Positions 1-64,000 of a DNA stretch of 64,000 nucleotides are shown one piece after another (within the stretch, counting starts at the first letter, position 1; each line of letters begins with the position of its first letter). The notes beneath the pieces are model-generated. The model did not search any database, had not been told where the DNA came from, and saw nothing but the letters and a program-made list of their open reading frames with translations. Made by a program: the position numbers and the translations under genes. This stretch comes from an uncultured delta proteobacterium (GTDB lineage: Bacteria > Desulfobacterota > Binatia > Binatales > Binataceae), in the NCBI GenBank assembly GCA_963794325.1, contig CAWCDG010000002.1:224001-288000 (forward strand), written 5' to 3'.

Positions 1-3000
1 GCGGCGTTGGGTTTGAGCGAAACGGTAGTCCGCAAGGCCGCGCATGGATCCATCGCGGCGCCAGCCTTGGCGGACAACGGATTGCCCGCTGCGAGGGCGG
101 CGGGATTGTCGAGCGTTCCGTTACGGCCGAGAAACGCGGTTCGGTCCGCCGTCCATGACAGTGGATTGCCGCGCAAGTCGGCGAATGCGACCCGGCTTCC
201 GTACTCGATGCTGAAAGAGTTGTGCGCGAGTATCGCGTGAGTTTCGGGCTCGGTTTCGGTGACGATGTATGGGGCGGAGGCGCCGCGCGAAGTGCCGAGC
301 ACCCATTCAACGTACGCGGTGACCGACAGACGCCTCGCGCGCGGCGTGAGATTTCGAATCTTCAGCCGCGAAATTTTGATCGAGTCGTCCAGCGGCACAT
401 ACTGCGTCAGCTCGAGTGAAATTCCGTGCGAGGTATGCTCGAAGACGGTGTAGCCGTGGCCGTGACGAACGACGTACGGGGCGCCATCCTCGCGGATTGG
501 CAACGCGGTCGGTCCCCACAGTTCGCCGGTATCGAGGTCCTGAACGTAGAGCACCTCGCCCGGACGATCGGCCACTGGATCGTTTGACCATTGCGTAATC
601 TGATGCTGCTGACTGTTGATTGCCCAGGTGTAACCCGCGCCTTCGACCGAAACCTGGAAGCCGAATGAGGCATTCGCGATCACGTTGATCCACGGCGCCG
701 GCGTCCATTGTCCTTCGCCGAGAATCGTTACGTACTCATTGCCGTCGGCGGCAAACCCGCCAAGCCCGTTGAAAAATTCGAGGTCGCGCCGCGGCATGAC
801 GACATCCGCGCGTCGTATCGCGGCAGTTCGACGCGGCGGCGGCCCGGCCGCGGGCTCGAACATCTCGATCCGTTTGACCTGCTCGGACAGGGTCCCGCGG
901 CGGCTGAGCAACACCGCCCGCGCCACGGTCTGCAGAACGCTGCGCAGCTCGGCCGACACGAGGTCGACGCGCAGCACGAAGACATTTCCATACGAGGTTT
1001 GCCCATCCGCCGGCACCGGCGCGCTCCGGACAAGACCCTCGAGCGCGGACTGGAGTTCCTGATGGTACGACGGCGGGCGCTCGTTCAGTATCACGAGATC
1101 GACGGCGAGCCGCTTCATCCGCCAGTACTCGTGCGCGCGGACCAGCTCACGCACGATCTCCATATCCTCGGTCTCGTCGATTCGCACGAGCACGATGGGC
1201 AGGTCGCCTGAAATTCCCGCCGGCCATAGCTTCGATTGTCCACCCTCGCCGCGCCGCAGCAGGTCGGACGAAGGGCGCAGCGTCGGGTCGGAATAGATCA
1301 CGCGATTGGCGATGCGCTGAAAAAGATGCGCTTCGTCGGCGTCAACCCGCAGGTGATGCAGTTGCACTTGCGCCTGCGTCCACGCCAGCGTCACCGCGCG
1401 TTCGAAGGCGTTCGAGTCGCGATGCTTGTCGACCAGGTCGAGCGCTTCGGTGCGCGACGGTGCGATGATAGTCCAGAACGCGACGCGCGCCGTCGCGCCG
1501 GCCGGGATGCGCACACGACGGCGAACGCTGAAGATCGGATCGAGCACGGTGCCGACAGTATCCGAGAGCGGCCGCCCGTCGATCACCGAAACAGCGTCGC
1601 GGAGGTTGCGCCCGCGCCCAAGAAATCGCGCGCGGTCGGTCTCGAATTGCATCTCTCCTACCGACTCACCCTGGACCACCGCCAGATGCGCCGCCCAGAC
1701 CGGCACTTCGGTGGGCGAGCGGAGTCGCCGCGTGGCGAGAATCGCGCCGGCTTCGGCGTCGAACTCCGTCTGCACGAACATCTTGGAGAAGGCCGGATGC
1801 GCAGTGTCGGACGCCTCGGTCGCCAGCACGATTTCAGCGTACGAGGTCAGCTCGACTTCGCGCATGCGAGTGCCAAGATTGGAAATCGATACGCGCCGCA
1901 CTTCGGCGTCGTCCTCGGCCGACACTGCGACTTCGAGCGTGGTCGTCATGATGCCGTCGCGCCGCACGATTTCCGCGCGGTCCTCGGAGAACTCGACTTC
2001 GTAGCTGTCCGCCTCGACGCCGGCAGGCTGGAAACCGGCCGACCAAACCTTGCCGCTCTGCACATCGCGAACGAAGATGTAGGAACCCCACGAATCGCAG
2101 GTGACGTCTTCGCGCCATCGGGTGACCGCCATCTCGCGCCAGCGGCTGAAGCCCGATCCGGCCGCGGTGATCATCACGGTATAGTTGCCGTTGGACAGCA
2201 AATGGGTGCGCGGGATCAGATCGTGCGGCGAGTGGAAGCGGCGAACGGTGGGCGGAGCGATCTCGCGAATATTGACGTCCGCCTCGGCCTCTTCGGCCCG
2301 TGGGCGCGCCACCGCGACATCGCGCGGCGTCCGCTCCTGCAGCAATAACTCGGTCGCCTGAATAATAGGTTCGGCGTGAAATCGCGCGCGCATCACGCCA
2401 CGGTTGAGCGCGTCTGCAATCGCCACCAGCGTCATGCCCTGGTGATGCGCCATGTATGCGCGCACGACGGCAACGCTCTGGCCTTCGGGCACGCGCGACG
2501 GCGTGTAGTCCAGCGCCTCGTACCAGCCAAAATGACCGAGGCCGCCCGCGGCCAGCAGCGCCGAGAAGTTTTGTGCGGCAGCCTCCGGATCGACCATCGC
2601 CGCCAGCGCCGTCGCGTACGGTGCGATCACTGCGTTCTCGCTCAGCCCGCGCTTGAGTCCGAGTCCGGGCACGCCGAAGTTCGAGTACTGATAGGTGAGC
2701 TCGAGGTCGCGCGCGTTGTAGGCGGACTCCGAGATTCCCCACGGCATCCCGAGCTCGGCGCCATACTTCATCTGACGGCGCACCACCAGCCGACTGGTCT
2801 GCTCGAGCAGGCTGCCGACCGGCGCGCGCATCACCAGCGAGGGCATCAGGTACTCGAACATCGAGCCCGACCACGAGATAAGAGCCGATCCGCGATCGAC
2901 CGGCGTCATCGCGCGTCCGAGCCGGAACCAGTGCCGCGCTGGAACTTCACCCTTCGCGATTGCGACGAAACTTGCGAGCCGCGCCTCCGACGCAAGCAGG

Positions 3001-6000
3001 TCGTAACAATTTGATTCGAGGCTCCCGTCAGTGACGCGGTAGCCAATCGAAAGAAGTTGGCGCGCGGGATCGAGCAGGAAGTCGAACTTCATGGCATCGA
3101 ACATCTTGCCCACGGTCGCGGCGAGTTCGGTGATGCGCCGCTCGAGCGCTACCGCCGCCTCGCCCATGTGTGCGACGGCGGCTTGATCGATCGTTGAGGG
3201 CTGGTTGGCGGCTCCGTTGTACAGATCCGGCAGATCGCCCAGCGCCGGTATCGAGTCGAGCGCCGTCCGATCGCTTGCCAAGGGCTTCAACAATTCGACG
3301 TCGCGTTGATGACTGCCGATGCACGCTCGCAGCGCCTCCGCCCGTGCGAGCACATCGTCGGCCGCCGGGTCGTCGCGCTCGAGCTTCAACGCGCGCGCGA
3401 TGTCGGTGATTGAATCGCTGTCGGCTGCGAGTTCCTCGAACTTTGCGCGCAACTGTGACGCGGTATGCGGATTCGACGCGATCAAACGCGCCATGGTATC
3501 GAGCGCCTCCGCGAGCTGCTTTGGCGTGACGGTGTGACTGCGCCGGTCGTCGCGCAAACCACCCAGCGACTCGCGCAGGAGCGCGATGGAGTCTTCGATC
3601 CCGTTGAGCCAATTCCGGTCCACCACCGGCCGCGCGATCATCTCGCGCAATGCGTTGCCGAGCGCGATCAGATGTCCCGCGAGGTTGCCGCTGTCCACCG
3701 ACGACACGTATTTCGGATCCAGCGGCCGCAGGTCGCGCGTGCCGTACCAGTTGTAGAAATGACCGCGAAACTGCTCCATCCGCTTCATTGTGTCGAGCGT
3801 CGCGCCCAGCCGATCGACGGTCTCAAACGTTCCGATCCAGCCGAAGTCGTGAGCCGCGATGACCGACAGCAGATACAGGCCGAGGTTGGTGGGCGACGTC
3901 CGATGCGCCAGCACGGGCTTCGGGTCTTCCTGAAAATTGTCCGGCGGCAGCATATTGTCTTCGGCGGTCACGAACTTCTCAAAAAATTGCCACGTCCGGC
4001 GCGCGGTCAGGCGAAGCGTCATCGTGTCGGCGGGCGATAGCGGGGTTGCGCCCGCGATCGGCGGCGGCAAGCTGACCCATCGCGCGACTGCCGGCGAGAG
4101 CATCCACAAAATCACGAAGGGCGCGGCAACCATTGCGCCGCCGCGACCTTCGAAAGCGACCAAGACCGCGGCCGCCGATGCCAGGACTATTGCGCCAGCC
4201 ATCGTCGCGTAAAACCCGCGAACATCGAGACGCCTGGTCCCCTTCGCCTGCGCCGCAGTCGTCCACTCGAGCATCAACCGATGACTCACGTACACGCGGT
4301 AAAGAGTTCGCGAAATTGCGTCGGTCATCAGCCAGGCCTGATGCGCGAGCAGCATCAGCATCATCGCGAGCTGCGACATTCCTCCAACGAAATCCTTGGC
4401 GACGGCGAGGATATGGCTGCGCTTGGAGATGTCTCGGCGTCGCGGGATGATTCCGGTCACGAACGGGAGCATCGGCGCCGTCGCGATCGTCGCGACAATG
4501 AACGCGGTCCACATCGCGGCGGCGGCCAGCGGCAACGTCCACCCAGCGACCAACGCCAGGAACACGAATGGCGCCGACAGCGTGCGGCGCAGGTTGTCGA
4601 TCATTTTCCAGCGCCCGAGCGGCGGCATCGACGATCGGCGCTCACGCGGCTGCAAACCAGCCGGGTCGGCGTCGGAAGCGTGCGCACGGCCGAGAATCCA
4701 CGGCAGCAGTTGCCAGTCGCCGCGGGCCCATCGATGCTGCCTGCCTGCGGCAACGTCATAACGCGACGGAAACTCCTCGACCAGTTCGATGTCGGAGGCC
4801 AATCCCGAGCGCGCAAAAGTTCCTTCGAAAAGATCGTGGCTCAGGAGCGTGTCGTGGGGAACGCGGCCCGCGAGCGCGGCCTCGAACACATCGACATCGT
4901 AAATCCCCTTGCCGCTGTACGAACCTTCATCGAGCAGATCTTCGTACACGTCGGAGACGGCGAAGGCGTAAGGATCGATTCCCGCAGCGCTCGAGAACAC
5001 CCGCTGGAAAACCGATCCGTCGCGCCCGGTCGGCAGTGACGCAGTGATTCGCGGCTGAAGAACTGCGTGGCCTTCGACCACCCGGCCGAGTTCCCGGTCG
5101 AATAGTGGGGCGTTCAGCGGATGCGCCATTTTGCCTACCATCCGCTTCGCGGCGCCGCGCGGAAGACGCGTGTCGGCGTCGAGCGTGATCACGTAGCGCA
5201 CGCCGTCGGGGACTGCCGGCGGGTGCCCGTCTGAGGCGACGAACGTCGTATCGGTTCCGCCGCGCAGCAGGCGATTCAGTTCGTGCAGCTTTCCGCGTTT
5301 GCGCTCCCGACCCATCCACACGCCTTCAGCTTCATCCCATGCACGCCGGCGATGGAGCAGCAAGAATCGCGGGCTGGCCAGTCCCGGTCCGTGACGCTGA
5401 TTCAGGCGCGCGATTCCCACCGCCGCCGCGGCCAGCAGATCCTCGTCGCCGAGCGCAGCTTCGGTTGCAGAGTCGGTCCAGTCCGACAAGAGTGCGAAAT
5501 ACAGCTCGCCGTCCGGACTTGCCAGGTAATGAACCTCGAGACGCTCGATCTGCTCATCTATCTCGGCGCGCGTAGTCAACAGAGTCGGCATAACGACTAT
5601 CGTGCGCAGACTCGCCGGCACACCGTCGAGAAGTTCGAGCGCGGGAATCATGGCCGGACCGATGACGGTCGTGACGGCGCGGTTGACGATCGCGACCGCC
5701 GCGTCCATCGCCGGAATTATCGCGAGCATCGCCAGAATGAACCGGGTCCGTTCACCGATGTGAACGCCGGCAATCGCAAACAGGCCGTCCCCGACGATGA
5801 CTGCGGTGACGACCGCGATGGTGCCGAGGTATCCCTTGATTCCAGCGGCTGCGTTGGCGCGAGCAATCCAGTCGCGGACCGGCGCCCGAAATCCCAACTT
5901 CGCTTCGAGCGCGCGGCGACCTTCAGAAATAAGGTAGTAGCCCGGATGATTTCTGCGACGCGCGATCACTCCGTCGCCATTCGGCGGTTCAGCCGTCGCA

Positions 6001-7079
6001 CTTTTTGCCGATTCGATCGCGCACTGTGCAACCTCGATTTCGGTATGTCCCGAACCTAGCGCAAGTTTTTCGATCGCATGGCGGTAGCGATCGCGCGTGG
6101 CAAAATCCATCGCGCCAAAGTCGCTGTCGGTGCGCAGCACCGCGTCCACCTGGCTCACGCTCTCGAAGAAATCCGCCCAATCGACCGCCGACATCAGGCG
6201 CATGCTGGTGATAACGTTGCGCACCGTCACGTTCATCGCGCCCTGTCCCTGATGCACCTGGCGCACGATCTCTTCGGCGGTGGTTCCTTCCTCCGCCAGC
6301 CGCCGGTGCAGCCAATCCAGCGCAGGCGTCACTTTGGAATCCTGATCGCGCAGGCGCTGAACCATCTCGACCGCGAACGCCGCCGCAATCGGCGACCGAT
6401 CGAAATCCTTGAACACGGCGTCGGCCGGCTCCGGGTCGCGGCCGTTCGATCCCAACAGGCGGTCCGCGAGTGCGTCCGCCTTTTGGCGTTGCGCACGGCC
6501 GCGGCCAATCTCCTCGGCCCCGCGCCGCAAATTTTCGACCAGCACGATTCGAAGCGTGATCGCCACCGCCCACAGTTCGCCGATAGTCAGCGGCTGCACG
6601 CGCTGGTAAGCCTGCACGAACCTCACGAGCATCTGCGTATCGAAGTGACTGTCGGTATGCGCGACGTAGGCCCACGCGATTCCGAACACGCGCGGATACC
6701 CTTCCAGCGGACCCTCCGCGAGCTTGGGCAGTTGCCGGTAGAATCCGCGCGGCAGGTCGTCGCGAATTTCGCGAATCTGCTCTTCGACCACGTGAAAATT
6801 GTCGACCAGCCACTCCGCCGCCGGCGTGATTGCACGCTCCTCACGAATCGCGACCGCGGTACTCCGATATGCGTCGAGCAGTACGCGTCCGTTTTCCCGC
6901 ACGCGCGCCACTATCGGCCTGCCGCGCCCCGGAGAGTCCGTCACGCGCTGCGCTACCGCGAGCGTCTCGCCGTGCTGCTCGAGGCGCTCGACGCTGAACA
7001 GTTCTGCTCGGATAGGCTCTTCGGGATGCGCGAAGCCGGGCGGCGGTGCTTTAGGCGAACGGAGAAACAACAGACTCAA
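1..7079 (-). CDS. ndvB: cyclic beta-1,2-glucan synthase (Cgs/NdvB; GT84 + GH94-like), 3' end runs off window
   Basis: Absent from the ORF track because it has no stop in the window. TTG start at 7079 after a GAGGG RBS gives MSLLFLRSPKAPPPGFAHPEEPIRAELFSVERLEQHGETLA. Typical internal motifs: WMGRERKRGKL, YSGKGIYDVD, LLSHDLFEG, QHRWARGDWQLL, RTSPTNLGLY, ISWSGSMFEYLMP. The same frame reads GAAMDPCAALRTTVSL at the window edge. Confidence 0.93.
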   Translation of the reverse strand, partial: MSLLFLRSPKAPPPGFAHPEEPIRAELFSVERLEQHGETLAVAQRVTDSPGRGRPIVARVRENGRVLLDAYRSTAVAIREERAITPAAEWLVDNFHVVEEQIREIRDDLPRGFYRQLPKLAEGPLEGYPRVFGIAWAYVAHTDSHFDTQMLVRFVQAYQRVQPLTIGELWAVAITLRIVLVENLRRGAEEIGRGRAQRQKADALADRLLGSNGRDPEPADAVFKDFDRSPIAAAFAVEMVQRLRDQDSKVTPALDWLHRRLAEEGTTAEEIVRQVHQGQGAMNVTVRNVITSMRLMSAVDWADFFESVSQVDAVLRTDSDFGAMDFATRDRYRHAIEKLALGSGHTEIEVAQCAIESAKSATAEPPNGDGVIARRRNHPGYYLISEGRRALEAKLGFRAPVRDWIARANAAAGIKGYLGTIAVVTAVIVGDGLFAIAGVHIGERTRFILAMLAIIPAMDAAVAIVNRAVTTVIGPAMIPALELLDGVPASLRTIVVMPTLLTTRAEIDEQIERLEVHYLASPDGELYFALLSDWTDSATEAALGDEDLLAAAAVGIARLNQRHGPGLASPRFLLLHRRRAWDEAEGVWMGRERKRGKLHELNRLLRGGTDTTFVASDGHPPAVPDGVRYVITLDADTRLPRGAAKRMVGKMAHPLNAPLFDRELGRVVEGHAVLQPRITASLPTGRDGSVFQRVFSSAAGIDPYAFAVSDVYEDLLDEGSYSGKGIYDVDVFEAALAGRVPHDTLLSHDLFEGTFARSGLASDIELVEEFPSRYDVAAGRQHRWARGDWQLLPWILGRAHASDADPAGLQPRERRSSMPPLGRWKMIDNLRRTLSAPFVFLALVAGWTLPLAAAAMWTAFIVATIATAPMLPFVTGIIPRRRDISKRSHILAVAKDFVGGMSQLAMMLMLLAHQAWLMTDAISRTLYRVYVSHRLMLEWTTAAQAKGTRRLDVRGFYATMAGAIVLASAAAVLVAFEGRGGAMVAAPFVILWMLSPAVARWVSLPPPIAGATPLSPADTMTLRLTARRTWQFFEKFVTAEDNMLPPDNFQEDPKPVLAHRTSPTNLGLYLLSVIAAHDFGWIGTFETVDRLGATLDTMKRMEQFRGHFYNWYGTRDLRPLDPKYVSSVDSGNLAGHLIALGNALREMIARPVVDRNWLNGIEDSIALLRESLGGLRDDRRSHTVTPKQLAEALDTMARLIASNPHTASQLRAKFEELAADSDSITDIARALKLERDDPAADDVLARAEALRACIGSHQRDVELLKPLASDRTALDSIPALGDLPDLYNGAANQPSTIDQAAVAHMGEAAVALERRITELAATVGKMFDAMKFDFLLDPARQLLSIGYRVTDGSLESNCYDLLASEARLASFVAIAKGEVPARHWFRLGRAMTPVDRGSALISWSGSMFEYLMPSLVMRAPVGSLLEQTSRLVVRRQMKYGAELGMPWGISESAYNARDLELTYQYSNFGVPGLGLKRGLSENAVIAPYATALAAMVDPEAAAQNFSALLAAGGLGHFGWYEALDYTPSRVPEGQSVAVVRAYMAHHQGMTLVAIADALNRGVMRARFHAEPIIQATELLLQERTPRDVAVARPRAEEAEADVNIREIAPPTVRRFHSPHDLIPRTHLLSNGNYTVMITAAGSGFSRWREMAVTRWREDVTCDSWGSYIFVRDVQSGKVWSAGFQPAGVEADSYEVEFSEDRAEIVRRDGIMTTTLEVAVSAEDDAEVRRVSISNLGTRMREVELTSYAEIVLATEASDTAHPAFSKMFVQTEFDAEAGAILATRRLRSPTEVPVWAAHLAVVQGESVGEMQFETDRARFLGRGRNLRDAVSVIDGRPLSDTVGTVLDPIFSVRRRVRIPAGATARVAFWTIIAPSRTEALDLVDKHRDSNAFERAVTLAWTQAQVQLHHLRVDADEAHLFQRIANRVIYSDPTLRPSSDLLRRGEGGQSKLWPAGISGDLPIVLVRIDETEDMEIVRELVRAHEYWRMKRLAVDLVILNERPPSYHQELQSALEGLVRSAPVPADGQTSYGNVFVLRVDLVSAELRSVLQTVARAVLLSRRGTLSEQVKRIEMFEPAAGPPPRRTAAIRRADVVMPRRDLEFFNGLGGFAADGNEYVTILGEGQWTPAPWINVIANASFGFQVSVEGAGYTWAINSQQHQITQWSNDPVADRPGEVLYVQDLDTGELWGPTALPIREDGAPYVVRHGHGYTVFEHTSHGISLELTQYVPLDDSIKISRLKIRNLTPRARRLSVTAYVEWVLGTSRGASAPYIVTETEPETHAILAHNSFSIEYGSRVAFADLRGNPLSWTADRTAFLGRNGTLDNPAALAAGNPLSAKAGAAMDPCAALRTTVSLKPNA

Positions 7080-7121
7080 ATTTGGCCCTCTATCCGAATG
7101 ACCGGCTACGAGATGTACTAA

Positions 7122-7193
7122 ACGCTTGAGCGGCGCCGCTCGACGTGGCGGATGGATCGCGATAGTGCGCCGCCTAGCCTAGCAGAACGCGGA
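7122..7193. repeat. ~72-bp imperfect direct repeat, copy 1 (copy 2 at 8388-8459)
   Basis: acgcttgagcggcgccgc..cgacg...gatcgcgatagtg.gccgcct...cagaacgcgga is present at both positions. Confidence 0.85.
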
Positions 7194-7286
7194 TGGAGAA
7201 CCTCGACTTCGGCTCCTGCCCGATTTACGTACAGGCATGGCGGCCTACCGCGTCGGTCGTCGATTCGCAGCGAGGAGAGGCTCCTC

Positions 7287-7790
7287 CTAACTTTTCTGAG
7301 AGCTATCGAAAGTCGCAGGCGACGCGTCCTTATCGGCGTGATTCATCGGCTTAGGCTGCAATTTCGCGATTTCCCTTGTGATACAAGTTCTCTCTTCTGC
7401 GATCTTTCTTTGCGCATCCTGAGCAACGACAAAGGCATAGGTTGCTTGATCCAATTCCCTCTGAAAGCTACTGACAGTCTCGCGCGCTGACAGCGAATCC
7501 AGAACAGCTTGCGTCCTCGCGTTGTAGAAGCTGGTCAATTTTTCCTGCATCGGCGCCGAATGATCGTCTGGACGAGTATTCAGATAACTCAGCCAGTCGA
7601 TGTATGCCTGGCGCGCTTTGCTTTCCTCAAGGACAGCCAGGTCCACGCGTTCCTGCGCGGCCTGAACGTTAGCCCTTGCTCTTTCCAGCTGAGTCCGGCA
7701 CTCCGCCGAACGTCTGTCGCTGGCTGCGATTCGCTCCGTCGCCAGCCTGAGCATTTCGTTAAACGTTATGAGACGCGTGTCGCAAGGCAT
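7287..7790 (-). CDS. hypothetical coiled-coil protein, long paralogue
   Basis: 167-aa helical ORF. The N-terminus MPCDTRLITxNEMLRLATE and the segment ARETVSSFQRELD are shared with 9893-10210. Confidence 0.65.
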   Translation of the reverse strand: MPCDTRLITFNEMLRLATERIAASDRRSAECRTQLERARANVQAAQERVDLAVLEESKARQAYIDWLSYLNTRPDDHSAPMQEKLTSFYNARTQAVLDSLSARETVSSFQRELDQATYAFVVAQDAQRKIAEERTCITREIAKLQPKPMNHADKDASPATFDSSQKS

Positions 7791-7830
7791 ATCAATTATT
7801 TGCCCTTTACACCTTGGTCAGATTTTTCGG

Positions 7831-8010
7831 CTATTTTTTCGCCCGCCTGTTTACAACACTCGTCGCCTTATCGATCCCGCGCTCCACGACGTCTTTGATC
7901 TTGCCGGTGGCTTGATCCACCTTTCCTTCGTTCTTCAGACGGCGGTCATCCGTCAAAACTCCAACTGCTTCTTTCACACGGCCTTTGATCTTGTCGCTTG
8001 TTCCACTCAT
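7831..8010 (-). CDS. CsbD family stress protein (copy 1)
   Basis: Read by hand: MSGTSDKIKGRVKEAVGVLTDDRRLKNEGKVDQATGKIKDVVERGIDKATSVVNRRAKK*. GAGGAG RBS. CsbD pattern K.KG..KE..G..T.D..L..EG..DQ..G. Confidence 0.9.
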   Translation of the reverse strand: MSGTSDKIKGRVKEAVGVLTDDRRLKNEGKVDQATGKIKDVVERGIDKATSVVNRRAKK

Positions 8011-8049
8011 CGCGTTGTTCTCCTCTTGGTCAAATCATTGCTTGGATAT

Positions 8050-8390
8050 AGTTCCCGGTCGCCTCAATGGTCAGCAGGCTCACTCCACACCGATCGTCCG
8101 GCCATGGAGATGAGTCTTTGGGAAGGTTTTTCCGCTCGAATTGTAGACGATATCACCGAGCGGTTTTTTGCACCACCAAATGTATCGCGCGGAACTATTT
8201 AATGTTCTCCTGGATACAGATGAGCGGACTCGGAAGAGCCAGGAATCTATCTTGAATCGCAGACCGACGATTTATCGCGCGAGATGGGTTGAGTGCTTAG
8301 GCCGGGGGCAGCCTGCGGTTCCGAGTGTTCGAATCACGTCGCGATCTCCAACGAGCGCCTTCTGCACCGCGTCGGTCGTCGACCCGCACG
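8050..8390. repeat. degenerate duplicate of 12010-13508 with large deletions; includes conserved non-coding block
   Basis: Retains short pieces of the DUF3309 gene (atggtcagcaggctca.tccac) and of the Crp upstream region. 8251-8363 is nearly identical to 13374-13485. Confidence 0.85.
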
Positions 8391-8459
8391 CTTGAGCGGC
8401 GCCGCCCCGACGCGACGAACGATCGCGATAGTGTGCCGCCTCGCTTATCAGAACGCGGA
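8388..8459. repeat. ~72-bp imperfect direct repeat, copy 2
   Basis: Matches 7122-7193. Confidence 0.85.
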
Positions 8460-8470
8460 CGAGGAAGCCG

Positions 8471-8695
8471 TCACCGCCTCTGGTAGAGGCCGGCGCCGAT
8501 AAGGACCACACCCAATACTAATGCGCCGGCGCTCAAAGCCTGCGGAACCACATGCGTGGATTGCTCGGTGTTCTGTATTTTAAGACTTCCGACATTTACC
8601 ACGTCCTTTGTTTGCGAGGTCGTGAACACCGGAATCGCGAGACCCAAAATTCCTAGTGACGCAACCAGCAGACCGAGCCATGTAATCGATTTCAC
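8471..8695 (-). CDS. small two-TM membrane protein (DUF3185-like)
   Basis: 74 aa, GTG start with GGAG RBS. Two hydrophobic helices flank T..KDVVNVGSLKI...E...VP. Confidence 0.7.
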   Translation of the reverse strand: MKSITWLGLLVASLGILGLAIPVFTTSQTKDVVNVGSLKIQNTEQSTHVVPQALSAGALVLGVVLIGAGLYQRR

Positions 8696-8720
8696 AGTAT
8701 TACTCCACTAGACGCACCGC

Positions 8721-9860
8721 CTACGATTTGTCGTTGCCGTTGCCGTCGTGCGGCTTGGCCTGTTGCTGACCCGGCGGCGGCTGCTGATGTTCTGGCCGGG
8801 TCGTCGCCTGCTCTGGCTTCTGGTTCTGATCGTGAGCCGCTTGCTGTCGCTGGTTCTGCTGTTGGTTCTGCTGATTCTGCTGGTGCGCGGCCTGCTGCTG
8901 CTGAGTATTCTGCGGCTGCTGTTCGCGCGACGCCTGATGCTGCTGCTCCTGTTGCGGATTCTGCTGGCGCACGGCCTGCTGCTGCTGAGTATTCCGCGGC
9001 TGCTGTTCGCGCGACGCCTGACGCTGCTGCTCTTGTTGCTGATTCTGCTGATTCCGCTGATTCTGTTGATGCGCAGCCTGCTGTTGCTGAGCATTGCGCT
9101 GCTGTTGCTCCCGCTTCGCTTGCTGTTGCTGGTTCTGCTGATTTTGCTGGTGCGCGGCCTGCTCTTGCTGTTGAACGTTTCGCTGTTGCGGTTCGCGTGC
9201 TGCTTGCTGCCGCTGGTCCTGCTGTTGGTTCTGTTGTTTCGACGCTTGGGTTGTCCAATTCTTGTGTTGCTTGATCCAATCCGGATGACGACTATTCACC
9301 CAACCTGGATCCTTCTGGTACCACCATTGCCCGTAGTGCCATACGTGTTGTTGGTCGTAGTCGCCGTCACGATCACGCCAGCGCGGGACAAGTGAGACCC
9401 ATTCGGGGTGATTGTCATAGAACCAGTCGGGATTGTTCTGATGCCACCAATAGGCGTCGCGCCATTGGTGTTCGTCATCGTAGTCACCCCATTGTGTTTC
9501 GGCTGGTCCGGTTGACCAGTATTCGTTGTTCAGGGCCTGCCAGACATAGGGATGGTTTGCGAGGTACTGCTCTAACTGTGGATGCTGCCTGCGCCAATTG
9601 GGATTGTAGAGCAGCTCCGGATTCCGCGCGAGTACACGCGCGAGATCCGGATGATTTGCCAGAAACCAGCGAAAGCTTTGCTCTCTCTGATACTGTGGGA
9701 CATCGTTGAACCATGGATAGTAGTTAGAGAAGCCGGGCACCTGCGGCGTGCCAATCTGGATAGTGACCTGCGCCAGGGCAGGGGACGCGAGCGCAAGCGC
9801 GAACAGTGCCGCGCCGAACCACGCAATCGATTTCAGCTGAGTTTTTCTTGAGCGCGACAT
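8721..9860 (-). CDS. secreted protein with Trp/His/Asp-rich repeats and Gln-rich low-complexity tail
   Basis: AGGAGG RBS; signal peptide ending SPALA-Q. Repeats FLANHP/YLANHP and GDYD..H.W....WW....P.W....HP.W; about 150-aa polyQ-rich C-terminus. Confidence 0.85.
   Translation of the reverse strand: MSRSRKTQLKSIAWFGAALFALALASPALAQVTIQIGTPQVPGFSNYYPWFNDVPQYQREQSFRWFLANHPDLARVLARNPELLYNPNWRRQHPQLEQYLANHPYVWQALNNEYWSTGPAETQWGDYDDEHQWRDAYWWHQNNPDWFYDNHPEWVSLVPRWRDRDGDYDQQHVWHYGQWWYQKDPGWVNSRHPDWIKQHKNWTTQASKQQNQQQDQRQQAAREPQQRNVQQQEQAAHQQNQQNQQQQAKREQQQRNAQQQQAAHQQNQRNQQNQQQEQQRQASREQQPRNTQQQQAVRQQNPQQEQQHQASREQQPQNTQQQQAAHQQNQQNQQQNQRQQAAHDQNQKPEQATTRPEHQQPPPGQQQAKPHDGNGNDKS
8860..9250. repeat. 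intragenic Gln-encoding tandem repeats (~84-bp period)
   Basis: ggcctgctgctgctgagtattc..cggctgctgttcgcgcgacgcctga starts at 8889 and 8973, with further degenerate units to about 9250. Confidence 0.85.
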
Positions 9861-9892
9861 TTGCCTATCCTCCTGGGTTTGTCGTTTGAGAG

Positions 9893-10210
9893 CTATCGAG
9901 AGTCGAAGGAGCGTTTAGAGGGCGGCGGCGTGGAGTGAATTGATCGACTCAGACTGCTCAATTTCGCGATTTCGCTTTCAATGAGCTCTCTCTCTTCTGC
10001 GGTCTTTCTTTGCGCATCCCGAGCAAACGTAAAGGCGGCAGTTGCTTCATCCAATTCCCTTTGAAAGCTACTGACAGTCTCGCGCGCGTTAGCCCTTGCT
10101 CTTTCCAGTTGCGTCCGGCACTCGGCTAAATGCTTCTCGCCGGCCGACAGTTGTTCCGTCGCAAGCCTGAGCATTTCGTTAAGAGTTATGAGACGTGTGT
10201 CGCACGGCAT
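9893..10210 (-). CDS. hypothetical coiled-coil protein, short paralogue (60-aa in-frame deletion vs 7287-7790)
   Basis: MPCDTRLITLNEMLRLATEQ...ERARAN|ARETVSSFQRELD. Start chosen by homology to the long copy. Confidence 0.6.
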   Translation of the reverse strand: MPCDTRLITLNEMLRLATEQLSAGEKHLAECRTQLERARANARETVSSFQRELDEATAAFTFARDAQRKTAEERELIESEIAKLSSLSRSIHSTPPPSKRSFDSR

Positions 10211-10245
10211 GAGAATTATTTGCCTCAATTGATCGGATGACCGCC

Positions 10246-11226
10246 CTATTTCTGCGCGGCAACGGTCGCTTTGTTCGCTGGTTGCCACGTCGTATCCGGA
10301 TCGTACGACACCATTGTGCTGGCTATCTGCTCGGTGTTGGGACCCAGATCTTTTTGATACACCTGACCGTCCTGATCGACGACGAAAGTCATCACTCCTG
10401 ATACGCGATAGTTCACCGGATAAGCCACCAGCGCGAATCCTCCAGTCATCTTCCCATCGACGATATAGCTTCGAGCGCCACCCGCTGCGTTGGCTCCTTG
10501 ACTGGTTAGCATCCGATAGACATAGCCGTGAAAGGGATGCGGTTCGGTGTTGGTGTGGTGTTGGTAGCCTTCGTAAGCCGCTTCAGCGACAAGGGGTCCC
10601 AGCGGACTCTCCGGTTGTGTGCCTGCCTTGACCACCCAAAACAATCCGTCCTGCGTTCCTTCCGTGCTCCGGAACTTCTGAGCGTACTGATGTAGCGACG
10701 CGCCGTCGTGCAGCGTGGAGTAATAGTCTCGCTGAGCATCGGCGATTGCTCCACAGACTTTGATTGCATCTATCTCATTGGAGCCGATCCGCCGATATAA
10801 AATTTCCTGCTTACCGTAGTCCGTGTCGAAATACCATTGAGATCCATTTTGCCGCAGAGGTATAGGAGTCGGCCAATTCTCGGTGCCTATGTAGAGGAAG
10901 GTTCGTCCGTCGCCAGCAGCAGCAAACTGATGCGACGCATGATACTTGGCGGCAAAGGAATCCTGTTTATTCTTGTCGACGACCAGATCGCCGGACGAAA
11001 TCAGGTCCTGGCCGGATGGACCTAGAATCGCCAGCATCGCCGCATCATCATGATTCTGCACGGCCGCGTCCAAAGCGTCGCCCGCCTCTGCAGCCGAACT
11101 GAAGGTCTTCTGGCCCGGCTGTTGTGCCAGTGCCGCGGGGCCGCTTCCAAGCCCAAGTACGACGAGGCAGAAAGACAAGAAGCGGATAGCTTTCAAACCG
11201 GTCGTTATTTTTCGATTACCATCCAT
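10246..11226 (-). CDS. DUF2950 family exported protein
   Basis: QKTFSSAAEA..AL..A, WPTPIPL...WYFDT..GKQEILYRRIGSNE, QKFRSTEGTQDGLFW, PFHGYVYRMLTSQG, GFALVAYPVNYRVSGVMTF, VYQKDLG. Start estimated at MDGNRK. Confidence 0.9.
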   Translation of the reverse strand: MDGNRKITTGLKAIRFLSFCLVVLGLGSGPAALAQQPGQKTFSSAAEAGDALDAAVQNHDDAAMLAILGPSGQDLISSGDLVVDKNKQDSFAAKYHASHQFAAAGDGRTFLYIGTENWPTPIPLRQNGSQWYFDTDYGKQEILYRRIGSNEIDAIKVCGAIADAQRDYYSTLHDGASLHQYAQKFRSTEGTQDGLFWVVKAGTQPESPLGPLVAEAAYEGYQHHTNTEPHPFHGYVYRMLTSQGANAAGGARSYIVDGKMTGGFALVAYPVNYRVSGVMTFVVDQDGQVYQKDLGPNTEQIASTMVSYDPDTTWQPANKATVAAQK

Positions 11227-11260
11227 TGAATGAAGCATTGCTTTTTCTAGACGTCGACGA

Positions 11261-11698
11261 TTAGTGGCCATGATCGCTGCCTCCCTCATGTCCGGCTTCG
11301 GCTCCGGTGCCACCGTGTCCACTGCTCTCGCCGCCAGCATGTTCAGTCCTTCTGGCGCCGCCATGTTCACCGCTTTCGCCGCCGCCGTGTCCTCCGCCGT
11401 CATAGCTGGTCCGGCCCCGGCTGCTATCGTCCCAAGCTTCGTGAGCTGGAGCGTAGCCGCCGAACAGTCCGGGCTGCGGATAACTGCCGTATCCTCGGTA
11501 GACATTCTTCGAGTAGTAGGTGTTTCCACCGTAGCCCGGACTTGAATAGTAGCCCGGGCCTCCGTAATAGCTCGAATTTCCGTAGTAGCCCGGACCCCCT
11601 CCTCCCCAGCCTGAGTCGTAACAACCCGCCAGAAGGGTTGCGGAGAGCAGCACTCCAAGGATCCTTATGTGCCGACTGCCGATAGATCCTTTTTTCAT
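11261..11698 (-). CDS. Gly/Tyr-rich lipoprotein
   Basis: Lipobox LLAG-C; GPGYY repeats; Gly/Glu/His-rich tail (GGESGEHGG). Confidence 0.7.
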   Translation of the reverse strand: MKKGSIGSRHIRILGVLLSATLLAGCYDSGWGGGGPGYYGNSSYYGGPGYYSSPGYGGNTYYSKNVYRGYGSYPQPGLFGGYAPAHEAWDDSSRGRTSYDGGGHGGGESGEHGGARRTEHAGGESSGHGGTGAEAGHEGGSDHGH

Positions 11699-11790
11699 TC
11701 TAACCTCGATTCCGCCCTTACTCGCTGCCTTCAATTTGGCGATCACCGGCAAATTGCGATTCGACGTTGTACCTTCATGAAATGTTTTGG

Positions 11791-11970
11791 CTATTTTTTC
11801 GCGGGCCTGTTTACAACACTCTTTGCCTTGTCGATCCCGCGCTCCACGACCTCTTTAATCTTGCCGGTGGCCTGGTCCAGTTTTCCTTCGTTCCTCAGAC
11901 GCCGGTCATCCGTCAAAACACCAACTGCTTCTTTCACACGACCTTTGATTTTGTCGCTTGTTCCGCTCAT
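11791..11970 (-). CDS. CsbD family stress protein (copy 2)
   Basis: MSGTSDKIKGRVKEAVGVLTDDRRLRNEGKLDQATGKIKEVVERGIDKAKSVVNRPAKK*; differs from copy 1 at 5 residues. Confidence 0.9.
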   Translation of the reverse strand: MSGTSDKIKGRVKEAVGVLTDDRRLRNEGKLDQATGKIKEVVERGIDKAKSVVNRPAKK

Positions 11971-12055
11971 CGCACTGTTCTCCTCTTGGTCAATAGCTAT
12001 TGCTTAGATGTAGTTCCCGACCGCCTCGAGACGCAGATCGTCTTCGGCAGCAAGC

Positions 12056-12217
12056 TCACCCCATCATTCCGCCGCCCAGCACCAGCCAGACCACCAGGAC
12101 GATAAGAATGATGGTCAGCAGGCTCATTCCACCGCCGCCATAGTAACCGCTGCGATATCCGTAGTAGCCACCGCCGCCACCGAACAGCAGGATCAGCAGG
12201 ATAATCAAAAGCAACAT
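12056..12217 (-). CDS. DUF3309-like small membrane protein
   Basis: Read by hand: MLLLIILLILLFGGGGGYYGYRSGYYGGGGMSLLTIILIVLVVWLVLGGGMMG*; GGAGG RBS. Confidence 0.85.
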   Translation of the reverse strand: MLLLIILLILLFGGGGGYYGYRSGYYGGGGMSLLTIILIVLVVWLVLGGGMMG

Positions 12218-12285
12218 AGGACACCTCCCAAATCAGTTATTCTCTTTGCCAGATAGTCGTGTTCTTTCTTCCATGGAAAAGTAGC

Positions 12286-13152
12286 TCAGGCCCTCGCGGA
12301 CAAATTGCTCGCGCGACGAGATAATGGACTGGCGAATCGTCCATTTGCCGGCGCCTTTACCGAGCCAGCCTCTGCCATCGAACGTGTACGATAGAGTTGG
12401 CCGACGTTCGGAAACTGCAGTGGTGCACCAGCTCTGGCTAATGAGTCGCTCGCCTTGCGCAGTGGGACGTTGATCGAACTCTCGAGATTGTCCAGACGCA
12501 CAATCATTTGCCGCCCTTGGCGTAGCAGCAAATGTTCGCGCTCGAACTCTGCGATGTGCTCAGTGACTCTCGGCCGTGACGCACTCACCAGGCCCGCCAA
12601 ATCCTGGTGGCTGAGAAAGACTCGCAAGAGCGTACCGCGGGACTCTTTGACTCCAAAGATCGAACACAGTTGAAGAAACGTGAACAAAAGGCGTTCGCGG
12701 AGGTCGAGGCTTCCTCCGAAGAACCGATACCATTGTGTCAGATTGCTTTCGTGAAATTTTCTTAAATCAGATCTGGGTGCGTCTCTGGTGATTACGTCGA
12801 ATTGGTCCCAGCTCACGCTGCCGACCCTGCAATCGGTATGAGCCTCGCATCGAAAATGCCATCTGCTCACTGGGAGAGAAACAAAATGGGGGATTGGACC
12901 TGGCGCAAGTAACGCTGTGGGTACACGCTGGCCCGCCGGATTCAGGCAAGTGATCTTCGCCACGCCTCTCAGCAGGATATGGACACCTGCCGCGAGCTCT
13001 TTTTCAGGAAAGATGACTACGCGCCTTGTGAAGTTTGCCGAACTGAGCGACATCGCGAGTTCGTGCAATGCAACAGTTGAAAGAAACGAGAAGGACTTCA
13101 ACTGATTCAACAAATCAAAGTCCGTGGGAGCCGCGTTCTTCTGTCTGTCCAT
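12286..13152 (-). CDS. Crp/Fnr family transcriptional regulator
   Basis: cNMP-like N-domain (ILLRGVAKIT...LLAPG) and Crp HTH LSHQDLAGLVSASRPRVT. Confidence 0.88.
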   Translation of the reverse strand: MDRQKNAAPTDFDLLNQLKSFSFLSTVALHELAMSLSSANFTRRVVIFPEKELAAGVHILLRGVAKITCLNPAGQRVPTALLAPGPIPHFVSLPVSRWHFRCEAHTDCRVGSVSWDQFDVITRDAPRSDLRKFHESNLTQWYRFFGGSLDLRERLLFTFLQLCSIFGVKESRGTLLRVFLSHQDLAGLVSASRPRVTEHIAEFEREHLLLRQGRQMIVRLDNLESSINVPLRKASDSLARAGAPLQFPNVGQLYRTRSMAEAGSVKAPANGRFASPLSRRASNLSARA

Positions 13153-13234
13153 CGGCTTTCCTTTTCTGGCGACCAAAATACCTATCGAGAGTAAGGCAAG
13201 GACCATACCAATCGTCCGGGGCTGCAGGATTACT

Positions 13235-13508
13235 TTTTCGGGAAGTTCCGGGCGTTCGAATTGCAGACGATATCACCGAGCCGTTTTTTGCCCCATTAAA
13301 GTGTCTCCTTTGGAACCAACGCCGGGTTCTTTTGGATACAGATGATCAAATCCAAGAGAAGCTGGAATCTCTCTTGAATCGCAGACCGACGAGTTATCGC
13401 GCGAGATGGGTTGAGTGCTTAGGCCGGGGGCAGCCTGCGGTTCCGAGTGTTCGAATCACATCGCGATCTCCAACGAGCGCCTTCTACGTCCGTCGTCGAC
13501 CCGCAGCG
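13235..13508. repeat. conserved non-coding block duplicated at 8115-8390
   Basis: tcgaattg.agacgatatcaccgagc.gttttttgc, tggatacagatga and a ~112-bp near-identical core are shared. Confidence 0.85.
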
Positions 13509-13688
13509 CCGGCGTCCAAGCGCGCAGCATTGATGCCAAAAGGCACAACCGTCCGTATCCGATCGGAACATCTGCGCGAGTTGCCTCTAATCTTGCGAGG
13601 GAAAACGGTATTGGATTTGGGAAGAAAGTGAGGCACAGAACATGCCTGTTCACATAGGAGTAAATCCTTGGAGGATGGAGGTTCTCAT

Positions 13689-14039
13689 ATGCACAAAGGT
13701 TTATCAGCAATCATCATGAGTTTAGCGTTCGCGGGTGCGCTGGTTGTAGCCGGATGCTCTGGGCAGCCGCTCACGACTCGTGAAAAAGGCACCATAGGAG
13801 GCACGGCATTGGGCGCAGGAGCTGGAGCAATCGTAGGTGCCGCCGTAGGTCATCCGCTCGCGGGCGCCGCGATTGGAGGTGTTATGGGCGGCGGCACTGG
13901 CTACGTAGTTGGGAATTCGATGCAGAACCAGGAAAACGCCAACGCGCAGACCCAGCAGCAGGTACAGTCTCAACAACAGGAAATCGAGAATCAGCGCCAG
14001 CAGATCCAGCAGCTCAAATCGCAGTCGGAAACCGAGTGA
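13689..14039 (+). CDS. glycine-zipper lipoprotein
   Basis: GGAGG RBS; lipobox VVAG-C; TTREKGT.GG..LGAGAGAIVGAAVG glycine zipper; Gln-rich coiled tail. Confidence 0.88.
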   Translation: MHKGLSAIIMSLAFAGALVVAGCSGQPLTTREKGTIGGTALGAGAGAIVGAAVGHPLAGAAIGGVMGGGTGYVVGNSMQNQENANAQTQQQVQSQQQEIENQRQQIQQLKSQSETE

Positions 14040-14060
14040 TCGGAATCCGGCAATCGAACA

Positions 14061-14090
14061 AAAGGGCGGCGCCATCCGGCGTCGTCCTTT
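14061..14090 (+). terminator. rho-independent terminator-like hairpin
   Basis: aaagggcggcgcc-atcc-ggcgtcgtccttt. Confidence 0.65.
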
Positions 14091-14349
14091 CTTCTCGCGG
14101 ACGGCTCGAATTTCGACTCAAATAGAGTGTTTGGTAAGAACGTGTTCTTCCTAGCACCAAAGGTTTAGACCAATACGCGTAATTGCTTTGACGGTACTCC
14201 CGCAACACATCATGCTTATCGCGTCGGGATCGAAACATTCTTCGAGACCGAGCTTGATCCAGCCGTAAAGTGGGCCACCCCAGGCCTTCGACCACGATGC
14301 GCTAGACCAACCCTACGCATCGACAGTAAAGGCCTCCGGGAGTACCAGA

Positions 14350-14757
14350 TTGAAATTCAAAGGTGTTACGTTATTGGCGATCGTGACTGCGGCTACTCTG
14401 ACCGTCCTACCTATGAAGCAGGCGTTCTGCCAGGACAGCGCCGCCGGTCAGGAGATGCACACGAGCGGACAGGATCTTAAGGGCGCCGCATCGGCGACCG
14501 GTGAATCCGTCGAGCATGCGTTTCACGGGGCGACTAATCAGATGAGCGATGCGACGCTCACGACCAAAGTCAAATCAACCCTGCTGAGCAACGAGCGCAC
14601 TCGCAAGTACTCGATTCACGTTGAATCGGATCACGGCAACGTTACGATCGACGGCGCAGTAGGCTCACGCTCGAAGGCAAAATATGTTGCTTCGGTTGTC
14701 GCTTCAGTAAGCGGTGTCCGCAGTGTCGAGAACAAACTAAGCTGGCCGAATTCGTAA
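14350..14757 (+). CDS. BON domain (OsmY-like) protein
   Basis: Signal peptide; SDATLTTKVKSTL...IHVESDHGNVTIDGAV...SVSGVRSVENKL. Confidence 0.9.
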   Translation: MKFKGVTLLAIVTAATLTVLPMKQAFCQDSAAGQEMHTSGQDLKGAASATGESVEHAFHGATNQMSDATLTTKVKSTLLSNERTRKYSIHVESDHGNVTIDGAVGSRSKAKYVASVVASVSGVRSVENKLSWPNS

Positions 14758-14873
14758 CTTCGTAAGAATGACCGATGTCGTCAGTCCTTGCGATCTCGGC
14801 GAGGCTGACGACGCCGGCCAACCGATCAACGGCTCGGGCGCGTCGCTGTGACGAGGTGGCTGACTAGCGACCT

Positions 14874-16088
14874 TCAAGCGTTCGAGCTGTTCGACGAACC
14901 GCGGAACAGGCGGGGACCGTATTGTGCCGCCATGCGAAACGGCCGAATCACCCAGTAGAGCGGGAAGAGGGCGGCCGGCAGCGGGATTAGTTCGTAGTCG
15001 CCCATCGTCGGCGCCAGCATCCGGCGGACAATATATCTCAATCGCGCGCGCCCACCCTCGATCGAGCGAAGAGGAACCTCCCACGGATCGAAGTCTGTCC
15101 GCCCCTGCGCGGCACCGCTGAACAGTCGGCTCGCGATGCGCGATGCCAATGCCTGGGCGGCGCGTTCGCGACGAGCTATCTCGACAACGTTCGCAGGAAT
15201 CGGCGCGTCAAGCAGGTCGTGCGCAAGGCAGATGCCAGTCAGGAACATCCTGCGGCTGCCGAGAGCGGTCGCCTCGTCGAGGGTGTCCATCAATGCGATG
15301 CCTGGCCGGGCGCGAATAGTCTCCGCAACATCGCAGATCACGCCAAGCGTGACCCATCCGTGCTTGGCGGCGTGAACGCATAGATACAGCAGCAGGTCCT
15401 CCGGCGCGATCGCGGTCACGGTGCCGAATTTCAGATCGACGGCACGCGCGCGCCGCCACAGCGCCTGCTCGTCGGGCGCGAAACGGAACGCGCGCGGCGT
15501 GATATTCCAATGAACGTCCACCGCACCCATCCCGCCCGCGGCAAAAAACGCGTCCTCGTATTCCTGGAAGTATCCGGTCGCGAGTCCCTCGCGCCTGGAA
15601 TGCGGCGACAGATACCCTTGCGCGCTGAGTATCTCTGCGATCCGGGGCAGATCCGTCTGACGCACCAGAAGATCCAGGTCGCTGAACTGGCGCAGCTCGA
15701 TCGATCCGTATGCCATCGCGGCCAGCACCGGACCTTTGAAGGTGACCGCGGGTATCCCGGCCGCTTCCAGCAATCCCATCAGCCGCACAAGTTCAGCCGT
15801 GAGATGACGGTTGTAGAGGATGATCAGCTGCCACTCCGTTCGGAGTCTCGCCATCGCTTCTTCCGGCACGGCGTCCGGACATTCGCCCTTCAGATATCGA
15901 TGGACCAGCGGGAGTACCGCATGGCGTTTTGCAATGTCGATGACGCGGTCCCAACTTTGGACGCGTGCCGCGGTTTCGGAGGCCAACGCCGTGCGTGCGG
16001 GCGTCGCCGCCGTCGTCGCGCAGTACAGCACAAGCGCCGCTTCAGTGGGCAAGTGGGAACGGTCGAGGAGAACGTCGTCGGATGCCAC
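14874..16088 (-). CDS. nucleotidyltransferase family protein (NTP_transf_5, lasso-cluster type)
   Basis: GIPAVTFKGPVLA..AYG...LRQFSDLDLLV, VDVHW, LLYLCVHAAKHGW..L..ICDV. Confidence 0.9.
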   Translation of the reverse strand: MASDDVLLDRSHLPTEAALVLYCATTAATPARTALASETAARVQSWDRVIDIAKRHAVLPLVHRYLKGECPDAVPEEAMARLRTEWQLIILYNRHLTAELVRLMGLLEAAGIPAVTFKGPVLAAMAYGSIELRQFSDLDLLVRQTDLPRIAEILSAQGYLSPHSRREGLATGYFQEYEDAFFAAGGMGAVDVHWNITPRAFRFAPDEQALWRRARAVDLKFGTVTAIAPEDLLLYLCVHAAKHGWVTLGVICDVAETIRARPGIALMDTLDEATALGSRRMFLTGICLAHDLLDAPIPANVVEIARRERAAQALASRIASRLFSGAAQGRTDFDPWEVPLRSIEGGRARLRYIVRRMLAPTMGDYELIPLPAALFPLYWVIRPFRMAAQYGPRLFRGSSNSSNA

Positions 16089-16191
16089 GGAGTTATCAAC
16101 AATAGCTGGAAGCGATTGCGTCTCGAAAGTCCGCTCGATAACTTTCAGTGATTCTTATAGTCTTCGACGTGGGGCCGCCTTCATCCAGTAA

Positions 16192-16635
16192 ATGACCCGG
16201 ATTGGAAAATTTTTCGCGCTGGCGTCGTCTGATCGGAGGCTGCTCTTGAGGACGATCGCGCCTCTGGTCGCGATGCGTGCCGCGGTCTTGGCGCTGAACT
16301 TCGCGCGAGTGCGGCGCATTGCCGAAGCGATGAGCCGGCCGTTGCGCATCGATGCGGACGCGGCCCGTCCTTCACCGGACAGGATTGCGTGGGCGGCGGC
16401 GACGGCGAGCCGGGTCGTCCCGGGCGGGAGCAACTGCCTGGTCCGCGCGCTCGCAACCGGCATCGTGCTCAAGCGCTACGGCTATCCGAGCGAGCTGAAG
16501 ATCGGCGTCACCAAGCCCGCGAGTGGCCGCTTCGAAGCGCACGCGTGGCTCGAGAGCGACGGCAGCGTCGTGATTGGCGATTTCCAGCTCGATCGATACA
16601 CGGCCATGGCAGCGCCGGATACCGTCGCGCGATAG
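16192..16635 (+). CDS. lasso peptide leader peptidase B2 (transglutaminase-like)
   Basis: NCLVRALA (catalytic Cys), LKIGV, FEAHAWLE (catalytic His). Confidence 0.93.
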   Translation: MTRIGKFFALASSDRRLLLRTIAPLVAMRAAVLALNFARVRRIAEAMSRPLRIDADAARPSPDRIAWAAATASRVVPGGSNCLVRALATGIVLKRYGYPSELKIGVTKPASGRFEAHAWLESDGSVVIGDFQLDRYTAMAAPDTVAR

Positions 16636-16669
16636 TATCACCCGACGCTTGCGCTCGCTTCCGATACCC

Positions 16670-16945
16670 TAACAAAGAGTAGGGATTTACGTCAGTAAGC
16701 CTAATTGGCGACTTCTAACGGTTAATAGCCGATAAAGAAACCATCAATACGGGCCATAAATCCGCTTGATGTATTAAGAATTTTCGAAAACAAGTACGTG
16801 CGGTCCTTCCTCGTTGTGTATTGCGAATTTAACAAATTGTAGGAATTTACGTCACTTAGCCTAAGTAACAACTTCTAACTGCCACCAAAGCAGTCAATGA
16901 GGGTTATAAATCCGTTTGACGTAAGGAAGGCAAAGTGGAATCATT
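16670..16945 (+). promoter_or_regulatory. tandem ~100-bp regulatory units and sigma70-like promoter upstream of beta-helix gene 1
   Basis: Two units aacaaa..gtagg.atttacgtca.t.agcctaa....c.acttctaac...ataaatccg.ttga.gta; TTGACG(16916)-17 nt-AATCAT. Confidence 0.7.
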
Positions 16946-17080
16946 TCGCCTTCGCTCGCAAAACCATAGGTCAAATTTATCATGACGTGTCTAAACCCAA
17001 CGTCCAAGATCCAAGAGTCACGCAGACAATTGCTACTGATTCATCGCAATGGAAGACGAAATAAAAGCGAAGGAGAGCAT

Positions 17081-18022
17081 GTGAGTACAATCAAACGAGG
17101 CTTGCTTATGTTGGCCATTCTTGGCGGTCTGGGCTTGTCTGGACCGCAGGGTGCGTGGGCCAAGACGAAACTGCAGCAGGTCGATCCCATGACCATTGCT
17201 CCCTGCACGTCGAGTACCACGACGCTGAGTGGGAGCAACATTGTCTACACGCTGTCGACGAGTTTCTCGACGACCTTCACCGGCACTTGCATTAAAGTGA
17301 CGGGCAACAATGACCTCGTGATCATCGGTCCTTCGGTCACGATCTCCGGAGCCGGAGCCGGAATTGGCATCGACGTCGAGGGCAGCAACGATCTGATAAA
17401 CGGCCGTTCCAGCACAATAAGCGGGTTTGCGACGGGGCTCCTGGATCATGGGAGCAACAATTTGGGGGACAATCTGAATTTCTCCGGCAATGGAACCGGA
17501 CTGAAGCTGACGGGGACTACACTCAGATACATCAATTTGAATTCGAGTTCTAACACTGGGGTCGGCATTTGGCTCAGTGGATGCGGCGATGAGTGCGCCG
17601 TCTCGGATTTCTTCGTTGGGAGCAATGGCGGTGATGGACTGCTTATAAACGGCAGCAGCCCAGCCGCCGTTGCGAGCCTATTCATATCTCAAGACAACAC
17701 CGGTAACGGAGTCCACGTAGGCGGTCCCTCCGGCGATAACGTCGGTAACGTCTTTATAGATGATGCGGCCCTCGACTCGACACTAGCCGTCAACAACAAC
17801 GGCAAAGACGGAGTCTTTCTGGATGCGAGTGAAAACGGAGCAATAGACATGGTGACCGGGGTTATCTCTGACCTGAACGGGAGCGGCATCGATATGCACG
17901 ACGCAACCGCCAATTGCGGATCGAGCGGTCACTTCAATCTCTGGTCTTCACTCTCTTTCGGTACTTCGAAAGCGGGTGGTACGTCCAGTCCTGCCTGCAT
18001 TCCGAATCTGCCGGCCGAATAG
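17081..18022 (+). CDS. secreted right-handed parallel beta-helix protein, paralogue 1
   Basis: GTG start after AGGAG; signal peptide ..QGAWA-K; repeating N.G.G(I/V).L / GIDV motifs; conserved Cys pairs. Confidence 0.82.
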   Translation: MSTIKRGLLMLAILGGLGLSGPQGAWAKTKLQQVDPMTIAPCTSSTTTLSGSNIVYTLSTSFSTTFTGTCIKVTGNNDLVIIGPSVTISGAGAGIGIDVEGSNDLINGRSSTISGFATGLLDHGSNNLGDNLNFSGNGTGLKLTGTTLRYINLNSSSNTGVGIWLSGCGDECAVSDFFVGSNGGDGLLINGSSPAAVASLFISQDNTGNGVHVGGPSGDNVGNVFIDDAALDSTLAVNNNGKDGVFLDASENGAIDMVTGVISDLNGSGIDMHDATANCGSSGHFNLWSSLSFGTSKAGGTSSPACIPNLPAE

Positions 18023-18035
18023 GCTGGGGTTCATG

Positions 18036-18070
18036 ACTATGGCGGCGCCGGATAACCGTCCCGCCATAGT
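18036..18070 (+). terminator. hairpin terminator
   Basis: actatggcgg...ccgccatagt followed by tt. Confidence 0.55.
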
Positions 18071-18099
18071 TTCACCAACTGGTTGACTGCGTCCGATAC

Positions 18100-18340
18100 T
18101 CGTAACAAAGAGTAGGGATTTACGTCAATCAGCCTGACTGACGGCTTCTAACAGCTAAGGGCCGATGAAGAAGCCAAGTACGTCAGTCCTTCCTCGTCGC
18201 GCGGTGCCGACCTAACAAATTGTAGAAATTTACGTCAATCAGCCTAATTTACGACTTCTAACGGCTAGAGGCCAATACCGGAGTGGTCAATGAGGGCTAT
18301 AAATCCGCTTGACGTAAAGAGGGCAAAGTGAAATGATTCG
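18100..18340 (+). promoter_or_regulatory. repeat regulatory units and promoter upstream of beta-helix gene 2
   Basis: TTTACGTCAA at 18119 and 18229; its perfect inverse TTGACGTAAA at 18309; TTGACG-17-AATGAT. Confidence 0.7.
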
Positions 18341-18469
18341 CGCTGCTCGCAAAACCATAATCAAATCCGTCACTGCACGTCTTAAATCAACGTCCAAGAT
18401 CAAGAGTCACGAAGACAATTGTTACTGATGCACCGCAATTAATAACGAAATAAAAGCGAAGGAGAACAT

Positions 18470-19429
18470 ATGAGGACATTTAAACGAGGCTTGCTCATGT
18501 TGGCCATTCTTGCCGGGCTCGGCTTGACAGGATCGCAGGCGGCGTGGGCGAAGAAACACAACGACGGCGGCGGGCAGGTTGATCCCACAACCATTACCCC
18601 CTGTACATCGGCCACAACGACGCTCGCAACGAGCAATATTGTCTACACGCTGTCAACGGGTTTTTCGACGAGCTTCGTCGGCACGTGCATTAAAGTGACG
18701 GGCAACAATGATCTCATAATCATCGGTCCCCAAGCCACGATCACTGGCCCAGGTTCCGCGACCGCATCAATTGGCATCGACATTACGGGCACCAACGACA
18801 CGATCAACGGTCGTGCCAGCACAATAAGTTCGTTTGGAACCGCAGTGCTGGATGCCGGGACAGACACCTTGGGAGACAATCTCGACTTCACGGGTAATGG
18901 AGTCGGGCTCAAGATGACCGGGCACACAACCAAATGGGTCAACCTGAATTCGAGCAGTAACACCGGTAGTGGCGTTTGGTTCAATGGATGCCAAGATACC
19001 TGCGTCATCAACGATTTTTTCACTGGGAGCAATGGCGGTGATGGAATGCTCATAAACGGCCAAAGCCAGGGAACCGTTGCGAGCGTATTCATTTCTCAGG
19101 ATAACACCGGTTACGGAGTCCACGTAGGCCAAGCAACTGGCCAGGGCAATGGACCCACGATCATCGATGACGCGTCTCTCGACTCGACATTGGCGGTCAA
19201 CAATAACGGCAGCGACGGGGTTTTCCTGGACGTCAGTGAAGCCGGCGCTCTGGATGTGGTCACGGGCGTCGATGCAGAGAACAACAGCGGTATCGATATG
19301 CACGACGCGACAACCAATTGCGGATCGGGTGCCGGCCATTTTAATCTATGGTCGTCAAACTTTTTTGGTACTTCGAAAGCGGGTGCCACGACCAGTCCTG
19401 TTTGCATTCCGCTACTCCCGACCGAATAA
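18470..19429 (+). CDS. secreted beta-helix protein, paralogue 2
   Basis: Aligns along its full length with paralogues 1 and 3 (VDPTTITPCTS...GTCIKVTGNND...DMHDATTNCGS...FNLWSS..FGTSKAG..SPVCIP). Confidence 0.85.
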   Translation: MRTFKRGLLMLAILAGLGLTGSQAAWAKKHNDGGGQVDPTTITPCTSATTTLATSNIVYTLSTGFSTSFVGTCIKVTGNNDLIIIGPQATITGPGSATASIGIDITGTNDTINGRASTISSFGTAVLDAGTDTLGDNLDFTGNGVGLKMTGHTTKWVNLNSSSNTGSGVWFNGCQDTCVINDFFTGSNGGDGMLINGQSQGTVASVFISQDNTGYGVHVGQATGQGNGPTIIDDASLDSTLAVNNNGSDGVFLDVSEAGALDVVTGVDAENNSGIDMHDATTNCGSGAGHFNLWSSNFFGTSKAGATTSPVCIPLLPTE

Positions 19430-19451
19430 ACTCTTCATCGTTTGTCGGCGA

Positions 19452-19482
19452 CCTCCGTCGGATCCACCGGATCCGACGGAGG
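19452..19482 (+). terminator. GC-rich hairpin after paralogue 2
   Basis: cctccgtcggat-ccaccgg-atccgacggagg. Confidence 0.65.
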
Positions 19483-19539
19483 GCCGGCGAGAGTTCCCAC
19501 CCGCAAGATCCTTCGCTCCAGTCGATTTTGAGACACATA

Positions 19540-19665
19540 TAACAAATTGTATGAATTCTCGTCAATTTGCTTAAGGTACGACTTCTAATTACTAGAAGCC
19601 AACGCCAAAGCGGTCAAAGGGAGTCATAGCTCGCTTGACGCAAAGAAGACAATGTGAAATGATCG
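19540..19665 (+). promoter_or_regulatory. single degenerate regulatory unit and promoter upstream of beta-helix gene 3
   Basis: aacaaattgtatgaattctcgtcaa...cgacttctaa...TTGACG(19635)-17-AATGAT. Confidence 0.65.
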
Positions 19666-19729
19666 ATTTGGGTCTAAAACCGCACATAAATCTATCACAG
19701 CACGTCTTAAATCAGAGGAGAATAAGTAA

Positions 19730-20692
19730 GTGGCAGTAATCAAGCGCGGTTTGTTCATCCTGGCGATCCTGGTCGCCGTAGGCTTAACCGGCTCACAGGC
19801 TGCGTTAGCCAAGTCTCATGGGCCGGCCATGGTTGATCCGACGACCATTGCCCCCTGCACATCGGCTACCACAACACTCAGTGCAAGCAATACGGTCTAT
19901 ACGCTGACATCGAGTTTCTCGACGACCTTCACCGGCATCTGTATTAAAGTTACGGGCAGCAACGACCTCTTGATGCTCAGTTCCGACGTCACGATCACTG
20001 GTCCCGGAGCCGGGACTGGTATCGACATCGAGGGTAGCAATGACACGTTAAACGGCCGTGCCGGCACCGTGAGCGGGTTTGCGACGGGGATCCTGGATCA
20101 CGGCAAAGGCACTTTGGGAGAGGACGTCGATGTCACCGGGAATGTAACCGGTCTGGAGCTGACGGGGCGCACAGTCAGATGGGTGAATGTGGCTTCGTTT
20201 TCGAACACCGGCAACGGCATTTGGTTCAATGGATGTGCGGGCCAGGATTCGTCGCAAACTGCGGGATGCACCATTGCGGATTTTTTCACCGGCAGCAATG
20301 GCCTTGATGGACTGCTCATAAACAACGGCAGCGATGGCGCGAGTGCGGCCGTATTCATCTCCATGAATAACACCGGCAACGGAGTCCACCTGGGCGGTAC
20401 GGTTGGAGGTAGCGGTAATTCCGAGGTGGTGTTGGATGACGCGGCGGTCGAGTCGCCGACAATCGCTGACAACGGCCTGGACGGGATTTTTCTGGATACC
20501 AGTGAAAACGGCGCTGCAGACACGGTCACGGGGATTATTGCCGGCGGCAACACCGGTATCGATCTCCACGACGCGACCACCAACTGCGGCTCGAGCGGCA
20601 GCTTTAATCTTTGGTCCTCCCTCATATTTGGTACTTCGAAAGCTGGTGCAACGACCAGCCCCGTCTGCATTCCGCAAATCCCGAATTTGTAA
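19730..20692 (+). CDS. secreted beta-helix protein, paralogue 3
   Basis: GAGGAG RBS with GTG start; signal peptide; same architecture as paralogues 1 and 2. Confidence 0.85.
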   Translation: MAVIKRGLFILAILVAVGLTGSQAALAKSHGPAMVDPTTIAPCTSATTTLSASNTVYTLTSSFSTTFTGICIKVTGSNDLLMLSSDVTITGPGAGTGIDIEGSNDTLNGRAGTVSGFATGILDHGKGTLGEDVDVTGNVTGLELTGRTVRWVNVASFSNTGNGIWFNGCAGQDSSQTAGCTIADFFTGSNGLDGLLINNGSDGASAAVFISMNNTGNGVHLGGTVGGSGNSEVVLDDAAVESPTIADNGLDGIFLDTSENGAADTVTGIIAGGNTGIDLHDATTNCGSSGSFNLWSSLIFGTSKAGATTSPVCIPQIPNL

Positions 20693-20722
20693 GCTCGCTT
20701 CTTCCATCGTTTTGTCGACGAA

Positions 20723-20751
20723 CCTCCGTCGGATCCCGGATCCGACGGAGG
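20723..20751. terminator. hairpin between convergent genes
   Basis: cctccgtcggatc-ccg-gatccgacggagg; same stem as 19452-19482. Confidence 0.65.
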
Positions 20752-20791
20752 CCTCGCGAGCTTCTCACTAGCCACCGGCGAGGAGTCGGGA

Positions 20792-21775
20792 TCAGCGGCC
20801 GCGGTCGCTCAAGTCGCGCAGGACGGCCTGCTTTACGTCGGCGAGTGCGGCGAAGTCGTTGGGCATCACCAGCTGTTTGATCGGCACCTGCTCGGCAACG
20901 CTCGCCAGGAAATGGAACTGACGTTTCAGCATCGCCGTGTCGGTAATATCGAACCGGTAGGCCGCCTTGACCAATCCCATAAGAGCTTCTGCGGGGGCGA
21001 GCACTCGAATTGTGACGCGGGTCGACGGTCTGCTCGAGTTCGAGCGCTTGAGCAAATAGACGCGTGCGAGCCGCCGTGGCTTCGTGTAGAACTCGGTGGG
21101 GCGGGAATACGTTGACCAGCGCGACTTTCCCGTATAGTGGGCGACCGGCTTCAAATTCCGCGAGGTCGCCCCGACACCCCGAATCGAATCATCCCAAAGC
21201 CGCAAGCCCGGGTACCCGGGAAGCCCCACAATAGTCTTGCGTTCGGTAACCGCCAGACAATCGTCGCAGACCAGCGGGTAGCCCGACAGGACGAAGCTTG
21301 CCGCGAGAGTCGATTTGCCCGATCCTGCCGGCCCGGTGAACGCACAAATTCCTTTCGGGGTCGCAACGGCAGTGGCATGCAGCGCTTCCCCGCCGCGCAG
21401 GTTTACGATGAGTGGAAGCACCTGGTCGATCAGGAGATGACGGATGGTGCGAATAGTCGCGTCGCCACTGGCGTTGCAACAGACTATCCGGCTTCCAACC
21501 CGGTCAACGACGAAGTCGGCAAGATTCGGGAAGGAAAGGACGTAACCATCCGGGATTTTGCCGTAACGAAGCCAGGGCTTGCCTCGTGGTTGCCGCGATT
21601 GCAGATACCATCGAGGAGTAAGGTGAGCGCGCTCGAAGCGCCGGGCAAGACTCACACGGACTGCGTTCCGGTGCGACGACGGCTTCAGCGTCGCGAGCTC
21701 GGGAATCGACATGTCCGCGACGATCTGTAGGCCGTAGGCCCGGTTATCGAAGGTTCGGATCCTCGTTTTGCTCAA
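20792..21775 (-). CDS. HPr kinase-like lasso peptide kinase
   Basis: LHATAV (His), Walker A GPAGSGKSTLAA, LVCDDCL (DD), PGYPGLRLW.D. Confidence 0.88.
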   Translation of the reverse strand: MSKTRIRTFDNRAYGLQIVADMSIPELATLKPSSHRNAVRVSLARRFERAHLTPRWYLQSRQPRGKPWLRYGKIPDGYVLSFPNLADFVVDRVGSRIVCCNASGDATIRTIRHLLIDQVLPLIVNLRGGEALHATAVATPKGICAFTGPAGSGKSTLAASFVLSGYPLVCDDCLAVTERKTIVGLPGYPGLRLWDDSIRGVGATSRNLKPVAHYTGKSRWSTYSRPTEFYTKPRRLARVYLLKRSNSSRPSTRVTIRVLAPAEALMGLVKAAYRFDITDTAMLKRQFHFLASVAEQVPIKQLVMPNDFAALADVKQAVLRDLSDRGR

Positions 21776-22019
21776 AGTCAGCTACGGGGGCGCGCCGAGC
21801 GGAGCATCCCACGTGGAGGCTCGCCCGGCGCGATACCGTTGAAGCCGGACCCGAACTCTACCATTCCGAGAGTCGCCGGGTTCACTACATTTTGAACTAA
21901 TTGCCTACAACATTGAATGACGCGAAGACGAGCGAAGTTCGTTACACATCCTGGAACTCCCCACCAGCCGGAAGTTGAGTTCGCACCCAACCCGGCCCGC
22001 CGCCCCTCGAACTTCTAAT

Positions 22020-22190
22020 CTACAGGCAAATCGACGACATCATTGTATTGGTGCCGTCAGGCGAATTTACGGTTCCACCCGAGGCGGTGAGCTTCGCGAC
22101 GCTTCCGTATTCGACCAAGCGAGGACGAATATACTGTCGCTTTGCTCGCTCTTCCTTCTTTTTCGCCGGTTGTGGTGTGCTTTTGGTCAT
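22020..22190 (-). CDS. lasso peptide precursor (A), 56 aa
   Basis: Not in the ORF track. GGAGAGG RBS; MTKSTPQPAKKKEERAKRQYIRPRLVEYGSVAKLTA-SGGTVNSPDGTNTMMSSICL*. Leader motif YxxPxLxxxG, Thr at -2, Asp at core position 9. Confidence 0.93.
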   Translation of the reverse strand: MTKSTPQPAKKKEERAKRQYIRPRLVEYGSVAKLTASGGTVNSPDGTNTMMSSICL

Positions 22191-22267
22191 TTACCTCTCC
22201 CTAAATCCAGTGCCGTTAAAGATAGCAAGACCCACAATTACTGTCAAGAAAGTGCCGGGATGACTCA

Positions 22268-23470
22268 TTAACGTGTTTCTTTTTTGAAACGCGCCGGAAC
22301 CTCAAGCGAAGGTTTGGCGGTATGTGTCCCCTCGAGGCCGTAGGGAATCAGAACTTCGGTCGCATACTCGGAGGCCTTGGCCAGCGACGGAAAGAGGTCG
22401 CCATGAACCCGGAACAGTTCCTTTTCTATTTCTGCAACCGTGCGCTTTCCATCGATCAGGTTGACCGTTGTCCGCCTGGCCTCGCCCCAAACCGAAAGCT
22501 GCGGGACAAAATCGGGCCGCGTCTTCGCCAAATCCTCGGGCGCCAGCAACATCCCTTTGAGCGTCGAATGAATGAAGCGCGCCTTCTGTTCACCCCTGGA
22601 ATTGCGGATGGTCACCGTCCAGCTGAGCATCGTCTGCGCCGCGATGATGCCCATCTTGATCTTCACGCGGTCGCCCTTCCGCAGATCGACCGGCTTTTCA
22701 ATTGGCAGGAATGCAGCGCGCCGGGTGATCCGTCCTTTGCTGAAGGGCGAGTTGGTCATGTTGATGCCGGGCGCGAGCTCGGCAACGAACCATCCGCTGA
22801 GGCCGTGCATAACGCCAGCCGCGGAAACTTCGATCTCAGCTTCGGCATGAACGTGTTCCGGCGTCAGTTCGGTAAGATCGAAGGTGACCATCCGCGCCGG
22901 CTTGCCCAGCATTCGACGCGGGCTATTCTCGGCGGGGTATCCGGTGTTGAATGCGATGACGTGCGCGGGCGCCATATTCAGCCCGGCAGGCTTTTTGTCC
23001 CAGAAACTCACGGCGTCCCACATTTCGGGAAAATTCACCGGCGTAACGAACAGCTCGATGCGTCGAGGGATGGTCCGGCCGCCGGGCTTGAGGAAACGCT
23101 GGCGCGCGTCGTTGAAGATCTCGGGCATCCCTCCGCCAATTCCGAAATGGCTCAGCTGGTCTGCGATAACGACGTCGACCTTCTCGGGCAGCGTGGCGCG
23201 ACTGGAGACTTGGCGAATCCCTGTCGCGGTTTGCCCGCAACCATTGGCTCGGGCCACGTCGCGGGCTATTTGGATCATGCCGGTCAGGTCAACCTGGTAG
23301 AGTCGTGCGGCTCCCGCTTTCATCGCCAGCATGCCAAGCACGCCGGTCCCGCAGGCGAGGTCGAGAACGACGTCACCCGGCTTGACCACTGCGTTGATTG
23401 CCCGGCGAAACAATGAAGTCCTGGTCCGGTCGGTAAGGTACAGGCGGTGCTCATCTAGCATCAATGACAT
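22268..23470 (-). CDS. SAM-dependent methyltransferase, PRMT-like fold, with C-terminal PqqD/RRE-like segment
   Basis: H..YL.D..RT..F..AI, VVLDLACGTGVL.M.A..AGA, LPEKVDVVI, RQRFLKPGG..IP, HGLSGWF; C-terminal LIDGKRTVAEI. Confidence 0.85.
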   Translation of the reverse strand: MSLMLDEHRLYLTDRTRTSLFRRAINAVVKPGDVVLDLACGTGVLGMLAMKAGAARLYQVDLTGMIQIARDVARANGCGQTATGIRQVSSRATLPEKVDVVIADQLSHFGIGGGMPEIFNDARQRFLKPGGRTIPRRIELFVTPVNFPEMWDAVSFWDKKPAGLNMAPAHVIAFNTGYPAENSPRRMLGKPARMVTFDLTELTPEHVHAEAEIEVSAAGVMHGLSGWFVAELAPGINMTNSPFSKGRITRRAAFLPIEKPVDLRKGDRVKIKMGIIAAQTMLSWTVTIRNSRGEQKARFIHSTLKGMLLAPEDLAKTRPDFVPQLSVWGEARRTTVNLIDGKRTVAEIEKELFRVHGDLFPSLAKASEYATEVLIPYGLEGTHTAKPSLEVPARFKKETR

Positions 23471-23539
23471 TGGGTGCGTTCCATCTCGTTCAATTCAAAA
23501 TAGGCAGGTTCAAATGTGGGCGGCTGGCGAGTGACAGAC

Positions 23540-25489
23540 TCACAGCGCCGCTCCGCTGGCCGCGGTCACTTGATCGAACGGCTCGCTGATACCCAGGAAC
23601 ACGACATTGAGCCACAGTTCAATCGCAAGGACCATCCATAGAAAGAATACATTCTCCGCGTAGGAGGGATCGCCGCGCGAATACGCGGCAGCCATCGAGT
23701 GGTATAGCTTCCGAACCGCTTCCCCGTCCACCCATCCGTTTTTGACACTGCTCAGGCGATCGAACAGCCGCTCTCCACCAAGCGCGATTAGCGCGTTGGC
23801 GTAAAGCTCGGTGGGGTCGGCCTTGTCAGGCCGCATCCGCAACCGTTCTGGCAGGATTCCGCGCATCGCTTCGCGCAGTACGATCTTGGTGAAGTTGCCC
23901 CGGCATCGTTGGCTGTAGGGGATCGCGAACGCAAACTCCATCACGCGGCGGTCCAGGAACGGATGGCGGCCCTCAACTCGGAAACCTGCTTCCCAGCGTC
24001 CGATCATCTCGAGAGCGTAAGCGAGAGATCCGGAAGAGTAAACGCCGTAGACATCTCGCTGTGCGAAACTGCGGCATCGCGGCAACGATGGCCGCGTGGA
24101 CAGCCGCTCCGACAGCCTCGTCCGGGCGGCAAACTCGCGCGAGACCACCGCGTTGGGCTCCGCGGGATTCCTCCACTGCCTGAGCACGGACTTCAGGCTG
24201 TCCGGAACCAACGGCAAGACTCCATACGGCAGCAGAGTTTTGACGTAGCCCGGAAAGGGCCCGAACCCAATTGGAGGATTCCGATGAATCCGCAACGTCT
24301 CCAACAGCGCCGGAATCCGCAACTGTTTGATCAGATCGGCATAGACGAAGTAGGTCCCCGACAGCCACTCGTCGCCACCCAGTCCGGTCATCCGAACTCT
24401 CAAGTCGTCGCGCTTGCCCAGCAGCGGCGTGTAGTCGGCGCACGCCGTGTTGGGATAGTCAGGCAGGTCCATGTAGTGCGCAACTTGCCGCATGAGTTCG
24501 GTGAGTGGAGCCATTCCGGGCGAGAGATAGGTATGGCGATGAGGGTACTTATGCAGGACCTCATCGACGTACTCATCTTCGGCGGCGGGTCCGGGCGCGA
24601 AGCGGACCGAGAAGCTTTCGAAGTTGTCGACTTGCACCTCTCGGTTGCGGCGCAAGGTCTCGGTCATACAGACAATTGATGAGGAATCAAGTCCGCCGCT
24701 AAGGTCCGACGCCACTCCTTTGACGCTCCGCAGCCGGCACCGCGTAGCTTCCTTGAAGAGCGAGAGAAAATGTTCGCCGTACTGCTCATCGGTGGAATAG
24801 GAAATTTCGCGCGAGGGATCGAGATCGTAGTAGCGCCGGCATTCCACGCCGCGCGCGCTGACGCGCAGGTAATGCGACGGCTCGAGGCGGCGAATGCCTT
24901 CAAAGAGGGTCTCAACCCGGGAGACGGGCGCTCTTACCAGGATGTCGGCGATCGCAGGCTCGTTCGGCCTTCGCGGTACTCGCGGGTCCTGAAATAGTTG
25001 ATGAACCTCCGATGCGCAAAGAAAAAAACCCGAACCTTGGTAGTAATAGAGACTCTTTACTCCCAGTGGGTCGCGGGCACAGTACAGTGTTCGCGTCGTC
25101 TCGTCCCACAAAGCGAACGCGAAATCGCCGATCACTTTCGCCGGCGCATCCGTGCCCCAACACTGCCAACTGCGAAGCATGATCTCCGCATCGGTCCCGG
25201 TATGCACGCGATGACCATGCGCCGTCAGCTCCTTGATGAGGTCGTCGCGGTTGTCCAACCGCCCGTCCATCGAGAGCACCAGCCCCGCGTTGTCGTCCAC
25301 GAAAGGGCTGGTTTCCGCTGAAGCTTCAACTGTCGTGCAGAGTCTTGCGTGGCCCATCGCGACGGGACCACGATGCCAGACGCCAAGGCCGTCAATCCCT
25401 CGATAAGGGACGACCGCGAGCATCCGTTCTACCGTCGATCGTTCAGCCGGGGAGCCCTCGGTATGAAAGAGCGCCGCGATGCCGCTCAC
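23540..25489 (-). CDS. lasso cyclase C (asparagine synthetase-like)
   Basis: Likely start MSGIAA (lacks the glutaminase Cys of AsnB); DGRLDNR, GDFAFALWD, ARDPLG, LSGGLDSSSI, TGLGGDE, RHPFLDRR, K.VLREAM.GILPE..R.DK. Confidence 0.93.
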   Translation of the reverse strand: MSGIAALFHTEGSPAERSTVERMLAVVPYRGIDGLGVWHRGPVAMGHARLCTTVEASAETSPFVDDNAGLVLSMDGRLDNRDDLIKELTAHGHRVHTGTDAEIMLRSWQCWGTDAPAKVIGDFAFALWDETTRTLYCARDPLGVKSLYYYQGSGFFLCASEVHQLFQDPRVPRRPNEPAIADILVRAPVSRVETLFEGIRRLEPSHYLRVSARGVECRRYYDLDPSREISYSTDEQYGEHFLSLFKEATRCRLRSVKGVASDLSGGLDSSSIVCMTETLRRNREVQVDNFESFSVRFAPGPAAEDEYVDEVLHKYPHRHTYLSPGMAPLTELMRQVAHYMDLPDYPNTACADYTPLLGKRDDLRVRMTGLGGDEWLSGTYFVYADLIKQLRIPALLETLRIHRNPPIGFGPFPGYVKTLLPYGVLPLVPDSLKSVLRQWRNPAEPNAVVSREFAARTRLSERLSTRPSLPRCRSFAQRDVYGVYSSGSLAYALEMIGRWEAGFRVEGRHPFLDRRVMEFAFAIPYSQRCRGNFTKIVLREAMRGILPERLRMRPDKADPTELYANALIALGGERLFDRLSSVKNGWVDGEAVRKLYHSMAAAYSRGDPSYAENVFFLWMVLAIELWLNVVFLGISEPFDQVTAASGAAL

Positions 25490-25517
25490 CAGCCGGCGCG
25501 CTCCTTGGCGCAAAGCA

Positions 25518-25805
25518 TCATCGCGAGCGAGGCTTGGATTCCCGGTTCAGTCGCACGAGTCCTTTGTCGGCCAGTTGCTGCAGAAGATCCTCGAGGTCGC
25601 GTCGGAGTTGATCCGGCTCAACGTCGAACTGCTTCTTGAGGGACTCGAGAGCCTTTTCGAGCGAGGGCTGTTCGACGAGTTGATGCCACATCTGCTCACC
25701 GGCCCCGTCCAATCCAAAATATACACCGGTGGCGAGGTTCAGGATGACGACCTCGTCGCTGAGGTCGCGCCAAATTACGTCGTCACAGATTTCAACCCGC
25801 GTCAC
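25518..25805 (-). CDS. PqqD family RiPP recognition element (lasso B1)
   Basis: DEVVILNLATGVYFGLDGAG..MW..L...L...FDVE...L..DL..LL..L...GLV. Confidence 0.93.
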   Translation of the reverse strand: MTRVEICDDVIWRDLSDEVVILNLATGVYFGLDGAGEQMWHQLVEQPSLEKALESLKKQFDVEPDQLRRDLEDLLQQLADKGLVRLNRESKPRSR

Positions 25806-25926
25806 AAAACTCCTCCGGGAGAGAGCCGAGTCACACTACCGTCAAGCTGGAGATGGAGTCAAATCTTGATCGGAAACAGACGCCTCAGGCGCGCTAGAGG
25901 TTCCGGATTGCGAAATAGGGTTCGCG

Positions 25927-26418
25927 TTATTCCGTCATCGCCGATTCAGTAAACGACAGGTTGGTCGGAAAGGTTATTCCCAGCAAAGTGTTAGAAGGTA
26001 GAAAGATCCTGCTGGATGCATCGTAGGTGATCGCGACACTGAACTGGCAACCGAATGTGCGTGGCGGGCCGCAGTTCGCGGTGTTTGCGGCAGTCAGGGT
26101 GACGGTGGCGCCGCTGATCGTTGGCGACATCTGGTTCGAGATCGCAGTCTTGAGCGTTGCGCTGGTAAGGGCAGCATTGATTTGAGCGGTGCGCGCCCCG
26201 AGATAAGACGCCTGACTGACGGCGAGCGCTGCCTGGCCGATTAGGGCGAACTGGACTCCGACCAACATTATAACCAGGACCAGAGGTACGATCAGCGCGA
26301 GTTCCACCGCCGACTGACCACGTTTGAAACGGCGTCTCCGTCCGCCGCTGCCATCATCACGTGCCCAGGCTCTCGCGCCTGACAGAGACGCTCTGATGCT
26401 AGCGTATGACACCATCAT
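25927..26418 (-). CDS. TadE-like pseudopilin
   Basis: RGQSAVELALIVP prepilin motif (G|QxxxE) followed by a TM helix; start uncertain. Confidence 0.88.
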   Translation of the reverse strand: MMVSYASIRASLSGARAWARDDGSGGRRRRFKRGQSAVELALIVPLVLVIMLVGVQFALIGQAALAVSQASYLGARTAQINAALTSATLKTAISNQMSPTISGATVTLTAANTANCGPPRTFGCQFSVAITYDASSRIFLPSNTLLGITFPTNLSFTESAMTE

Positions 26419-26484
26419 ATCCCTCGGATTAATGAATAGCCGATTCATCTGCTCCGCCGAACCAAGAGCCACTGCTTGAATTCA

Positions 26485-27462
26485 CTACTGGATTAAAACC
26501 GGTTTCGTGGTACCAGTTACCGGCCCATTCGCATCTGCGATGTCGGCGGAAATGTTGGTCGAGACCACTTCGGCGTAAAATTGGCCCGGTGCGCCGGGCT
26601 CAGGGACGATCAGCGCCGTGATAAATCCAGTGATATCGACGGTCTTCTTGCCATTCGGAAGCGAAGCAACCATCGGGATAACGATCACTCGAGGATCGTT
26701 GGGATCGGTTAGAACGCTGGGATCGCTTGCATTCGGCACTTCAGTCCCGAGGTTGTAACGATCTTGTACACCTGGCCCGCCGTGAACGTTCACGTCATTG
26801 CCAGTGACTGTATCGACATCGGTAGTGCCAACCAAAATTGGCGTAGTTCCGCCGTAGCCATTTTCAATTGCCGCCTCATAGTGACTGCCTGTATATCCCT
26901 GGGTGGGATCTTGGGCACTGAAATCCAAGCCTCCCCAATTGCCCGGTGTTTGCTTAATGGCGTCCCCAGGAAGACCGAAAGTCTGGCCGGGCGCTGCGTT
27001 CGCACACGGCGGGGCTGCGCACACAAAGCCGAACGGGACTAGATGAGTCCCACCTGCGCCGACAATCGGTTGTATCTGCGCCTTGGCGGTTACTTGAACT
27101 GGAGCACTGCCTAGTCCTAATGCCTGTCCGAAAAGATACGGCACCGTCCGTTGAACCGTAAGCGAGATAGTCTGGTGGCCGACGACCGTTGGTCCACTAA
27201 TAATCTCGCCCGCCTGAATTCCGTTCGAGGTCGCGTAGGTGGTCGCCGTCGCGATGGCATTGTTGTCGCCGGTCGAGTCCGTGCCATTGAGCATGCCGGC
27301 TCCAGACAGCACCGCCTGATCAGCGGCCTTCTGGATTCCCTGCCAGTTCATGTACATTACGGCGACGTCGCTCCCGAGCGCTACCGCGCCCAGAAGCACC
27401 GCAAGGATCCCAGCGTACAGAACGATTACCTGCCCGCGTGGCTTACCAAGTATCTTCATCAT
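26485..27462 (-). CDS. TadG-like pilus assembly protein
   Basis: RGQVIVLYAG..., D......IQKAADQAVLSGA Tad motif; PGNWGGLD. Confidence 0.88.
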   Translation of the reverse strand: MMKILGKPRGQVIVLYAGILAVLLGAVALGSDVAVMYMNWQGIQKAADQAVLSGAGMLNGTDSTGDNNAIATATTYATSNGIQAGEIISGPTVVGHQTISLTVQRTVPYLFGQALGLGSAPVQVTAKAQIQPIVGAGGTHLVPFGFVCAAPPCANAAPGQTFGLPGDAIKQTPGNWGGLDFSAQDPTQGYTGSHYEAAIENGYGGTTPILVGTTDVDTVTGNDVNVHGGPGVQDRYNLGTEVPNASDPSVLTDPNDPRVIVIPMVASLPNGKKTVDITGFITALIVPEPGAPGQFYAEVVSTNISADIADANGPVTGTTKPVLIQ

Positions 27463-27639
27463 TTGTATCGACCTCTCGGATCCGGTCATCGAACCCACGA
27501 CGAGCGGATTCTGCTAAAAACCCCTTTGTTCCTCCTTTTCGTATCACCTGTCCTACTTTATGGCAAGTATGCAACAGGTGGTCGGTTGAAGGAGAGCGCG
27601 TGATGCGAAAACACGCTTAAATCCATCGTGTCGACCGTT

Positions 27640-27668
27640 AATCTAACAAGACTCAAGATTTACGTCAA
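27640..27668 (-). promoter_or_regulatory. sigma70-like promoter for tadG-tadE(-lasso) unit
   Basis: TTGACG-17 nt-TAGATT; contains the TTGACGTAAA motif also found upstream of the beta-helix genes. Confidence 0.6.
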
Positions 27669-27842
27669 GAATCAATCGTAGCAGGTATGCTACTTTGAGT
27701 AGTAGAAGATGCCAAGCTTGTAGGATACCGGGAGGCTGGTCGAAGTAGTCAGTCTAATACTGAAGTCCGAATGCCCGCAAAGGGGCGGACCCAGGCCCGC
27801 CCCTCGCGCGCTTCTGCTTCTGAACCCGCTCGCGGCCGGCTG

Positions 27843-28801
27843 CTAGCTCCGGCAGAACGCTTTGATGGCATCCTGCAGGTCGTCCACGCTTGGATACCCC
27901 AAGTCATGGGATGCCTTCTTGATGCCTCCGTCCGTGGTGGCCAGGTAGGACACACACTTGCCGTGACAGTTCGGTTTTCCGGGGATCGCATCGGTAGCAC
28001 CGAAACAGCCGGGCAGGGGGAGTGAGATATCTTCACACTGGTCAGGTGCTACACCCTGATTCGCGATCAGAGTCCCGGCGAAGGTCGTTTGGGTGAAGCT
28101 GTCAAAGTCGGTTTGAAAGAACAGCGAGATTCCATCGGTCTCAACGCCGGTGGATGACATGGCACCCGGGACAACAATCGTCGTGGCGGGAATCACGGCA
28201 CCCGTCGAGGGATTGTATTGGTCGTAAACGGGGATACCGTCGCCTTCGTTGATCAGGAAGTTGCCGTTCGGCAGGATGTTGAAGCCATCAGAATCTGTCG
28301 CGGCCGGCGCGGAAATACTGATGGGGCCGCTCACGATCGCCCCGGTAGACGGATTGAGTCCAAAGACTTCCGGTGTATCGTAGGGATAGCCCGTCAATAC
28401 GTAGAGCACACCACTTCGGAAAGCGATATCCTGAATCCCGAAGCCCGGCCGAGGGTTGGGTAGGGTCCCGATGTCTGCGCCTCCAGCCCCGCCGTTAAAC
28501 GGCGCGATTCGGATAAAATCCGTCGCTCCAAACTGATCGGTTAGCTCCGTGTAGTAAACTCTGTTGCCGATGATCTCGATGCCGCGGCCATTTTGTTCGT
28601 CGAAGGCGCCGGTCGGAACGAAGGAGCCTACGACTGCGCCGCCGTTGAAGTCGTAGGTGGTAATCGGTCCGCCGCCGTTCAGCGCTGCATTGTTGCACGT
28701 GATTAGGGGTTGCGCCTGTGCCGTGGCGGCCCAGAGTGCCACGATGAGGGTGAACGCCATCGCGAGCAGACCACTCGCTTTCAATGCGAATTCCGTTTCA
28801 T
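27843..28801 (-). CDS. secreted repeat protein (propeller-like) with Cys-containing C-terminal domain; start appears frameshifted
   Basis: ORF 27843-28784 has a signal peptide. The GGAGGAG-ATG at 28801 is one base out of frame; adding one A gives MKRKFALKASGLL. C-terminus PGKPNCHGKCVSYLA...LQDAIKAFC. Confidence 0.75.
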
Positions 28802-29103
28802 AACTCCTCCGACGTCTTTGAATTTCAAATTTGTAACTCGTATCACGCCCGTTGCTTGCCGGTATCAGTGGAGGTACCCGACATTGAAACGCCCCGGGGC
28901 AGATACTGACTGAATGAAAGCCTGCGACCAGTCAGTTCTACGAAGCGCTTTATCTCATCGGTCCGTCTGATAAGTCAAATCAAGCGGTGGTCTAGTTGGT
29001 TAACCTTTGATGATCCGAAGCAGAGTGCCTCGGCAATCGGGCCGGTCATAGCCACCAATGAATTCGTGCGGATCAGGTTTTGAGAAGGGACAGCGTACCG
29101 AAT

Positions 29104-29518
29104 CTACTGCGAGACGAGCATCTGCGAGCTGCTGGTCAAGGTCAGCGGGACGGCAGACATTAACGGAATCGTCTGAGTGTAGTTGTGGGTGATCGTCACC
29201 AGCGCATCCCGCTGCGTTGGAAGGGTCGCATCGGCTGGAAAAGAAACGCTGACTTCGGCCGTGCTCAGGAACGGCGCGTAGCTTACGGCTACGGCCTGAA
29301 TCTGCGCGGTGGTGGCCGGGTTCTGACTGGTAGAACTATGAACGATCGCGTAGCGGGCGGCTTCTCGCGCTGCATCGCTCACGGTGTTGTATCGATAGAC
29401 CACGATGCCCATTCCCATAATTGCGAAGAGCAACAACAAGAAGGTTGCAGCCACCACCGCAAACTCAGCCATCGCCTGTCCGGAAGACTTCCATCAGCAA
29501 GGAAAATCGCTCGTTCAT
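29104..29518 (-). CDS. TadE-like pseudopilin (5' frameshift)
   Basis: SGQAMAEFAVV..., AAREAARYAIVH. The natural ATG at 29518 (TAATG overlap) is out of frame with the body. Confidence 0.8.
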
Positions 29519-29971
29519 TATTGCTGAACCTGCATTATCGCTTGCCCGTCAGCGTGTACGACGAAGTGATTCCAGGATAATTCAAGATGGTATTATAGGT
29601 TGCAGAGGTATTGACCGTTACATAGGTCGCCGTCGGCGCGTGGGTGCAGTAGCTTGTAGCACACAGCGGAACCGTCTGCGGATTCGCCACAATACAGGTG
29701 CACTGCGATGCGGTCGGCGTGTTCCAATTGGAAATGTTCGCAGCATCAGCACTAGCCGCCGCCACCATGCCGGCCGAATTGGCCGCGTTGGTGACGCTTT
29801 GGGAGCCGAATTGTGCGCCCGCGCGAGCCGCGTTGTTGACGGCGACGCTGACGAAGAAGACCCGGGCGAAATCGGCGATCACGACCAGCAAGAGCAGCAG
29901 GACGGGCACGACGATCGCAAGCTCAACTGCGCTCTGGCCCGTTCCAAAGGCCAGCGTCTGCGATCTTTCAT
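29518..29971 (-). pseudogene. TadE-like pseudopilin with frameshifts near both ends (possibly sequencing indels)
   Basis: MKDRRRWPLER/GQSAVELAIVVP...NAARAGAQFG...YTLTGK/AIMQVQQ*; each break is repaired by one extra G. Confidence 0.75.
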
Positions 29972-29994
29972 CTTTTCTGTCTGGAACCGCACCT

Positions 29995-31312
29995 CTATTG
30001 GTAAAGCCTGGCTGGTCGTGATCGGTGGTCCGCCTCCGAGTGCCGCTCCAGGGGCAGCCAGATACGAGCTGCCGCCGCTGATCGTTAATCTTCCAGGCGT
30101 CCAGAATCACATCCTGAGGGTTGGTCGAGCTCCCTCCCGAAAAAGTCAGCATCTGGGCTGTAGGGAAATAGAGCGCGCCCTGGAAGTTCCCGGAGCTGCC
30201 TCCGCTGATCGTGGCCTGCCGAGTGTTGGCCGGGTCCTGAAAGAAAAGAACACTTGGAATCCCACCGGCAGATGAATCGACTGGCGCAGTCATATTCGTG
30301 GTGCTGCTGCCGCTGATATCCATCTTACCGGTGCCGGTATTGTAGATGGTAACGCCGCTAGCGTTGACCGTCGAACCGCCGCTGACAGCTAAGCCCTTTG
30401 TTGCCGGTCAGGATATATAGTCCAGGATTAAGGTTGAGCGTGTGCGCCACCCGCGTCACGTTGATGCCGCCACAGTAAGTGCCCGGACCAATCGTCGCGG
30501 TCGTATTTCGGCGCAGTGTAGATTGGTCCTGATGTGCAAGTACCTGCTGGCGTCGGCTCCGCTGATTGCAGGTAGGCCAATGGATCCGGAGCTAGGCGCG
30601 ACTGCGGTCGGGGACAACTGGCTGTGCTCCCCCCGCAAGTCGGCGGTGCTCGACGCCGTCCCGTAGCTGTGCTGGAGACTAATCCGATCGACGATGCGGC
30701 GACTGGCGAGCCGCCGCTGACGTCCATTCCATCGCCGTTGGTGGACTCATCCAAAATACCGCAATTCGCGTTGATGACTGAGCCGCCGCTGACGTCAAGG
30801 TTTTCGAAACAGTTACCCGGATCTAATGATATACACGCAGTTGGGCGTGGGGGCATACCCAGCGACCGCTGTGGTGCTTACGCTCACCGTGTTGTAGCCG
30901 AGCGCGCGCAAAAAATATGTCGGCACGGGTTGCGTCACATCAGCTTCGACGTAAACTCCGGTGGCCGGGTTGGGCTTGGTCGCGGGGGTCTTAACCGTTA
31001 CGTCACGTTATTTGTGCCGCCGGTATAGCCGTTGAGAGTAGCGACATCCTGAGCGGCCGACGTGCAAACCGATTCACTCTCGCAAGTGCAACCTGAATTG
31101 GTGCCGCAAGTTGTTTCAAGTGCGTTAGCGCCGGCGACCGCCGCGGCATCCGCCGCCGTCTGCATGTTCCGTCGCGTCGCGTAGAGAGAGCCGACATCGA
31201 CTGCCAATGCGGCCATCCCGATGATTAAGAGCATCGCGCCGGCAGCCAGTACCATGACCTGCCCTGATTCGGACTTCCGGTATGCTCGACATTTTTTTTC
31301 CCGCGAAATCAC
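29995..31312 (-). pseudogene. TadG-like protein with multiple frameshifts
   Basis: ESGQVMVL...VDVGSLY..RRNMQTAADAAAVAGA, then CISLDP, PDPLAYL, LFFQDP, GALYFP fragments spread over different frames; ends ..RLYQ*. Confidence 0.78.
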
Positions 31313-31660
31313 TTACGGTTGAAAAATGCGCGCTGTTGAGAACTGACCGGAAACCGCGTCTGAGTTTTCTCAAGTTCCGCGATCGGTTCTCGACAACACC
31401 CATCTTTGAGTTTCGAAGCCAATCCGCCAGTCACACTTCGACGCCTTGGCGTTATTGCGGTTTTACTCGTCTCAAGACGAATACTGGACGGTATAACTAG
31501 CATTTCTCGCTTCTGACAGGCAACCGTCATACCTACAAATTAGTCAATATTTCCTACCATTAGTAGGTGAATATTCGCCGATTGATGGGAAAACAGTGGG
31601 GTGAATGACGCAGGGCCGGTCTCGTGGACCGGCATGCGCAATACAGCGCGTCTGTGGTCG

Positions 31661-33130
31661 TTATTCTGCCAGTGCCGATCCCAGTTTGACTACGCCGCCA
31701 TCGGCGAGCGAGGAGAAGTCGGTGTTTACCGTCAAGTTGGTAGTGATTTGAAGCTTCTCGGCGATGAAATAGTTGTATGCGCCGCCCGTCCCGCCGAAGC
31801 CAAGTATGCTTGGCTCGAAGTAAAACGTCCCGGTGTAGGTTCCGCCGTAGATGAGATTCTGCGCGCACGCACCTAGCGTGCGGTCTTGAAAGAAAAGGAT
31901 TCCTTCCGCGGCTGAGGGCCCGCCAGTGGTCGGCGCGGAGAGCGACGAACCCGAAGTAGCGAAGTATACGGATCGGGCTAAAAGAAGCTGAAGTTCCGGT
32001 GTTGTAGAAGGTCACATTAGAGCCGCTCAATGTAACATTCGCCGTTGCTCCAACAGGAGCTATACCGGGCTCGCCATGCCTGTTGGGTCCAGCCTCCACA
32101 ACTAAAAGGGGGGCCTACCGTGGGGTTTTTGGAAGCTTTTGGGGGGATTATTGCTGACGTGTAGGGAGTACCGATATTGGATTCCGCCGCCATTGATTAC
32201 ATACGTGCCGGGATTGAAGGTTATGGTTATTGGGGAGCTTGGGTTCGAAGGCTTGGTGCACCCAGACGCAGCGCAGGTCCAGATACCCGCTGTATATGTG
32301 CCGGGTGAAAGGACCGTGTTTTTCGTGATTATTTGCTGTGGGGAAGGCGGCGCCTGATGTCGTCGGCACAGGTGCGCCAGACAGCAAATCGTCAACTGGC
32401 GGAGCATCCGGTGCACCGGAAGCGGGGTTACGCAGTCTCCATCATCCTGAAAGCCGCCGGCGCTGTAAGTCTGCAGGGTATTCATGCAACTGCCGCCATG
32501 CGTACCGATCGGATCATTACTGGTCGAATCCGAATATACATCGCATTGGGTTGCATTCACGGTGACATCGCCGGACGCTTGCCCGTTGCCAACTACCATC
32601 GCGTGGTGCTGGCTTCCCTCAAGCGTCTGAAAACAAATCGGTACCGGGTTAGGCTTTGCGACGGCTCGGGCGGTCATCGGAAAAGTTGGATAACCCAGAA
32701 CTTTGAGGAAGGAGGTCGAAACCGTGGCGTTGATGATTGCTTCGACGTATCCGTCTTTGGTGGCATAAGGTCCATAATTCGGCGGGGTGTGAACGTCCAC
32801 CAGAGTTACGGTTACCCCACCGGTGGTCGAGCCCTGAGTGAAGCCGTTCCTGGTCGCATCGTAAGTCCCCGCGGCTACTACACTGCTGGTATCCTGGTTG
32901 GCGATTTCGTTTGCTCCGGCCTTCGCGGCCGCATCGGCGGCATCCTGCATTTCCTGCCTTGTGATCCAGGCGTAACCGACGTCGTAAACTATGCCGGTCA
33001 TGGCGAGCAGCATAATCATCGAGCCGGCCATCAGCACCATCGCCTGGCCGCGCGGGAAGCCCGCAAATATTCGCGATAGTGCCTCTTTTAAGGAGCCAAC
33101 CCGTGAGTTCCTGCTAGAGCGACGGTTCAT
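31661..33130 (-). pseudogene. TadG-like protein, C-terminal third frameshifted
   Basis: RGQAMVL...YDVGYAW..RQEMQDAADAAAKAGA; PGTY repeats; NVTFYNT, EGILFFQDR, GTFYF; ends VVKLGSALAE*. Confidence 0.78.
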
Positions 33131-33166
33131 GTACAACTTCCTTCCGCTATTGTTTTGCGGGCGCCA

Positions 33167-33685
33167 TCATTTCGAACGCATAAGAGACTGGGTCGTGAAG
33201 GCCATCGTGTGCGGGATACCCGGATACGTGACCATGGTGCTGAAAGAACCCGAAGCAGTCACCTGTTCATACTTTCTCCAGTCGGGGCACGGAGGGCTTT
33301 GGCGTAAGGGGGTCCACTCCGCAGGACAGCGCGTAGGGGGCGTCCGAAGTGCTACCAAATTGGTGCAGGTCGTTCCGGTTGAATTCGGGCAACAGCAGTA
33401 ATACGTCGCGGTCGATGTGACGCTGATATTGGGAGCAGCGGCCGTGGCGTAGTTTTGCATTCCGGCTGTATCACTGGAAGTTTGCAAGCTCTGGGCGCCG
33501 TACTGAGCTCCCGCACGAGCGGCCTCGGACACTTGCAGATAGGCGAAGAACATCCTGCCCGCATCGGCGACGATCATCAGGATCAACAACACCACCGGCG
33601 CCAGCATGGCAACTTCGACGGCTGATTGTCCTCGCCGCCAACCGCTATACGATCGTTTCTGCAATATCGTGGGTTGTTCCTTCAT
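33167..33685 (-). CDS. TadE-like pseudopilin
   Basis: RGQSAVEVAMLAP, EAARAGAQYG; Cys-rich C-terminal region. Confidence 0.88.
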   Translation of the reverse strand: MKEQPTILQKRSYSGWRRGQSAVEVAMLAPVVLLILMIVADAGRMFFAYLQVSEAARAGAQYGAQSLQTSSDTAGMQNYATAAAPNISVTSTATYYCCCPNSTGTTCTNLVALRTPPTRCPAEWTPLRQSPPCPDWRKYEQVTASGSFSTMVTYPGIPHTMAFTTQSLMRSK

Positions 33686-34179
33686 TGACTGATAACCATC
33701 TGCGTCGTCGCCGTAAGCGGCAGCGTTACGGGACTAAAGAACGGAACCGTGATCGGAAAGTTATATTGAACCTGAACCTGCACCTTGCTGCCCGGGCAGT
33801 TGCTCGTGCCGCTTGGACAGCTATTCGGAATCCACGACGCAGTGACCGACGGCGCACTCCCGGAATTAAGCCAATCCGCCATTCCCTGGACATAGGTCGT
33901 GATATCGCTCTGGGTGGCGGGACCGGTCGGGGTGCACGAGCTGCACGAATAGGTACTGCCGCGCACCGATGCCCATCGTGCACCCGCATTTGCCGCGTAT
34001 GAGACTTCGGAATAGGTGTAGAGTGCGGTCGCGAAATTAATGATGCCGAATATCATAAGTGGCAGCACAAGAAGCATCACCATTCCGAACTCCGCGGACG
34101 CTTGTCCGCGTCGATATCGGCGTTTGCGGAGAAAAGTCCGGTCGGGTTGATTTCTTTGCAACTGCTGTCGATCATCCAT
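33682..34179 (-). CDS. TadE-like pseudopilin
   Basis: RGQASAEFGMV, YAANAGARWASVRG, PGSKVQVQVQY.F; ATGA overlap with the next gene. Confidence 0.88.
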   Translation of the reverse strand: MDDRQQLQRNQPDRTFLRKRRYRRGQASAEFGMVMLLVLPLMIFGIINFATALYTYSEVSYAANAGARWASVRGSTYSCSSCTPTGPATQSDITTYVQGMADWLNSGSAPSVTASWIPNSCPSGTSNCPGSKVQVQVQYNFPITVPFFSPVTLPLTATTQMVISQ

Positions 34180-34581
34180 GGTACGGCCGCCTGCAAACCT
34201 TCTGAGTTCACGCGCTTCGAACGAATCGGCTGCGTCAGCGCTCACCGTCCACGTTGAGGGCTGTCTCATAAGTCTGACAACCAGTCTCGCCCCTGCTCGC
34301 TGCTGGTTGGTTGGACTTATTTGCGTGAAATACCCCTCTATATTCTGCTTGGGCAGTTTTAACGTCTGCCCAGCATAAGTCAAGGGCAAGGATGTGCCTA
34401 TAGTTCATCGTATTGGTTATTCAACAGCCATTAGCTCAGCTAAGCCATCTTAAACTTGCCTGCGAGCGAGTGGCAATGGGTATTTTACGGAGCGGAACTT
34501 CTCGGTGGAGGCCCAAGCTAGCCTACACGGTGGTATATTCACCTACGATTAGTTATGTTCATGCGATGGAAGGGTGGCGAG

Positions 34582-35463
34582 TTATGCGGCCGCGGTGCGG
34601 CGAAGATGAGCGCATCCTCCGAGGCTGCTGCCGCTGACCAAGTGGTACAGCGCGTCGAGCTGCCGTGCGCCGGTGCCCATCGCGTCGAGGAAGACGTTCG
34701 AATCCTCGAGCACCTCGAGCTGCGGATCGACGCGTCGTAACTCGGTCGGATTGTGCACCGTCCAGGAGAAGGTCGTGCCGAGTTGCCGATGCGCGGGACG
34801 TCTCGTTACGATCCAGGCGCCGAATGGACTGGCGTAGTCGAACGCAATTTCAACCTCGGCGCGTCGCAGGTCCGCCGCGTCCGCTTGCGCTCGGAACAGC
34901 GACTCGACCTGCGCTCGCTGCAGGAAAAACAGCACGCCTTCCGCAACCACGATGGCGGGTCGTCCGGTGTCCCACGGAATCGAGGCGAACAGCTGCGAGT
35001 CCGTAACATCACCGGCAATGATTCGCCGGCGCGTGCTCTCGGCGAAGAAGCGGCGGCGTATCGCAATCACCGCGGGCAGATCGACGTCGATCCAGGTAAA
35101 TCGGCCGTCGCTCGCTTCCTCGAGATCTTCGAAGCTCGGGTCGAGACCGCATCCGAGGTTGATGCACAATCCGTCCGGATGGCGTTCGAGAAACCGGCGC
35201 ACCGTCTGCCCGAACCATTGCGATCGCAGCACCACGGCTCGAACTTCGCTGGGGTTGAGATTGAAACTTCGCGGATCGACGTCAAGCTCGCGAAGGATCT
35301 CGGTGGAGCGGCGGCCGCGGTACCGAATCTCAGGTGCGTCAGTTGCGGCGAGCGCCTTCGCCGCGAGGGTCACCAGCATCGTGGCCGATACACCAGGCAG
35401 AGCGGACACGCTCGGGGCGAGGGTCATATTTGGCGGGACAATGCGCTTGCCGTTCGGTTCCAT
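34582..35463 (-). CDS. class I SAM methyltransferase, LCM/TcmP-like O-methyltransferase
   Basis: GVSATMLVTL, R...F...VRRFL..HP, INLGCGLD, WIDVDLP.VI..RR, AEGVLFFL. Confidence 0.85.
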   Translation of the reverse strand: MEPNGKRIVPPNMTLAPSVSALPGVSATMLVTLAAKALAATDAPEIRYRGRRSTEILRELDVDPRSFNLNPSEVRAVVLRSQWFGQTVRRFLERHPDGLCINLGCGLDPSFEDLEEASDGRFTWIDVDLPAVIAIRRRFFAESTRRRIIAGDVTDSQLFASIPWDTGRPAIVVAEGVLFFLQRAQVESLFRAQADAADLRRAEVEIAFDYASPFGAWIVTRRPAHRQLGTTFSWTVHNPTELRRVDPQLEVLEDSNVFLDAMGTGARQLDALYHLVSGSSLGGCAHLRRTAAA

Positions 35464-35554
35464 CGAGGCCCCCGGTACAGCGAACGCTTACGCATAGCCG
35501 ATGCGTCGCGAGTATCACAAGAGTGTTCGAGCCGGAGGTAGTGTCCGGGTTTTC

Positions 35555-35668
35555 AGTGGGGCGGGCCGGCGTGCCCGCCCTCTCCTCAAGGTGCGTGAGT
35601 CATTCGTCGGTAAGCGTGGACGCGGAAGTCCACGCGTCGATGGCGGGCACGGCGGCCCGCCCCACTAC
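35555..35668. repeat. inverted pair of REP-like palindromes
   Basis: agtggggcgggccggcgtgcccgcc (35555) vs ggcgggcacggcggcccgccccactac (35642): 25-bp inverted repeat with 1 mismatch; GTAG end on one arm. Confidence 0.75.
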
Positions 35669-35686
35669 AAAAGCAGAAGCTCTGAT

Positions 35687-36535
35687 TCATGCTAGCTGCG
35701 CCATTTTAAGGGCGCACTGCTCGAGGCCGGTGGCCAACCAGGTTTCAACTGCCCGATTCAGCTCGGCGGGGTTGCCGGTCATCAGCCAGTGGTTCGATTT
35801 GATGACCGAGCGCGTGGCGTTTGGTAGCACTGCAAAGTTGATAGCCTCCTGCCAGGCCAGACTTTCGTCTGCGACGGCGATGAGAGTTGGGCAGGACGCT
35901 CTGCGTACCGTGCCGGAGTGGTCTTTGCCTGCTGCCGTGCAGACCGCGATTAAGGTGTCGCGTGAAATTCGAGCGCGCAGCATTCCATCGGCGCCGCGCG
36001 TCAGGCCTCGTTCGAATGCGCGCCGCAGGTCACCATTCCAGTTGGAGTATTGCGGCAAGCCGCGCACCGCGTTTATCGCTGCTTCGATCGAGGGCCACGG
36101 TCCCAATTCGCCGGCGAAGGTAACGTCGACGAACATCTCGGCGGGGATCGGAATGCCGGAAGCGGGGGAGGGATCGAGCAGCAGCATCGCGTGCGCCGCC
36201 TCGGGATGCGTACCGGCGATCATTGCGGCCAGCTTTCCGCCCCATGAATGTCCACCCCAAATCACCGGGCCCTTCACCACCTGACGGCTCATCGAAAAAA
36301 TTAACTCGGTGAGCGGCTCCATTTCCCAGTCCGGCGCCGGAGTGCTCCCGCCATGGCCAGGCATATCGAATGCGATGACGCGCCTTCCGGCGAGCGCAGG
36401 AATCAGCGGCTTGAACCAGAGCGCATTCCCGCCGACGCCATGCAGCAGTATGATCGGCGTTCCGCGGCCACCGCGCTCAACTCCGGTGAAGATGCCGCCG
36501 CCGTGTTCGATTCGAAGTTCTCTGAATTCAGTCAT
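35687..36535 (-). CDS. alpha/beta hydrolase
   Basis: LLHGVG, DMPGHGGS, nucleophile elbow GHSWGG. Confidence 0.9.
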   Translation of the reverse strand: MTEFRELRIEHGGGIFTGVERGGRGTPIILLHGVGGNALWFKPLIPALAGRRVIAFDMPGHGGSTPAPDWEMEPLTELIFSMSRQVVKGPVIWGGHSWGGKLAAMIAGTHPEAAHAMLLLDPSPASGIPIPAEMFVDVTFAGELGPWPSIEAAINAVRGLPQYSNWNGDLRRAFERGLTRGADGMLRARISRDTLIAVCTAAGKDHSGTVRRASCPTLIAVADESLAWQEAINFAVLPNATRSVIKSNHWLMTGNPAELNRAVETWLATGLEQCALKMAQLA

Positions 36536-36736
36536 GGTACCGCCTCGTAACCTCTGTAGGGTTATTCTACCAACAGTAGCGAAGCAAGTTGTGCGTCTGG
36601 CGCGGCAATTCCGGGATGAATTTGCTTTGGCGGTTAGTTAAGCACGGCTAATTCGAATATCCGGAAAGTCGCGAAATCTCAACATATTGTAGAGGCAGAG
36701 CGCGATGTGCAGCGCAGGGACGGCATCGGAAGTCTT

Positions 36737-36751
36737 GTAGCAATTAGCTAC
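36737..36751. promoter_or_regulatory. palindromic operator candidate upstream of XRE gene
   Basis: GTAGC-AATTA-GCTAC. Confidence 0.45.
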
Positions 36752-36794
36752 TATCTGTTTATTCACAGTTAGTTGTCTGTTAGTAATTCACGGC

Positions 36795-37298
36795 ATGGGG
36801 AAACCAAAGACTTCACGACCAACCGCCATCGTGCGCGCGGGAAAACACAAAGCGAAGATCTCAACCGCCTCAACCGCGCAGAACAGGGTACACGCTTTTG
36901 CCGAAGCGATACGCTCGCGGCGACGAGAACTGAATCTCACGCAGGACGAAGTCGCCGACCGGATCGGGATTTCGACCCCGTACGTCGGCCATCTCGAATC
37001 CGGCAAGCGGCATCCGTCCGACAAGATTGTTGCAAGAATGGCCGCGGCGCTCGATCTCGGCAACCGCGAATTGTTCTTTCTTGCTAACCCTCATGCGCAA
37101 GCGCTGATTTCGGAACCGGCGGAGGCGGAGGGTTCGACCTGGGAACAGTTTCAAAAGGACGACAAACTCCGGCGCCTCCACAATGTATTGAATGATGAAA
37201 TGGTGGTGCTGTCGCAGGTCGCGCTGATGGGCGACGTTCAGTCGACTCGCGATCTGATCTACATACTCACAACGATTCGTCACGCGGTCGGAAGGTAG
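36795..37298 (+). CDS. XRE family HTH regulator
   Basis: IRSRRRELNLTQDEVADRIGISTPYVGHLESGKRHPS. Confidence 0.9.
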   Translation: MGKPKTSRPTAIVRAGKHKAKISTASTAQNRVHAFAEAIRSRRRELNLTQDEVADRIGISTPYVGHLESGKRHPSDKIVARMAAALDLGNRELFFLANPHAQALISEPAEAEGSTWEQFQKDDKLRRLHNVLNDEMVVLSQVALMGDVQSTRDLIYILTTIRHAVGR

Positions 37299-37371
37299 CT
37301 GGGCCTCCCGCGACCTTAGCCGCGCCGGCAGGATGGCCGAACTGGCGCACGACAGTTAAGCTGAAACTGTT

Positions 37372-38217
37372 GTGAGCACGCTTTCATCGACCGGCGAAAC
37401 TGTCCCTGCGCTGCATCCGCTGAATCACGGATTCATCTGGACGCCGGTGCGCGGCCCGTTTCGCGCTATCACAGGCGAGCAGGCGCGTTCGTTCAATGAG
37501 CGCGGTTTCTTCGTGCTCGAAAATGCGATCGATCGCGCGACCGTCACGCGCGTCCGCGACGCAATAGATCCCTTCGAAGCGAAGGCCGAGGAGTTCCTGC
37601 GCTCGCGTCCGGACGGCAGGATGGGTATCGCGCAGGCCGACGGAATTACTTTCACCGTTCACCTCGTCAGGCTTTCCAAAGTGTTGCGCGAGTTTTCGGC
37701 GAGCACTGTCTTTCAGGATCTTTGTCACGATCTGATCGGTCCCGACGTGCGCCTCTACTGGGATCAAGCCGTGTACAAGAAGCCCGAGTATCCCAAGCCG
37801 TTCCCGTGGCATCAGGACAACGGCTACACCTACATCGAGCCGCAGGCGTACCTCACGTGCTGGATCGCTCTCAACGACGCGACGGTTGACAACGGTTGTC
37901 CGTGGGTGATTCCGGGCGGGCATTTGCGCGGGACGCTGGCGCATCGCCTCTCGAAGCTGGGCTACGTGTGCCGTGAAGAGGACGGTCCCGAAGCGCTCGC
38001 AGTTCCGGTCCGCGAAGGGAGCGTCGTCGTATTTTCCTCGCTGATGCCGCATCGCACCGGCCCGAACGTCACTGCCGCAGTGCGTAAATCCTATATTCTT
38101 CAGTACGCGCCGGAGGGCGCGCGCGTCGTGCAGACCGACACTGCCTGCGACGCGCCGGATCGCCAGTATCTGATTCTGAAAGACGGCGACCGCGTTTCGC
38201 CTCCCCCGCTCGAATAG
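37372..38217 (+). CDS. phytanoyl-CoA dioxygenase (PhyH) family Fe/2OG oxygenase
   Basis: WHQDNGY, TCWIALNDAT..NGC, H.TGPN....R. Confidence 0.9.
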   Translation: MSTLSSTGETVPALHPLNHGFIWTPVRGPFRAITGEQARSFNERGFFVLENAIDRATVTRVRDAIDPFEAKAEEFLRSRPDGRMGIAQADGITFTVHLVRLSKVLREFSASTVFQDLCHDLIGPDVRLYWDQAVYKKPEYPKPFPWHQDNGYTYIEPQAYLTCWIALNDATVDNGCPWVIPGGHLRGTLAHRLSKLGYVCREEDGPEALAVPVREGSVVVFSSLMPHRTGPNVTAAVRKSYILQYAPEGARVVQTDTACDAPDRQYLILKDGDRVSPPPLE

Positions 38218-38500
38218 CGACTCGACTTTATTCTTTCTTCAGATCGGAACAAATTACAAATTCGCCTGTGTGTATTAACTGCGCGGCGCCGAATAGCTAA
38301 TCGACGATGTAGCAATTCGGTAATGCGCGAGTATCAACTTGCTAATCCATTTGTCATTCTCCGCTATCTCACTCTTCAGCCGCAGTTCACTATTTGTGTA
38401 GTTATGCCAGTCCCGATCTGATTGCATATTCGAAGGTAGTGCAGGCGTACGAGGCCGTTGCGGTGTTATCAACGCGAGGCAAGCGGGGAGGGGTAGGGCC

Positions 38501-39295
38501 ATGGTTAAGCGCAGCTATTACCGGGCGATCTGGATCTCCGATGTGCACCTTGGAACTCGAGCGTGCAAGGCAAATTCGTTACTCGATTTTCTGCGTAACC
38601 ATATTGCGGAAACCCTCTACCTGGTTGGCGACATCGTCGATGGGTGGAACTGCGGACCCGCATGGCATTGGAGTGACGCGCAGCAAGAGCTGGTTGATGA
38701 GATCAAGCAGTGGCGGCGGGGCGGGGTCCACGTAGTATTCATTCCGGGAAATCATGACGAGGGTAATACTGGTCTGGTTGAAGACCTGTTCGGCCGCCTC
38801 CCTCTGATTACTTCGTTGATTCACCGTACCTCTAACGGAGCCAAAATGCTGGTGATCCATGGGCATCAGTTCGATGGATCGCTCAATCTGAATCGGCTGC
38901 TGCCAAAAATTGGAGCCAACGCGTACGCGCGCGCCCAGCGGATTCACGACTGGTACAATCGGCAGGCCGAGCACGGAAGCGACGAAGGTCGCTCGCTTTC
39001 CGACTTTCTGCGCCAGCCCGCCCGCAAGGCAATCGAGTTTCTCACTGACTTTCGCGATCGAGCAGTGCTGGCGGCCGCGCGCGACCATAAAGCCGACGGG
39101 GTTATCTGCGGGCACATTCATCGTTCGGATCATCGGCTGATCGGGAACGTTTTGTACGTCAACGACGGCGATTGGGTGCACAACCGGACCGCGGTGGTCG
39201 AGGAGCCGGACGGTGCGCTGCAAGTCCTGAGATGGACTACTTCACCGCAGAACATTTTTGTATCGGAACCGATGCCGCAGGAGGCGACCTCGTGA
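38501..39295 (+). CDS. LpxH2/PlcP-like metallophosphoesterase
   Basis: YRAIWISDVHLG, LYLVGDIVDGW, PGNHDE, IHGHQFD, ICGHIH, YVNDGDWV. Confidence 0.88.
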   Translation: MVKRSYYRAIWISDVHLGTRACKANSLLDFLRNHIAETLYLVGDIVDGWNCGPAWHWSDAQQELVDEIKQWRRGGVHVVFIPGNHDEGNTGLVEDLFGRLPLITSLIHRTSNGAKMLVIHGHQFDGSLNLNRLLPKIGANAYARAQRIHDWYNRQAEHGSDEGRSLSDFLRQPARKAIEFLTDFRDRAVLAAARDHKADGVICGHIHRSDHRLIGNVLYVNDGDWVHNRTAVVEEPDGALQVLRWTTSPQNIFVSEPMPQEATS

Positions 39296-40548
39296 GCATT
39301 TACAAAACCGAATCGGCGAATCGCGATGAGACACAGATCGATCTGATTTATTTCGACGCGGGCGGAGGACATCGCGCGTCGGCGACAGCTCTGATGGCCG
39401 TGGCTCGCCAACAGCATCGTGCGTGGCAGATCAATCTGGTCAACCTGCGCGAACTGCTGGAGCCGGCCGACATGATTCAACGCCTCACCGGCGTTCGCAT
39501 CGAGGATTTTTACAACTCGCAGCTCAAGCACGGTCTCACGATCGGAACTGGTCCGCTGCTGCGCCTAACGCAGATGCTGATTCGGCAACTCGAGCCGGCG
39601 ATTGTCAAACTGCTGGCGCGCCATTGGCAGCGCTCGCGGGCCGGCTTGGTCGTTTCGATGATTCCCAACTTCAATCACGCGATTTTGCAGGGGCTGCGAC
39701 AGGCCGACACGATGCGCCAGCGATCCGATACTCCGATGGTCACGATTCTTACCGACCTCGCCGACTGTCCGCCGCACTTCTGGATCGAACGGCAAAAGCA
39801 GTACCTGGTGTGCGGCACTGAAGCCGCGGCGGAGCAGGCGATCGCGATGGGGCATGCTCCCGAACGCGTATTTCTATCGTCGGGCATGATCGTGCGTCCA
39901 GAGTTCTATCGGCCGGTCGAGATGAACCGCGAGGCCGAGCGAATCCGCCTGGGTCTCGACCCCGGATTGCCGACCGGCATCGTGATGTTCGGCAGCTATG
40001 GCTCCAGCCAGATGGCAGCTATCGCCAGAAGAATCGAAACTGCCAAGTCAAGAAGCCAGCTTATCTTCGTATGCGGTCATAATGACAAGCTGCGCGAGCG
40101 CATCGAAAGTATGGAGCTGTCCTATCCGTTTCATTGCGTCGGCTTCACGCAGGAAATTCCCTACTACATGAAGCTCGCAGATTTTTTCATCGGCAAACCG
40201 GGTCCCGGCAGTATCAGCGAGGCCCTGGTTAGCGGGCTTCCGCTGGTCGTGGAACGCAACGCCTGGACGATGGTGCAGGAGCGTTTCAATACCGATTGGA
40301 TCGCGCAGAACGGATTCGGAGTTGTGCTGCCGTCCTTTCGCGAGATAGGCAGCGCGATTTCGACGATGCTCGATCGCGAACGGTACTCACACCTGCGCGC
40401 CAACGTGGAGGCATACCAGAACCGCGCGGTGTTCGAGATTCCGGAAATTCTGGAGAGCCTGATTTCTCAGCATCGAACCGCCAATTGGAGTTTCGGGCGA
40501 ACTGCCAGCGCAAGGCAATTCTCGTCGGAAATTCACTTCGGCATTTGA
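39292..40548 (+). CDS. monogalactosyldiacylglycerol synthase-like glycosyltransferase (GT28)
   Basis: DAGGGHRA, TILTDL, VCGHN..L, GFTQ...YM..AD.FIGKPGPGSISEA, QERFN; GTGA overlap with the upstream gene. Confidence 0.85.
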   Translation: MSIYKTESANRDETQIDLIYFDAGGGHRASATALMAVARQQHRAWQINLVNLRELLEPADMIQRLTGVRIEDFYNSQLKHGLTIGTGPLLRLTQMLIRQLEPAIVKLLARHWQRSRAGLVVSMIPNFNHAILQGLRQADTMRQRSDTPMVTILTDLADCPPHFWIERQKQYLVCGTEAAAEQAIAMGHAPERVFLSSGMIVRPEFYRPVEMNREAERIRLGLDPGLPTGIVMFGSYGSSQMAAIARRIETAKSRSQLIFVCGHNDKLRERIESMELSYPFHCVGFTQEIPYYMKLADFFIGKPGPGSISEALVSGLPLVVERNAWTMVQERFNTDWIAQNGFGVVLPSFREIGSAISTMLDRERYSHLRANVEAYQNRAVFEIPEILESLISQHRTANWSFGRTASARQFSSEIHFGI

Positions 40549-40557
40549 CGCTCGATT

Positions 40558-41313
40558 TTGAAAGCAACTCTTCTCGCCGCACTCTCGATTGTCGCGTTCG
40601 CCGCATTAAGTGTTAGCAACGTCAGCGGCTCCGATATCGGCGGCGTGCAGTTCAAAATTTTGAGTCCGGACGGCAAACAGACGCTCGGCTCGACGCGCTT
40701 CAGTGTCGTACAGAACAATTCAACCGAAGAAATCAAAGGCGAAACCACGTACTTCGACGGCGAGCGCGATAACGAAGACGAAATCCTGTACGCGGTTTCG
40801 CAAACCGACCGACTACGCCTCGAGACGTACACGCACTCCTTCTTCAACGCCGACGGCACGCTACGGATGCTTGACACGCTGGACGCTAAGTCTGGCACCG
40901 CATCTTGCGCGACCTTCACCTCCGGGAACATGAAACTGCGCAAGTCGCAGCTTGAGATACCGGCAGATTCTTTCGCTGGAGCGTCCGGGCTGATGATGAT
41001 GGTTGAGAGTCTCAGACACGGGAGTCGCGAAATAAGGTTTCACGCATTCGCGTGTGCGCCCGGACCCGGGCTCTTCAGCGTCAAAGCGTCGATTCCGGAT
41101 CGATCGGATCATTGGTCCCTGTATCCGGGCGATCTCGTCCGGCTCGACATGCGGCCCGACCTCGGCGCCTTGAATCTGTTGATCGCTCCGTTCCTCCCGA
41201 CGATGGATGCGTGGTTCAATCCCGCCGACAATTGGAACTACATCGGCGGCGAGTTCGACCGCTATTTCCGCGGACCCCATGTGCTGACCGTGCGAGTCCG
41301 GCCAGCTGATTGA
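40558..41313 (+). CDS. hypothetical exported protein
   Basis: 251-aa ORF with an N-terminal signal peptide, in operon context. Confidence 0.65.
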   Translation: MKATLLAALSIVAFAALSVSNVSGSDIGGVQFKILSPDGKQTLGSTRFSVVQNNSTEEIKGETTYFDGERDNEDEILYAVSQTDRLRLETYTHSFFNADGTLRMLDTLDAKSGTASCATFTSGNMKLRKSQLEIPADSFAGASGLMMMVESLRHGSREIRFHAFACAPGPGLFSVKASIPDRSDHWSLYPGDLVRLDMRPDLGALNLLIAPFLPTMDAWFNPADNWNYIGGEFDRYFRGPHVLTVRVRPAD

Positions 41314-41472
41314 GGCTTTAAGATCGCAAATCCGGGATCGATTCGTAACGCCAGGATGCGGCCGTCTGCGCTCCGTTGATATTTTCAGCTTGCGCGCCTT
41401 TGCGAAAATGTCGAGAATTGAGCCGCAAATTGTTGCATCAATATTTGCGGCGAGAATTTCGCGGAGGTTTCC

Positions 41473-41805
41473 GTGGAGATCGGCGAGCGGCACGATGGCG
41501 ACATTCTGATCCTGAGTCCCGCCGGCCGAATCGACAACGACACCAGCCAGGCTTTTCAAGCCACTCTGCTCTCCGCTCTGACTCCGGGTGCAGCGGTGCT
41601 GGTCGATTTTTCCGCGATCGAATACGTTTCGAGCGCCGGCTTGCGTGCGCTGATGATGGGATCGAAACAAGCGAAGGCGTCGAACGGGCGGCTCGCAGTC
41701 GCCGCGCTGGGGCCGGTGGTCAAGGAAATTTTCGAGATCAGCCGCTTCTCGCTGGTCGTGCAAGTTTTCCAAACAACAGCCGAAGCACTTGCGGCTTTGC
41801 GCTAA
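41473..41805 (+). CDS. STAS domain anti-sigma factor antagonist
   Basis: GRID, VDFSAIEYVSSAGLRAL, VKEIFEISRF; GGAGG RBS. Confidence 0.92.
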   Translation: MEIGERHDGDILILSPAGRIDNDTSQAFQATLLSALTPGAAVLVDFSAIEYVSSAGLRALMMGSKQAKASNGRLAVAALGPVVKEIFEISRFSLVVQVFQTTAEALAALR

Positions 41806-41836
41806 CTCGCGGACAACTGCACATGGGTGAGCGTCG

Positions 41837-42796
41837 ATGTTGATCCGTTTCTGGGGAAGTCGCGGCTCGATTCCAGCGCCACTCGGATACCGTGCCGTTC
41901 AAACCAAGATCCGCGAAGCGCTCCTCGCCGCGCGCGGCCATCAACTGGACAGTCCCGAAGCGATAGAAAGGTTCATCGCGACCGAACTCCCGTTCTCGAC
42001 CAGCGGCACCTATGGCGGCAATTCGAGCTGCGTCGAGATCGAAGCGGGTGGCGACGAGTATGTGCTGTGCGACGTCGGCTCAGGGGTGCGCGAGTTCGGA
42101 AACGCGTTGATCGCGAAGCATGGTCCTGCGAAGAAATCCCGCTTCAACGTATTCCTGTCGCATACCCATTGGGACCACATCATGGGGTTCCCATTTTTCA
42201 CCCCGTCATACATTCCCGGCAACGTGATCCGCATTCACGGGTGCCACAAAGCGATGCGCGACGTTTTCATCCGGCAGCAATCAAATCCCTGCTTTCCAAT
42301 CGACTTCCGATCACTCGGCGCGACCATCGAATTCGTCGAGCTGGAACCGGGGCGCACCTACCAGATCGACGGCCTGTCGGTCACGCCGATCCGGCAGAAC
42401 CATCCGAGCGATTCCTATGGCTTTCGATTCACAAAAGATGGCAAGTCGATGGTTTACTCGACCGACTCCGAGCACAAGTTCGACGTTCTCACCGAGAACT
42501 ATCCGTTCGTCGAGTTTTTCCGCAACGCCGACTTGCTGATCTTCGACGCGCAGTATTCGCTCGCAGATCAGATTTCGGTCAAAGAGGATTGGGGGCATTC
42601 GAGCAACATGATCGCGGTCGAACTCGCGCAACTGGCGGGCGTGAAGCATCTGGTGATGTACCATCACGAGCCTGTGTTCGACGACAAAATGATCGAGAAG
42701 GTGCTCGGCGAGACGCGCCGCTACGTGGAAATCAATGAGTACCCGCAGAAGCTGATCGTCAGCTCTGCATATGACGGACTCGAGATTGTCATCTGA
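41837..42796 (+). CDS. MBL-fold metallo-hydrolase (phosphodiesterase-like)
   Basis: FWGSRGSIP, YGGNSSCV, SHTHWDHIMG, DAQY, WGHS, HHEP. Confidence 0.9.
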   Translation: MLIRFWGSRGSIPAPLGYRAVQTKIREALLAARGHQLDSPEAIERFIATELPFSTSGTYGGNSSCVEIEAGGDEYVLCDVGSGVREFGNALIAKHGPAKKSRFNVFLSHTHWDHIMGFPFFTPSYIPGNVIRIHGCHKAMRDVFIRQQSNPCFPIDFRSLGATIEFVELEPGRTYQIDGLSVTPIRQNHPSDSYGFRFTKDGKSMVYSTDSEHKFDVLTENYPFVEFFRNADLLIFDAQYSLADQISVKEDWGHSSNMIAVELAQLAGVKHLVMYHHEPVFDDKMIEKVLGETRRYVEINEYPQKLIVSSAYDGLEIVI

Positions 42797-44942
42797 GGAC
42801 AAGTCCGAGACACGGTCAGAACGGCCGCTGAACTGGTCGCGCAGATTGTTCGCGGCGCCCGGACGCGCCCCAGCGCTGGCGGTCCTGGCGATGCTCATGA
42901 TTGTGCGCGCGCTCGATCCGGCCGTCGTGCAAAGCCTCCGGCTGCGCGGCTTTGATTTTCTCGAACAGCTTGCGCCACGCAAATATCAGCCGCTTCCGGT
43001 CGGCATCGTCGCGATCGACGACAAGAGTCTCACTCGATATGGACAATGGCCGTGGTCGCGCGCCCGCCTCGCACAACTGGTCGACAAGATCGCGGCGGGC
43101 AAACCAAGCGTGCTCGGCGTCGACATTATCTTCGCCGAGCCCGACCGTCTTTCACCAGGCCGGTTAGTCGAATCCGATCCGGAAATTCCGGCACCGCTGG
43201 CCAACGAGCTCTCCCGTCTGCCGACGCATGAATCCGTGCTCGCCGATGCGCTCCGCAAGGTGCCGACGGTGTTGGCAGTTGGAGTCAGTGACGAGCCGCG
43301 CGCTCACGAAGCACCCTCGCGGGTTACGATGGTGCTCGAAGCGGGCGGCAATCCGCGCCCGTTCCTTTTCACTCATCCGGAATTACTGCGCAACATGCCG
43401 GAGATCGCGTCGGCGGAGCAAGGGCAGGGTAGTGTCGACATGGAACCGGATCGCGATGGCGTCACTCGCCGCGTACCGTTGTTCATCTCGGCGGAAGGCC
43501 GGCTGGTGCCAAACCTTGCGCTCGAGATGCTGCGGGTAGGCTCGGGCGCGGGCGCTGTGGGAATCGTGAGTGGAAGTGAAGGTGTGCGAGGCGGCAGGCT
43601 CGGCGCACTCTTCCTTCCGACCGATAGCCGCGGACGCATCTACCCGTATTTCACACTGTCGTACCGCGCCCGCTACATCTCGGCTGCTGACGTGCTCGAC
43701 GGGACCTACGACACGAATCGGCTGCAAGGTGCCGCGGTGTTGTTGGGGTCCAGCGCACTCGGATTGACGGACGAGGATCAGACGCCCCTCGGCCTGATGC
43801 CCGGAGTCGAGGTGTGGGCGCAATCGCTGGAATCGATGCTGACCGGGAATCTGCTCCGCCGTCCGGCGTTTCTGAACAAGGTCGAGATCGCAATCGTGCT
43901 AGTCGCCGGACTGGTCATCATCTTCGCGTTGCCTTACGAGAGCCCGCGAACCGCCGCCGCTGTATTTCTTTGCATCGTCGCAATCCTCTTCGCTTCGGCG
44001 CTGGCGAGTTTCAAATTCTCAAAGTTGCTGCTCGACGGCATCTATCCCGCATTGTCGTCGACGCTCGTCTTCGGCGTCATGTTGTCGGAGAACTTGCGCG
44101 TGGCGGAGGCGGGGCGCCGGCGGCTCGCGTCGGAGCTTCAGCACGAGCGTGAAATGGAAGCGCGCCTCGACGGCGAGCTGAACGCTGCGCGATCAATCCA
44201 GCTTGGCCTGCTCCCGCGGCATTTCCCGGGTCCGCCCGAGCACCGCGACGTCGAGGTCTTCGCCTCCATCGAGCCGGCGCGAATGGTTGGCGGCGACCTT
44301 TACGATTTCGTGTTGCTCGATTCCGAACATCTTTCGTTCGCGATTGCCGACGTCTCGGGCAAGGGTGTCCCGGCCGCATTGTTCATGGCGATGACTAAAG
44401 AGGTGTTGCACACCGCGACACTGCGTTATCGGAACGCGCTCGATCGCGTGTTCATCGAGGCGAACGCCAAGATTTCAGCCGCGAGCGAGGAACTGGGCGC
44501 AGGCGGCGCCAATATGATGTTCGTGACCGTCTTCGCCGGAATCCTCGACCTCTCGACGGGCATGCTCGTTTACGTAAATGCCGGCCACGATTCACCGTTC
44601 GTGATGCGCGCAGGAAGTGAGCCTGAGAATTTCCCGCTCGCGGGCGGGCCGCCACTTGGTACGGTTGACGACTTTCAGTATTCGATTGAACAGCGTCAGC
44701 TCGCACCTGGAGAGATGATACTCGCCTACACGGATGGGGTGACTGAGGCCCAGGATACGAGCCATGCGCTGTATTCCGGCGCGCGCCTCGAGCATTTGCT
44801 CGTGTCGGCCCCGATGACGACTGCGAAGGCGGTAATCGATTTCGTGCGCGACGATATTCGCCGCTTCGCCGCCGGCGCCGAGCAGGCCGACGACATTACG
44901 ATGCTGGCAGTGCGATGGCTTGGGCCAGATTCCGCCGGCTGA
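42771..44942 (+). CDS. CHASE2 sensor + SpoIIE/PP2C phosphatase
   Basis: IVAIDDKSL..YGQWPWSR, DIIFAEPDR, D.DGVTRR, PGVEV.A; 3 TM helices; ARMVGGDLYDF, ADVSGKGVPAALFM, NAGH, YTDGVTEA, DDITM. Confidence 0.93.
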   Translation: MTDSRLSSEDKSETRSERPLNWSRRLFAAPGRAPALAVLAMLMIVRALDPAVVQSLRLRGFDFLEQLAPRKYQPLPVGIVAIDDKSLTRYGQWPWSRARLAQLVDKIAAGKPSVLGVDIIFAEPDRLSPGRLVESDPEIPAPLANELSRLPTHESVLADALRKVPTVLAVGVSDEPRAHEAPSRVTMVLEAGGNPRPFLFTHPELLRNMPEIASAEQGQGSVDMEPDRDGVTRRVPLFISAEGRLVPNLALEMLRVGSGAGAVGIVSGSEGVRGGRLGALFLPTDSRGRIYPYFTLSYRARYISAADVLDGTYDTNRLQGAAVLLGSSALGLTDEDQTPLGLMPGVEVWAQSLESMLTGNLLRRPAFLNKVEIAIVLVAGLVIIFALPYESPRTAAAVFLCIVAILFASALASFKFSKLLLDGIYPALSSTLVFGVMLSENLRVAEAGRRRLASELQHEREMEARLDGELNAARSIQLGLLPRHFPGPPEHRDVEVFASIEPARMVGGDLYDFVLLDSEHLSFAIADVSGKGVPAALFMAMTKEVLHTATLRYRNALDRVFIEANAKISAASEELGAGGANMMFVTVFAGILDLSTGMLVYVNAGHDSPFVMRAGSEPENFPLAGGPPLGTVDDFQYSIEQRQLAPGEMILAYTDGVTEAQDTSHALYSGARLEHLLVSAPMTTAKAVIDFVRDDIRRFAAGAEQADDITMLAVRWLGPDSAG

Positions 44943-45533
44943 TCAGCGCACGGTGATCTCGACGCGCCGATTTCGCGGTTCCGCAACCTGATCGGCCGTC
45001 GGCACCGCAAGGTCCAACTGCCCGCGGCCGGCAACCGAGATCGATTTCGGATTCAGTCCGTCGCGCACCAACCGATCGCGAATCATGTCCGCACGGCTCA
45101 TCGAGAGTTGCTGATTGTGCGGCGGGTTGCCGAGCGTGTCGGTATGCCCGATCACCTCGACCTCGTACACCGGCCGGCGCTTGATATCCGCGAACACGGC
45201 CTGGTACTGACGCTGCGAGTCGGGCGTGAGAGTGTTGCTGTCCTTTTCAAAATAGAGCACGAAGTGGCTGGGCAGGATTGGCTGCGCGGCGAGCGCGTTG
45301 CCGAAGATCTGCTGCACCTGCGCCTGATCGACCTTCACCGGCGCAGCGACGCCGCCGCGCACCTCTCCAGCCGCGTAGGGCTGATCCAGCACCACCGATT
45401 TCTGTCCGTCCTCGATCGTGACTGCACCCGAGCTGCCGTCCGGATTAGGCAGGACAACGAATAGCGACTGGCGGCTGGAACACGACGCCAGCACAAGGAG
45501 AGCCATTAGCGGTACGATGCGGCGCATGATCAA
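44943..45533 (-). CDS. OmpA-like peptidoglycan-binding lipoprotein
   Basis: Lipobox LAS-C; GHTDTLG...NQQLS..RA, NRRVEI. Confidence 0.9.
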   Translation of the reverse strand: MIMRRIVPLMALLVLASCSSRQSLFVVLPNPDGSSGAVTIEDGQKSVVLDQPYAAGEVRGGVAAPVKVDQAQVQQIFGNALAAQPILPSHFVLYFEKDSNTLTPDSQRQYQAVFADIKRRPVYEVEVIGHTDTLGNPPHNQQLSMSRADMIRDRLVRDGLNPKSISVAGRGQLDLAVPTADQVAEPRNRRVEITVR

Positions 45534-46006
45534 TGGTTGTCTTTGACTTCGATTACAAAGCGGGTGCCGCGCACGCCGAGAATCGCGGTTGGCGTCTTGA
45601 CCTTCATTGCACCGGGCGTGCTGCGGGCGATATCGCCGGAAATCATCGAGATGGTGCCGCGGTTCATATCGGTGAGCATCGAGCCTTTGAAATTGCTCGA
45701 GTTGAATTTGTAATCCTCGAGAACGATTTGGCTGTTGGGCCCGCCCGACATCACGGTATTGTCGATAAACGTGATTCCGATCGCGCCGTCGGCACCGGTC
45801 TCAATCGTGTCCCTCTCGTAGAGTGGATCACCGACCCGCGCCGCGCTGCGTGCGCCGTTGCGGACAATCTCGGCCTGGCCGGAAACGGTTTTGATCTGCG
45901 CCACCTGAGAATTGTCCGCTTTCGCGGCGGAGGCGGAGAGCGCAAGGATTGTCACGATGAAGACGAGACTGATGGCGAGGCGCAAAGCGCGAGTCATGGA
46001 ATTCAT
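45530..46006 (-). CDS. FecR domain exported protein
   Basis: D.IETGADG...I.F.DNT....GPNS, TPTAILGVRGTRF. Confidence 0.88.
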   Translation of the reverse strand: MNSMTRALRLAISLVFIVTILALSASAAKADNSQVAQIKTVSGQAEIVRNGARSAARVGDPLYERDTIETGADGAIGITFIDNTVMSGGPNSQIVLEDYKFNSSNFKGSMLTDMNRGTISMISGDIARSTPGAMKVKTPTAILGVRGTRFVIEVKDNH

Positions 46007-46138
46007 TTGGTCTCCATCACGAGATCCTGGCGCGATCCGGCGTGCAGATTATCGCCGCGAGGCTTCAGAAGCGAGCCGTGGCAACCGCCAGCCGAGGCCG
46101 ATAATCTGGTTTACGAGGACTAGCAGGCCTACCAACAG

Positions 46139-46564
46139 ATGCAATCCCGACTGATCGTACAAGCCGATTCCGCCGCGATGCGCCAGGTGGATGCTTTTGT
46201 TGCCGCTTTCGTCACGGAACAAGGAATCGCTGCCGATGAGGCGGCTCGCATTCTGATTTTGCTCGAAGAGCTGATCACCAACCTGATGAAATATGGATAT
46301 CCGGATCGAGCGGAGTCGGGGCGGGCCGAGATAGTGCTCGCTCTCGATGGCAGCCGGTTGGAGATCGAGTTTATCGACGACGGTTGCGAATTCGATCCCT
46401 TCGCAGGGCCGCCGCCGAACCTCGACGTGGCGCTCGAAGAAAAGCCAGTCGGCGGACTGGGTCTCCACATCCTGCGCTCGCTGACCGACGAGGCGCGTTA
46501 CGAGCGCCGCAACGACACCAACGTGATTCGCCTGTCACGAATTGTTGCTAGCAGGATCTCCTAA
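46139..46564 (+). CDS. RsbW-like anti-sigma factor / Ser kinase (HATPase_c)
   Basis: LEELITNLMKYG, DDGCEFDP, GGLGLHIL. Confidence 0.9.
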   Translation: MQSRLIVQADSAAMRQVDAFVAAFVTEQGIAADEAARILILLEELITNLMKYGYPDRAESGRAEIVLALDGSRLEIEFIDDGCEFDPFAGPPPNLDVALEEKPVGGLGLHILRSLTDEARYERRNDTNVIRLSRIVASRIS

Positions 46565-46623
46565 CGCCAGGACTGGCTCGAGCTGCCGCTCGCCTGCTTG
46601 GTTTTGATGCTAGAATGTATTCC

Positions 46624-46791
46624 ATGAGAAAAACCGCTCCTCTTCGTCGTCCTGATTTCCTGGCCCGCCTGCACGCAATCTACGGCCTCAGGACGCTCAA
46701 GGTGAGCGGTGCGGAACTGCTGAAGCAGGAGCGCGACCGGTATCGAGGGTATACACCGACACCAGGTTCCGAGCGCCGCAAGGATCGTTAA
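46624..46791 (+). pseudogene. toxin-antitoxin remnant (antitoxin C-terminus + few codons of PIN toxin)
   Basis: MRKTAPLRRPDFLARLHAIYGLRTLKVSGAELLKQERDRY...; an overlapping frame reads RVYTDTRF, like VapC xxYxDTSF. Confidence 0.5.
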
Positions 46792-46963
46792 GTGTGTCAG
46801 GGGTTAATCGGCAGAGTCCTTTTACTGCCGGGCGCATTCGAGGAAAAAGAGTGTTCCGGAGTCGCCACAGGAGTGGCTTATTAGCGCGAAATCAAGAACG
46901 GTAACGAAATCCGGAAAAGGCCGGTGGTTCGAGCATCGCCACGAAACCCTGCTGCCGTTCCCG

Positions 46964-47269
46964 ATGTTCCTGAGGCGCGTCGCGCGATGGACTGCGCTGG
47001 CAATCGCCGTCATCTTGGTTTCGCTCGCAGTCGGCGTATGCGGCTACCACTATCTCGACGGACTTCCGTGGATCGATTCGCTGCTCAACGCATCGATGAT
47101 TCTCGGCGGAATGGGTCCAGTTGATCCGCTCAAGACTAACGCCGGAAAAATCTTCGCGTCAGCGTATGCGCTCTACAGCGGCCTGGCGTTGATCGCGGTG
47201 GTCGGACTGATGCTGACGCCGATCATCCATCGGGTGATGCACCAGTTTCACATGCAGTACAAGGAATAG
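46964..47269 (+). CDS. small two-TM membrane protein (ion-channel pore-like)
   Basis: GYHYLDGLPWIDSLLNASMILGGMGPV...GKIFAS.YALYSG. The frame stays open upstream (FEHRHETLLP), so the true start may be the ATT at 46880 behind AGGAG. Confidence 0.75.
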   Translation: MFLRRVARWTALAIAVILVSLAVGVCGYHYLDGLPWIDSLLNASMILGGMGPVDPLKTNAGKIFASAYALYSGLALIAVVGLMLTPIIHRVMHQFHMQYKE

Positions 47270-47296
47270 ACGGCGGCCGCTTTTGGGCCGCCGTCT
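47268..47296. terminator. hairpin between convergent genes
   Basis: agacggcggcc-gcttttg-ggccgccgtct. Confidence 0.6.
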
Positions 47297-47314
47297 CTCA
47301 TCGTCGATCGAATA

Positions 47315-47665
47315 TCAATACGGTGCGCTTTTCGGCGACGCCATCGCTTTATCGGCGGCGCTGAGCGGAAAGTCCTCTCCCTTCTTCAGCTTGGCCATCA
47401 GGTCTTTGATCTCATCAATTTTTTTGTCGTAGGTGGCCTGCGTCAGCGGCTCCTGCGACCATCCTGCACGCGCGATCTTGTCGTGCTTCTTCGCTTCCGC
47501 GAGCTTTTTCATCAGCGCGTCCTTGTCGGCCGCCGACAGGCTCGACGCCATCGCCTCGGTCGCCATCGCCCCCGGCGCCTGCGCAAACGACACCCCATTG
47601 TGAAGCGGTGCACCAATTCCGGCTATTGCGATCAAAGCTACGATCGCGGTCTTCCGCATGCCCAT
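47315..47665 (-). CDS. small exported helical protein
   Basis: GGAG RBS; MGMRKTAIVALIAIAG signal peptide. Confidence 0.65.
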   Translation of the reverse strand: MGMRKTAIVALIAIAGIGAPLHNGVSFAQAPGAMATEAMASSLSAADKDALMKKLAEAKKHDKIARAGWSQEPLTQATYDKKIDEIKDLMAKLKKGEDFPLSAADKAMASPKSAPY

Positions 47666-47839
47666 GATTTCTCCTTCCTCCCGTTGGTAGCGTCCGAAAA
47701 GTGGCCGCACCAGTGCGTCTGTCTGCCAAACCAACGTTACCGAGGGATTAACGGCTGGTTGACGAAGAGTGAATTAGTACGCTGTTAGGCAACGCGCAGC
47801 TATTGTGATACGTATCTAATTAGATTCAGGTCGAAATAG

Positions 47840-48442
47840 TTGGAGCCGCAGACAATGGAATCGCAACCGCCCGAAATCATGCTCAAGTTCAGCAAGGCGA
47901 TGGCTGACGAGAGCCGTCTCAAGATAATCGGCCTCCTCTCGACTGCCGAGCACAGCGTCCAGCAGCTCGCGGCGATGCTCGGGCTAAAGGAGCCGACCGT
48001 CTCACATCATCTTGGAGTATTGAAGCAACTCGACCTGGTAAAACTGCGCGCCGATGGAAACTTTCGTTGGTATCGCTTGAATGAAGAGGAGCTCGGACGG
48101 ATCAGCCGCGCCGTTTTCAGCCGCGACAGCATCGCAAAATTGGCCATATCAGCCGGGGCGCGCGATTCAGATCGAAAAGTTCTGGACAACTTTGTCGACG
48201 GCGAGCGCCTCCTCGAAATTCCGGTCAGCTACAAGAAGCGATTAGTAATCCTGAAGTGGCTGGCTTGTTCCTTCGAGCCGGACATTAGCTATACCGAGGC
48301 GCAGGTGAACGGCATTCTCAAGCTGCATCATCATGATTGCGCCACTTTGCGCCGTGAAATGATTGGATGCGCGATACTGGCACGGGACAAGGGTATATAC
48401 CGCCGCCGCCCGGAATCGGAATGGCGAACCGCTATCAAATAG
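47840..48442 (+). CDS. ArsR family regulator with DUF2087 domain
   Basis: KAMADESRLKII, EPTVSHHL; IP...KKR..IL, YTEAQVN, D.ATLRR. Confidence 0.9.
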   Translation: MEPQTMESQPPEIMLKFSKAMADESRLKIIGLLSTAEHSVQQLAAMLGLKEPTVSHHLGVLKQLDLVKLRADGNFRWYRLNEEELGRISRAVFSRDSIAKLAISAGARDSDRKVLDNFVDGERLLEIPVSYKKRLVILKWLACSFEPDISYTEAQVNGILKLHHHDCATLRREMIGCAILARDKGIYRRRPESEWRTAIK

Positions 48443-48628
48443 CAGTTTTCGACTTGCGTAGGCCGGTGCCCTGCGAAACACAATAGGTAAAATTGTACCA
48501 AAGCGTAATTAGACGCATTGACATCCGCATCCGGTAGTTCTAATACCGAACCATCGGTGTGTAATTTTCACACGAGTGGCTGTTGGGGAACAAGCCAAAA
48601 AACGTTTCAACGTCTTACGGAGGTTCGA

Positions 48629-49942
48629 ATGCTTGGGATATTGGGGACTCGCGGCAAAACGTTAGTAGTCGGGGGCGTTGCATTGCTTGCCCTGGCGGCC
48701 ATGAGCCTGCCCGGAGAGGCAGGTGTCAAGCCCGGCGACTTCATCACCGTAACCAATTCGGCGCAGGTGAAGGATCTTGTTTCACCCGGCGTCTACTACA
48801 AAGTGCAACACGGGATGACGATGAAAATCGTCCCGACGTTGCGGGTCGACTGGCCGCCTCCGTACAAGGACGCGACCGAGAAATATTCCTCACAGGTTCA
48901 GCTTTCGAAGGATCATCGCACCGTCGTCGGCTACGTTGCCGGACAGCCGTTCCCTCTGATCGACGCGAACGATCCTGACGTTGCGACCAAAGTCGTATGG
49001 AACAACGTGTTCCGCCCGATCCAATCGGACGACTACGATCTGCGCTACTTCGACTGCGACACGGTTTACACCGGCGTCAACAAGCCGTTCTTTGAAATCG
49101 CCTACGGACAGCTCGGACACTACGCCGGCTACGATCTGGTCGGCCGTACAGAAGTCGAGCCGCTGCCGACCGATCCCGATTTCAAGAAGACCAACCGTCT
49201 GTGGCTGTTCCTGCTCGGCCCCGAGCTCGCGCCCCAGGACGCTCGAGGCACCAGCCTGCTCCGCTATCGTTATGCCGATCCGACGCATGGCGACGATACC
49301 TGGACCTGGCAAACCGGCTCGCGTCGGCTGCGCCGTCTGAACGAGGCGATCAATTCGAGCGCGACCGGCGCGCAGACCTGGGATCCCGACCACTACTCGG
49401 GCTTCAATCCCAAGACCGAACAATACAACTACAAGTTCCTCGGCGAGAAAGAGATGCTCGCGACGGTTGACGCCGAGCATTCACCGGAAGTGCGATGCGC
49501 CACCGATGGCGGCGCCAGTGCATGCCCCGAGCGTTGGCAGATGCGCCATATGTACATCGTGACGGCAGAGCCGCGGCGCAGCGTGAACAACGCATCGGCG
49601 CTGGATTCCAAGACCGTCATCTATATGGATTCAGAAATGTGGTTCGAGCCGTACATCGATACGTACGATCGTCGTGGCGAACTGTTCCGCAACCACATCT
49701 ACTGGCTGGCATATCGCGATCGGCCGGTTCCTGACGCGAAAGTCGCTATCTATCCTTTCAAGCGCGAATTCGTCGTCGGCGCCGCTTCGACTGACGTACA
49801 GAGCACCGAGGCAACGATGTGCTACCTGCCCGGTATCGAAACGCCAGAGCGTGAGTGCTGGTACATCAATATGGGCGCAGTGGACCGCGCGTTCTTCACC
49901 ACGGAAGCGATGGTGAAGATGTCGGAAGTCGGCCACATGTAG
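48629..49942 (+). CDS. DUF1329 family exported protein
   Basis: GGAGG RBS; signal peptide; VKPGD.IT..N, G.PFP, D..W......RRLRR, W..R, YDRRGEL. Confidence 0.85.
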   Translation: MLGILGTRGKTLVVGGVALLALAAMSLPGEAGVKPGDFITVTNSAQVKDLVSPGVYYKVQHGMTMKIVPTLRVDWPPPYKDATEKYSSQVQLSKDHRTVVGYVAGQPFPLIDANDPDVATKVVWNNVFRPIQSDDYDLRYFDCDTVYTGVNKPFFEIAYGQLGHYAGYDLVGRTEVEPLPTDPDFKKTNRLWLFLLGPELAPQDARGTSLLRYRYADPTHGDDTWTWQTGSRRLRRLNEAINSSATGAQTWDPDHYSGFNPKTEQYNYKFLGEKEMLATVDAEHSPEVRCATDGGASACPERWQMRHMYIVTAEPRRSVNNASALDSKTVIYMDSEMWFEPYIDTYDRRGELFRNHIYWLAYRDRPVPDAKVAIYPFKREFVVGAASTDVQSTEATMCYLPGIETPERECWYINMGAVDRAFFTTEAMVKMSEVGHM

Positions 49943-49960
49943 CCTGACGAACTGATTGCA

Positions 49961-50002
49961 AAAACGCCGGCAGGAGCATTCGCTCCTGCCGGCGTTTTCT
50001 TT
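49961..50002. terminator. bidirectional rho-independent terminator
   Basis: aaaacgccggcaggagc-attc-gctcctgccggcgtttt. Confidence 0.85.
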
Positions 50003-50101
50003 TCCGGAATGCGCAACTGTTTCTGTGTATGGACCGGTTGAGCGATTTCAAAACCGACGCAATCCGCGTGAAATTCAGCTTCGCGTCGACTGACCGCGTA
50101 C

Positions 50102-50620
50102 CTACCTCAACAACAGGTACGCGGCGCCGCCTATCAGCACCAGCACGCCGGGATTCACGTGGCGCCATAGCAGGATTCCGAACACCACCAGCCCGATTGC
50201 GAGCGTCTGCACGTCTACGATCGACAGCCTCGCGATCGCGTAGGTTCCCGACGTCATCAGGCCTATCGCGACTGGCGCCAGCCCCCGCTGAATCGACGTG
50301 CGCCATGGCCATCCGCCGAGATGCACCCACCATCGATTGACGAACAACGTGATGATGCAGTCCGGCAGGAAGAATGCTATCCCGACAACCGCCATGCCGG
50401 CCCATCCGGCGAGCTTGTAGCCGATCACCAGCACCATCAACATGTTCGGGCCGGGCGCGACTTGGCCGATGCTGTAGATGCTGCGGAACTGCGCGTCGGT
50501 CAGCCAATGAAACGTATCCACCGTCATGTGCTGCATCTCGGGCAGCACCGCGGTGCCGCCTCCAACTGCAAGCACTGACAGCAGCGAGAAAACCAGAAAG
50601 AGATGTATCAATCGTGTCAT
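50102..50620 (-). CDS. short-chain chromate transporter (CHR family) subunit
   Basis: AVGGG..VL, WLTDAQF...YSIGQVAPGPN. Confidence 0.88.
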   Translation of the reverse strand: MTRLIHLFLVFSLLSVLAVGGGTAVLPEMQHMTVDTFHWLTDAQFRSIYSIGQVAPGPNMLMVLVIGYKLAGWAGMAVVGIAFFLPDCIITLFVNRWWVHLGGWPWRTSIQRGLAPVAIGLMTSGTYAIARLSIVDVQTLAIGLVVFGILLWRHVNPGVLVLIGGAAYLLLR

Positions 50621-50641
50621 GCGGGTTTGTATCTCGATTGC

Positions 50642-51313
50642 CTAATGACGAAACCAGTGATGGCGCGGGCCGCGATGAAACGGCAGGTGCTCGTCCTCGG
50701 CGCGCGGTTCAGAGACGTGCGGGCGGTACAGCCAAACCGATATCGGTCCAATACTCAACAGCACCACGAACAGAGGCACCTTGAGAAAGCTGACCGCGAG
50801 AAACGTCCCGATGATGATCGCGATGTCGGGAAGCTGTCGAAATTGCCGCCGCCCTATTTGCAGCGTCACCGCTGACAGCAGGCCGACCGCCGCGGCCGCG
50901 ATCCCCAGCAGGAAGCGCTTCACGTCGGGATTGTCGTGATTCGATTGATAAAGGATCCCGAGCATCATCACGACGATTGATCCCGGCAACAGCATCCCGA
51001 TTACCGACACTGCCGCGCCCGCGATGCCGCGCAGATTGTCGCCCATGATAATCGCCATGTTGACGGCGTTGAGCCCCGGCAACGTCTCGCTGATTTCCAT
51101 CGCGCCGAGAAAGCCTTCGTCGTCGAGCCATCCTTCTTCGCGCACGAGGTACTCGCGCAGATACGCGACGGCGCCGCCACCGAAGCTCAGCCCTCCCGCC
51201 AGCAGGAAGATCCTGAACAGCGTCAGCAAGCTCGGATGAAGATCGGGCTCACTCTTGGTGTTTGAGACTGGCGTTTCCGTATCCGTAGATAAGGGCGGTT
51301 TTGGTTGTTCCAC
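50642..51313 (-). CDS. short-chain chromate transporter (CHR family) subunit
   Basis: SFGGGA, GWLDDEGF.....ETLPGLN; start uncertain (overlaps the upstream gene). Confidence 0.88.
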   Translation of the reverse strand: MEQPKPPLSTDTETPVSNTKSEPDLHPSLLTLFRIFLLAGGLSFGGGAVAYLREYLVREEGWLDDEGFLGAMEISETLPGLNAVNMAIIMGDNLRGIAGAAVSVIGMLLPGSIVVMMLGILYQSNHDNPDVKRFLLGIAAAAVGLLSAVTLQIGRRQFRQLPDIAIIIGTFLAVSFLKVPLFVVLLSIGPISVWLYRPHVSEPRAEDEHLPFHRGPRHHWFRH

Positions 51314-52154
51314 GCTGCACCCAGTCTGCGGCCCGCGATTGCAGGCCCGTGTAGAAGGATTCGGAAAGCTCGCGCTGCTTGCGACGCACCGCTTCAGGAC
51401 TGTCGAACTTCAACTGGTAGGCGAACTCCGCGACGATCGGCTGGTTGGTCGCGTGCACTCGCCAAACCGCCAGCGTCGTCTTCGCCGCGAGCTTGTGCCC
51501 GAAGTCCAGCATCCCGAGATCGACCAGATATTCCTGAATCGAGACGCCGTTCACGACGCTCAGGGGCGCCTTCGGATTCGCGTCGATCCTCTTGAGCGCG
51601 GGAAACGCTTCCGCGGTCGTCTCGAATCGCTGCGTCAATATGATGTTGGGCGTGTCGAGCTCGCAGTTGTGTGAGTACACCAGCCGCATCCCGAGCGCCC
51701 CGTCCTTCGGCAGGAGGATTTCCTCCTTGAATTTCAGCGTGTACTTGCATGGCAGCAGCGGCCGCGGATCCACTGCCAGTGCCACGTTTTTTTCCGGATG
51801 CCGAAACTTGATCACCAGCTCGTGATTCGGATCGGGCGCCCCGTGATGATAGAACGTCCGCTTTCTCAGGATGAAGCCGTGATTGTAGAGCTTGAAGTGC
51901 GGGGTGTCGTAGAAGACCACTTCGCGCGTGTGCGGCTTGATCGGTTCGTCCATCCGGTCGAGCTTGATGCCGAGTGATTTCGCCGAGTGATGCGCGAGCT
52001 TCCAGAATTTGTGGAATGACTTCTCGTCGGGGAACAGGTCCGGCTTCAGTAGCAGCTTATATTCGCGATACTGGACCTGGTCCGACGGTACTATCGGCTC
52101 GTAAAGCTTTGAACTTTCGGAGTGCGCGCTCATCTGAAATTCTTTGTCCGTCAA
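51249..52154 (-). CDS. CYTH-like (triphosphate tunnel) hypothetical protein
   Basis: YREYKLLL, REVVFYDT...LY..GFILRKR, K.R, C-terminal TTKT. Confidence 0.6.
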   Translation of the reverse strand: MTDKEFQMSAHSESSKLYEPIVPSDQVQYREYKLLLKPDLFPDEKSFHKFWKLAHHSAKSLGIKLDRMDEPIKPHTREVVFYDTPHFKLYNHGFILRKRTFYHHGAPDPNHELVIKFRHPEKNVALAVDPRPLLPCKYTLKFKEEILLPKDGALGMRLVYSHNCELDTPNIILTQRFETTAEAFPALKRIDANPKAPLSVVNGVSIQEYLVDLGMLDFGHKLAAKTTLAVWRVHATNQPIVAEFAYQLKFDSPEAVRRKQRELSESFYTGLQSRAADWVQRGTTKTALIYGYGNASLKHQE

Positions 52155-52258
52155 ATACTACTGATTTGCTGGCGGGTCCGAAACTGTTACTCAGTCATTT
52201 TGGAGACGAAGCCCAGCGTAGCGAAATACCTGCGGGGCCAGCCTGCCGGGAGTCAAAC

Positions 52259-53536
52259 ATGAGCATTACAACACCGCTGTCCGAGCGCATCGCCGCAGCA
52301 ATTCCGCGCGGCGTCAGCGTGCCGATTCCAATCCTTGCCCATCATGCATCGGGCGCTGAAATCTGGGACGCCGACGGCCGCCGCTATATCGACTTCGGCG
52401 GCGGTATCTCGGTACTCAACGTTGGCCATCGCCATCCGCACGTGATGGCAGCGGTGAATGCTCAGCTCGACGCGTTCACTCACACCTGCTTCGGCGTGAC
52501 GCCGTACGAATCGTACATCAAGCTCGCCGAGCGAATGAATCAGCTCGCGCCGATCGCCACGCCGAAGAAGAGTATCTTTCTCACGACGGGCGCCGAGGCA
52601 GTCGAGAACGCCGTCAAAATTGCGCGTCATGCGACCGGCCGCTCGGCAATCATTTCGTTCACCGGCGGATTTCACGGCCGCACACTCATGGCGCTCGCGC
52701 TCACCGGCAAAATAAATCCATACAAAGCCGGCTTCGGACCATTTCCCGCCGACACGTTTCACGCGCCGTTCCCCGATGCTTATCGAGGCGGCAGCACCGA
52801 GAAGAGTCTCGCTGCGCTCGAGATGCTGTTCAAATCGTCGGTCGAGCCGTCGCGCATTGCGGCGATTATCATCGAGCCGGTGCAAGGGGAGGGCGGCTTC
52901 AACGTCGCGCCATTCGAGTTTCTTCGCGAGCTGCGCGCGCTGTGCGATCGGCACGGCATCATTTTCATTGCCGACGAAATCCAGACTGGCTTCGGCCGCA
53001 CCGGCCGGATGTTTGCGGTCGAGCACGCCGGCGTCGAGCCCGATCTCATCACAGTCGCGAAAAGCCTCGCCGGTGGATTCCCACTCTCTGGTGTCATCGG
53101 CCGCGCCGCTATCATGGACAGCGTTGCGCCTGGCGGCCTCGGCGGCACGTTCGCCGGTAATCCAGTGTCATGCGCGGCAGCCCTCGCCGTGCTCGACGTA
53201 TTCCGCGACGAGCATGTGCTGGCGCGCGCCGAAAAGCAGGGCGTCCTCGTGCGTGCGCGTCTCGACGTGATGCGCGAACGATTCCCTGTCATCGGCGATG
53301 TGCGCGGCCTCGGTGCGATGCTCGCGATCGAGCTCGTGCGCAACCGCGTTTCCAGAGAGCCAGCCCCCGAACTCGCCAGCCGGATGGCGAAGCTCGCTTC
53401 CGAGCGCGGCCTGATCCTGCTCACCGCCGGAATCTACGGGAACGTGATTCGAATCCTGGCGCCACTGACCGCCTCGCCCGAATTGATGGACGAAGGCCTG
53501 ACAATTCTGGAGCAATCGATCGCCGACTTACGCTAG
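52259..53536 (+). CDS. gabT: 4-aminobutyrate aminotransferase
   Basis: YIDFGGGISVLNVGH, TTGAEAVENAVKIAR, FHGRT, EPVQGEGG, DEIQTGFGRTG, AKSLAGG, GGLGGTFAGNP. Confidence 0.93.
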   Translation: MSITTPLSERIAAAIPRGVSVPIPILAHHASGAEIWDADGRRYIDFGGGISVLNVGHRHPHVMAAVNAQLDAFTHTCFGVTPYESYIKLAERMNQLAPIATPKKSIFLTTGAEAVENAVKIARHATGRSAIISFTGGFHGRTLMALALTGKINPYKAGFGPFPADTFHAPFPDAYRGGSTEKSLAALEMLFKSSVEPSRIAAIIIEPVQGEGGFNVAPFEFLRELRALCDRHGIIFIADEIQTGFGRTGRMFAVEHAGVEPDLITVAKSLAGGFPLSGVIGRAAIMDSVAPGGLGGTFAGNPVSCAAALAVLDVFRDEHVLARAEKQGVLVRARLDVMRERFPVIGDVRGLGAMLAIELVRNRVSREPAPELASRMAKLASERGLILLTAGIYGNVIRILAPLTASPELMDEGLTILEQSIADLR

Positions 53537-53569
53537 CACTGCAAGCCCAATTCGTATGAAATATGGGCG

Positions 53570-53698
53570 ATGAGGCTCCCCGACGTTATCGGAGTCGGGC
53601 CCCCGCGCCCCGGCTCGACCGGGCTCTACAACGCGCTGCGCGAGTCCGTGGACCTGCCCAGCGGGATCAAGGAGAGTCAGTTCTTCAAGGATCGATGA
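53570..53698 (+). pseudogene. truncated sulfotransferase N-terminus (42 aa)
   Basis: MRLPDVIGVGPPRPGSTGLYNALRESVDLPSGIKESQFFKDR*; a copy of the start of 54748-55635 with a damaged PAPS loop. Confidence 0.75.
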
Positions 53699-54591
53699 GC
53701 CAGAAGGAGAAATACCGGCTGCCCGAGTTTCTCGGAGTCGGTCCGCCGCGCACCGGCACAACCTGGCTGCATAACGTCCTCCAGGGCCATGTCGATCTGC
53801 CCTACGGCATTAAGGAGACGGGATTTTTCTCCGTCTACTACGACAAAGGCATCGATTGGTACGCGCGCCATTTTCGTTACGCGACTGGCGAGCGCCGAGT
53901 CGGCGAGATTTCCTGCTACTTCTTCGAACCGGAGGCGCGCGAGCGCATCAAGACCCACATCCCCAATTGCAAGATCATCACGACGATGCGCGATCCGGTC
54001 GATCGCCTGTATTCGATGTACAAGCTGTTGCGGCATAACGCAGTCGCGCGTCGCGGCACGTTCGAGGAGACTTTGAACCTGTGGCCATCGATGGCAAAGG
54101 GCAACCGTTACGCGTCAAATCTTCAGGGATGGTTCGACCAGTTCGGCCGGGAAAATGTCCTGGTCACGATGTACGATGAATTGCGCTCGGACCCGCAGCA
54201 GTACTTGAATCGGATCACCGGATTCATCGGCATCGATCGAATCGCGCTCTCCGACCGTCCCCGCATACGCGACGACGTGTACGCCTTCTACCGTGCGCCC
54301 AGGAACCGCAAACTCGCGCGCAATGCGTGGCGGGTGAAGTCCTGGCTCAAGGGACGCCAGGCGTATGGCGCAATCAACTTGCTCGAACGCGCAGGCGTAT
54401 GGCAATTCTGCGGAGGGCGCGGAGAGCCATTTCCACAGCTCACACCCGAGCAGGATGCGCGGTTGCGGGAGCGCCTCCTACCCGAAATCGGAGCCCTCGA
54501 AGAATTGCTCATGCTCGATCTCTCCGTCTGGAAGAAACCGCGCGCGACGCGCGTTGCCGAAGATCCCTTGTCGCGACTAACCAACAAATGA
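53695..54591 (+). CDS. PAPS-dependent sulfotransferase 1
   Basis: GPPRTGTTWL (5'-PSB), KETGFF, RDPVDRLYS (3'-PB). Confidence 0.9.
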   Translation: MSQKEKYRLPEFLGVGPPRTGTTWLHNVLQGHVDLPYGIKETGFFSVYYDKGIDWYARHFRYATGERRVGEISCYFFEPEARERIKTHIPNCKIITTMRDPVDRLYSMYKLLRHNAVARRGTFEETLNLWPSMAKGNRYASNLQGWFDQFGRENVLVTMYDELRSDPQQYLNRITGFIGIDRIALSDRPRIRDDVYAFYRAPRNRKLARNAWRVKSWLKGRQAYGAINLLERAGVWQFCGGRGEPFPQLTPEQDARLRERLLPEIGALEELLMLDLSVWKKPRATRVAEDPLSRLTNK

Positions 54592-54747
54592 GCGCGACCG
54601 GCAAGCACCGGGAAAAAACCGTGCGCGCCGCGGGTCCTCAAAAATTCTCCGCTGTGCACGCTGCCGCAACTAGTCAACGGATGAATGCGCAGTCTCTCGC
54701 CGACATGCGCTGGCACTGCACGCCCAATTCGTATGAAATATGGCCTT

Positions 54748-55635
54748 ATGAGGCTCCCCGACGTCATCGGAATCGGGCCCCCGCGCACCGGCTCGACCTG
54801 GCTTTACAACGCGCTGCGTGACTCCGTGGACATGCCCTACGGGGCCAAGGATACGCACTTCCTGGACTACTTCGATCAAAAGGGGATCGGTTGGTACGCG
54901 GATCACTTTCGCTACGCGACCGGTAAACGAAAAGTCGTGGAGATATGTCCCGGCGCGTTTTTCAAACCCCGCGCCCGCGAGCTTATCAAGACCCACATTC
55001 CGCAGTCCAAAATCGTCGCGACCATGCGCAATCCCGTGGACCGAATCTATTCCGTTTACAAGCTCCTGCGTCGTTACGGATGGGTGCGCAGCGGAACCTT
55101 CGACGAGATCCTGAATGCATGGCCGAACCTGGGCTCAGGCAACCGCTACGCGGAGCATTTGAAGGACTGGTTCGAAAGCTTCGGCCGCGAAAACGTCCTG
55201 GTCACCATATACGATGAGTTGCGAGCGGACCCGCAGATTTATGTGAATCGGGTCTGCGATTTCATCAGCGTCGAGCGAGTAGCGCTCGCCCCGCACTCCG
55301 ACCTTGGCAGCGATGTAAATTCCTTTGCCCGTGCGCCCAAAAATCGCCGGCTCGCCCGCCGCGCAACCGCAGTGATCAATTGGCTGAACGGCCACCAGGC
55401 CTATCCCGTGCTCAACGCGCTGGAGCGCGCGGGCGTCTGGGAATTCTGCCAGGGCCGTGGCGAGATATATCCGCGCCTTACCCCGGAGCAGGAGAAGCGT
55501 TTGCGTGAGCGCTTCCTTCCTGAAGTCGAAGCGCTCGAGGAACTGCTCAGGATCGATCTCTCGTCATGGAAAGAGCCCCGCACCGATCGCGGGCTTCCGA
55601 AGGATAGCCGGCCTTCGCGGCTGGCCCTGGGATGA
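54748..55635 (+). CDS. sulfotransferase 2
   Basis: GPPRTGSTWL, KDTHFL, RNPVDRIYS. Confidence 0.9.
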   Translation: MRLPDVIGIGPPRTGSTWLYNALRDSVDMPYGAKDTHFLDYFDQKGIGWYADHFRYATGKRKVVEICPGAFFKPRARELIKTHIPQSKIVATMRNPVDRIYSVYKLLRRYGWVRSGTFDEILNAWPNLGSGNRYAEHLKDWFESFGRENVLVTIYDELRADPQIYVNRVCDFISVERVALAPHSDLGSDVNSFARAPKNRRLARRATAVINWLNGHQAYPVLNALERAGVWEFCQGRGEIYPRLTPEQEKRLRERFLPEVEALEELLRIDLSSWKEPRTDRGLPKDSRPSRLALG

Positions 55636-56519
55636 GCCCGGCAGTGAAGCGCCACTTGCCGGAGATTCTTGGCGTTGGTCCAGGACGCTCCGGCACGACC
55701 TGGTTGCATCGCGTGCTCGAGGGCCACGTCGATCTGCCTTATGGCGTCAAAGAAGTGCTCTATTTCACCCTTTTCTATGACAAGGGCATCGACTGGTACG
55801 CCCGCCATTTTCGCTACGCGACCGGCGAGCGTAAGGTCGCCGAGATTTGTCCCTACTTTTTCAGTCCCGAAGCTCGCGACCGCATCAAGACCGACCTCCC
55901 GAACTGCAAGATCATCATCACGCTGCGCGAGCCGGTCGATCGAATCTATTCAGTCTACAAGACCAGGCGGCATTACGGATGGCTGCGCGGCGGAACGTTG
56001 GAGGAGGTGCTCAAAGTGAGGCCTCAGCTCGGCGGAGGCTATAACTACGCATTCCATCTCAAAGCATGGTTCGACATCTTCGGCCGCGAGAATGTGCTGG
56101 TCACTCTCTATGATGAATTGCGCAAGCAGCCACAGTCCTATCTGGATCGGGTGACGGATTTCAGCGGCATTGAAAGGATATCCCTCTCGACGAGGCCTGA
56201 AATCGAGAGTGACGTGCACTCGTTTGCACGCGCGCCCAAAAGCAGCAAACTCGCGCGCAACGCCCGGCGCCTGATGTATTGGTTGCAGGGTCATCAGGCA
56301 TACGCTGTGAGTGACCTGTTCGAGCGGGCGGGCATCTGGGATTTCTGCTACGGACGTGGCGAGCTATATTCGCCGCTCACCCCGGAACAGGACGCGCGTT
56401 TGCGTGAGCGCTTTCTGCCTGAAGTCGAAGCGCTGGAAGAACTGCTCAGGATCGATTTGTCCGCGTGGAAGAAACCGCGCGCGCCACGCGTCGTCGAAAA
56501 TTCCCTGCCAACCGCTTGA
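55632..56519 (+). CDS. sulfotransferase 3
   Basis: GPGRSGTTWL, KEVLYF, REPVDRIYS. Confidence 0.9.
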   Translation: MSPAVKRHLPEILGVGPGRSGTTWLHRVLEGHVDLPYGVKEVLYFTLFYDKGIDWYARHFRYATGERKVAEICPYFFSPEARDRIKTDLPNCKIIITLREPVDRIYSVYKTRRHYGWLRGGTLEEVLKVRPQLGGGYNYAFHLKAWFDIFGRENVLVTLYDELRKQPQSYLDRVTDFSGIERISLSTRPEIESDVHSFARAPKSSKLARNARRLMYWLQGHQAYAVSDLFERAGIWDFCYGRGELYSPLTPEQDARLRERFLPEVEALEELLRIDLSAWKKPRAPRVVENSLPTA

Positions 56520-56534
56520 AGCAATAGCCAATCG

Positions 56535-57404
56535 ATGAGCGCAACCGTCAACCGTCGACTGCCGGAAATTATCGGCGCTGGTCCCGGCCGCACCGGCACC
56601 ACCTGGTTGCATCGCGTGCTCGAGGGCGTCGTTGATTTGCCGTACGGCGTCAAGGAGACCCAGTTCTTCAATACCTTCTACGACAAGGGCATCGACTGGT
56701 ACGCGCGTCACTTTCGCTACGCCACGGGAGCGCGCAAGATCGCTGAAATCTGCCCCTACTTTTTCCATCCGCTCGCGGCCGGCCGGATAAAGGCCCACAT
56801 TCCGAATTGTCGCATCATCACCACTTTGCGCGATCCCGTCGACCATTCGTTTTCGGCGTACAAGCTGGTCCTTCACTTCGCATGGGCGCGCGGCACGTTC
56901 GACGAGGTGCTGATATCGCGGCCGAACCTGGGCAGCGGCAACCGTTACGCGTCGCATCTCAAGACCTGGTTCGACCTGTTCGGCCGCGAGAACGTGCTGG
57001 TCACGATGTACGATGAATTGCGCGCGCAGCCGCAGTCGTACCTCGATCGCGTGACCGATTTCATGGGTGTCGAGCGCGTCGCACTTTCCGCGCACCCTGA
57101 AATCGGCGATGAGGTCCACTCGTTTGCGCGTGCTCCCAAAAGCCCCATACTCGCTCGCCGCGCGCGGAAGATGATGTACTGGTTGCAAGGCCATCAGGCT
57201 TACAGTGCCATCAACCTGCTCGAGCGAGTGGGCGTGTGGGATTTCTGTTACGGACGCGGCGAGCCGTTCGGCCGTCTCACGGAGGAACAGGAACATCGCC
57301 TGCGCGAGCGCTACCTGCCCGAAGTCGAGGCGCTCGAGGAATTGCTCCGCATCGATCTCTCGGCATGGAAGAAGCCGCAAGTGCGGCACGCGACGGTTGC
57401 GTAA
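56535..57404 (+). CDS. sulfotransferase 4
   Basis: GPGRTGTTWL, KETQFF, RDPVDHSFS. Confidence 0.9.
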   Translation: MSATVNRRLPEIIGAGPGRTGTTWLHRVLEGVVDLPYGVKETQFFNTFYDKGIDWYARHFRYATGARKIAEICPYFFHPLAAGRIKAHIPNCRIITTLRDPVDHSFSAYKLVLHFAWARGTFDEVLISRPNLGSGNRYASHLKTWFDLFGRENVLVTMYDELRAQPQSYLDRVTDFMGVERVALSAHPEIGDEVHSFARAPKSPILARRARKMMYWLQGHQAYSAINLLERVGVWDFCYGRGEPFGRLTEEQEHRLRERYLPEVEALEELLRIDLSAWKKPQVRHATVA

Positions 57405-57408
57405 GTAG

Positions 57409-58317
57409 ATGGACAATTCTTCGAATAGCGCACGCGATTTGCGACTTCCCGACTTCATCGGCGTCGGGCCCGGCCGCACCGGCACGACCTGGCTGCATGA
57501 AGTGCTCAAGGGTCGCGTCAATCTGCCGGCCGGAATCAAAGAGACTGATTTTTTCACCACCAACTACAGCAAGGGCATCGAGTGGTATGCGCATCACTTT
57601 CGCGACGCCGACCGCCTCCGCCCGATCGGTGAGGTCAATCCATACTTCGGTTTCCCCGAAGCCGCAGAGCGCATCTCGATTCATATTCCGCGCTGCAAGA
57701 TCATTTGCTCGTTCCGCAATCCGGTCGAGCGAATCTACTCGGCTTACAAACTTTGGCGTCACTATACGCTGACCAACGATCCGCTCGATAAATTTCTGGT
57801 AAAAGTTCCGCAGGTGATCGAAGTTACGCGCTACGCGACGCATCTGCCTGACTATCGCGCGCGTTTCGGCGACGACCGGGTGCTGGTCCTGCTCAACGAC
57901 GATCTGCGGAGCGATCCGCAAGCGTACCTCGACTGCGTCTGTGATTTCATCGGTATCGAGCATTACCTCGTGCCTGCTGCTGCGGCCGAAGGCGAGTTGA
58001 TCAACTCGATTAACGACTTGCCCCGGTTTCCCCGCGTCGCGCGCAAGGCGCGCCACTTCATGCACTGGCTCGAGGACAAACAAGCCTACGGCACCAGCAA
58101 CTTTCTCGAACAGGCGGGTGCGTGGAAGCTGGTTTTCGGCGGCGGCCCAAAATTTCCGCCGCTCGATCCGGCAATCGAAGCGCGTCTGCATGAACTCATG
58201 CGTCCCGAAATCGAGGCGCTCGAGAAAATGATCGGACGCGACCTCTCCGCATGGAAGACTCCTCGCGGCCGCAGCAGTACCATCGTCACCCGCGCAGCTT
58301 CACTCCAGGAAAGTTAG
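57409..58317 (+). CDS. sulfotransferase 5
   Basis: GPGRTGTTWL, KETDFF, GEVNPY, RNPVERIYS. Confidence 0.9.
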   Translation: MDNSSNSARDLRLPDFIGVGPGRTGTTWLHEVLKGRVNLPAGIKETDFFTTNYSKGIEWYAHHFRDADRLRPIGEVNPYFGFPEAAERISIHIPRCKIICSFRNPVERIYSAYKLWRHYTLTNDPLDKFLVKVPQVIEVTRYATHLPDYRARFGDDRVLVLLNDDLRSDPQAYLDCVCDFIGIEHYLVPAAAAEGELINSINDLPRFPRVARKARHFMHWLEDKQAYGTSNFLEQAGAWKLVFGGGPKFPPLDPAIEARLHELMRPEIEALEKMIGRDLSAWKTPRGRSSTIVTRAASLQES

Positions 58318-58324
58318 CGTCGCG

Positions 58325-59227
58325 ATGGCAAAGGTGTCCGTAATAATCCCTGTCTACAACGGCGCCGCCACGATTGGCCGCGCACTGGCGAGTGTGTTGG
58401 CGCAAACCTTCACCGACTACGAAATTGTGGTAGTCAATGACGGCTCGACTGACGACACCGCGTCGGTGCTGGCGGGCTACGGCGATAGAATCCGAGCGAT
58501 CCTCCTGTCCCACAGCGGGGTTTCCGCGGCACGCAATGCCGGTGTTCGTGCCTCGAGTGGCGAGTATCTCGCGTTTCTGGACGACGACGACGAGTGGATG
58601 GCGCGAAAGTTGGAGTTAAGCGTGCCGGTTCTCGACCGCGAGGCTGATTGTGTCCTCGTATACACCCGCGGGTTCAAACTCGATCAGTGCGGGCGAAGCG
58701 TCGGGACTCTGGATGGACAGACCGAAGGCTCCGAATCGCCTACCATGAAGCAACTGCTCGAGCGGCCGTGGAATGTCGTGCCAAGCCAATTCGTGGTGCG
58801 GCGGGGAGCTTTCGAACAGTGCGGCGGCTTCCACGAGCGTTTGTCGGCATTCGAGGACCGGTACTTTCTGCTGATGGCGCGCGAGCTCGGCCATTTTCAT
58901 TGCGTGCCCGAGCAGCTGATGCGCAAGACCTCGCGCCCGCTCTATCCAACGATGCTGCAACGCGAACCGCAATATGAATTGTTCCTCGAGCTGGTGCGCG
59001 CGCGGTACGGCGCTGCTGCCAACGGCCTTATAGCAGGCTCCAACCGCGAACAAGCCCGGGTTTTCAAGCAAGCCGGCCGCGTGCTGATGAAAGAGGGCCG
59101 CAGAGAACACGCACGTCGATGCCTCGCGCGCGTCATCTACTATGAACCTACGTCGCCGCGGGCGTACCGCAAATATCTGAAAACTTTTTTGCCAACCCGC
59201 TCGAGCCCACGCGCGGGCGCACGGTAA
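58325..59227 (+). CDS. GT2 glycosyltransferase
   Basis: VSVIIPVYN, VVNDGSTD, ARNAG, AFLDDDD, FED. Confidence 0.92.
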   Translation: MAKVSVIIPVYNGAATIGRALASVLAQTFTDYEIVVVNDGSTDDTASVLAGYGDRIRAILLSHSGVSAARNAGVRASSGEYLAFLDDDDEWMARKLELSVPVLDREADCVLVYTRGFKLDQCGRSVGTLDGQTEGSESPTMKQLLERPWNVVPSQFVVRRGAFEQCGGFHERLSAFEDRYFLLMARELGHFHCVPEQLMRKTSRPLYPTMLQREPQYELFLELVRARYGAAANGLIAGSNREQARVFKQAGRVLMKEGRREHARRCLARVIYYEPTSPRAYRKYLKTFLPTRSSPRAGAR

Positions 59228-59243
59228 GCCTGAGCCAGGCCGG

Positions 59244-60200
59244 ATGGCATCTCAAAATAATCTGGAGAGCTGCGGATCCTCGCCTCGATTATCGGTGATA
59301 ATCGCCGTGTACAACGGGGCGGCGACAATTAACCGTGCGCTCGAGAGCGTCTTCGCGCAAACCTTCGGCGATTTCGAGATTGTGGTCGTCAACGACGGGT
59401 CGACCGACGACACAGCCTCGGTGCTCTCGCGCTACGGGGATCGTATTCGCGTAATCACGCAGCCCAATCGCGGTCTCTCAGCCGCGCGCAACGCCGGCGC
59501 ACGCGCGTCGAGCGGCGAGTACCTCGCATTCCTCGACGACGACGACGAGTGGATGCAAACCAAGCTTGCGCGAAGTGTTCCCATCCTTGACGCCGACCCG
59601 GATTGCGCGCTGGCCTACACCTTCGCCCTCAGAGTCGATCCGCAGGGCTCGCCGACCGCTACACCCGAGGCACGCCCCGAAGGGGCCGAGTCGCCCACGA
59701 TGAAAGAAATGCTGGCGCATCCGTGGAACGTCGTGCCCAGCCAGTTCGTAGTGCGCCGCGAGGTCTTCGAGCGATGCGGCGGGTTTCATGAACGATTCAC
59801 AACCTCATGCGAGGATCTTTATTTCCTGCTGAACGCTCGTGAGCACGGCCACTTCCGATGCATGCCCGAATTTCTTCTGCGCAAGGAGACCCGGCCGCTA
59901 TATCCAAAGGCGCTCGAACGCGAGCCGGAATGCGACCTCTTTGTCGAGTTGGTCCACCAGCGTTATGGCGCGTCGGCCGCTGGACTTATCGACGGATTCC
60001 GGCGATCGCGGGTCAAGGTGTTGCGCCATCTCGGCCGCGTTCTCATCGAGGAGGGCCGCCCCGACGACGCGCGCCGATGCCTGGCGCGCGTACTCCACTA
60101 TGAACCCGCGTCGCCGAAGGCGTACTACCGGTATCTGAAAACTTTTATCAAGCCCCGCACCGCGCGCGCGCCGTCGAGCCCGGACGGCCGCGGTGTCTGA
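59244..60200 (+). CDS. GT2 glycosyltransferase
   Basis: SVIIAVYN, NDGSTD, NRGLSAARN, FLDDDD, CED. Confidence 0.92.
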   Translation: MASQNNLESCGSSPRLSVIIAVYNGAATINRALESVFAQTFGDFEIVVVNDGSTDDTASVLSRYGDRIRVITQPNRGLSAARNAGARASSGEYLAFLDDDDEWMQTKLARSVPILDADPDCALAYTFALRVDPQGSPTATPEARPEGAESPTMKEMLAHPWNVVPSQFVVRREVFERCGGFHERFTTSCEDLYFLLNAREHGHFRCMPEFLLRKETRPLYPKALEREPECDLFVELVHQRYGASAAGLIDGFRRSRVKVLRHLGRVLIEEGRPDDARRCLARVLHYEPASPKAYYRYLKTFIKPRTARAPSSPDGRGV

Positions 60201-61134
60201 GCGTCCACCGATGCCACGAGTCTCGGTAATAATTCCGGTTTACAACGGCGCCGCGACAATCGGCCGCGCGCTCAAAAGCGTTTTCGATCAAACTTTCACT
60301 GATTATGAAGTCGTAATCTGCGACGACGGTTCGACCGACGACACAGCTTCGGTTCTGGCAGCTTTCGGAGACCGGATACGGGTGATCCGTCAGTCCAACC
60401 GCAGATTCCCTGCCGCTCGTAACGCCGCTGTCGCCGCCAGCCATGGCGAATTGATCGCGCTCATCGATCACGATGACCAATGGCTCCCGCGAATGCTCGA
60501 GGTCAGCGTAACGGCCCTTCAAAACGACCGCGGCGCATCACTCGTTTACTCGGACGTAATTGTGGTCAACGAAGCGGGCGAAGAATCGCGCGCTTCCCCG
60601 GTCGGAGCCGACACTGCGCACGCGCCAACGATGGACGAGATGCTCGCGCGGATCTGGCCAATCATGCCGAGCACGGTCGTGATGCGCCGCACGGCATTTG
60701 ATCGCACGGGCGGATTTACCGAGAGCCTGGGCGAGGACCTCGATTTCTGGCCGCGGATAAGAGAGCAGGGCAGTTTCATTTATATTCCCGATCGCCTGGT
60801 GCGCTTCACCTTCGGTCAGCTATACCCCAAAATCCTGAAACGCGACGTCGGTCCCGAAGGGTTTATCAATCTGATCCGCAGCCGCTACGGATCGCGCGCC
60901 GACGGGTTGGTGGACGATTTCATGCGGCATCGGGTGAGGATGATCTCCAATGCCGGGGTGATCGAAATGAGCCGCGGAAATATGGCCGGCGCGCGCAGAT
61001 GCTTCGTCCGCGTGCTGAAGTATGACGCTGGGCACGTGAAGAGTTACATGCGAATAGCGCGCACGTTTTTGCCCGCGCCGCTTCGCCGCGCGCTGGGCGG
61101 GAAAGCTTCGCGCGGCGCTGACGCTCCTTCCTGA
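60193..61134 (+). CDS. GT2 glycosyltransferase
   Basis: VSVIIPVYN, DDGSTD, LIDHDD, GEDLDFW. Confidence 0.92.
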   Translation: MSERPPMPRVSVIIPVYNGAATIGRALKSVFDQTFTDYEVVICDDGSTDDTASVLAAFGDRIRVIRQSNRRFPAARNAAVAASHGELIALIDHDDQWLPRMLEVSVTALQNDRGASLVYSDVIVVNEAGEESRASPVGADTAHAPTMDEMLARIWPIMPSTVVMRRTAFDRTGGFTESLGEDLDFWPRIREQGSFIYIPDRLVRFTFGQLYPKILKRDVGPEGFINLIRSRYGSRADGLVDDFMRHRVRMISNAGVIEMSRGNMAGARRCFVRVLKYDAGHVKSYMRIARTFLPAPLRRALGGKASRGADAPS

Positions 61135-61138
61135 ATTA

Positions 61139-61291
61139 CCTCGCCCCACGAGGGGGAAGCCCCGCTGACGTGCGTCCGAGCGCGGCGGGTGAGGGACCTT
61201 AGTTGCCGAAGATTCCGGATGTGCGGCGCAACAGGCAATCGCGTCGCACAAATGTCTCTCACCCTAACCCTCTCCCCTCGTGGGGCGAGGG
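61139..61291. repeat. inverted REP-like elements between convergent genes
   Basis: cctcgccccacgagggg ... cccctcgtggggcgagg (17-bp perfect IR), with a ctcaccctaaccctctcc motif. Confidence 0.75.
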
Positions 61292-61302
61292 AATCAGACA
61301 GA

Positions 61303-62580
<1,278 letters not shown>

Positions 62581-63543
62581 TTATTCCTGATATGCGCGAT
62601 CAGATCGAGCGCGCCGCGAGCTTCCGCCCGACAGGCTTTGCGCCAGCCGATGCGGCAGCCATGTTCGCATCCATCGCAAATAGTTCTTGAACCGATACGG
62701 ATCGACCCTGATCGCGCGAGCGAATGCAGCGCGAGCGCGCGGACCATCGCCGTCGCGCATCGCCTTCAGCCCGATCGTCGCGAGTATACTTCGCGGGGCC
62801 CGAGCGCGCGCATCGACCAGTGGCGCCGCAGAAACGCCGTAGCGCTCCTGCAGATAAGCTTCGAAGACGTGCAGCGCTTTCGAGTAATCGGGCAGCCGCT
62901 TGAGCTGCTTCGGAAACCATGCGAAACGCCACGTGATCAGCGGCTCGTCAATGTAGCCGAACGGGCCCTGCTCGCGCATCTTGATCCAGAAATCCACGTC
63001 CTCGAAGCGGAAGCTCGCGCCCTTCAAGGCGTCGCGATAGCCACCGCACGCATCGTAAGCGGTGCGGCGCACCAGGGCAGCGCTTGGCATTATCGGCCAC
63101 AGTTTCGTCAGGAGTTCGTTCAGCGAGGGGGCATGATCGAAACCGTCGCCGACCAGGGAAGTGTCGAGCGGCACGCCTTCGCTGTCGGCGAGCGCGCAGT
63201 TGCAGTAGACGAGGGAGAGAGCAGGGTCGGCATCGAGGGCGGCGACGCTACACTCGAGGAATTGCGGCGCCCAGACGTCGTCGGCGTCGAGGAAGGCTAG
63301 ATACTCGCCTGACGAATGCCGCGCGCCATTGTTGCGTCCGGCGGCAGGGCCGCTATTGGACTGTTCGAGGAGCAAAACTCGGCCGCCGAACCGCTTCATG
63401 ATTGCGAGAGTGTCGTCGGCTGAGCCATCGTCGACGCAGATAATTTCGAAATCCTGGAAAGTCTGACTGATGACGCTGTCCACGGTGCCGGCGATAGTCG
63501 CGGCGGCATTGTAGGCAGGAATAATTACGGAAACGCGAGGCAC
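62581..63543 (-). CDS. GT2 glycosyltransferase
   Basis: VSVIIPAYN, DDGSAD, FLDADD, FEDVDFW; paralogous to 60193-61134 (HAP...E.L...WPIMPS). Confidence 0.92.
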   Translation of the reverse strand: MPRVSVIIPAYNAAATIAGTVDSVISQTFQDFEIICVDDGSADDTLAIMKRFGGRVLLLEQSNSGPAAGRNNGARHSSGEYLAFLDADDVWAPQFLECSVAALDADPALSLVYCNCALADSEGVPLDTSLVGDGFDHAPSLNELLTKLWPIMPSAALVRRTAYDACGGYRDALKGASFRFEDVDFWIKMREQGPFGYIDEPLITWRFAWFPKQLKRLPDYSKALHVFEAYLQERYGVSAAPLVDARARAPRSILATIGLKAMRDGDGPRARAAFARAIRVDPYRFKNYLRWMRTWLPHRLAQSLSGGSSRRARSDRAYQE

Positions 63544-63650
63544 GATTTGGTTGGGCGCTACGCAGACTTGGTCGAAGGCCCTCGCGACAGGTTACACGGC
63601 AGGTGGCAGGCTGCTCAACGGGCGGATACAGACTCCGGGAGAATCCGGAT

Positions 63651-63882
63651 CCTAACCTCTCCTTGTCCGGGGAGAGGTCGGCGCGAGCCGAAGGTGAGCG
63701 ACGGGAGTGGTGCAGCGCCAGCCGTCGCAACAACGCCAGTTGTGCTGCTGTCGAGCAGCGAACGCGTTTCTCTGCATTGAGATAAAACGAGTCGGGGTTG
63801 GTGGGCTGTCTTGCATTGTATCTCTCCCGGCGACACCGCTTCGCGGCTTTCGCCGACCTCTCCTCGGACGAGGAGAGGTTAA
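63651..63882. repeat. inverted REP-like palindromes
   Basis: taacctctccttgtccggggagagg vs cctctcctcggacgaggagaggtta; same family as 61139-61291. Confidence 0.6.
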
Positions 63883-64000
63883 GACGAGGCAGCCTGCAAG
63901 TTTCTTTAGTACCGGGTGCAGGGGTCACCCCTGCCGCGGAAGCGTGAAACCCGCGGAGGGTTTCACATTCGATTCGTTCCGCCTCTGTTATGCGCGGCGG

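Follow-up and report, generated by a model that had tools for sequence, protein, structure and literature searches.

A split lasso-peptide locus that probably belongs to a widespread, uncharacterised subfamily with kinase, PRMT-fold methyltransferase and nucleotidyltransferase genes

The question raised by this locus is whether a lasso-peptide gene set that is interrupted by beta-helix genes and has no exporter beside it encodes a working pathway, and what its tailoring enzymes would do to the peptide. Within the window, that is, the whole stretch of 64,000 nucleotides analysed, positions 14874–25805 hold a full lasso-peptide gene set (A, B1, B2 and C) plus genes for tailoring enzymes. The minus strand carries B1, C, a PRMT-fold methyltransferase, a 56-aa precursor (A) and an HprK-like kinase (K), and these are followed by three beta-helix genes, B2 and, divergent from B2, a PF14907 nucleotidyltransferase (N). 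Every gene is found at the coordinates and on the strand proposed by the first-pass annotation, and the gene identities bear out its claim of a complete cluster with three candidate tailoring enzymes. We consider it likely that the locus belongs to a ribosomal lasso-peptide pathway of a widespread kinase/methyltransferase/nucleotidyltransferase subfamily, spread over three genome places, and that the biosynthetic steps and the export route proposed below apply to it.

B1 (25518..25805, minus strand) is a 95-aa PqqD-type RiPP recognition element (RRE; PF05402, E 7.6e-16), whose best NCBIfam match, lasso_PqqD_Bac (E 4.4e-12), lies under the cut-off of that model. C (23540..25513, minus strand) encodes a 657-aa asparagine-synthetase-like lasso cyclase with Asn_synthase (E 1.9e-40), GATase_7 and NF033535 (E 1.1e-130) matches, and is the sole Asn_synthase-family match in the genome (85% complete assembly). 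B2 (16192..16635, plus strand), a 147-aa transglutaminase-like leader peptidase (PF13471, E 5.9e-25; NF033537, E 4.9e-28, 98.1 bits against a cut-off of 33), is separated from the kinase gene by 4.2 kb, in agreement with the earlier claim that three beta-helix genes displace the nucleotidyltransferase/B2 pair by about 4 kb; the start codons of B2 and N are 104 bp apart. Cyclase, precursor, K, methyltransferase, N and B2 each occur once in the genome, counts that are lower bounds because the assembly is only 85% complete. B2 is likewise single-copy in four relatives, where it lies in a remote module together with a second RRE. The pathway in the window genome is spread over three places. The host of the cluster is a soil bacterium.

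The precursor gene (22020..22190, minus strand) matches the lasso leader model NF033521 with 22.3 bits (cut-off 19), and no other credible leader-motif match turned up in the genome. Y20-x-x-P23-x-L25 and T35 are present in the leader, and the predicted 20-aa core, SGGTVNSPDGTNTMMSSICL, contains neither Arg nor Lys and ends in Cys-Leu. When aligned with 35 homologous precursors (36 rows), P23, K33 and T35 are invariant, while Y20, L25, Y28, G29, L34 and D45 are kept in at least 90% of the rows. Just 5′ of the gene lies a TG-extended promoter-like site, TTGACA-17-TATCTT (22219..22247, minus strand), which is a consensus match only and one of five such sites in total, a number not above the shuffled expectation.

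Candidate precursors, 79 in all, were found in 76 of the 80 best methyltransferase loci. Among 78 parsed cores the ring acceptor Asp/Glu occupies position 8 in 36 and position 9 in another 36, and the first residue is Gly in 38 and Ser in 12; a Ser1 start is thus the less usual one, which we counted against the predicted core start. All 75 methyltransferase-linked cores contain Cys or Met (Met makes up 12.5% of residues) and have a Ser or Thr within the first seven residues, and 63 end in Cys-Leu. None of the 75 ends in Ser, so C-terminal Ser phosphorylation of the paeninodin type does not fit; the acceptor that the first-pass annotation had implied fails for the window precursor, which itself ends in Cys-Leu. 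Arginine methylation does not fit either, because 46/75 cores have no Arg (32/75 have neither Arg nor Lys). A Cys-Leu end is missing in 12/75 cores, including those of five close Binataceae-type relatives, which weakens the idea of Cys as the methyl acceptor.

More than 1000 homologues of the methyltransferase are found at E ≤ 1e-5, and 362 relatives in species-representative genomes (genome_contigs collection). Co-occurrence was counted in the best 80 of these 362 loci (tblastn, E ≤ 1e-4), which come from Binatia, Acidobacteriota, Nitrospira and others: C is a neighbour in 73, K in 76, B1 in 65, N in 50 and B2 in 41. Where the 10-kb flanks are complete (41 loci), the numbers become C 40, B1 40, K 41, N 30 and B2 23. 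The literature searched contained no characterised counterpart of the gene set. The proposal of a new multiply modified subtype does not hold as a peculiarity of this locus, given the 362 relatives and the cyclase in 73 of the best 80 loci.

The scattering of the components could just as well be a sign of decay, in which a rearrangement moved B2, left the exporter behind and duplicated a beta-helix gene into the gap of a cluster that no longer produces. Besides the distribution of the components over three places, the cyclase match of one relative (L007) is in three pieces, the methyltransferase match in genome G178 has an in-frame TGA, and two Nitrospira loci (L057 and L074) keep the precursor, methyltransferase, K and N with no C or B1 within 10 kb. 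In the window cluster, however, all ten ORFs are intact and full length relative to their homologues, the kinase retains its catalytic residues and the methyltransferase its SAM-binding motifs, and the layout B1-C-MT-A-K-bh is preserved in eight related genomes at 60–85% identity, which argues for purifying selection. Decay is in our judgement quite improbable, and the window cluster is real, probably functional, and part of an uncharacterised lasso subfamily.

The methyltransferase (22268..23470, minus strand; 400 aa) matches Pfam PrmA, PRMT_C and PRMT5_C. In its AF2 model (pLDDT 91.3), residues 1–308 form a Rossmann domain and beta-barrel, and residues 311–377 a three-helix C-terminal domain. 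Foldseek retrieves PRMT6/2/1 at E about 1e-26, and VIA-align upholds the PRMT fold with Z 32 over residues 1–308. Ten Pfam models match it at E ≤ 0.01: PrmA, the PRMT C-terminal domains and generic class I models. No PIMT-type or O-methyltransferase family is named among these ten. As the first-pass annotation had supposed, no characterised PRMT-fold lasso methyltransferase was found in the literature searched. The full PRMT fold, and the source annotations of relatives as 'protein arginine N-methyltransferase 1' or 'L11 methyltransferase', would suit an enzyme that in truth methylates arginine (or lysine) in a cellular protein and sits beside the lasso genes by chance. Against this, a lasso cyclase accompanies the enzyme in 73/80 and an adjoining kinase in 76/80 of the best loci, in several phyla. 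In addition, although D104 stands at the first Glu position of the double-E loop, the second Glu corresponds to a Gly/Ala position and is not kept, the THW loop is replaced by R-I-x-R with an invariant R250, and the C-terminal domain is confined to the enzyme's own family (148/149 matches). We consider a chance neighbour of this kind highly improbable, and favour a lasso tailoring enzyme.

The kinase (20792..21775, minus strand; 327 aa) has weak HprK-related matches, of which TIGR04352 (E 6.2e-9) is far under its cut-off. H133, G151, G153, K154, S155, D171 and D172 do not vary across 75 aligned sequences, and H133, K154, D171 and D172 form the His-Lys-Asp-Asp set named for lasso kinases in the review PMC9266682. 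The nucleotidyltransferase (14874..16088, minus strand; 404 aa; NTP_transf_5, E 1.6e-58) is about 80% identical to the copy that follows the beta-helix gene in three related loci (L005, L006 and L008). The pairing of a kinase with a PF14907 nucleotidyltransferase in paeninodin/pseudomycoidin-type clusters, claimed earlier, is described in the same review (PMC9266682).

Between K and B2, the plus strand encodes three secreted right-handed beta-helix proteins, paralogues with 63–71% pairwise identity: bh1 (17081..18022), bh2 (18470..19429; 319 aa) and bh3 (19730..20692; 320 aa). The bh1 ORF opens at 16982, and its start is probably GTG 17081, with AAGGAG 5 nt upstream and a position homologous to the bh2 start; the protein is 71% identical to bh2 and has a weak NosD match (E 0.003) under the cut-off. 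The translation of bh3, 63% identical to bh2, has a signal-peptide-like N-terminus. No Pfam family reaches its cut-off for the beta-helix proteins. The AF2 model of bh2 (pLDDT 83.6) is a beta-helix, predicted alike in fold to NosD-like secreted proteins: its Atlas look-alikes are NosD/Beta_helix clusters (PF05048, PF13229; score 0.95), and its Foldseek matches are generic beta-helices with query TM ≤ 0.51. We know of no described link between such proteins and a lasso cluster. An 89-nt repeat (family D2) is present in two copies upstream of bh1 (16670..16918, plus strand), with more copies upstream of bh2 and bh3 (18103–18191, 18213–18301 and 19540–19628); its 25-nt core has five matches against 0 expected (100 shuffles).

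The beta-helix genes had been taken as spacers that displace B2, a view at odds with the finding that one such gene adjoins the cluster, directly after the last operon gene, in 10/10 close Binataceae-type loci. They are a lineage-specific addition, and the secreted proteins are possibly an extracellular partner of the peptide. We give an even chance to the alternative that they are unrelated neighbours with no lasso role, kept by synteny within one bacterial family. The fold is generic, with weak matches to tailspikes, alginate epimerases and lyases, and every paralogue comes with a promoter-like site and an upstream repeat of its own. Of 401 genomes sampled from the phylum just 2 contain the family, as does no related cluster beyond the ten loci, and G178 has the methyltransferase and no beta-helix match. 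Mere synteny is, however, harder to reconcile with ten distinct loci that all place the gene right after the last operon gene; and with the two loci of different layout that nevertheless have it: L011, after A with no kinase between, and L036 (51% methyltransferase identity), straight after A on the same strand. Within one genus, G321 carries the beta-helix gene together with the methyltransferase, whereas G208 has neither.

The absence of an exporter and an isopeptidase had suggested a peptide for signalling or the cell surface. A Pfam scan of 65 window ORFs (16 + 49) gave no ABC transporter or peptidase family; these represent 61 of the 74 heuristic ORFs, the other 13 being short or overlapping longer ORFs. 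The claim regarding the isopeptidase holds for the window ORFs scanned; that regarding the exporter is true within the window and not beyond it, as a second lasso-type RRE, B1′ (best NCBIfam match lasso_PqqD_Bac, 65.6 bits), is encoded on contig C5 of this genome, directly followed by an ABC exporter, with OmpA also there. This exporter shares 58% identity with that located in the related cluster L017 (the other 12 matches in the genome reach ≤33%), and a NAD synthase gene flanks both the C5 module and the L017 exporter place. Since the genome has one cyclase and one precursor, B1′ and the C5 exporter have no other client in the assembly. Homology and synteny suggest that the C5 exporter serves the window cluster in trans.

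With this RRE and orthologous exporter, the case for a peptide that is retained by the cell or used in signalling loses its basis. Several related clusters do have no adjacent exporter (L034, L005 and L064), and secreted beta-helix proteins adjoin the cluster, as might be expected of a self-contained subtype whose peptide stays in or on the cell instead of being secreted as an antibiotic. But exporters of the C5 type lie in-locus in L016, L017 and L020 (53–58% identity) and in L003 and L011 (50–52%), and the subtype is widespread and not limited to the window locus. We regard a pathway with no export route as unlikely, and prefer export in trans.

The analysis shows what each gene is, that these genes are conserved together, and which traits mark the precursors as a family; the cleavage site, the ring size and the tailoring reactions that follow are inferred. 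B1 would bind the leader of the 56-aa precursor and B2 would cut after Ala36, leaving Thr35 at position −2. C would then join the Ser1 amine to the Asp9 side chain, giving a 9-residue ring and the 11-residue tail GTNTMMSSICL. The kinase would phosphorylate a Ser or Thr hydroxyl, the conserved candidate being the ring Ser/Thr and not a C-terminal Ser, because the window precursor has none; the PF14907 enzyme may extend this phosphate, by analogy with PsmN. The PRMT-fold enzyme would transfer a methyl group from SAM to a non-arginine acceptor, our best guess being the sulfur-rich C-terminal end, at either the penultimate Cys thiol or the C-terminal carboxylate, which the invariant Arg250 in place of the THW loop would hold. 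The product would leave through the ABC exporter beside the second RRE on C5. The subfamily is widespread and unstudied, and combines a kinase, an arginine-methyltransferase-like enzyme and a nucleotidyltransferase on sulfur-rich peptides, which mostly end in Cys-Leu.

Compared with the eukaryotic type I enzymes PRMT1, PRMT2, PRMT3, PRMT6 and CARM1, residues 1–308 of the methyltransferase superpose with Z 31–32 and rmsd 2.6–3.8 Å at 20–24% identity. The N-terminal helix with R17, motif I and the acidic D104 are kept as in these enzymes, whereas the second Glu, the THW loop and the additional three-helix domain set the window enzyme apart, and the adjacent core has no Arg.

The phosphorylated lasso systems are paeninodin (PadeK), ThcoK/SyanK, pseudomycoidin (PsmK, PsmN) and the bsf cluster of Bradymonas sediminis (BsfK, BsfN). 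As these are described in PMC9266682 and PMC10368454, they have in common with the window the split B1/B2, C, an HprK-like kinase with His-Lys-Asp-Asp, PF14907 and the YxxPxL leader. The window cluster differs in its extra PRMT-fold methyltransferase, in the exporter outside the cluster and in the beta-helix genes inside the locus. PadeK, ThcoK and PsmK are described as phosphorylating a conserved C-terminal Ser, in contrast to the Cys-Leu end here, and BsfK, with Ser3 as acceptor, is the nearer analogy for the window kinase.

The lasso methylations covered by PMC9266682 and PMC13352647 are C-terminal methyl esterification (LasF of lassomycin, StspM) and PIMT-type aspartimide formation (cellulonodin-2, lihuanodin). 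These enzymes share with that of the window the SAM-dependent methylation of a lasso precursor or lasso, which is our proposal for the latter, but as described they belong to other methyltransferase families: StspM was modelled on mitomycin 7-O-methyltransferase, and the second group are PIMT homologues (PMC9266682). In longipeptin A, Met S-methylation is tentatively assigned to LopH, whose role is predicted and which resembles the methyltransferase-like domain of MTHFR and not a PRMT (PMC10664482). Longipeptin A nevertheless offers a precedent for sulfur methylation in a lasso peptide, and the cores of the window family are rich in Met and Cys.

The cluster at 14874-25805 is a real lasso cluster. 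ORF listing and family scans placed all its genes where the first-pass annotation had put them, and the precursor, RRE, leader peptidase and cyclase expected of a lasso cluster are all present, so that the predicted set is complete. On the minus strand, the PqqD-type RRE B1 (25518-25805; PF05402 PqqD, E 7.6e-16, 58.7 bits against a cut-off of 23.4) is followed by the cyclase C (23540-25513; PF00733 Asn_synthase, 140 bits, cut-off 21), a 400-aa methyltransferase (22268-23470; PrmA and PRMT_C matches), the 56-aa precursor A (22020-22190; NF033521 lasso leader, 22.3 bits, cut-off 19) and the HprK-like kinase K (20792-21775). The top NCBIfam match of the cyclase is NF033535 (E 1.1e-130), at 437 bits, short of the 525 that this model requires. 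The leader peptidase B2 (16192-16635, plus strand; NF033537, 98.1 bits, cut-off 33; PF13471, E 5.9e-25) and the nucleotidyltransferase N, divergent from it (14874-16088; PF14907, E 1.6e-58), lie about 4 kb from the rest of the cluster, and between K and B2 there are three paralogous plus-strand ORFs, bh1-bh3, encoding beta-helix proteins with 63-71% mutual identity. Among the sequencing runs listed, the window stretch occurs in soil DNA only. The cluster is probably functional.

The scan for promoters and terminators gave totals not above the shuffled expectation, so that positions alone are noted. The best match of the region is a TG-extended promoter-like site (10/12) at 22219-22247 on the minus strand, in the methyltransferase-A gap and immediately 5' of A, which would fit a separately and strongly transcribed precursor. 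Between A and the kinase lie 244 nt that are poorly conserved in nine loci and have a fold z-score of -1.8, and no RNA element is claimed there. Adjoining B1, at least seven TadE/TadG-like pseudopilin genes stand in a row (25927-34389, minus strand). Further away, four genes each for sulfotransferases and family-2 glycosyltransferases form a block with one epimerase/dehydratase gene (53563-63543), which suggests a sulfated polysaccharide locus. The protein encoded at 8721-9860 (minus strand) is 379 aa long, starts like a signal peptide and matches no Pfam family; the C-terminal half is long, repetitive and rich in Gln and Asn.

We examined the surroundings of the methyltransferase in other genomes. 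Its homologues number more than 1000 at E <= 1e-5, are mostly about 380 aa long and are conserved to the C-terminus, and a scan of species-representative genomes yielded 362 relatives. The best 80 of these 362 loci belong to Binataceae-type MAGs, Acidobacteriota, Nitrospira, Methylomirabilota, Acidimicrobiales and others. Neighbouring genes, detected by tblastn with the window proteins (E <= 1e-4), included the cyclase in 73/80 of these best loci, B1 in 65/80, the kinase in 76/80, the nucleotidyltransferase in 50/80 and B2 in 41/80. Misses fall mostly at contig ends, and of the 41 loci whose 10-kb flanks are complete, 40 have the cyclase, 40 B1, 41 the kinase, 30 the nucleotidyltransferase and 23 B2. 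The co-occurrence in the best 80 loci thus shows the methyltransferase to be a regular member of lasso clusters and not a chance neighbour. Two Nitrospira loci (L057 and L074) have the precursor, methyltransferase, kinase and nucleotidyltransferase, but their upstream flanks, complete over 10 kb, yielded neither cyclase nor B1; here too, core genes may be encoded elsewhere. The earlier proposal of a new multiply modified subtype stands in that the type is uncharacterised, but not in the sense of being unique to this locus, since there are 362 relatives and the best 80 loci are spread across phyla. The cluster is therefore a further member of a widespread, uncharacterised variant of the phosphorylated-lasso type. 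Individual matches are broken: the cyclase match of one related locus (L007:7984-9933) is in three pieces, and the methyltransferase match of one sampled genome (G178:C15:15847-17004) has an in-frame TGA, either of which may reflect decay or sequencing error.

The window precursor has all the expected leader residues, Y20, P23, L25 and T35. With T35 at position -2, the predicted core, SGGTVNSPDGTNTMMSSICL, starts at Ser37 and has Asp as its position 9, within the expected 7-9; it contains neither Arg nor Lys, and its C-terminal end is Cys-Leu. A short-word tblastn search gave candidate precursors in 76/80 loci, 79 in total, all of which could be parsed (78/79) except that of L023, which is without the K-L/I-T motif. 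In a 36-row precursor alignment P23, K33 and T35 are invariant, and conservation is 90% or more at Y20, L25, Y28, G29, L34 and the ring Asp. If the Thr is taken as position -2, 36/78 precursors have the ring acceptor at position 8 and another 36/78 at position 9. After removal of three rows, one from a methyltransferase-less cluster 7 kb off and two of aberrant length, 75 cores remained. Every one of them has Cys or Met (75/75) and a Ser or Thr among its first seven residues (75/75). The Cys-Leu end is found in 63/75 cores, always with a single Cys, and Met occurs in 67/75 and makes up 12.5% of all residues. Arg is absent from 46/75 cores, and Arg and Lys are both absent from 32/75.

The AF2 model of the methyltransferase is confident (pLDDT 91.3) and predicts the Rossmann plus beta-barrel fold of the PRMTs. 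Residues 1-308 match type I PRMTs with VIA-align Z values of 31-32 over about 300 aligned residues and, in Foldseek, with E about 1e-26; every one of the nearest solved structures is a PRMT. At E <= 0.01 the enzyme has ten Pfam matches, to PrmA, PRMT_C, PRMT5_C and generic class I models. These Pfam matches and nearest structures place it outside the LasF/StspM-type and PIMT-type O-methyltransferase families. In a profile alignment to PRMT2 and PRMT6, as opposed to superposed coordinates, the first Glu of the double-E loop is replaced by an invariant Asp, D104. By sequence-profile alignment only, the second Glu falls on a position with a non-acidic consensus, Gly113 in the window; the adjacent position 112 is Gly in the window and Glu, Asp or Asn in some relatives, and is not a conserved acid. 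Where PRMTs have the THW loop, the alignment shows R-I-x-R, with an invariant R250 and no His-Trp pair. The window enzyme and its substrate consequently depart from type I PRMTs in the two-Glu double-E loop, in the THW loop and in having no Arg in the core.

The loss of guanidinium-binding residues, the gain of an invariant Arg and the substrates without Arg argue for a methyl acceptor other than arginine, possibly an anionic one. We infer a ranking with the Cys thiol first, the C-terminal carboxylate second and other groups (Met sulfur, phosphate, ring hydroxyl) behind them. The 12/75 cores in which Cys-Leu is missing count against a simple reading of the Cys as the target; five of these are close relatives (L005, L006, L008, L010 and L011), and their cores have Met within the last four residues. 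To our knowledge, methylation of sulfur or of a C-terminal carboxylate is not known for any PRMT-fold enzyme. Modelled as a complex together with SAM and the precursor, the methyltransferase scored 0.02 against a mark of 0.32, which is uninformative on binding either way. A gene of the leucine carboxyl methyltransferase family (PF04072; 34582-35463, minus strand) lies 9 kb from the cluster and is probably unrelated, but is of note in view of the Cys-Leu end of the core.

Residues 311-377 of the methyltransferase are modelled as three helices, assigned to 327-377 in the AF2 model, with no beta-sheet, and the C-terminal 82 residues match no Pfam family at E <= 10. A PqqD-like winged-helix RRE consists of three strands plus three helices, and comparison of this domain with a profile of 66 B1 sequences gave an hhalign probability of 0.3, which does not establish a link to RREs. 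Atlas look-alikes of residues 305-385 all score below 0.9, and a PKMT winged-helix family at 0.79 is a lead only. Among 1.84 billion representatives the domain had 149 matches, 148 of them in the methyltransferase family or its fragments (counting those inspected and the full-length ones), the one outlier being the repeat protein P0122. Since the matches are of the same family or fragments, no second architecture was seen for the domain.

The 65 window ORFs scanned, which cover 61/74 of the heuristic ORFs, include no match to an ABC transporter or a peptidase family. The first-pass observation that exporter and isopeptidase are missing thus holds for the scanned ORFs of the window; for the exporter it does not extend to the genome, where a candidate ABC exporter lies on another contig, C5, in the order B1'-ABC-OmpA. 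The top NCBIfam match of this second RRE, B1', is lasso_PqqD_Bac (65.6 bits). The exporter is 58% identical to the one inside the related cluster L017 and 80% to that of locus L088, while the other 12 matches in the genome reach at most 33%, and an NAD synthase gene adjoins both the C5 module and L017. The genome, whose assembly is 85% complete, has one cyclase, one credible precursor and a single kinase, methyltransferase, nucleotidyltransferase and B2. A search for a second cluster by tblastn with all ten proteins gave the second B1 on C5 alone, and the leader regex matched the window precursor and one unconvincing ORF on contig C4. With its single cyclase, precursor and tailoring genes, this assembly offers the C5 module no other client, so that the absence of an exporter describes the window and not the system. 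The C5 module (locus L108, C5 1-19000) adjoins type IV secretion genes (VirB8, CagX/VirB9-like and TrbI/VirB10-like, 3354-6168) and may lie beside or inside a conjugative element.

B2 is single-copy in the window's genome and in four relatives. In those relatives a second RRE accompanies it in a module remote from the methyltransferase operon: B1'-B2-ABC-OmpA in L088, B1'-B2-N'-ABC in L090 and B1'-B2-K'-N'-ABC in L091. In L011 and L003 such a second-RRE module adjoins the methyltransferase operon. An exporter adjoins clusters L013, L017 and L078 and is absent beside L034, L005 and L064. Directly upstream of the methyltransferase operon, L011 (1-7300) and L003 (4178-7191) have a second lasso module without a methyltransferase, which in L011 reads B2-C'-A'-K'-N'-ABC and has a precursor ending in HGQG; the lineage therefore had two lasso systems with common parts. 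What the window contributes here is its layout, in which B2 and the nucleotidyltransferase stand 4 kb off and another contig encodes the exporter and a further RRE. For genome mining, this means that clusters can be functionally complete with protease and exporter encoded elsewhere, and single-locus scoring tools would call such dispersed clusters incomplete.

The window also adds a conserved neighbour, the beta-helix gene, which is here triplicated. Directly 3' of the operon, a single beta-helix gene is present in 10/10 distinct close loci (L003-L011 and L036, a duplicate, L096, being counted once), and the adjacency is kept in two loci of altered layout. The family occurs in 2/401 sampled genomes of the phylum, the window's included; among close kin, G321 has both beta-helix and methyltransferase, G178 the methyltransferase only, and G208 and G267 neither. 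The bh2 protein is predicted to be a right-handed beta-helix (pLDDT 83.6) with generic structural matches only; its Atlas look-alikes are NosD/Beta_helix clusters, and no relative of solved structure was found by sequence. Signal-peptide-like N-termini and Cys at conserved positions are common to all homologues. The start of bh1 is probably the GTG at 17081, preceded by an AAGGAG motif. One or two copies of an 89-nt repeat precede each paralogue on the plus strand (16670-16758, 16830-16918, 18103-18191, 18213-18301 and 19540-19628), and its core, TAACAAAnnGTAGnnATTTACGTCA, has 5 matches against 0 expected; the repeat is perhaps a regulatory site common to the paralogues. A gene for a Crp/Fnr-type regulator is found at 12286-13206. 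Whether the beta-helix genes are functionally linked to the lasso system we regard as evenly balanced; if they are, the conserved neighbour may be a protein partner of the lasso peptide.

Lasso peptides are prized as very stable scaffolds, and every new tailoring reaction enlarges what they can give. The lost arginine-binding residues and the mostly Arg-free peptides point to a methylation so far undescribed for the fold or for lasso peptides, in an unstudied branch in which a PRMT-fold enzyme is present in hundreds of lasso clusters of hard-to-culture soil and water bacteria (Binatia, Acidobacteriota, Nitrospira, Methylomirabilota). As a long shot, these clusters would make a new chemical class in which the sulfur-rich tail, rich in Met and with the penultimate Cys of Cys-Leu, is functional, the repurposed PRMT-fold enzyme methylates sulfur or the C-terminal carboxylate, the peptide is a soft-metal ligand, for example of copper(I), or a redox molecule and not an antibiotic, and the NosD-like beta-helix proteins are extracellular partners in the Binataceae-type lineage.

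The view that a PRMT-fold enzyme is not among the characterised lasso tailoring enzymes agrees with the literature searched, largely outside subscription journals, in which we found none; an earlier bioinformatic mention is possible. Nor was one found in the accessible parts of PMC9266682, PMC10368454, PMC10664482, PMC13352647 and PMC12670498. The last of these, the metanodin paper, describes in its accessible text soil 'Group II' clusters that combine an FkbM-family methyltransferase with a kinase, and a product for BGC 89 only; we rejected these clusters as a counterpart, their methyltransferase being of the FkbM family and not of the PRMT type (PMC12670498).

The first-pass annotation had likened the cluster to the paeninodin/pseudomycoidin type, and the likeness is partial. 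In the accessible text of PMC9266682, PadeK, ThcoK and PsmK phosphorylate a C-terminal Ser and PsmN then adds a hexose to the phosphate, whereas the acceptor of BsfK is Ser3 in that of PMC10368454. The paeninodin/pseudomycoidin type has a conserved C-terminal Ser acceptor; the window core, in contrast, ends in Cys-Leu, and 0/75 family cores end in Ser, so that the kinase acceptor must be internal, with the ring Ser/Thr as the conserved candidate phospho-acceptor. That type also has an ABC exporter (D) in the cluster, unlike the window in its 65 scanned ORFs. The kinase matches TIGR04352 with 35 bits, well short of the cut-off of 200. Across 75 sequences its residues H133, K154, D171 and D172 do not vary; they correspond to the His-Lys-Asp-Asp motif of lasso kinases (PMC9266682, accessible text). 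This kinase motif and a PF14907 nucleotidyltransferase, PsmN-like by its family, are features that the cluster has in common with the paeninodin/pseudomycoidin type.

What the first reader, a model, noticed from the sequence alone, without database searches (positions are those of the whole stretch)
22268..23470. Eukaryote-like PRMT-fold methyltransferase with altered active site and RRE-like C-terminus
Seen: PRMT-type N-terminal helix, motif I, post-II and beta-barrel HG..GWF motifs. The Arg-binding double-E loop (SExxG.....E) reads ADQLSHFGIGGGM and the THW loop is absent. The core peptide has no Arg or Lys. The tail (..NLIDGKRTVAEIEKEL..) resembles the PqqD/RRE winged helix. Inference: a leader-guided RiPP methyltransferase with a non-Arg target (Cys19 thiol, Met sulfur, C-terminal carboxyl, Asn amide or phosphate), i.e. 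possibly new chemistry.
Basis: partly seen in the sequence, partly recalled or inferred. Interest (0 to 1): 0.82.

Follow-up and report, generated by a model that had tools for sequence, protein, structure and literature searches.

The report
Remodelled PRMT-like lasso peptide methyltransferase
An enzyme built like the arginine methyltransferases of eukaryotes has lost its arginine-gripping residues and become a fixed part of a widespread bacterial lasso-peptide gene cluster, so it probably methylates something other than arginine.

Summary
The ORF at 22268-23470 (-) is real. It encodes a 400-aa SAM methyltransferase with a PRMT fold (PDB PRMT2 E 3e-26; Pfam PRMT_C above cut-off; AF2 pLDDT 89; Foldseek PRMT6/2/1 E ~1e-26). 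It sits inside a lasso cluster: B1, cyclase, MT, precursor, HPrK-like kinase, then B2 and NTP_transf_5.

Of 80 genomic homologue loci, 63 are lasso-linked. All of these but one carry the same remodelled pocket: first Glu of the double-E loop becomes Asp, the second becomes Ala/Gly, and THW becomes I-x-R-R with a one-residue insertion. These enzymes form one clade (SH-aLRT 100). The 17 non-lasso relatives keep canonical double-E and HW motifs, and one lies beside a DDAH-like gene.

Precursors of this clade have Met-rich tails that mostly end in Cys-Leu (35 of 49). None of 22 candidate precursors from kinase-type lasso clusters without the MT ends that way.

The C-terminal three-helix domain gives PqqD as top or near-top hit in three searches, but none is significant. 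The domain also occurs in non-RiPP relatives, so "RRE-like" remains unproven.

My best reading is a dedicated non-arginine lasso tailoring methyltransferase. The acceptor is open: tail sulfur (Met/Cys) about 0.4, C-terminal carboxylate about 0.2, kinase-installed phosphate about 0.12. I found no published description.

The parts
22556..23470 (-). Methyltransferase, residues 1-305. PRMT-fold catalytic module made of a Rossmann SAM domain and a beta-barrel, with a remodelled substrate pocket (R9, Y11, D104-Q105, G113, R250-R251).
   Evidence: Pfam PrmA and PRMT_C; PDB PRMT2 E 3.4e-26; AF2 pLDDT 89.4; Foldseek PRMT6/2/1; family invariants; motif table.
22328..22555 (-). Methyltransferase, residues 306-381. 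Conserved C-terminal helical domain (helices 311-315, 327-338, 345-355, 363-381). It is winged-helix/PqqD-like at best.
   Evidence: Models (pLDDT 90.8). PqqD is top or near top but not significant. No Pfam hit. Conserved W328, G329, A331, R332, L338, G341, E349, H356, L359, F360.
22268..22327 (-). Methyltransferase residues 382-400 plus the stop codon. Low-confidence tail that most homologues lack.
   Evidence: pLDDT below 50 for residues 380-400; most homologues end near residue 378-380.
22020..22190 (-). Lasso precursor of 56 aa. The leader carries the Y..P.L.EYG...KLT motif. The 20-residue core has a predicted Ser1-Asp9 ring and a Met14-Met15 ... Cys19-Leu20 tail.
   Evidence: ORF; NCBIfam lasso_leader_L3 at 22.3 bits against a cut-off of 19; alignment of 45 homologous precursors.
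20792..21775 (-). HPrK-related peptide kinase with a P-loop GxxGxGKS and a DD motif.
   Evidence: NCBIfam HprK_rel_A at 6.2e-9, below its cut-off. Found in 61 of 66 loci of the MT clade; the other five contigs end nearby.
23540..25513 (-). Lasso cyclase (C), asparagine-synthetase-like.
   Evidence: Pfam Asn_synthase 1.9e-40; NCBIfam lasso isopeptide cyclase 1.1e-130, below its cut-off.
25518..25805 (-). B1, a discrete PqqD-family RRE.
   Evidence: Pfam PqqD 7.6e-16.
16192..16635 (+). B2 leader peptidase, transglutaminase-like.
   Evidence: NCBIfam lasso_biosyn_B2 at 98.1 bits against a cut-off of 33.
14874..16088 (-). NTP_transf_5 nucleotidyltransferase, a frequent partner of the kinase in lasso clusters.
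   Evidence: Pfam PF14907 at 1.6e-58; present in many homologous loci.
16982..20692 (+). Three tandem paralogous secreted proteins lying between the kinase and B2. Whether they belong to the cluster is uncertain.
   Evidence: 61-69% identical to one another; one homologue lies beside the kinase in L001; weak NosD hit below cut-off.

Best explanation
The gene encodes an active SAM-dependent peptide methyltransferase. It descends from bacterial PRMT-like arginine methyltransferases and has become a dedicated tailoring enzyme of a widespread family of kinase-type lasso-peptide clusters.

Shown:
- PRMT fold with SAM-binding residues kept (D14, R17, motif I).
- Obligatory co-location with lasso genes.
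- The arginine pocket is replaced by a new conserved set (R9, Y11, D104-Q105, A/G113, I-x-R250-R251).
- A single origin of this remodelled clade.
- Co-occurrence with precursors whose tails are Met-rich and mostly end in Cys-Leu.

Inferred:
- It methylates the precursor or the lasso peptide on a non-arginine atom of the C-terminal tail.
- My preferred acceptor is sulfur, giving either a Met14/Met15 sulfonium or S-methyl-Cys19. The retained acidic D104 and the new Tyr11 would stabilise the cationic transition state. R250/R251 would hold the nearby C-terminal carboxylate.
- The C-terminal helical domain may help to hold the peptide, but this is not shown.

I put about 0.9 on the general claim (a non-Arg lasso tailoring MT). 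The confidence given here, 0.4, is for the sulfur acceptor.
For: Fold and activity. Invariant D14, R17, G41, G46 and D104 are listed.

Context:
- 63 of 80 homologue loci hold a cyclase, B1 or kinase.
- The kinase is present in 61 of 66 loci whose MT is at least 38% identical. It is adjacent on the same strand in 48 of them.

Remodelled pocket:
- It is shared by all lasso-linked MTs except L058.
- All 17 non-lasso relatives have canonical T-E-T...E-E-G and S-H-W motifs.
- The 58 remodelled MTs form one clade with SH-aLRT 100.
- The canonical relative L056 lies beside a DDAH/ADI-family gene. This fits the idea that the ancestral job was arginine methylation.

Tail link:
- 35 of 49 precursors end in CL.
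- By regex, 41 of 65 candidates end in CL, against 0 of 22 in MT-less kinase-type lasso clusters. Two or more Met occur in 36 of 65 against 1 of 22.
- Per locus, Met or Cys is in the tail in 59 of 64 MT+ loci and 5 of 21 MT- loci.
- A second, separate PRMT-like clade in Acidobacteriota lasso clusters also goes with Met-bearing cores, 10 of 11.

Precedent: Met S-methyl sulfonium was found in the lasso peptide longipeptin A (PMC10664482, passages read).
Against: No tool result shows the acceptor atom.

The tail association rests on few independent events. On the kinase tree there are only 4 supported independent contrasts. The tail trait goes the same way in about 3.1 of them, with a median sign-test p of 0.25.

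Some MT+ clusters have cores without Cys, and L041 has neither Met nor Cys in its tail. L084 and L086 have a single Met and no CL.

The newly conserved arginines (R9, R250, R251) would suit an anionic acceptor such as a carboxylate or phosphate at least as well.

The C-terminal domain is ancestral and also sits in non-RiPP relatives. Leader guidance through it is therefore unproven.
Confidence: 0.4

Rival explanations
1. C-terminal alpha-carboxyl O-methyltransferase. R250/R251 bind the free carboxylate of the last residue (Leu20 here) and the enzyme makes a methyl ester. This would parallel lassomycin-type lasso peptides, but with an unrelated fold.
For: The C-terminal carboxylate is the one feature present in every substrate, including MT+ clusters whose cores lack Cys or Met. 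Acidic pocket residues are lost and new invariant arginines are gained. The last residue is mostly hydrophobic in this clade. C-terminal methylation of lasso precursors is established chemistry (PMC8498205, passages read; PMC13352647).
Against: An acidic residue (D104, Glu in a few members) stays invariant next to the presumed acceptor site. That is awkward for an anionic substrate. This reading also does not explain why Met-rich tails track the presence of the MT.
Confidence: 0.2
2. Phosphate O-methyltransferase. The neighbouring HPrK-like kinase phosphorylates a Ser or Thr of the core. The MT then methylates that phosphate and gives a methyl phosphodiester.
For: The kinase accompanies the MT in every locus with enough flank and is usually the next gene: 61 of 66 present, 48 adjacent. 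A kinase, MT and NTP_transf_5 trio recurs even in a non-lasso radical-SAM cluster, L057. The arginine gains suit a phosphate. Related lasso kinases do phosphorylate cores, for example BsfK on Ser3 (PMC10368454, passages read). Ser/Thr at core positions 4-5 is enriched in this clade: 30 and 32 of 65 against 2 and 6 of 22.
Against: Kinase-type lasso clusters without any MT are common, so the linkage may be inherited rather than functional. The L057 MT beside a kinase has a canonical arginine pocket. D104 is retained. I know of no precedent for methyl phosphate on a RiPP, and none appeared in the reviews read.
Confidence: 0.12
3. N-methyltransferase of the classical kind, acting on Arg or Lys. 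It would act on the Arg/Lys-rich leader or on another protein, and its place in the cluster would be incidental or regulatory.
For: The fold is that of PRMTs. One lasso cluster (L058) holds a canonical double-E enzyme together with an Arg-bearing core. Some cores of the clade do contain Arg or Lys.
Against: Both arginine-clamping glutamates and the HW pair are replaced throughout the clade. The window's core has no Arg or Lys. 35 of 65 candidate cores lack Arg. A modification on the leader would be discarded on maturation.
Confidence: 0.05
4. Catalytically silent scaffold. The protein has lost transferase activity and serves only to bind the precursor or to assemble the kinase and cyclase.
For: The pocket is heavily altered, and there is an extra peptide-binding-like domain.
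Against: The SAM-binding residues and motif I are invariant across 44 aligned members. The new pocket residues are themselves conserved, which points to selection on a working active site.
Confidence: 0.05

Closest known systems
Type I protein arginine methyltransferases (PRMT1, PRMT2, PRMT6, CARM1)
   Same: Same two-domain fold of Rossmann SAM domain plus beta-barrel. Shared N-terminal helix with the Asp/Arg pair that holds SAM, and shared motif I. Supported by E 3e-26 by sequence and TM 0.73-0.80 normalised to target.
   Different: Both glutamates of the double-E loop and the THW residues are replaced. It has an extra C-terminal helical domain. It is bacterial and embedded in a lasso cluster, and the core peptide has no Arg.
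Bacterial PRMT-like proteins with canonical motifs (loci L056, L061-L063, L065-L070, L072, L074, L075, L078-L080)
   Same: These are the nearest relatives on the tree, at 29-37% identity. Some have the same C-terminal domain.
   Different: They keep double-E and HW motifs and have no lasso genes nearby. L056 lies next to a DDAH/ADI-family gene.
Lasso C-terminal carboxyl methyltransferases (LasF of lassomycin, StspM) and aspartyl O-methyltransferases (LihM and other PAMTs)
   Same: They are SAM-dependent tailoring enzymes of lasso peptides. StspM acts on the linear precursor (PMC8498205; PMC13352647; PMC11285071).
   Different: They belong to a different enzyme family. I recall them as isoaspartyl-methyltransferase-like, which is recall and not a tool result. 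No such Pfam family appears among this protein's 10 hits. Their clusters have no kinase and no Met-rich Cys-Leu tail.
LopH, candidate Met S-methyltransferase of the lasso peptide longipeptin A
   Same: It is the precedent for a Met sulfonium in a lasso peptide tail (PMC10664482, passages read).
   Different: That paper describes LopH as resembling the SAM-binding regulatory domain of human MTHFR, not a PRMT. The assignment was not tested experimentally there, and I did not compare the sequences.
PqqD-family RiPP recognition elements (lasso B1, PqqD)
   Same: Three helices superpose on PqqD 3g2b with Z 5.7, rmsd 2.5 A and 46 residues aligned. This is the top of 48,161 chains. A similar ..L.DG.RT..EI.. 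stretch is present.
   Different: There is no three-stranded sheet in the model, no Pfam PqqD match, and no profile match to the clusters' own B1 proteins. All scores lie within noise.
Kinase-type lasso clusters (paeninodin, pseudomycoidin, Bsf of Bradymonas)
   Same: Same cluster type: HPrK-like kinase plus NTP_transf_5 with split B1/B2 (PMC8498205; PMC10368454).
   Different: Those clusters have no PRMT-like enzyme. Their cores end in Ser or have other ends, not a Met-rich Cys-Leu tail.

Membership tests
Protein arginine N-methyltransferase (type I PRMT) | Rossmann SAM-binding domain with motif I, and the N-terminal helix Asp/Arg that hold SAM | tested here: met
   D14, R17, D37, G41 and G46 are invariant in 44 sequences. 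They align to PRMT2.
Protein arginine N-methyltransferase (type I PRMT) | PRMT beta-barrel domain | tested here: met
   Pfam PRMT_C at 31.6 bits against a cut-off of 27. Foldseek aligns about 320 columns to PRMT6/2/1.
Protein arginine N-methyltransferase (type I PRMT) | Double-E loop with two glutamates that clamp the guanidinium | tested here: not met
   D104 and G113 stand opposite the two Glu of PRMT2. The clade consensus is D ... A/G.
Protein arginine N-methyltransferase (type I PRMT) | THW loop | tested here: not met
   The loop reads R-I-T-R-R with a one-residue insertion. Non-lasso relatives keep S-H-W.
Protein arginine N-methyltransferase (type I PRMT) | Methylates peptidyl arginine | not testable with these tools
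   The window's core has no Arg. This needs an enzyme assay.
RiPP recognition element (PqqD-like RRE) | Match to the PqqD family profile | tested here: not met
   No Pfam family at E<=10 for residues 291-385. hhalign against 41 lasso B1 proteins gives probability 0.2. PDB PqqD is the best hit but only at E 0.086.
RiPP recognition element (PqqD-like RRE) | Winged helix-turn-helix made of a three-stranded sheet plus three helices | tested here: inconclusive
   The models show three helices and only a short hairpin. VIA puts PqqD top at Z 5.7 and lasso B1 6jx3 at Z 4.2, both in the noise range. Foldseek gives PqqD E 0.75.
RiPP recognition element (PqqD-like RRE) | Binds the leader peptide | not testable with these tools
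   This needs a binding assay.
Lasso peptide biosynthetic gene cluster (tailoring enzyme of) | Co-located with precursor, B1/B2 and cyclase, with the co-location conserved among homologues | tested here: met
   Window genes. 63 of 80 homologue loci are lasso-linked. Three further Acidobacteriota loci were found.
Lasso C-terminal carboxyl / aspartyl O-methyltransferases (LasF, StspM, LihM) | Membership of the isoaspartyl (PCMT-like) O-methyltransferase family (family assignment recalled, not from a call) | tested here: not met
   The 10 Pfam families hit at E<=0.01 are PrmA, PRMT_C, PRMT5_C and generic class I methyltransferase domains. None is PCMT.
LopH-type Met S-methyltransferase | Sequence or fold similarity to LopH | not tested
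   No LopH sequence was at hand. The paper describes an MTHFR-regulatory-domain-like fold.

The most novel reading that the evidence does not exclude
The PRMT-derived pocket, now lined with arginines, methylates a phosphoryl group that the neighbouring HPrK-like kinase places on the core peptide. The target could be a Ser or Thr, or even the conserved penultimate Cys. The product would be a methyl-phosphate-bearing lasso peptide. That modification is not known for any RiPP, and it would be a new reaction type for the PRMT fold.
Probability: 0.12. Interest if true: 0.9.

Novelty: new variant of a known kind. Interest (0 to 1): 0.68.

Why it matters
Three things make this worth testing.

1. It would be the first PRMT-fold enzyme assigned to RiPP tailoring, and a clear natural case of an arginine methyltransferase pocket rebuilt for another acceptor. 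Canonical and remodelled relatives are both available for comparison.

2. It defines a large, uncharacterised lasso family. Members occur in Acidobacteriota, Nitrospirota, Rokubacteria/Methylomirabilota, Binatota, Proteobacteria, Actinomycetota and Planctomycetota. The family has a distinctive Met-rich Cys-Leu tail and three tailoring enzymes (kinase, nucleotidyltransferase, methyltransferase), and its product is unknown.

3. Each candidate chemistry (Met sulfonium, S-methyl-Cys, Leu methyl ester, methyl phosphate) leaves a distinct mass-spectrometric signature. One co-expression experiment can therefore decide among them.

A thioether- and thiol-rich tail also raises the untested possibility of soft-metal binding, for example Cu(I).

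Tried and rejected
- Complex prediction. I submitted MT (alignment A1), SAM and precursor (alignment A4). The verdict was 'no answer', with ipSAE 0.02 in both runs, and the controls were not folded. I take it as no evidence either way.
- Pfam on the isolated C-terminal region: no family at E<=10.
- hhalign of the C-terminal domain against the clusters' own B1 proteins: nothing, probability 0.2.
- phmmer of residues 271-385 against PDB: only chance-level rows.
- Foldseek of the isolated domain: no match at E<=0.001.
- ESM Atlas on residues 296-385: best named leads were a PRMT_C-bearing cluster (0.82) and a 'PKMT C-terminal winged helix' cluster (0.78). Both are under the tool's 0.9 lead threshold. 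I kept them only as leads.
- Cys19 as the sole universal target: rejected, because several MT+ clusters have cores without Cys.
- Phylogenetically corrected test of MT presence against sulfur in the tail: only 4 supported contrasts, so it cannot reach significance.
- Literature. No PRMT-like lasso or RiPP methyltransferase turned up in search listings for 'lasso peptide' with 'arginine methyltransferase' (1 unrelated paper), with kinase/nucleotidyltransferase/methyltransferase, with Nitrospira/Acidobacteria, with methionine-rich/copper/S-methylation, for 'ribosomally synthesized' + PRMT (2 unrelated papers), or. None turned up either in passages of the 2024 RiPP methyltransferase review (0 occurrences of 'PRMT') or the 2026 interlocked-peptide review.
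- Not seen: the paeninodin paper (PMC4919450) is not held. Supplementary tables of RODEO-type surveys were closed and could list this co-occurrence.
I recomputed the same counts from the stored loci.
Full report
THE OBJECT

The ORF at 22268-23470 on the minus strand encodes 400 residues. It lies in a lasso-peptide cluster. On the same strand, in order, are:
- a PqqD-family B1 (25518-25805; Pfam PqqD 7.6e-16);
- an asparagine-synthetase-like cyclase (23540-25513);
- the methyltransferase;
- a 56-residue precursor (22020-22190; NCBIfam lasso leader model above cut-off);
- an HPrK-related kinase (20792-21775).

After three tandem paralogous secreted proteins on the plus strand come a B2 peptidase (16192-16635, +) and an NTP_transf_5 nucleotidyltransferase (14874-16088, -). 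The window belongs to a 4.45-Mb genome in 10 contigs, 85% complete, with one copy of the gene.

The PRMT likeness is real.
- Pfam finds PrmA (3.2e-9) and the PRMT beta-barrel domain PRMT_C (31.6 bits, cut-off 27).
- phmmer against PDB sequences returns only PRMTs at the top. The best is zebrafish PRMT2 at E 3.4e-26 over residues 8-269.
- An AlphaFold2 model built on 44 homologues has mean pLDDT 89.4. Foldseek matches it to PRMT6, PRMT2, PRMT1 and CARM1 at E about 1e-26, with TM 0.73-0.80 normalised to the target.

The THW loop is not absent. The loop is there with one extra residue and reads R-I-T-R-R.

The 20-residue core has a predicted Ser1-Asp9 ring, no Arg or Lys, and ends Cys19-Leu20.

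THE FAMILY AND ITS CONTEXT

The protein has more than 1000 relatives in the large protein collection (1017 at E<=0.001 among the 8000 candidates scored). Most are 371-410 aa and cover 91-100% of the query, so the C-terminal region is part of the family. In 44 aligned members the SAM-holding residues (D14, R17, motif I glycines) are invariant. So are D104, F109, G110, G114, R250, H222/G223/F228, H301-S302-T303 and a set of C-terminal positions.

A scan of one genome per species gave 338 confirmed relatives, and the best 80 loci were kept. In 63 of these 80, tblastn with the window's own proteins finds a lasso cyclase, B1, B2 or the kinase beside the methyltransferase. The usual order is B1-B2-C-precursor-MT-kinase-NTP_transf_5. 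The other 17 loci have none of these, except an NTP_transf_5 in L057.

Among 66 loci whose MT is at least 38% identical (window included), 61 have the kinase. It is adjacent on the same strand in 48. In the five without a kinase, the contig ends close by.

The hosts named in the record titles span Acidobacteriota, Nitrospirota, Rokubacteria/Methylomirabilota, Binatota, several proteobacterial classes, Actinomycetota and Planctomycetota.

A REMODELLED POCKET WITH A SINGLE ORIGIN

Reading the pocket columns in all 80 homologues gives a clean split.

The 17 non-lasso relatives keep canonical PRMT motifs:
- ..Y-H-x-S-M-L-x-D-x-x-R-T.. in the N-terminal helix;
- T-E-T-x-G-x-F-G-F-E-E-G in the double-E loop;
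- S-H-W (or S-W/N-W) in the THW loop.

The lasso-linked enzymes instead have:
- E-H-R-x-Y-L-x-D-x-x-R in the helix;
- A-D-Q-I-G-x-F-G-F-E-A-G in the loop, with Asp for the first Glu (a retained Glu in three members) and Ala/Gly/Ser/Tyr for the second;
- I-x-R-R with an inserted residue in place of THW.

The one exception is L058. It is a lasso-linked enzyme with fully canonical motifs and no C-terminal domain, and its cluster's core does contain an Arg.

On a maximum-likelihood tree of 76 of the 81 sequences, the 58 remodelled enzymes form one clade with SH-aLRT 100. Five partial sequences (L051, L060, L064, L071, L077) were left out. The sister group is the canonical pair L057+L063. The root on L079/L080 is my choice, but the clade is one side of a well-supported branch whatever the root.

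The canonical relative L056 lies next to a DDAH/arginine-deiminase-family gene. That fits the idea that canonical members really handle arginine.

In sum, four or five residues that line the arginine channel in PRMTs were exchanged once and then conserved. I read that as a change of acceptor, not decay.

WHAT TRAVELS WITH THE ENZYME: THE PRECURSOR TAIL

The precursors next to these enzymes share a leader of the form K-K-P-Y-x-x-P-x-L-V-E-Y-G-x-V-A-K-L-T-x. Their cores have an 8-9-residue ring closed on Asp or Glu, followed by a tail rich in Met. 35 of 49 precursors found by similarity plus motif end in Cys-Leu.

To see whether this goes with the enzyme, I collected kinase-type lasso clusters from 300 genomes of the window's phylum (kinase in 14 of 301, G000 included). 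I also sampled 350 genomes of the phylum of locus L006 (kinase in 50 of 351). I then fetched 58 regions. Candidate precursors were picked by one regular expression; a few loci gave more than one, and some of those may be spurious.

| Class | Candidates | End in CL | Two or more Met | Mean Met per core |
|---|---|---|---|---|
| MT clade of the window | 65 | 41 | 36 | 2.18 |
| No MT | 22 | 0 | 1 | 0.18 |

Per locus, Met or Cys occurs in the tail in 59 of 64 MT+ loci and in 5 of 21 MT- loci. One of those five, L116, in fact has a partial MT at its contig end.

A second, separate PRMT-like clade turned up in Acidobacteriota kinase-type lasso clusters. It has about 30% identity and pocket motifs S-D-L-R-G and I/V-Y-G. 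Its cores do not end in CL, but 10 of 11 contain Met.

These counts are not independent events. On a kinase tree only 4 supported contrasts exist. The tail trait goes the same way in about 3.1 of them and the other way in 0.1. Four contrasts cannot reach significance.

There are counter-examples. L041 has neither Met nor Cys in its tail. L084 and L086 have one Met and no CL. Several cores lack Cys.

THE C-TERMINAL DOMAIN

In the full model, residues 306-381 form helices 311-315, 327-338, 345-355 and 363-381. Residues 380-400 are disordered. Modelled alone, residues 296-375 give pLDDT 90.8, with a short hairpin and three helices.

Evidence for PqqD/RRE likeness:
- A profile of the domain finds PqqD of M. 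extorquens as the best PDB sequence, at E 0.086.
- Foldseek ranks X. campestris PqqD second, at E 0.75.
- VIA-align ranks it first of 48,161 chains (Z 5.7, rmsd 2.5 A, 46 residues). A lasso B1 (6jx3) scores Z 4.2.

Evidence against:
- None of these scores is significant by the tools' own notes.
- Pfam finds nothing.
- The profile does not match the clusters' own B1 proteins.
- The model lacks the three-stranded sheet that holds the leader in RREs.
- The same domain is present in canonical relatives in non-RiPP surroundings. L056 lies beside a DDAH-like gene. L061 lies beside an rRNA-methyltransferase-like gene and a YkuD gene. L066 lies beside MFS and dehydrogenase genes. L079/L080 lie beside CtaA.

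The domain is thus ancestral to the bacterial family. It may have been co-opted for peptide binding, but 'RRE' is a hypothesis. I put it at about one in three.

MECHANISM

Shown: a PRMT fold with an intact SAM site, a rebuilt acceptor channel, fixed membership of a kinase-type lasso cluster, and co-occurrence with Met/Cys-rich tails.

Inferred: the enzyme methylates the precursor or the lasso peptide on a non-arginine atom.

I rank the acceptors as follows.

(a) Tail sulfur, about 0.4. This means either a Met sulfonium or S-methyl-Cys. Sulfur-bearing tails are the substrate feature that tracks the enzyme in two separate MT clades. The channel keeps one acidic residue and gains a Tyr, which suits a cationic transition state. 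Met S-methylation is already documented in a lasso peptide tail, there attributed to an unrelated enzyme (PMC10664482).

(b) The C-terminal carboxylate, about 0.2. It is the only feature common to all substrates, and the new arginines would bind it.

(c) A phosphate placed by the neighbouring kinase, about 0.12. The linkage to the kinase is very tight. A kinase, MT and NTP_transf_5 trio recurs in the non-lasso radical-SAM locus L057.

(d) Classical Arg/Lys methylation, or a silent scaffold, about 0.05 each. The remainder is unknown.

COMPARISON WITH WHAT IS KNOWN, AND NOVELTY

The protein works like, and folds like, a type I PRMT, but it fails two defining features (double-E and THW). I therefore do not file it as an arginine methyltransferase.

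Known lasso methylations are the C-terminal ester of lassomycin-type peptides and Asp methylation leading to aspartimide. These are covered in the reviews PMC8498205, PMC11285071 and PMC13352647, of which I read passages only. Those enzymes belong to another family. That family assignment is recalled, not from a call. No such Pfam hit appears.

Six full-text searches and the passages read gave no PRMT-like enzyme in a lasso or other RiPP pathway. The library lacks most subscription papers, and supplements were closed. A mention in a genome-mining table therefore cannot be excluded.

I rate it a new variant of a known kind, with interest 0.68.

Noticed in passing
window 16982-18022, 18470-19429, 19730-20692 (+): Three tandem paralogous secreted proteins lie between the kinase and B2. 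They are 61-69% identical to one another, have signal-peptide-like N-termini, and are Gly/Asn/Thr-rich and probably beta-helical. Each is preceded by a similar upstream stretch. One homologue (36-38% identity) lies right beside the kinase in the closest related locus, L001. One paralogue gives a weak NosD (periplasmic copper-binding) hit below cut-off.
   Followed up: partly
L048:4033-4491 (+), L050:1475-1843 (+): In a proteobacterial subclade of the same cluster family, the lasso precursor is fused at its C-terminus to a Peptidase_S74 (endosialidase intramolecular chaperone) self-cleaving domain, scoring 28-31 bits against a cut-off of 22. The core's Met-rich end would be released by autoproteolysis.
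   Followed up: partly
L086, L101, L102, L113, L115, L124 (coordinates): A second, distinct PRMT-like clade of about 30% identity occurs in kinase-type lasso clusters. It has PRMT_C above cut-off in L102 and mostly the same C-terminal domain. Five of the six loci (not L101) share a different remodelled pocket, S-D-L-R-G with I/V-Y-G in place of THW; L101 has another variant. Their cores often end K-T-x and contain Met but no Cys-Leu.
   Followed up: partly
L058:2108-2995 (+): A Planctomycetia lasso cluster holds a PRMT-like enzyme with fully canonical double-E and S-W motifs and no C-terminal domain. The adjacent core contains an Arg and ends in Cys. It is a candidate true arginine-methylated lasso peptide.
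   Followed up: partly
L057:6690-12739 (+): A canonical-motif PRMT-like enzyme with the C-terminal domain sits in a non-lasso cluster. The order is two radical-SAM enzymes, an HPrK-like kinase, the MT, an S24-like peptidase and NTP_transf_5. This looks like another RiPP-type pathway sharing the kinase, MT and nucleotidyltransferase trio.
   Followed up: partly
L056:281-1072 (-): A DDAH/arginine-deiminase-family gene lies next to a canonical bacterial PRMT-like gene. This hints at a methylarginine-handling pair in a Nitrospirae genome.
   Followed up: no
window 25927-31312 (-): Directly upstream of the lasso B1 gene lie TadE/TadG-like Flp-pilus assembly genes: TadE at 3.7e-8, and Tad/Tad_C just below cut-off. 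They are probably unrelated to the cluster.
   Followed up: no
precursor cores of loci L001-L112: Ser/Thr at core positions 4 and 5, inside the ring, is enriched in the MT clade: 30 and 32 of 65 against 2 and 6 of 22 in MT-less clusters. Ser/Thr in the last six residues is rarer: 31 of 65 against 17 of 22. The kinase's target may therefore lie in the ring here, unlike the C-terminal Ser of paeninodin.
   Followed up: no
L030 (MT 10001-11140): This Nitrospira locus has MT, kinase, NTP_transf_5 and a CL-ending precursor. No cyclase, B1 or B2 was found in the 10 kb upstream. It may be a split or partly lost cluster.
   Followed up: no
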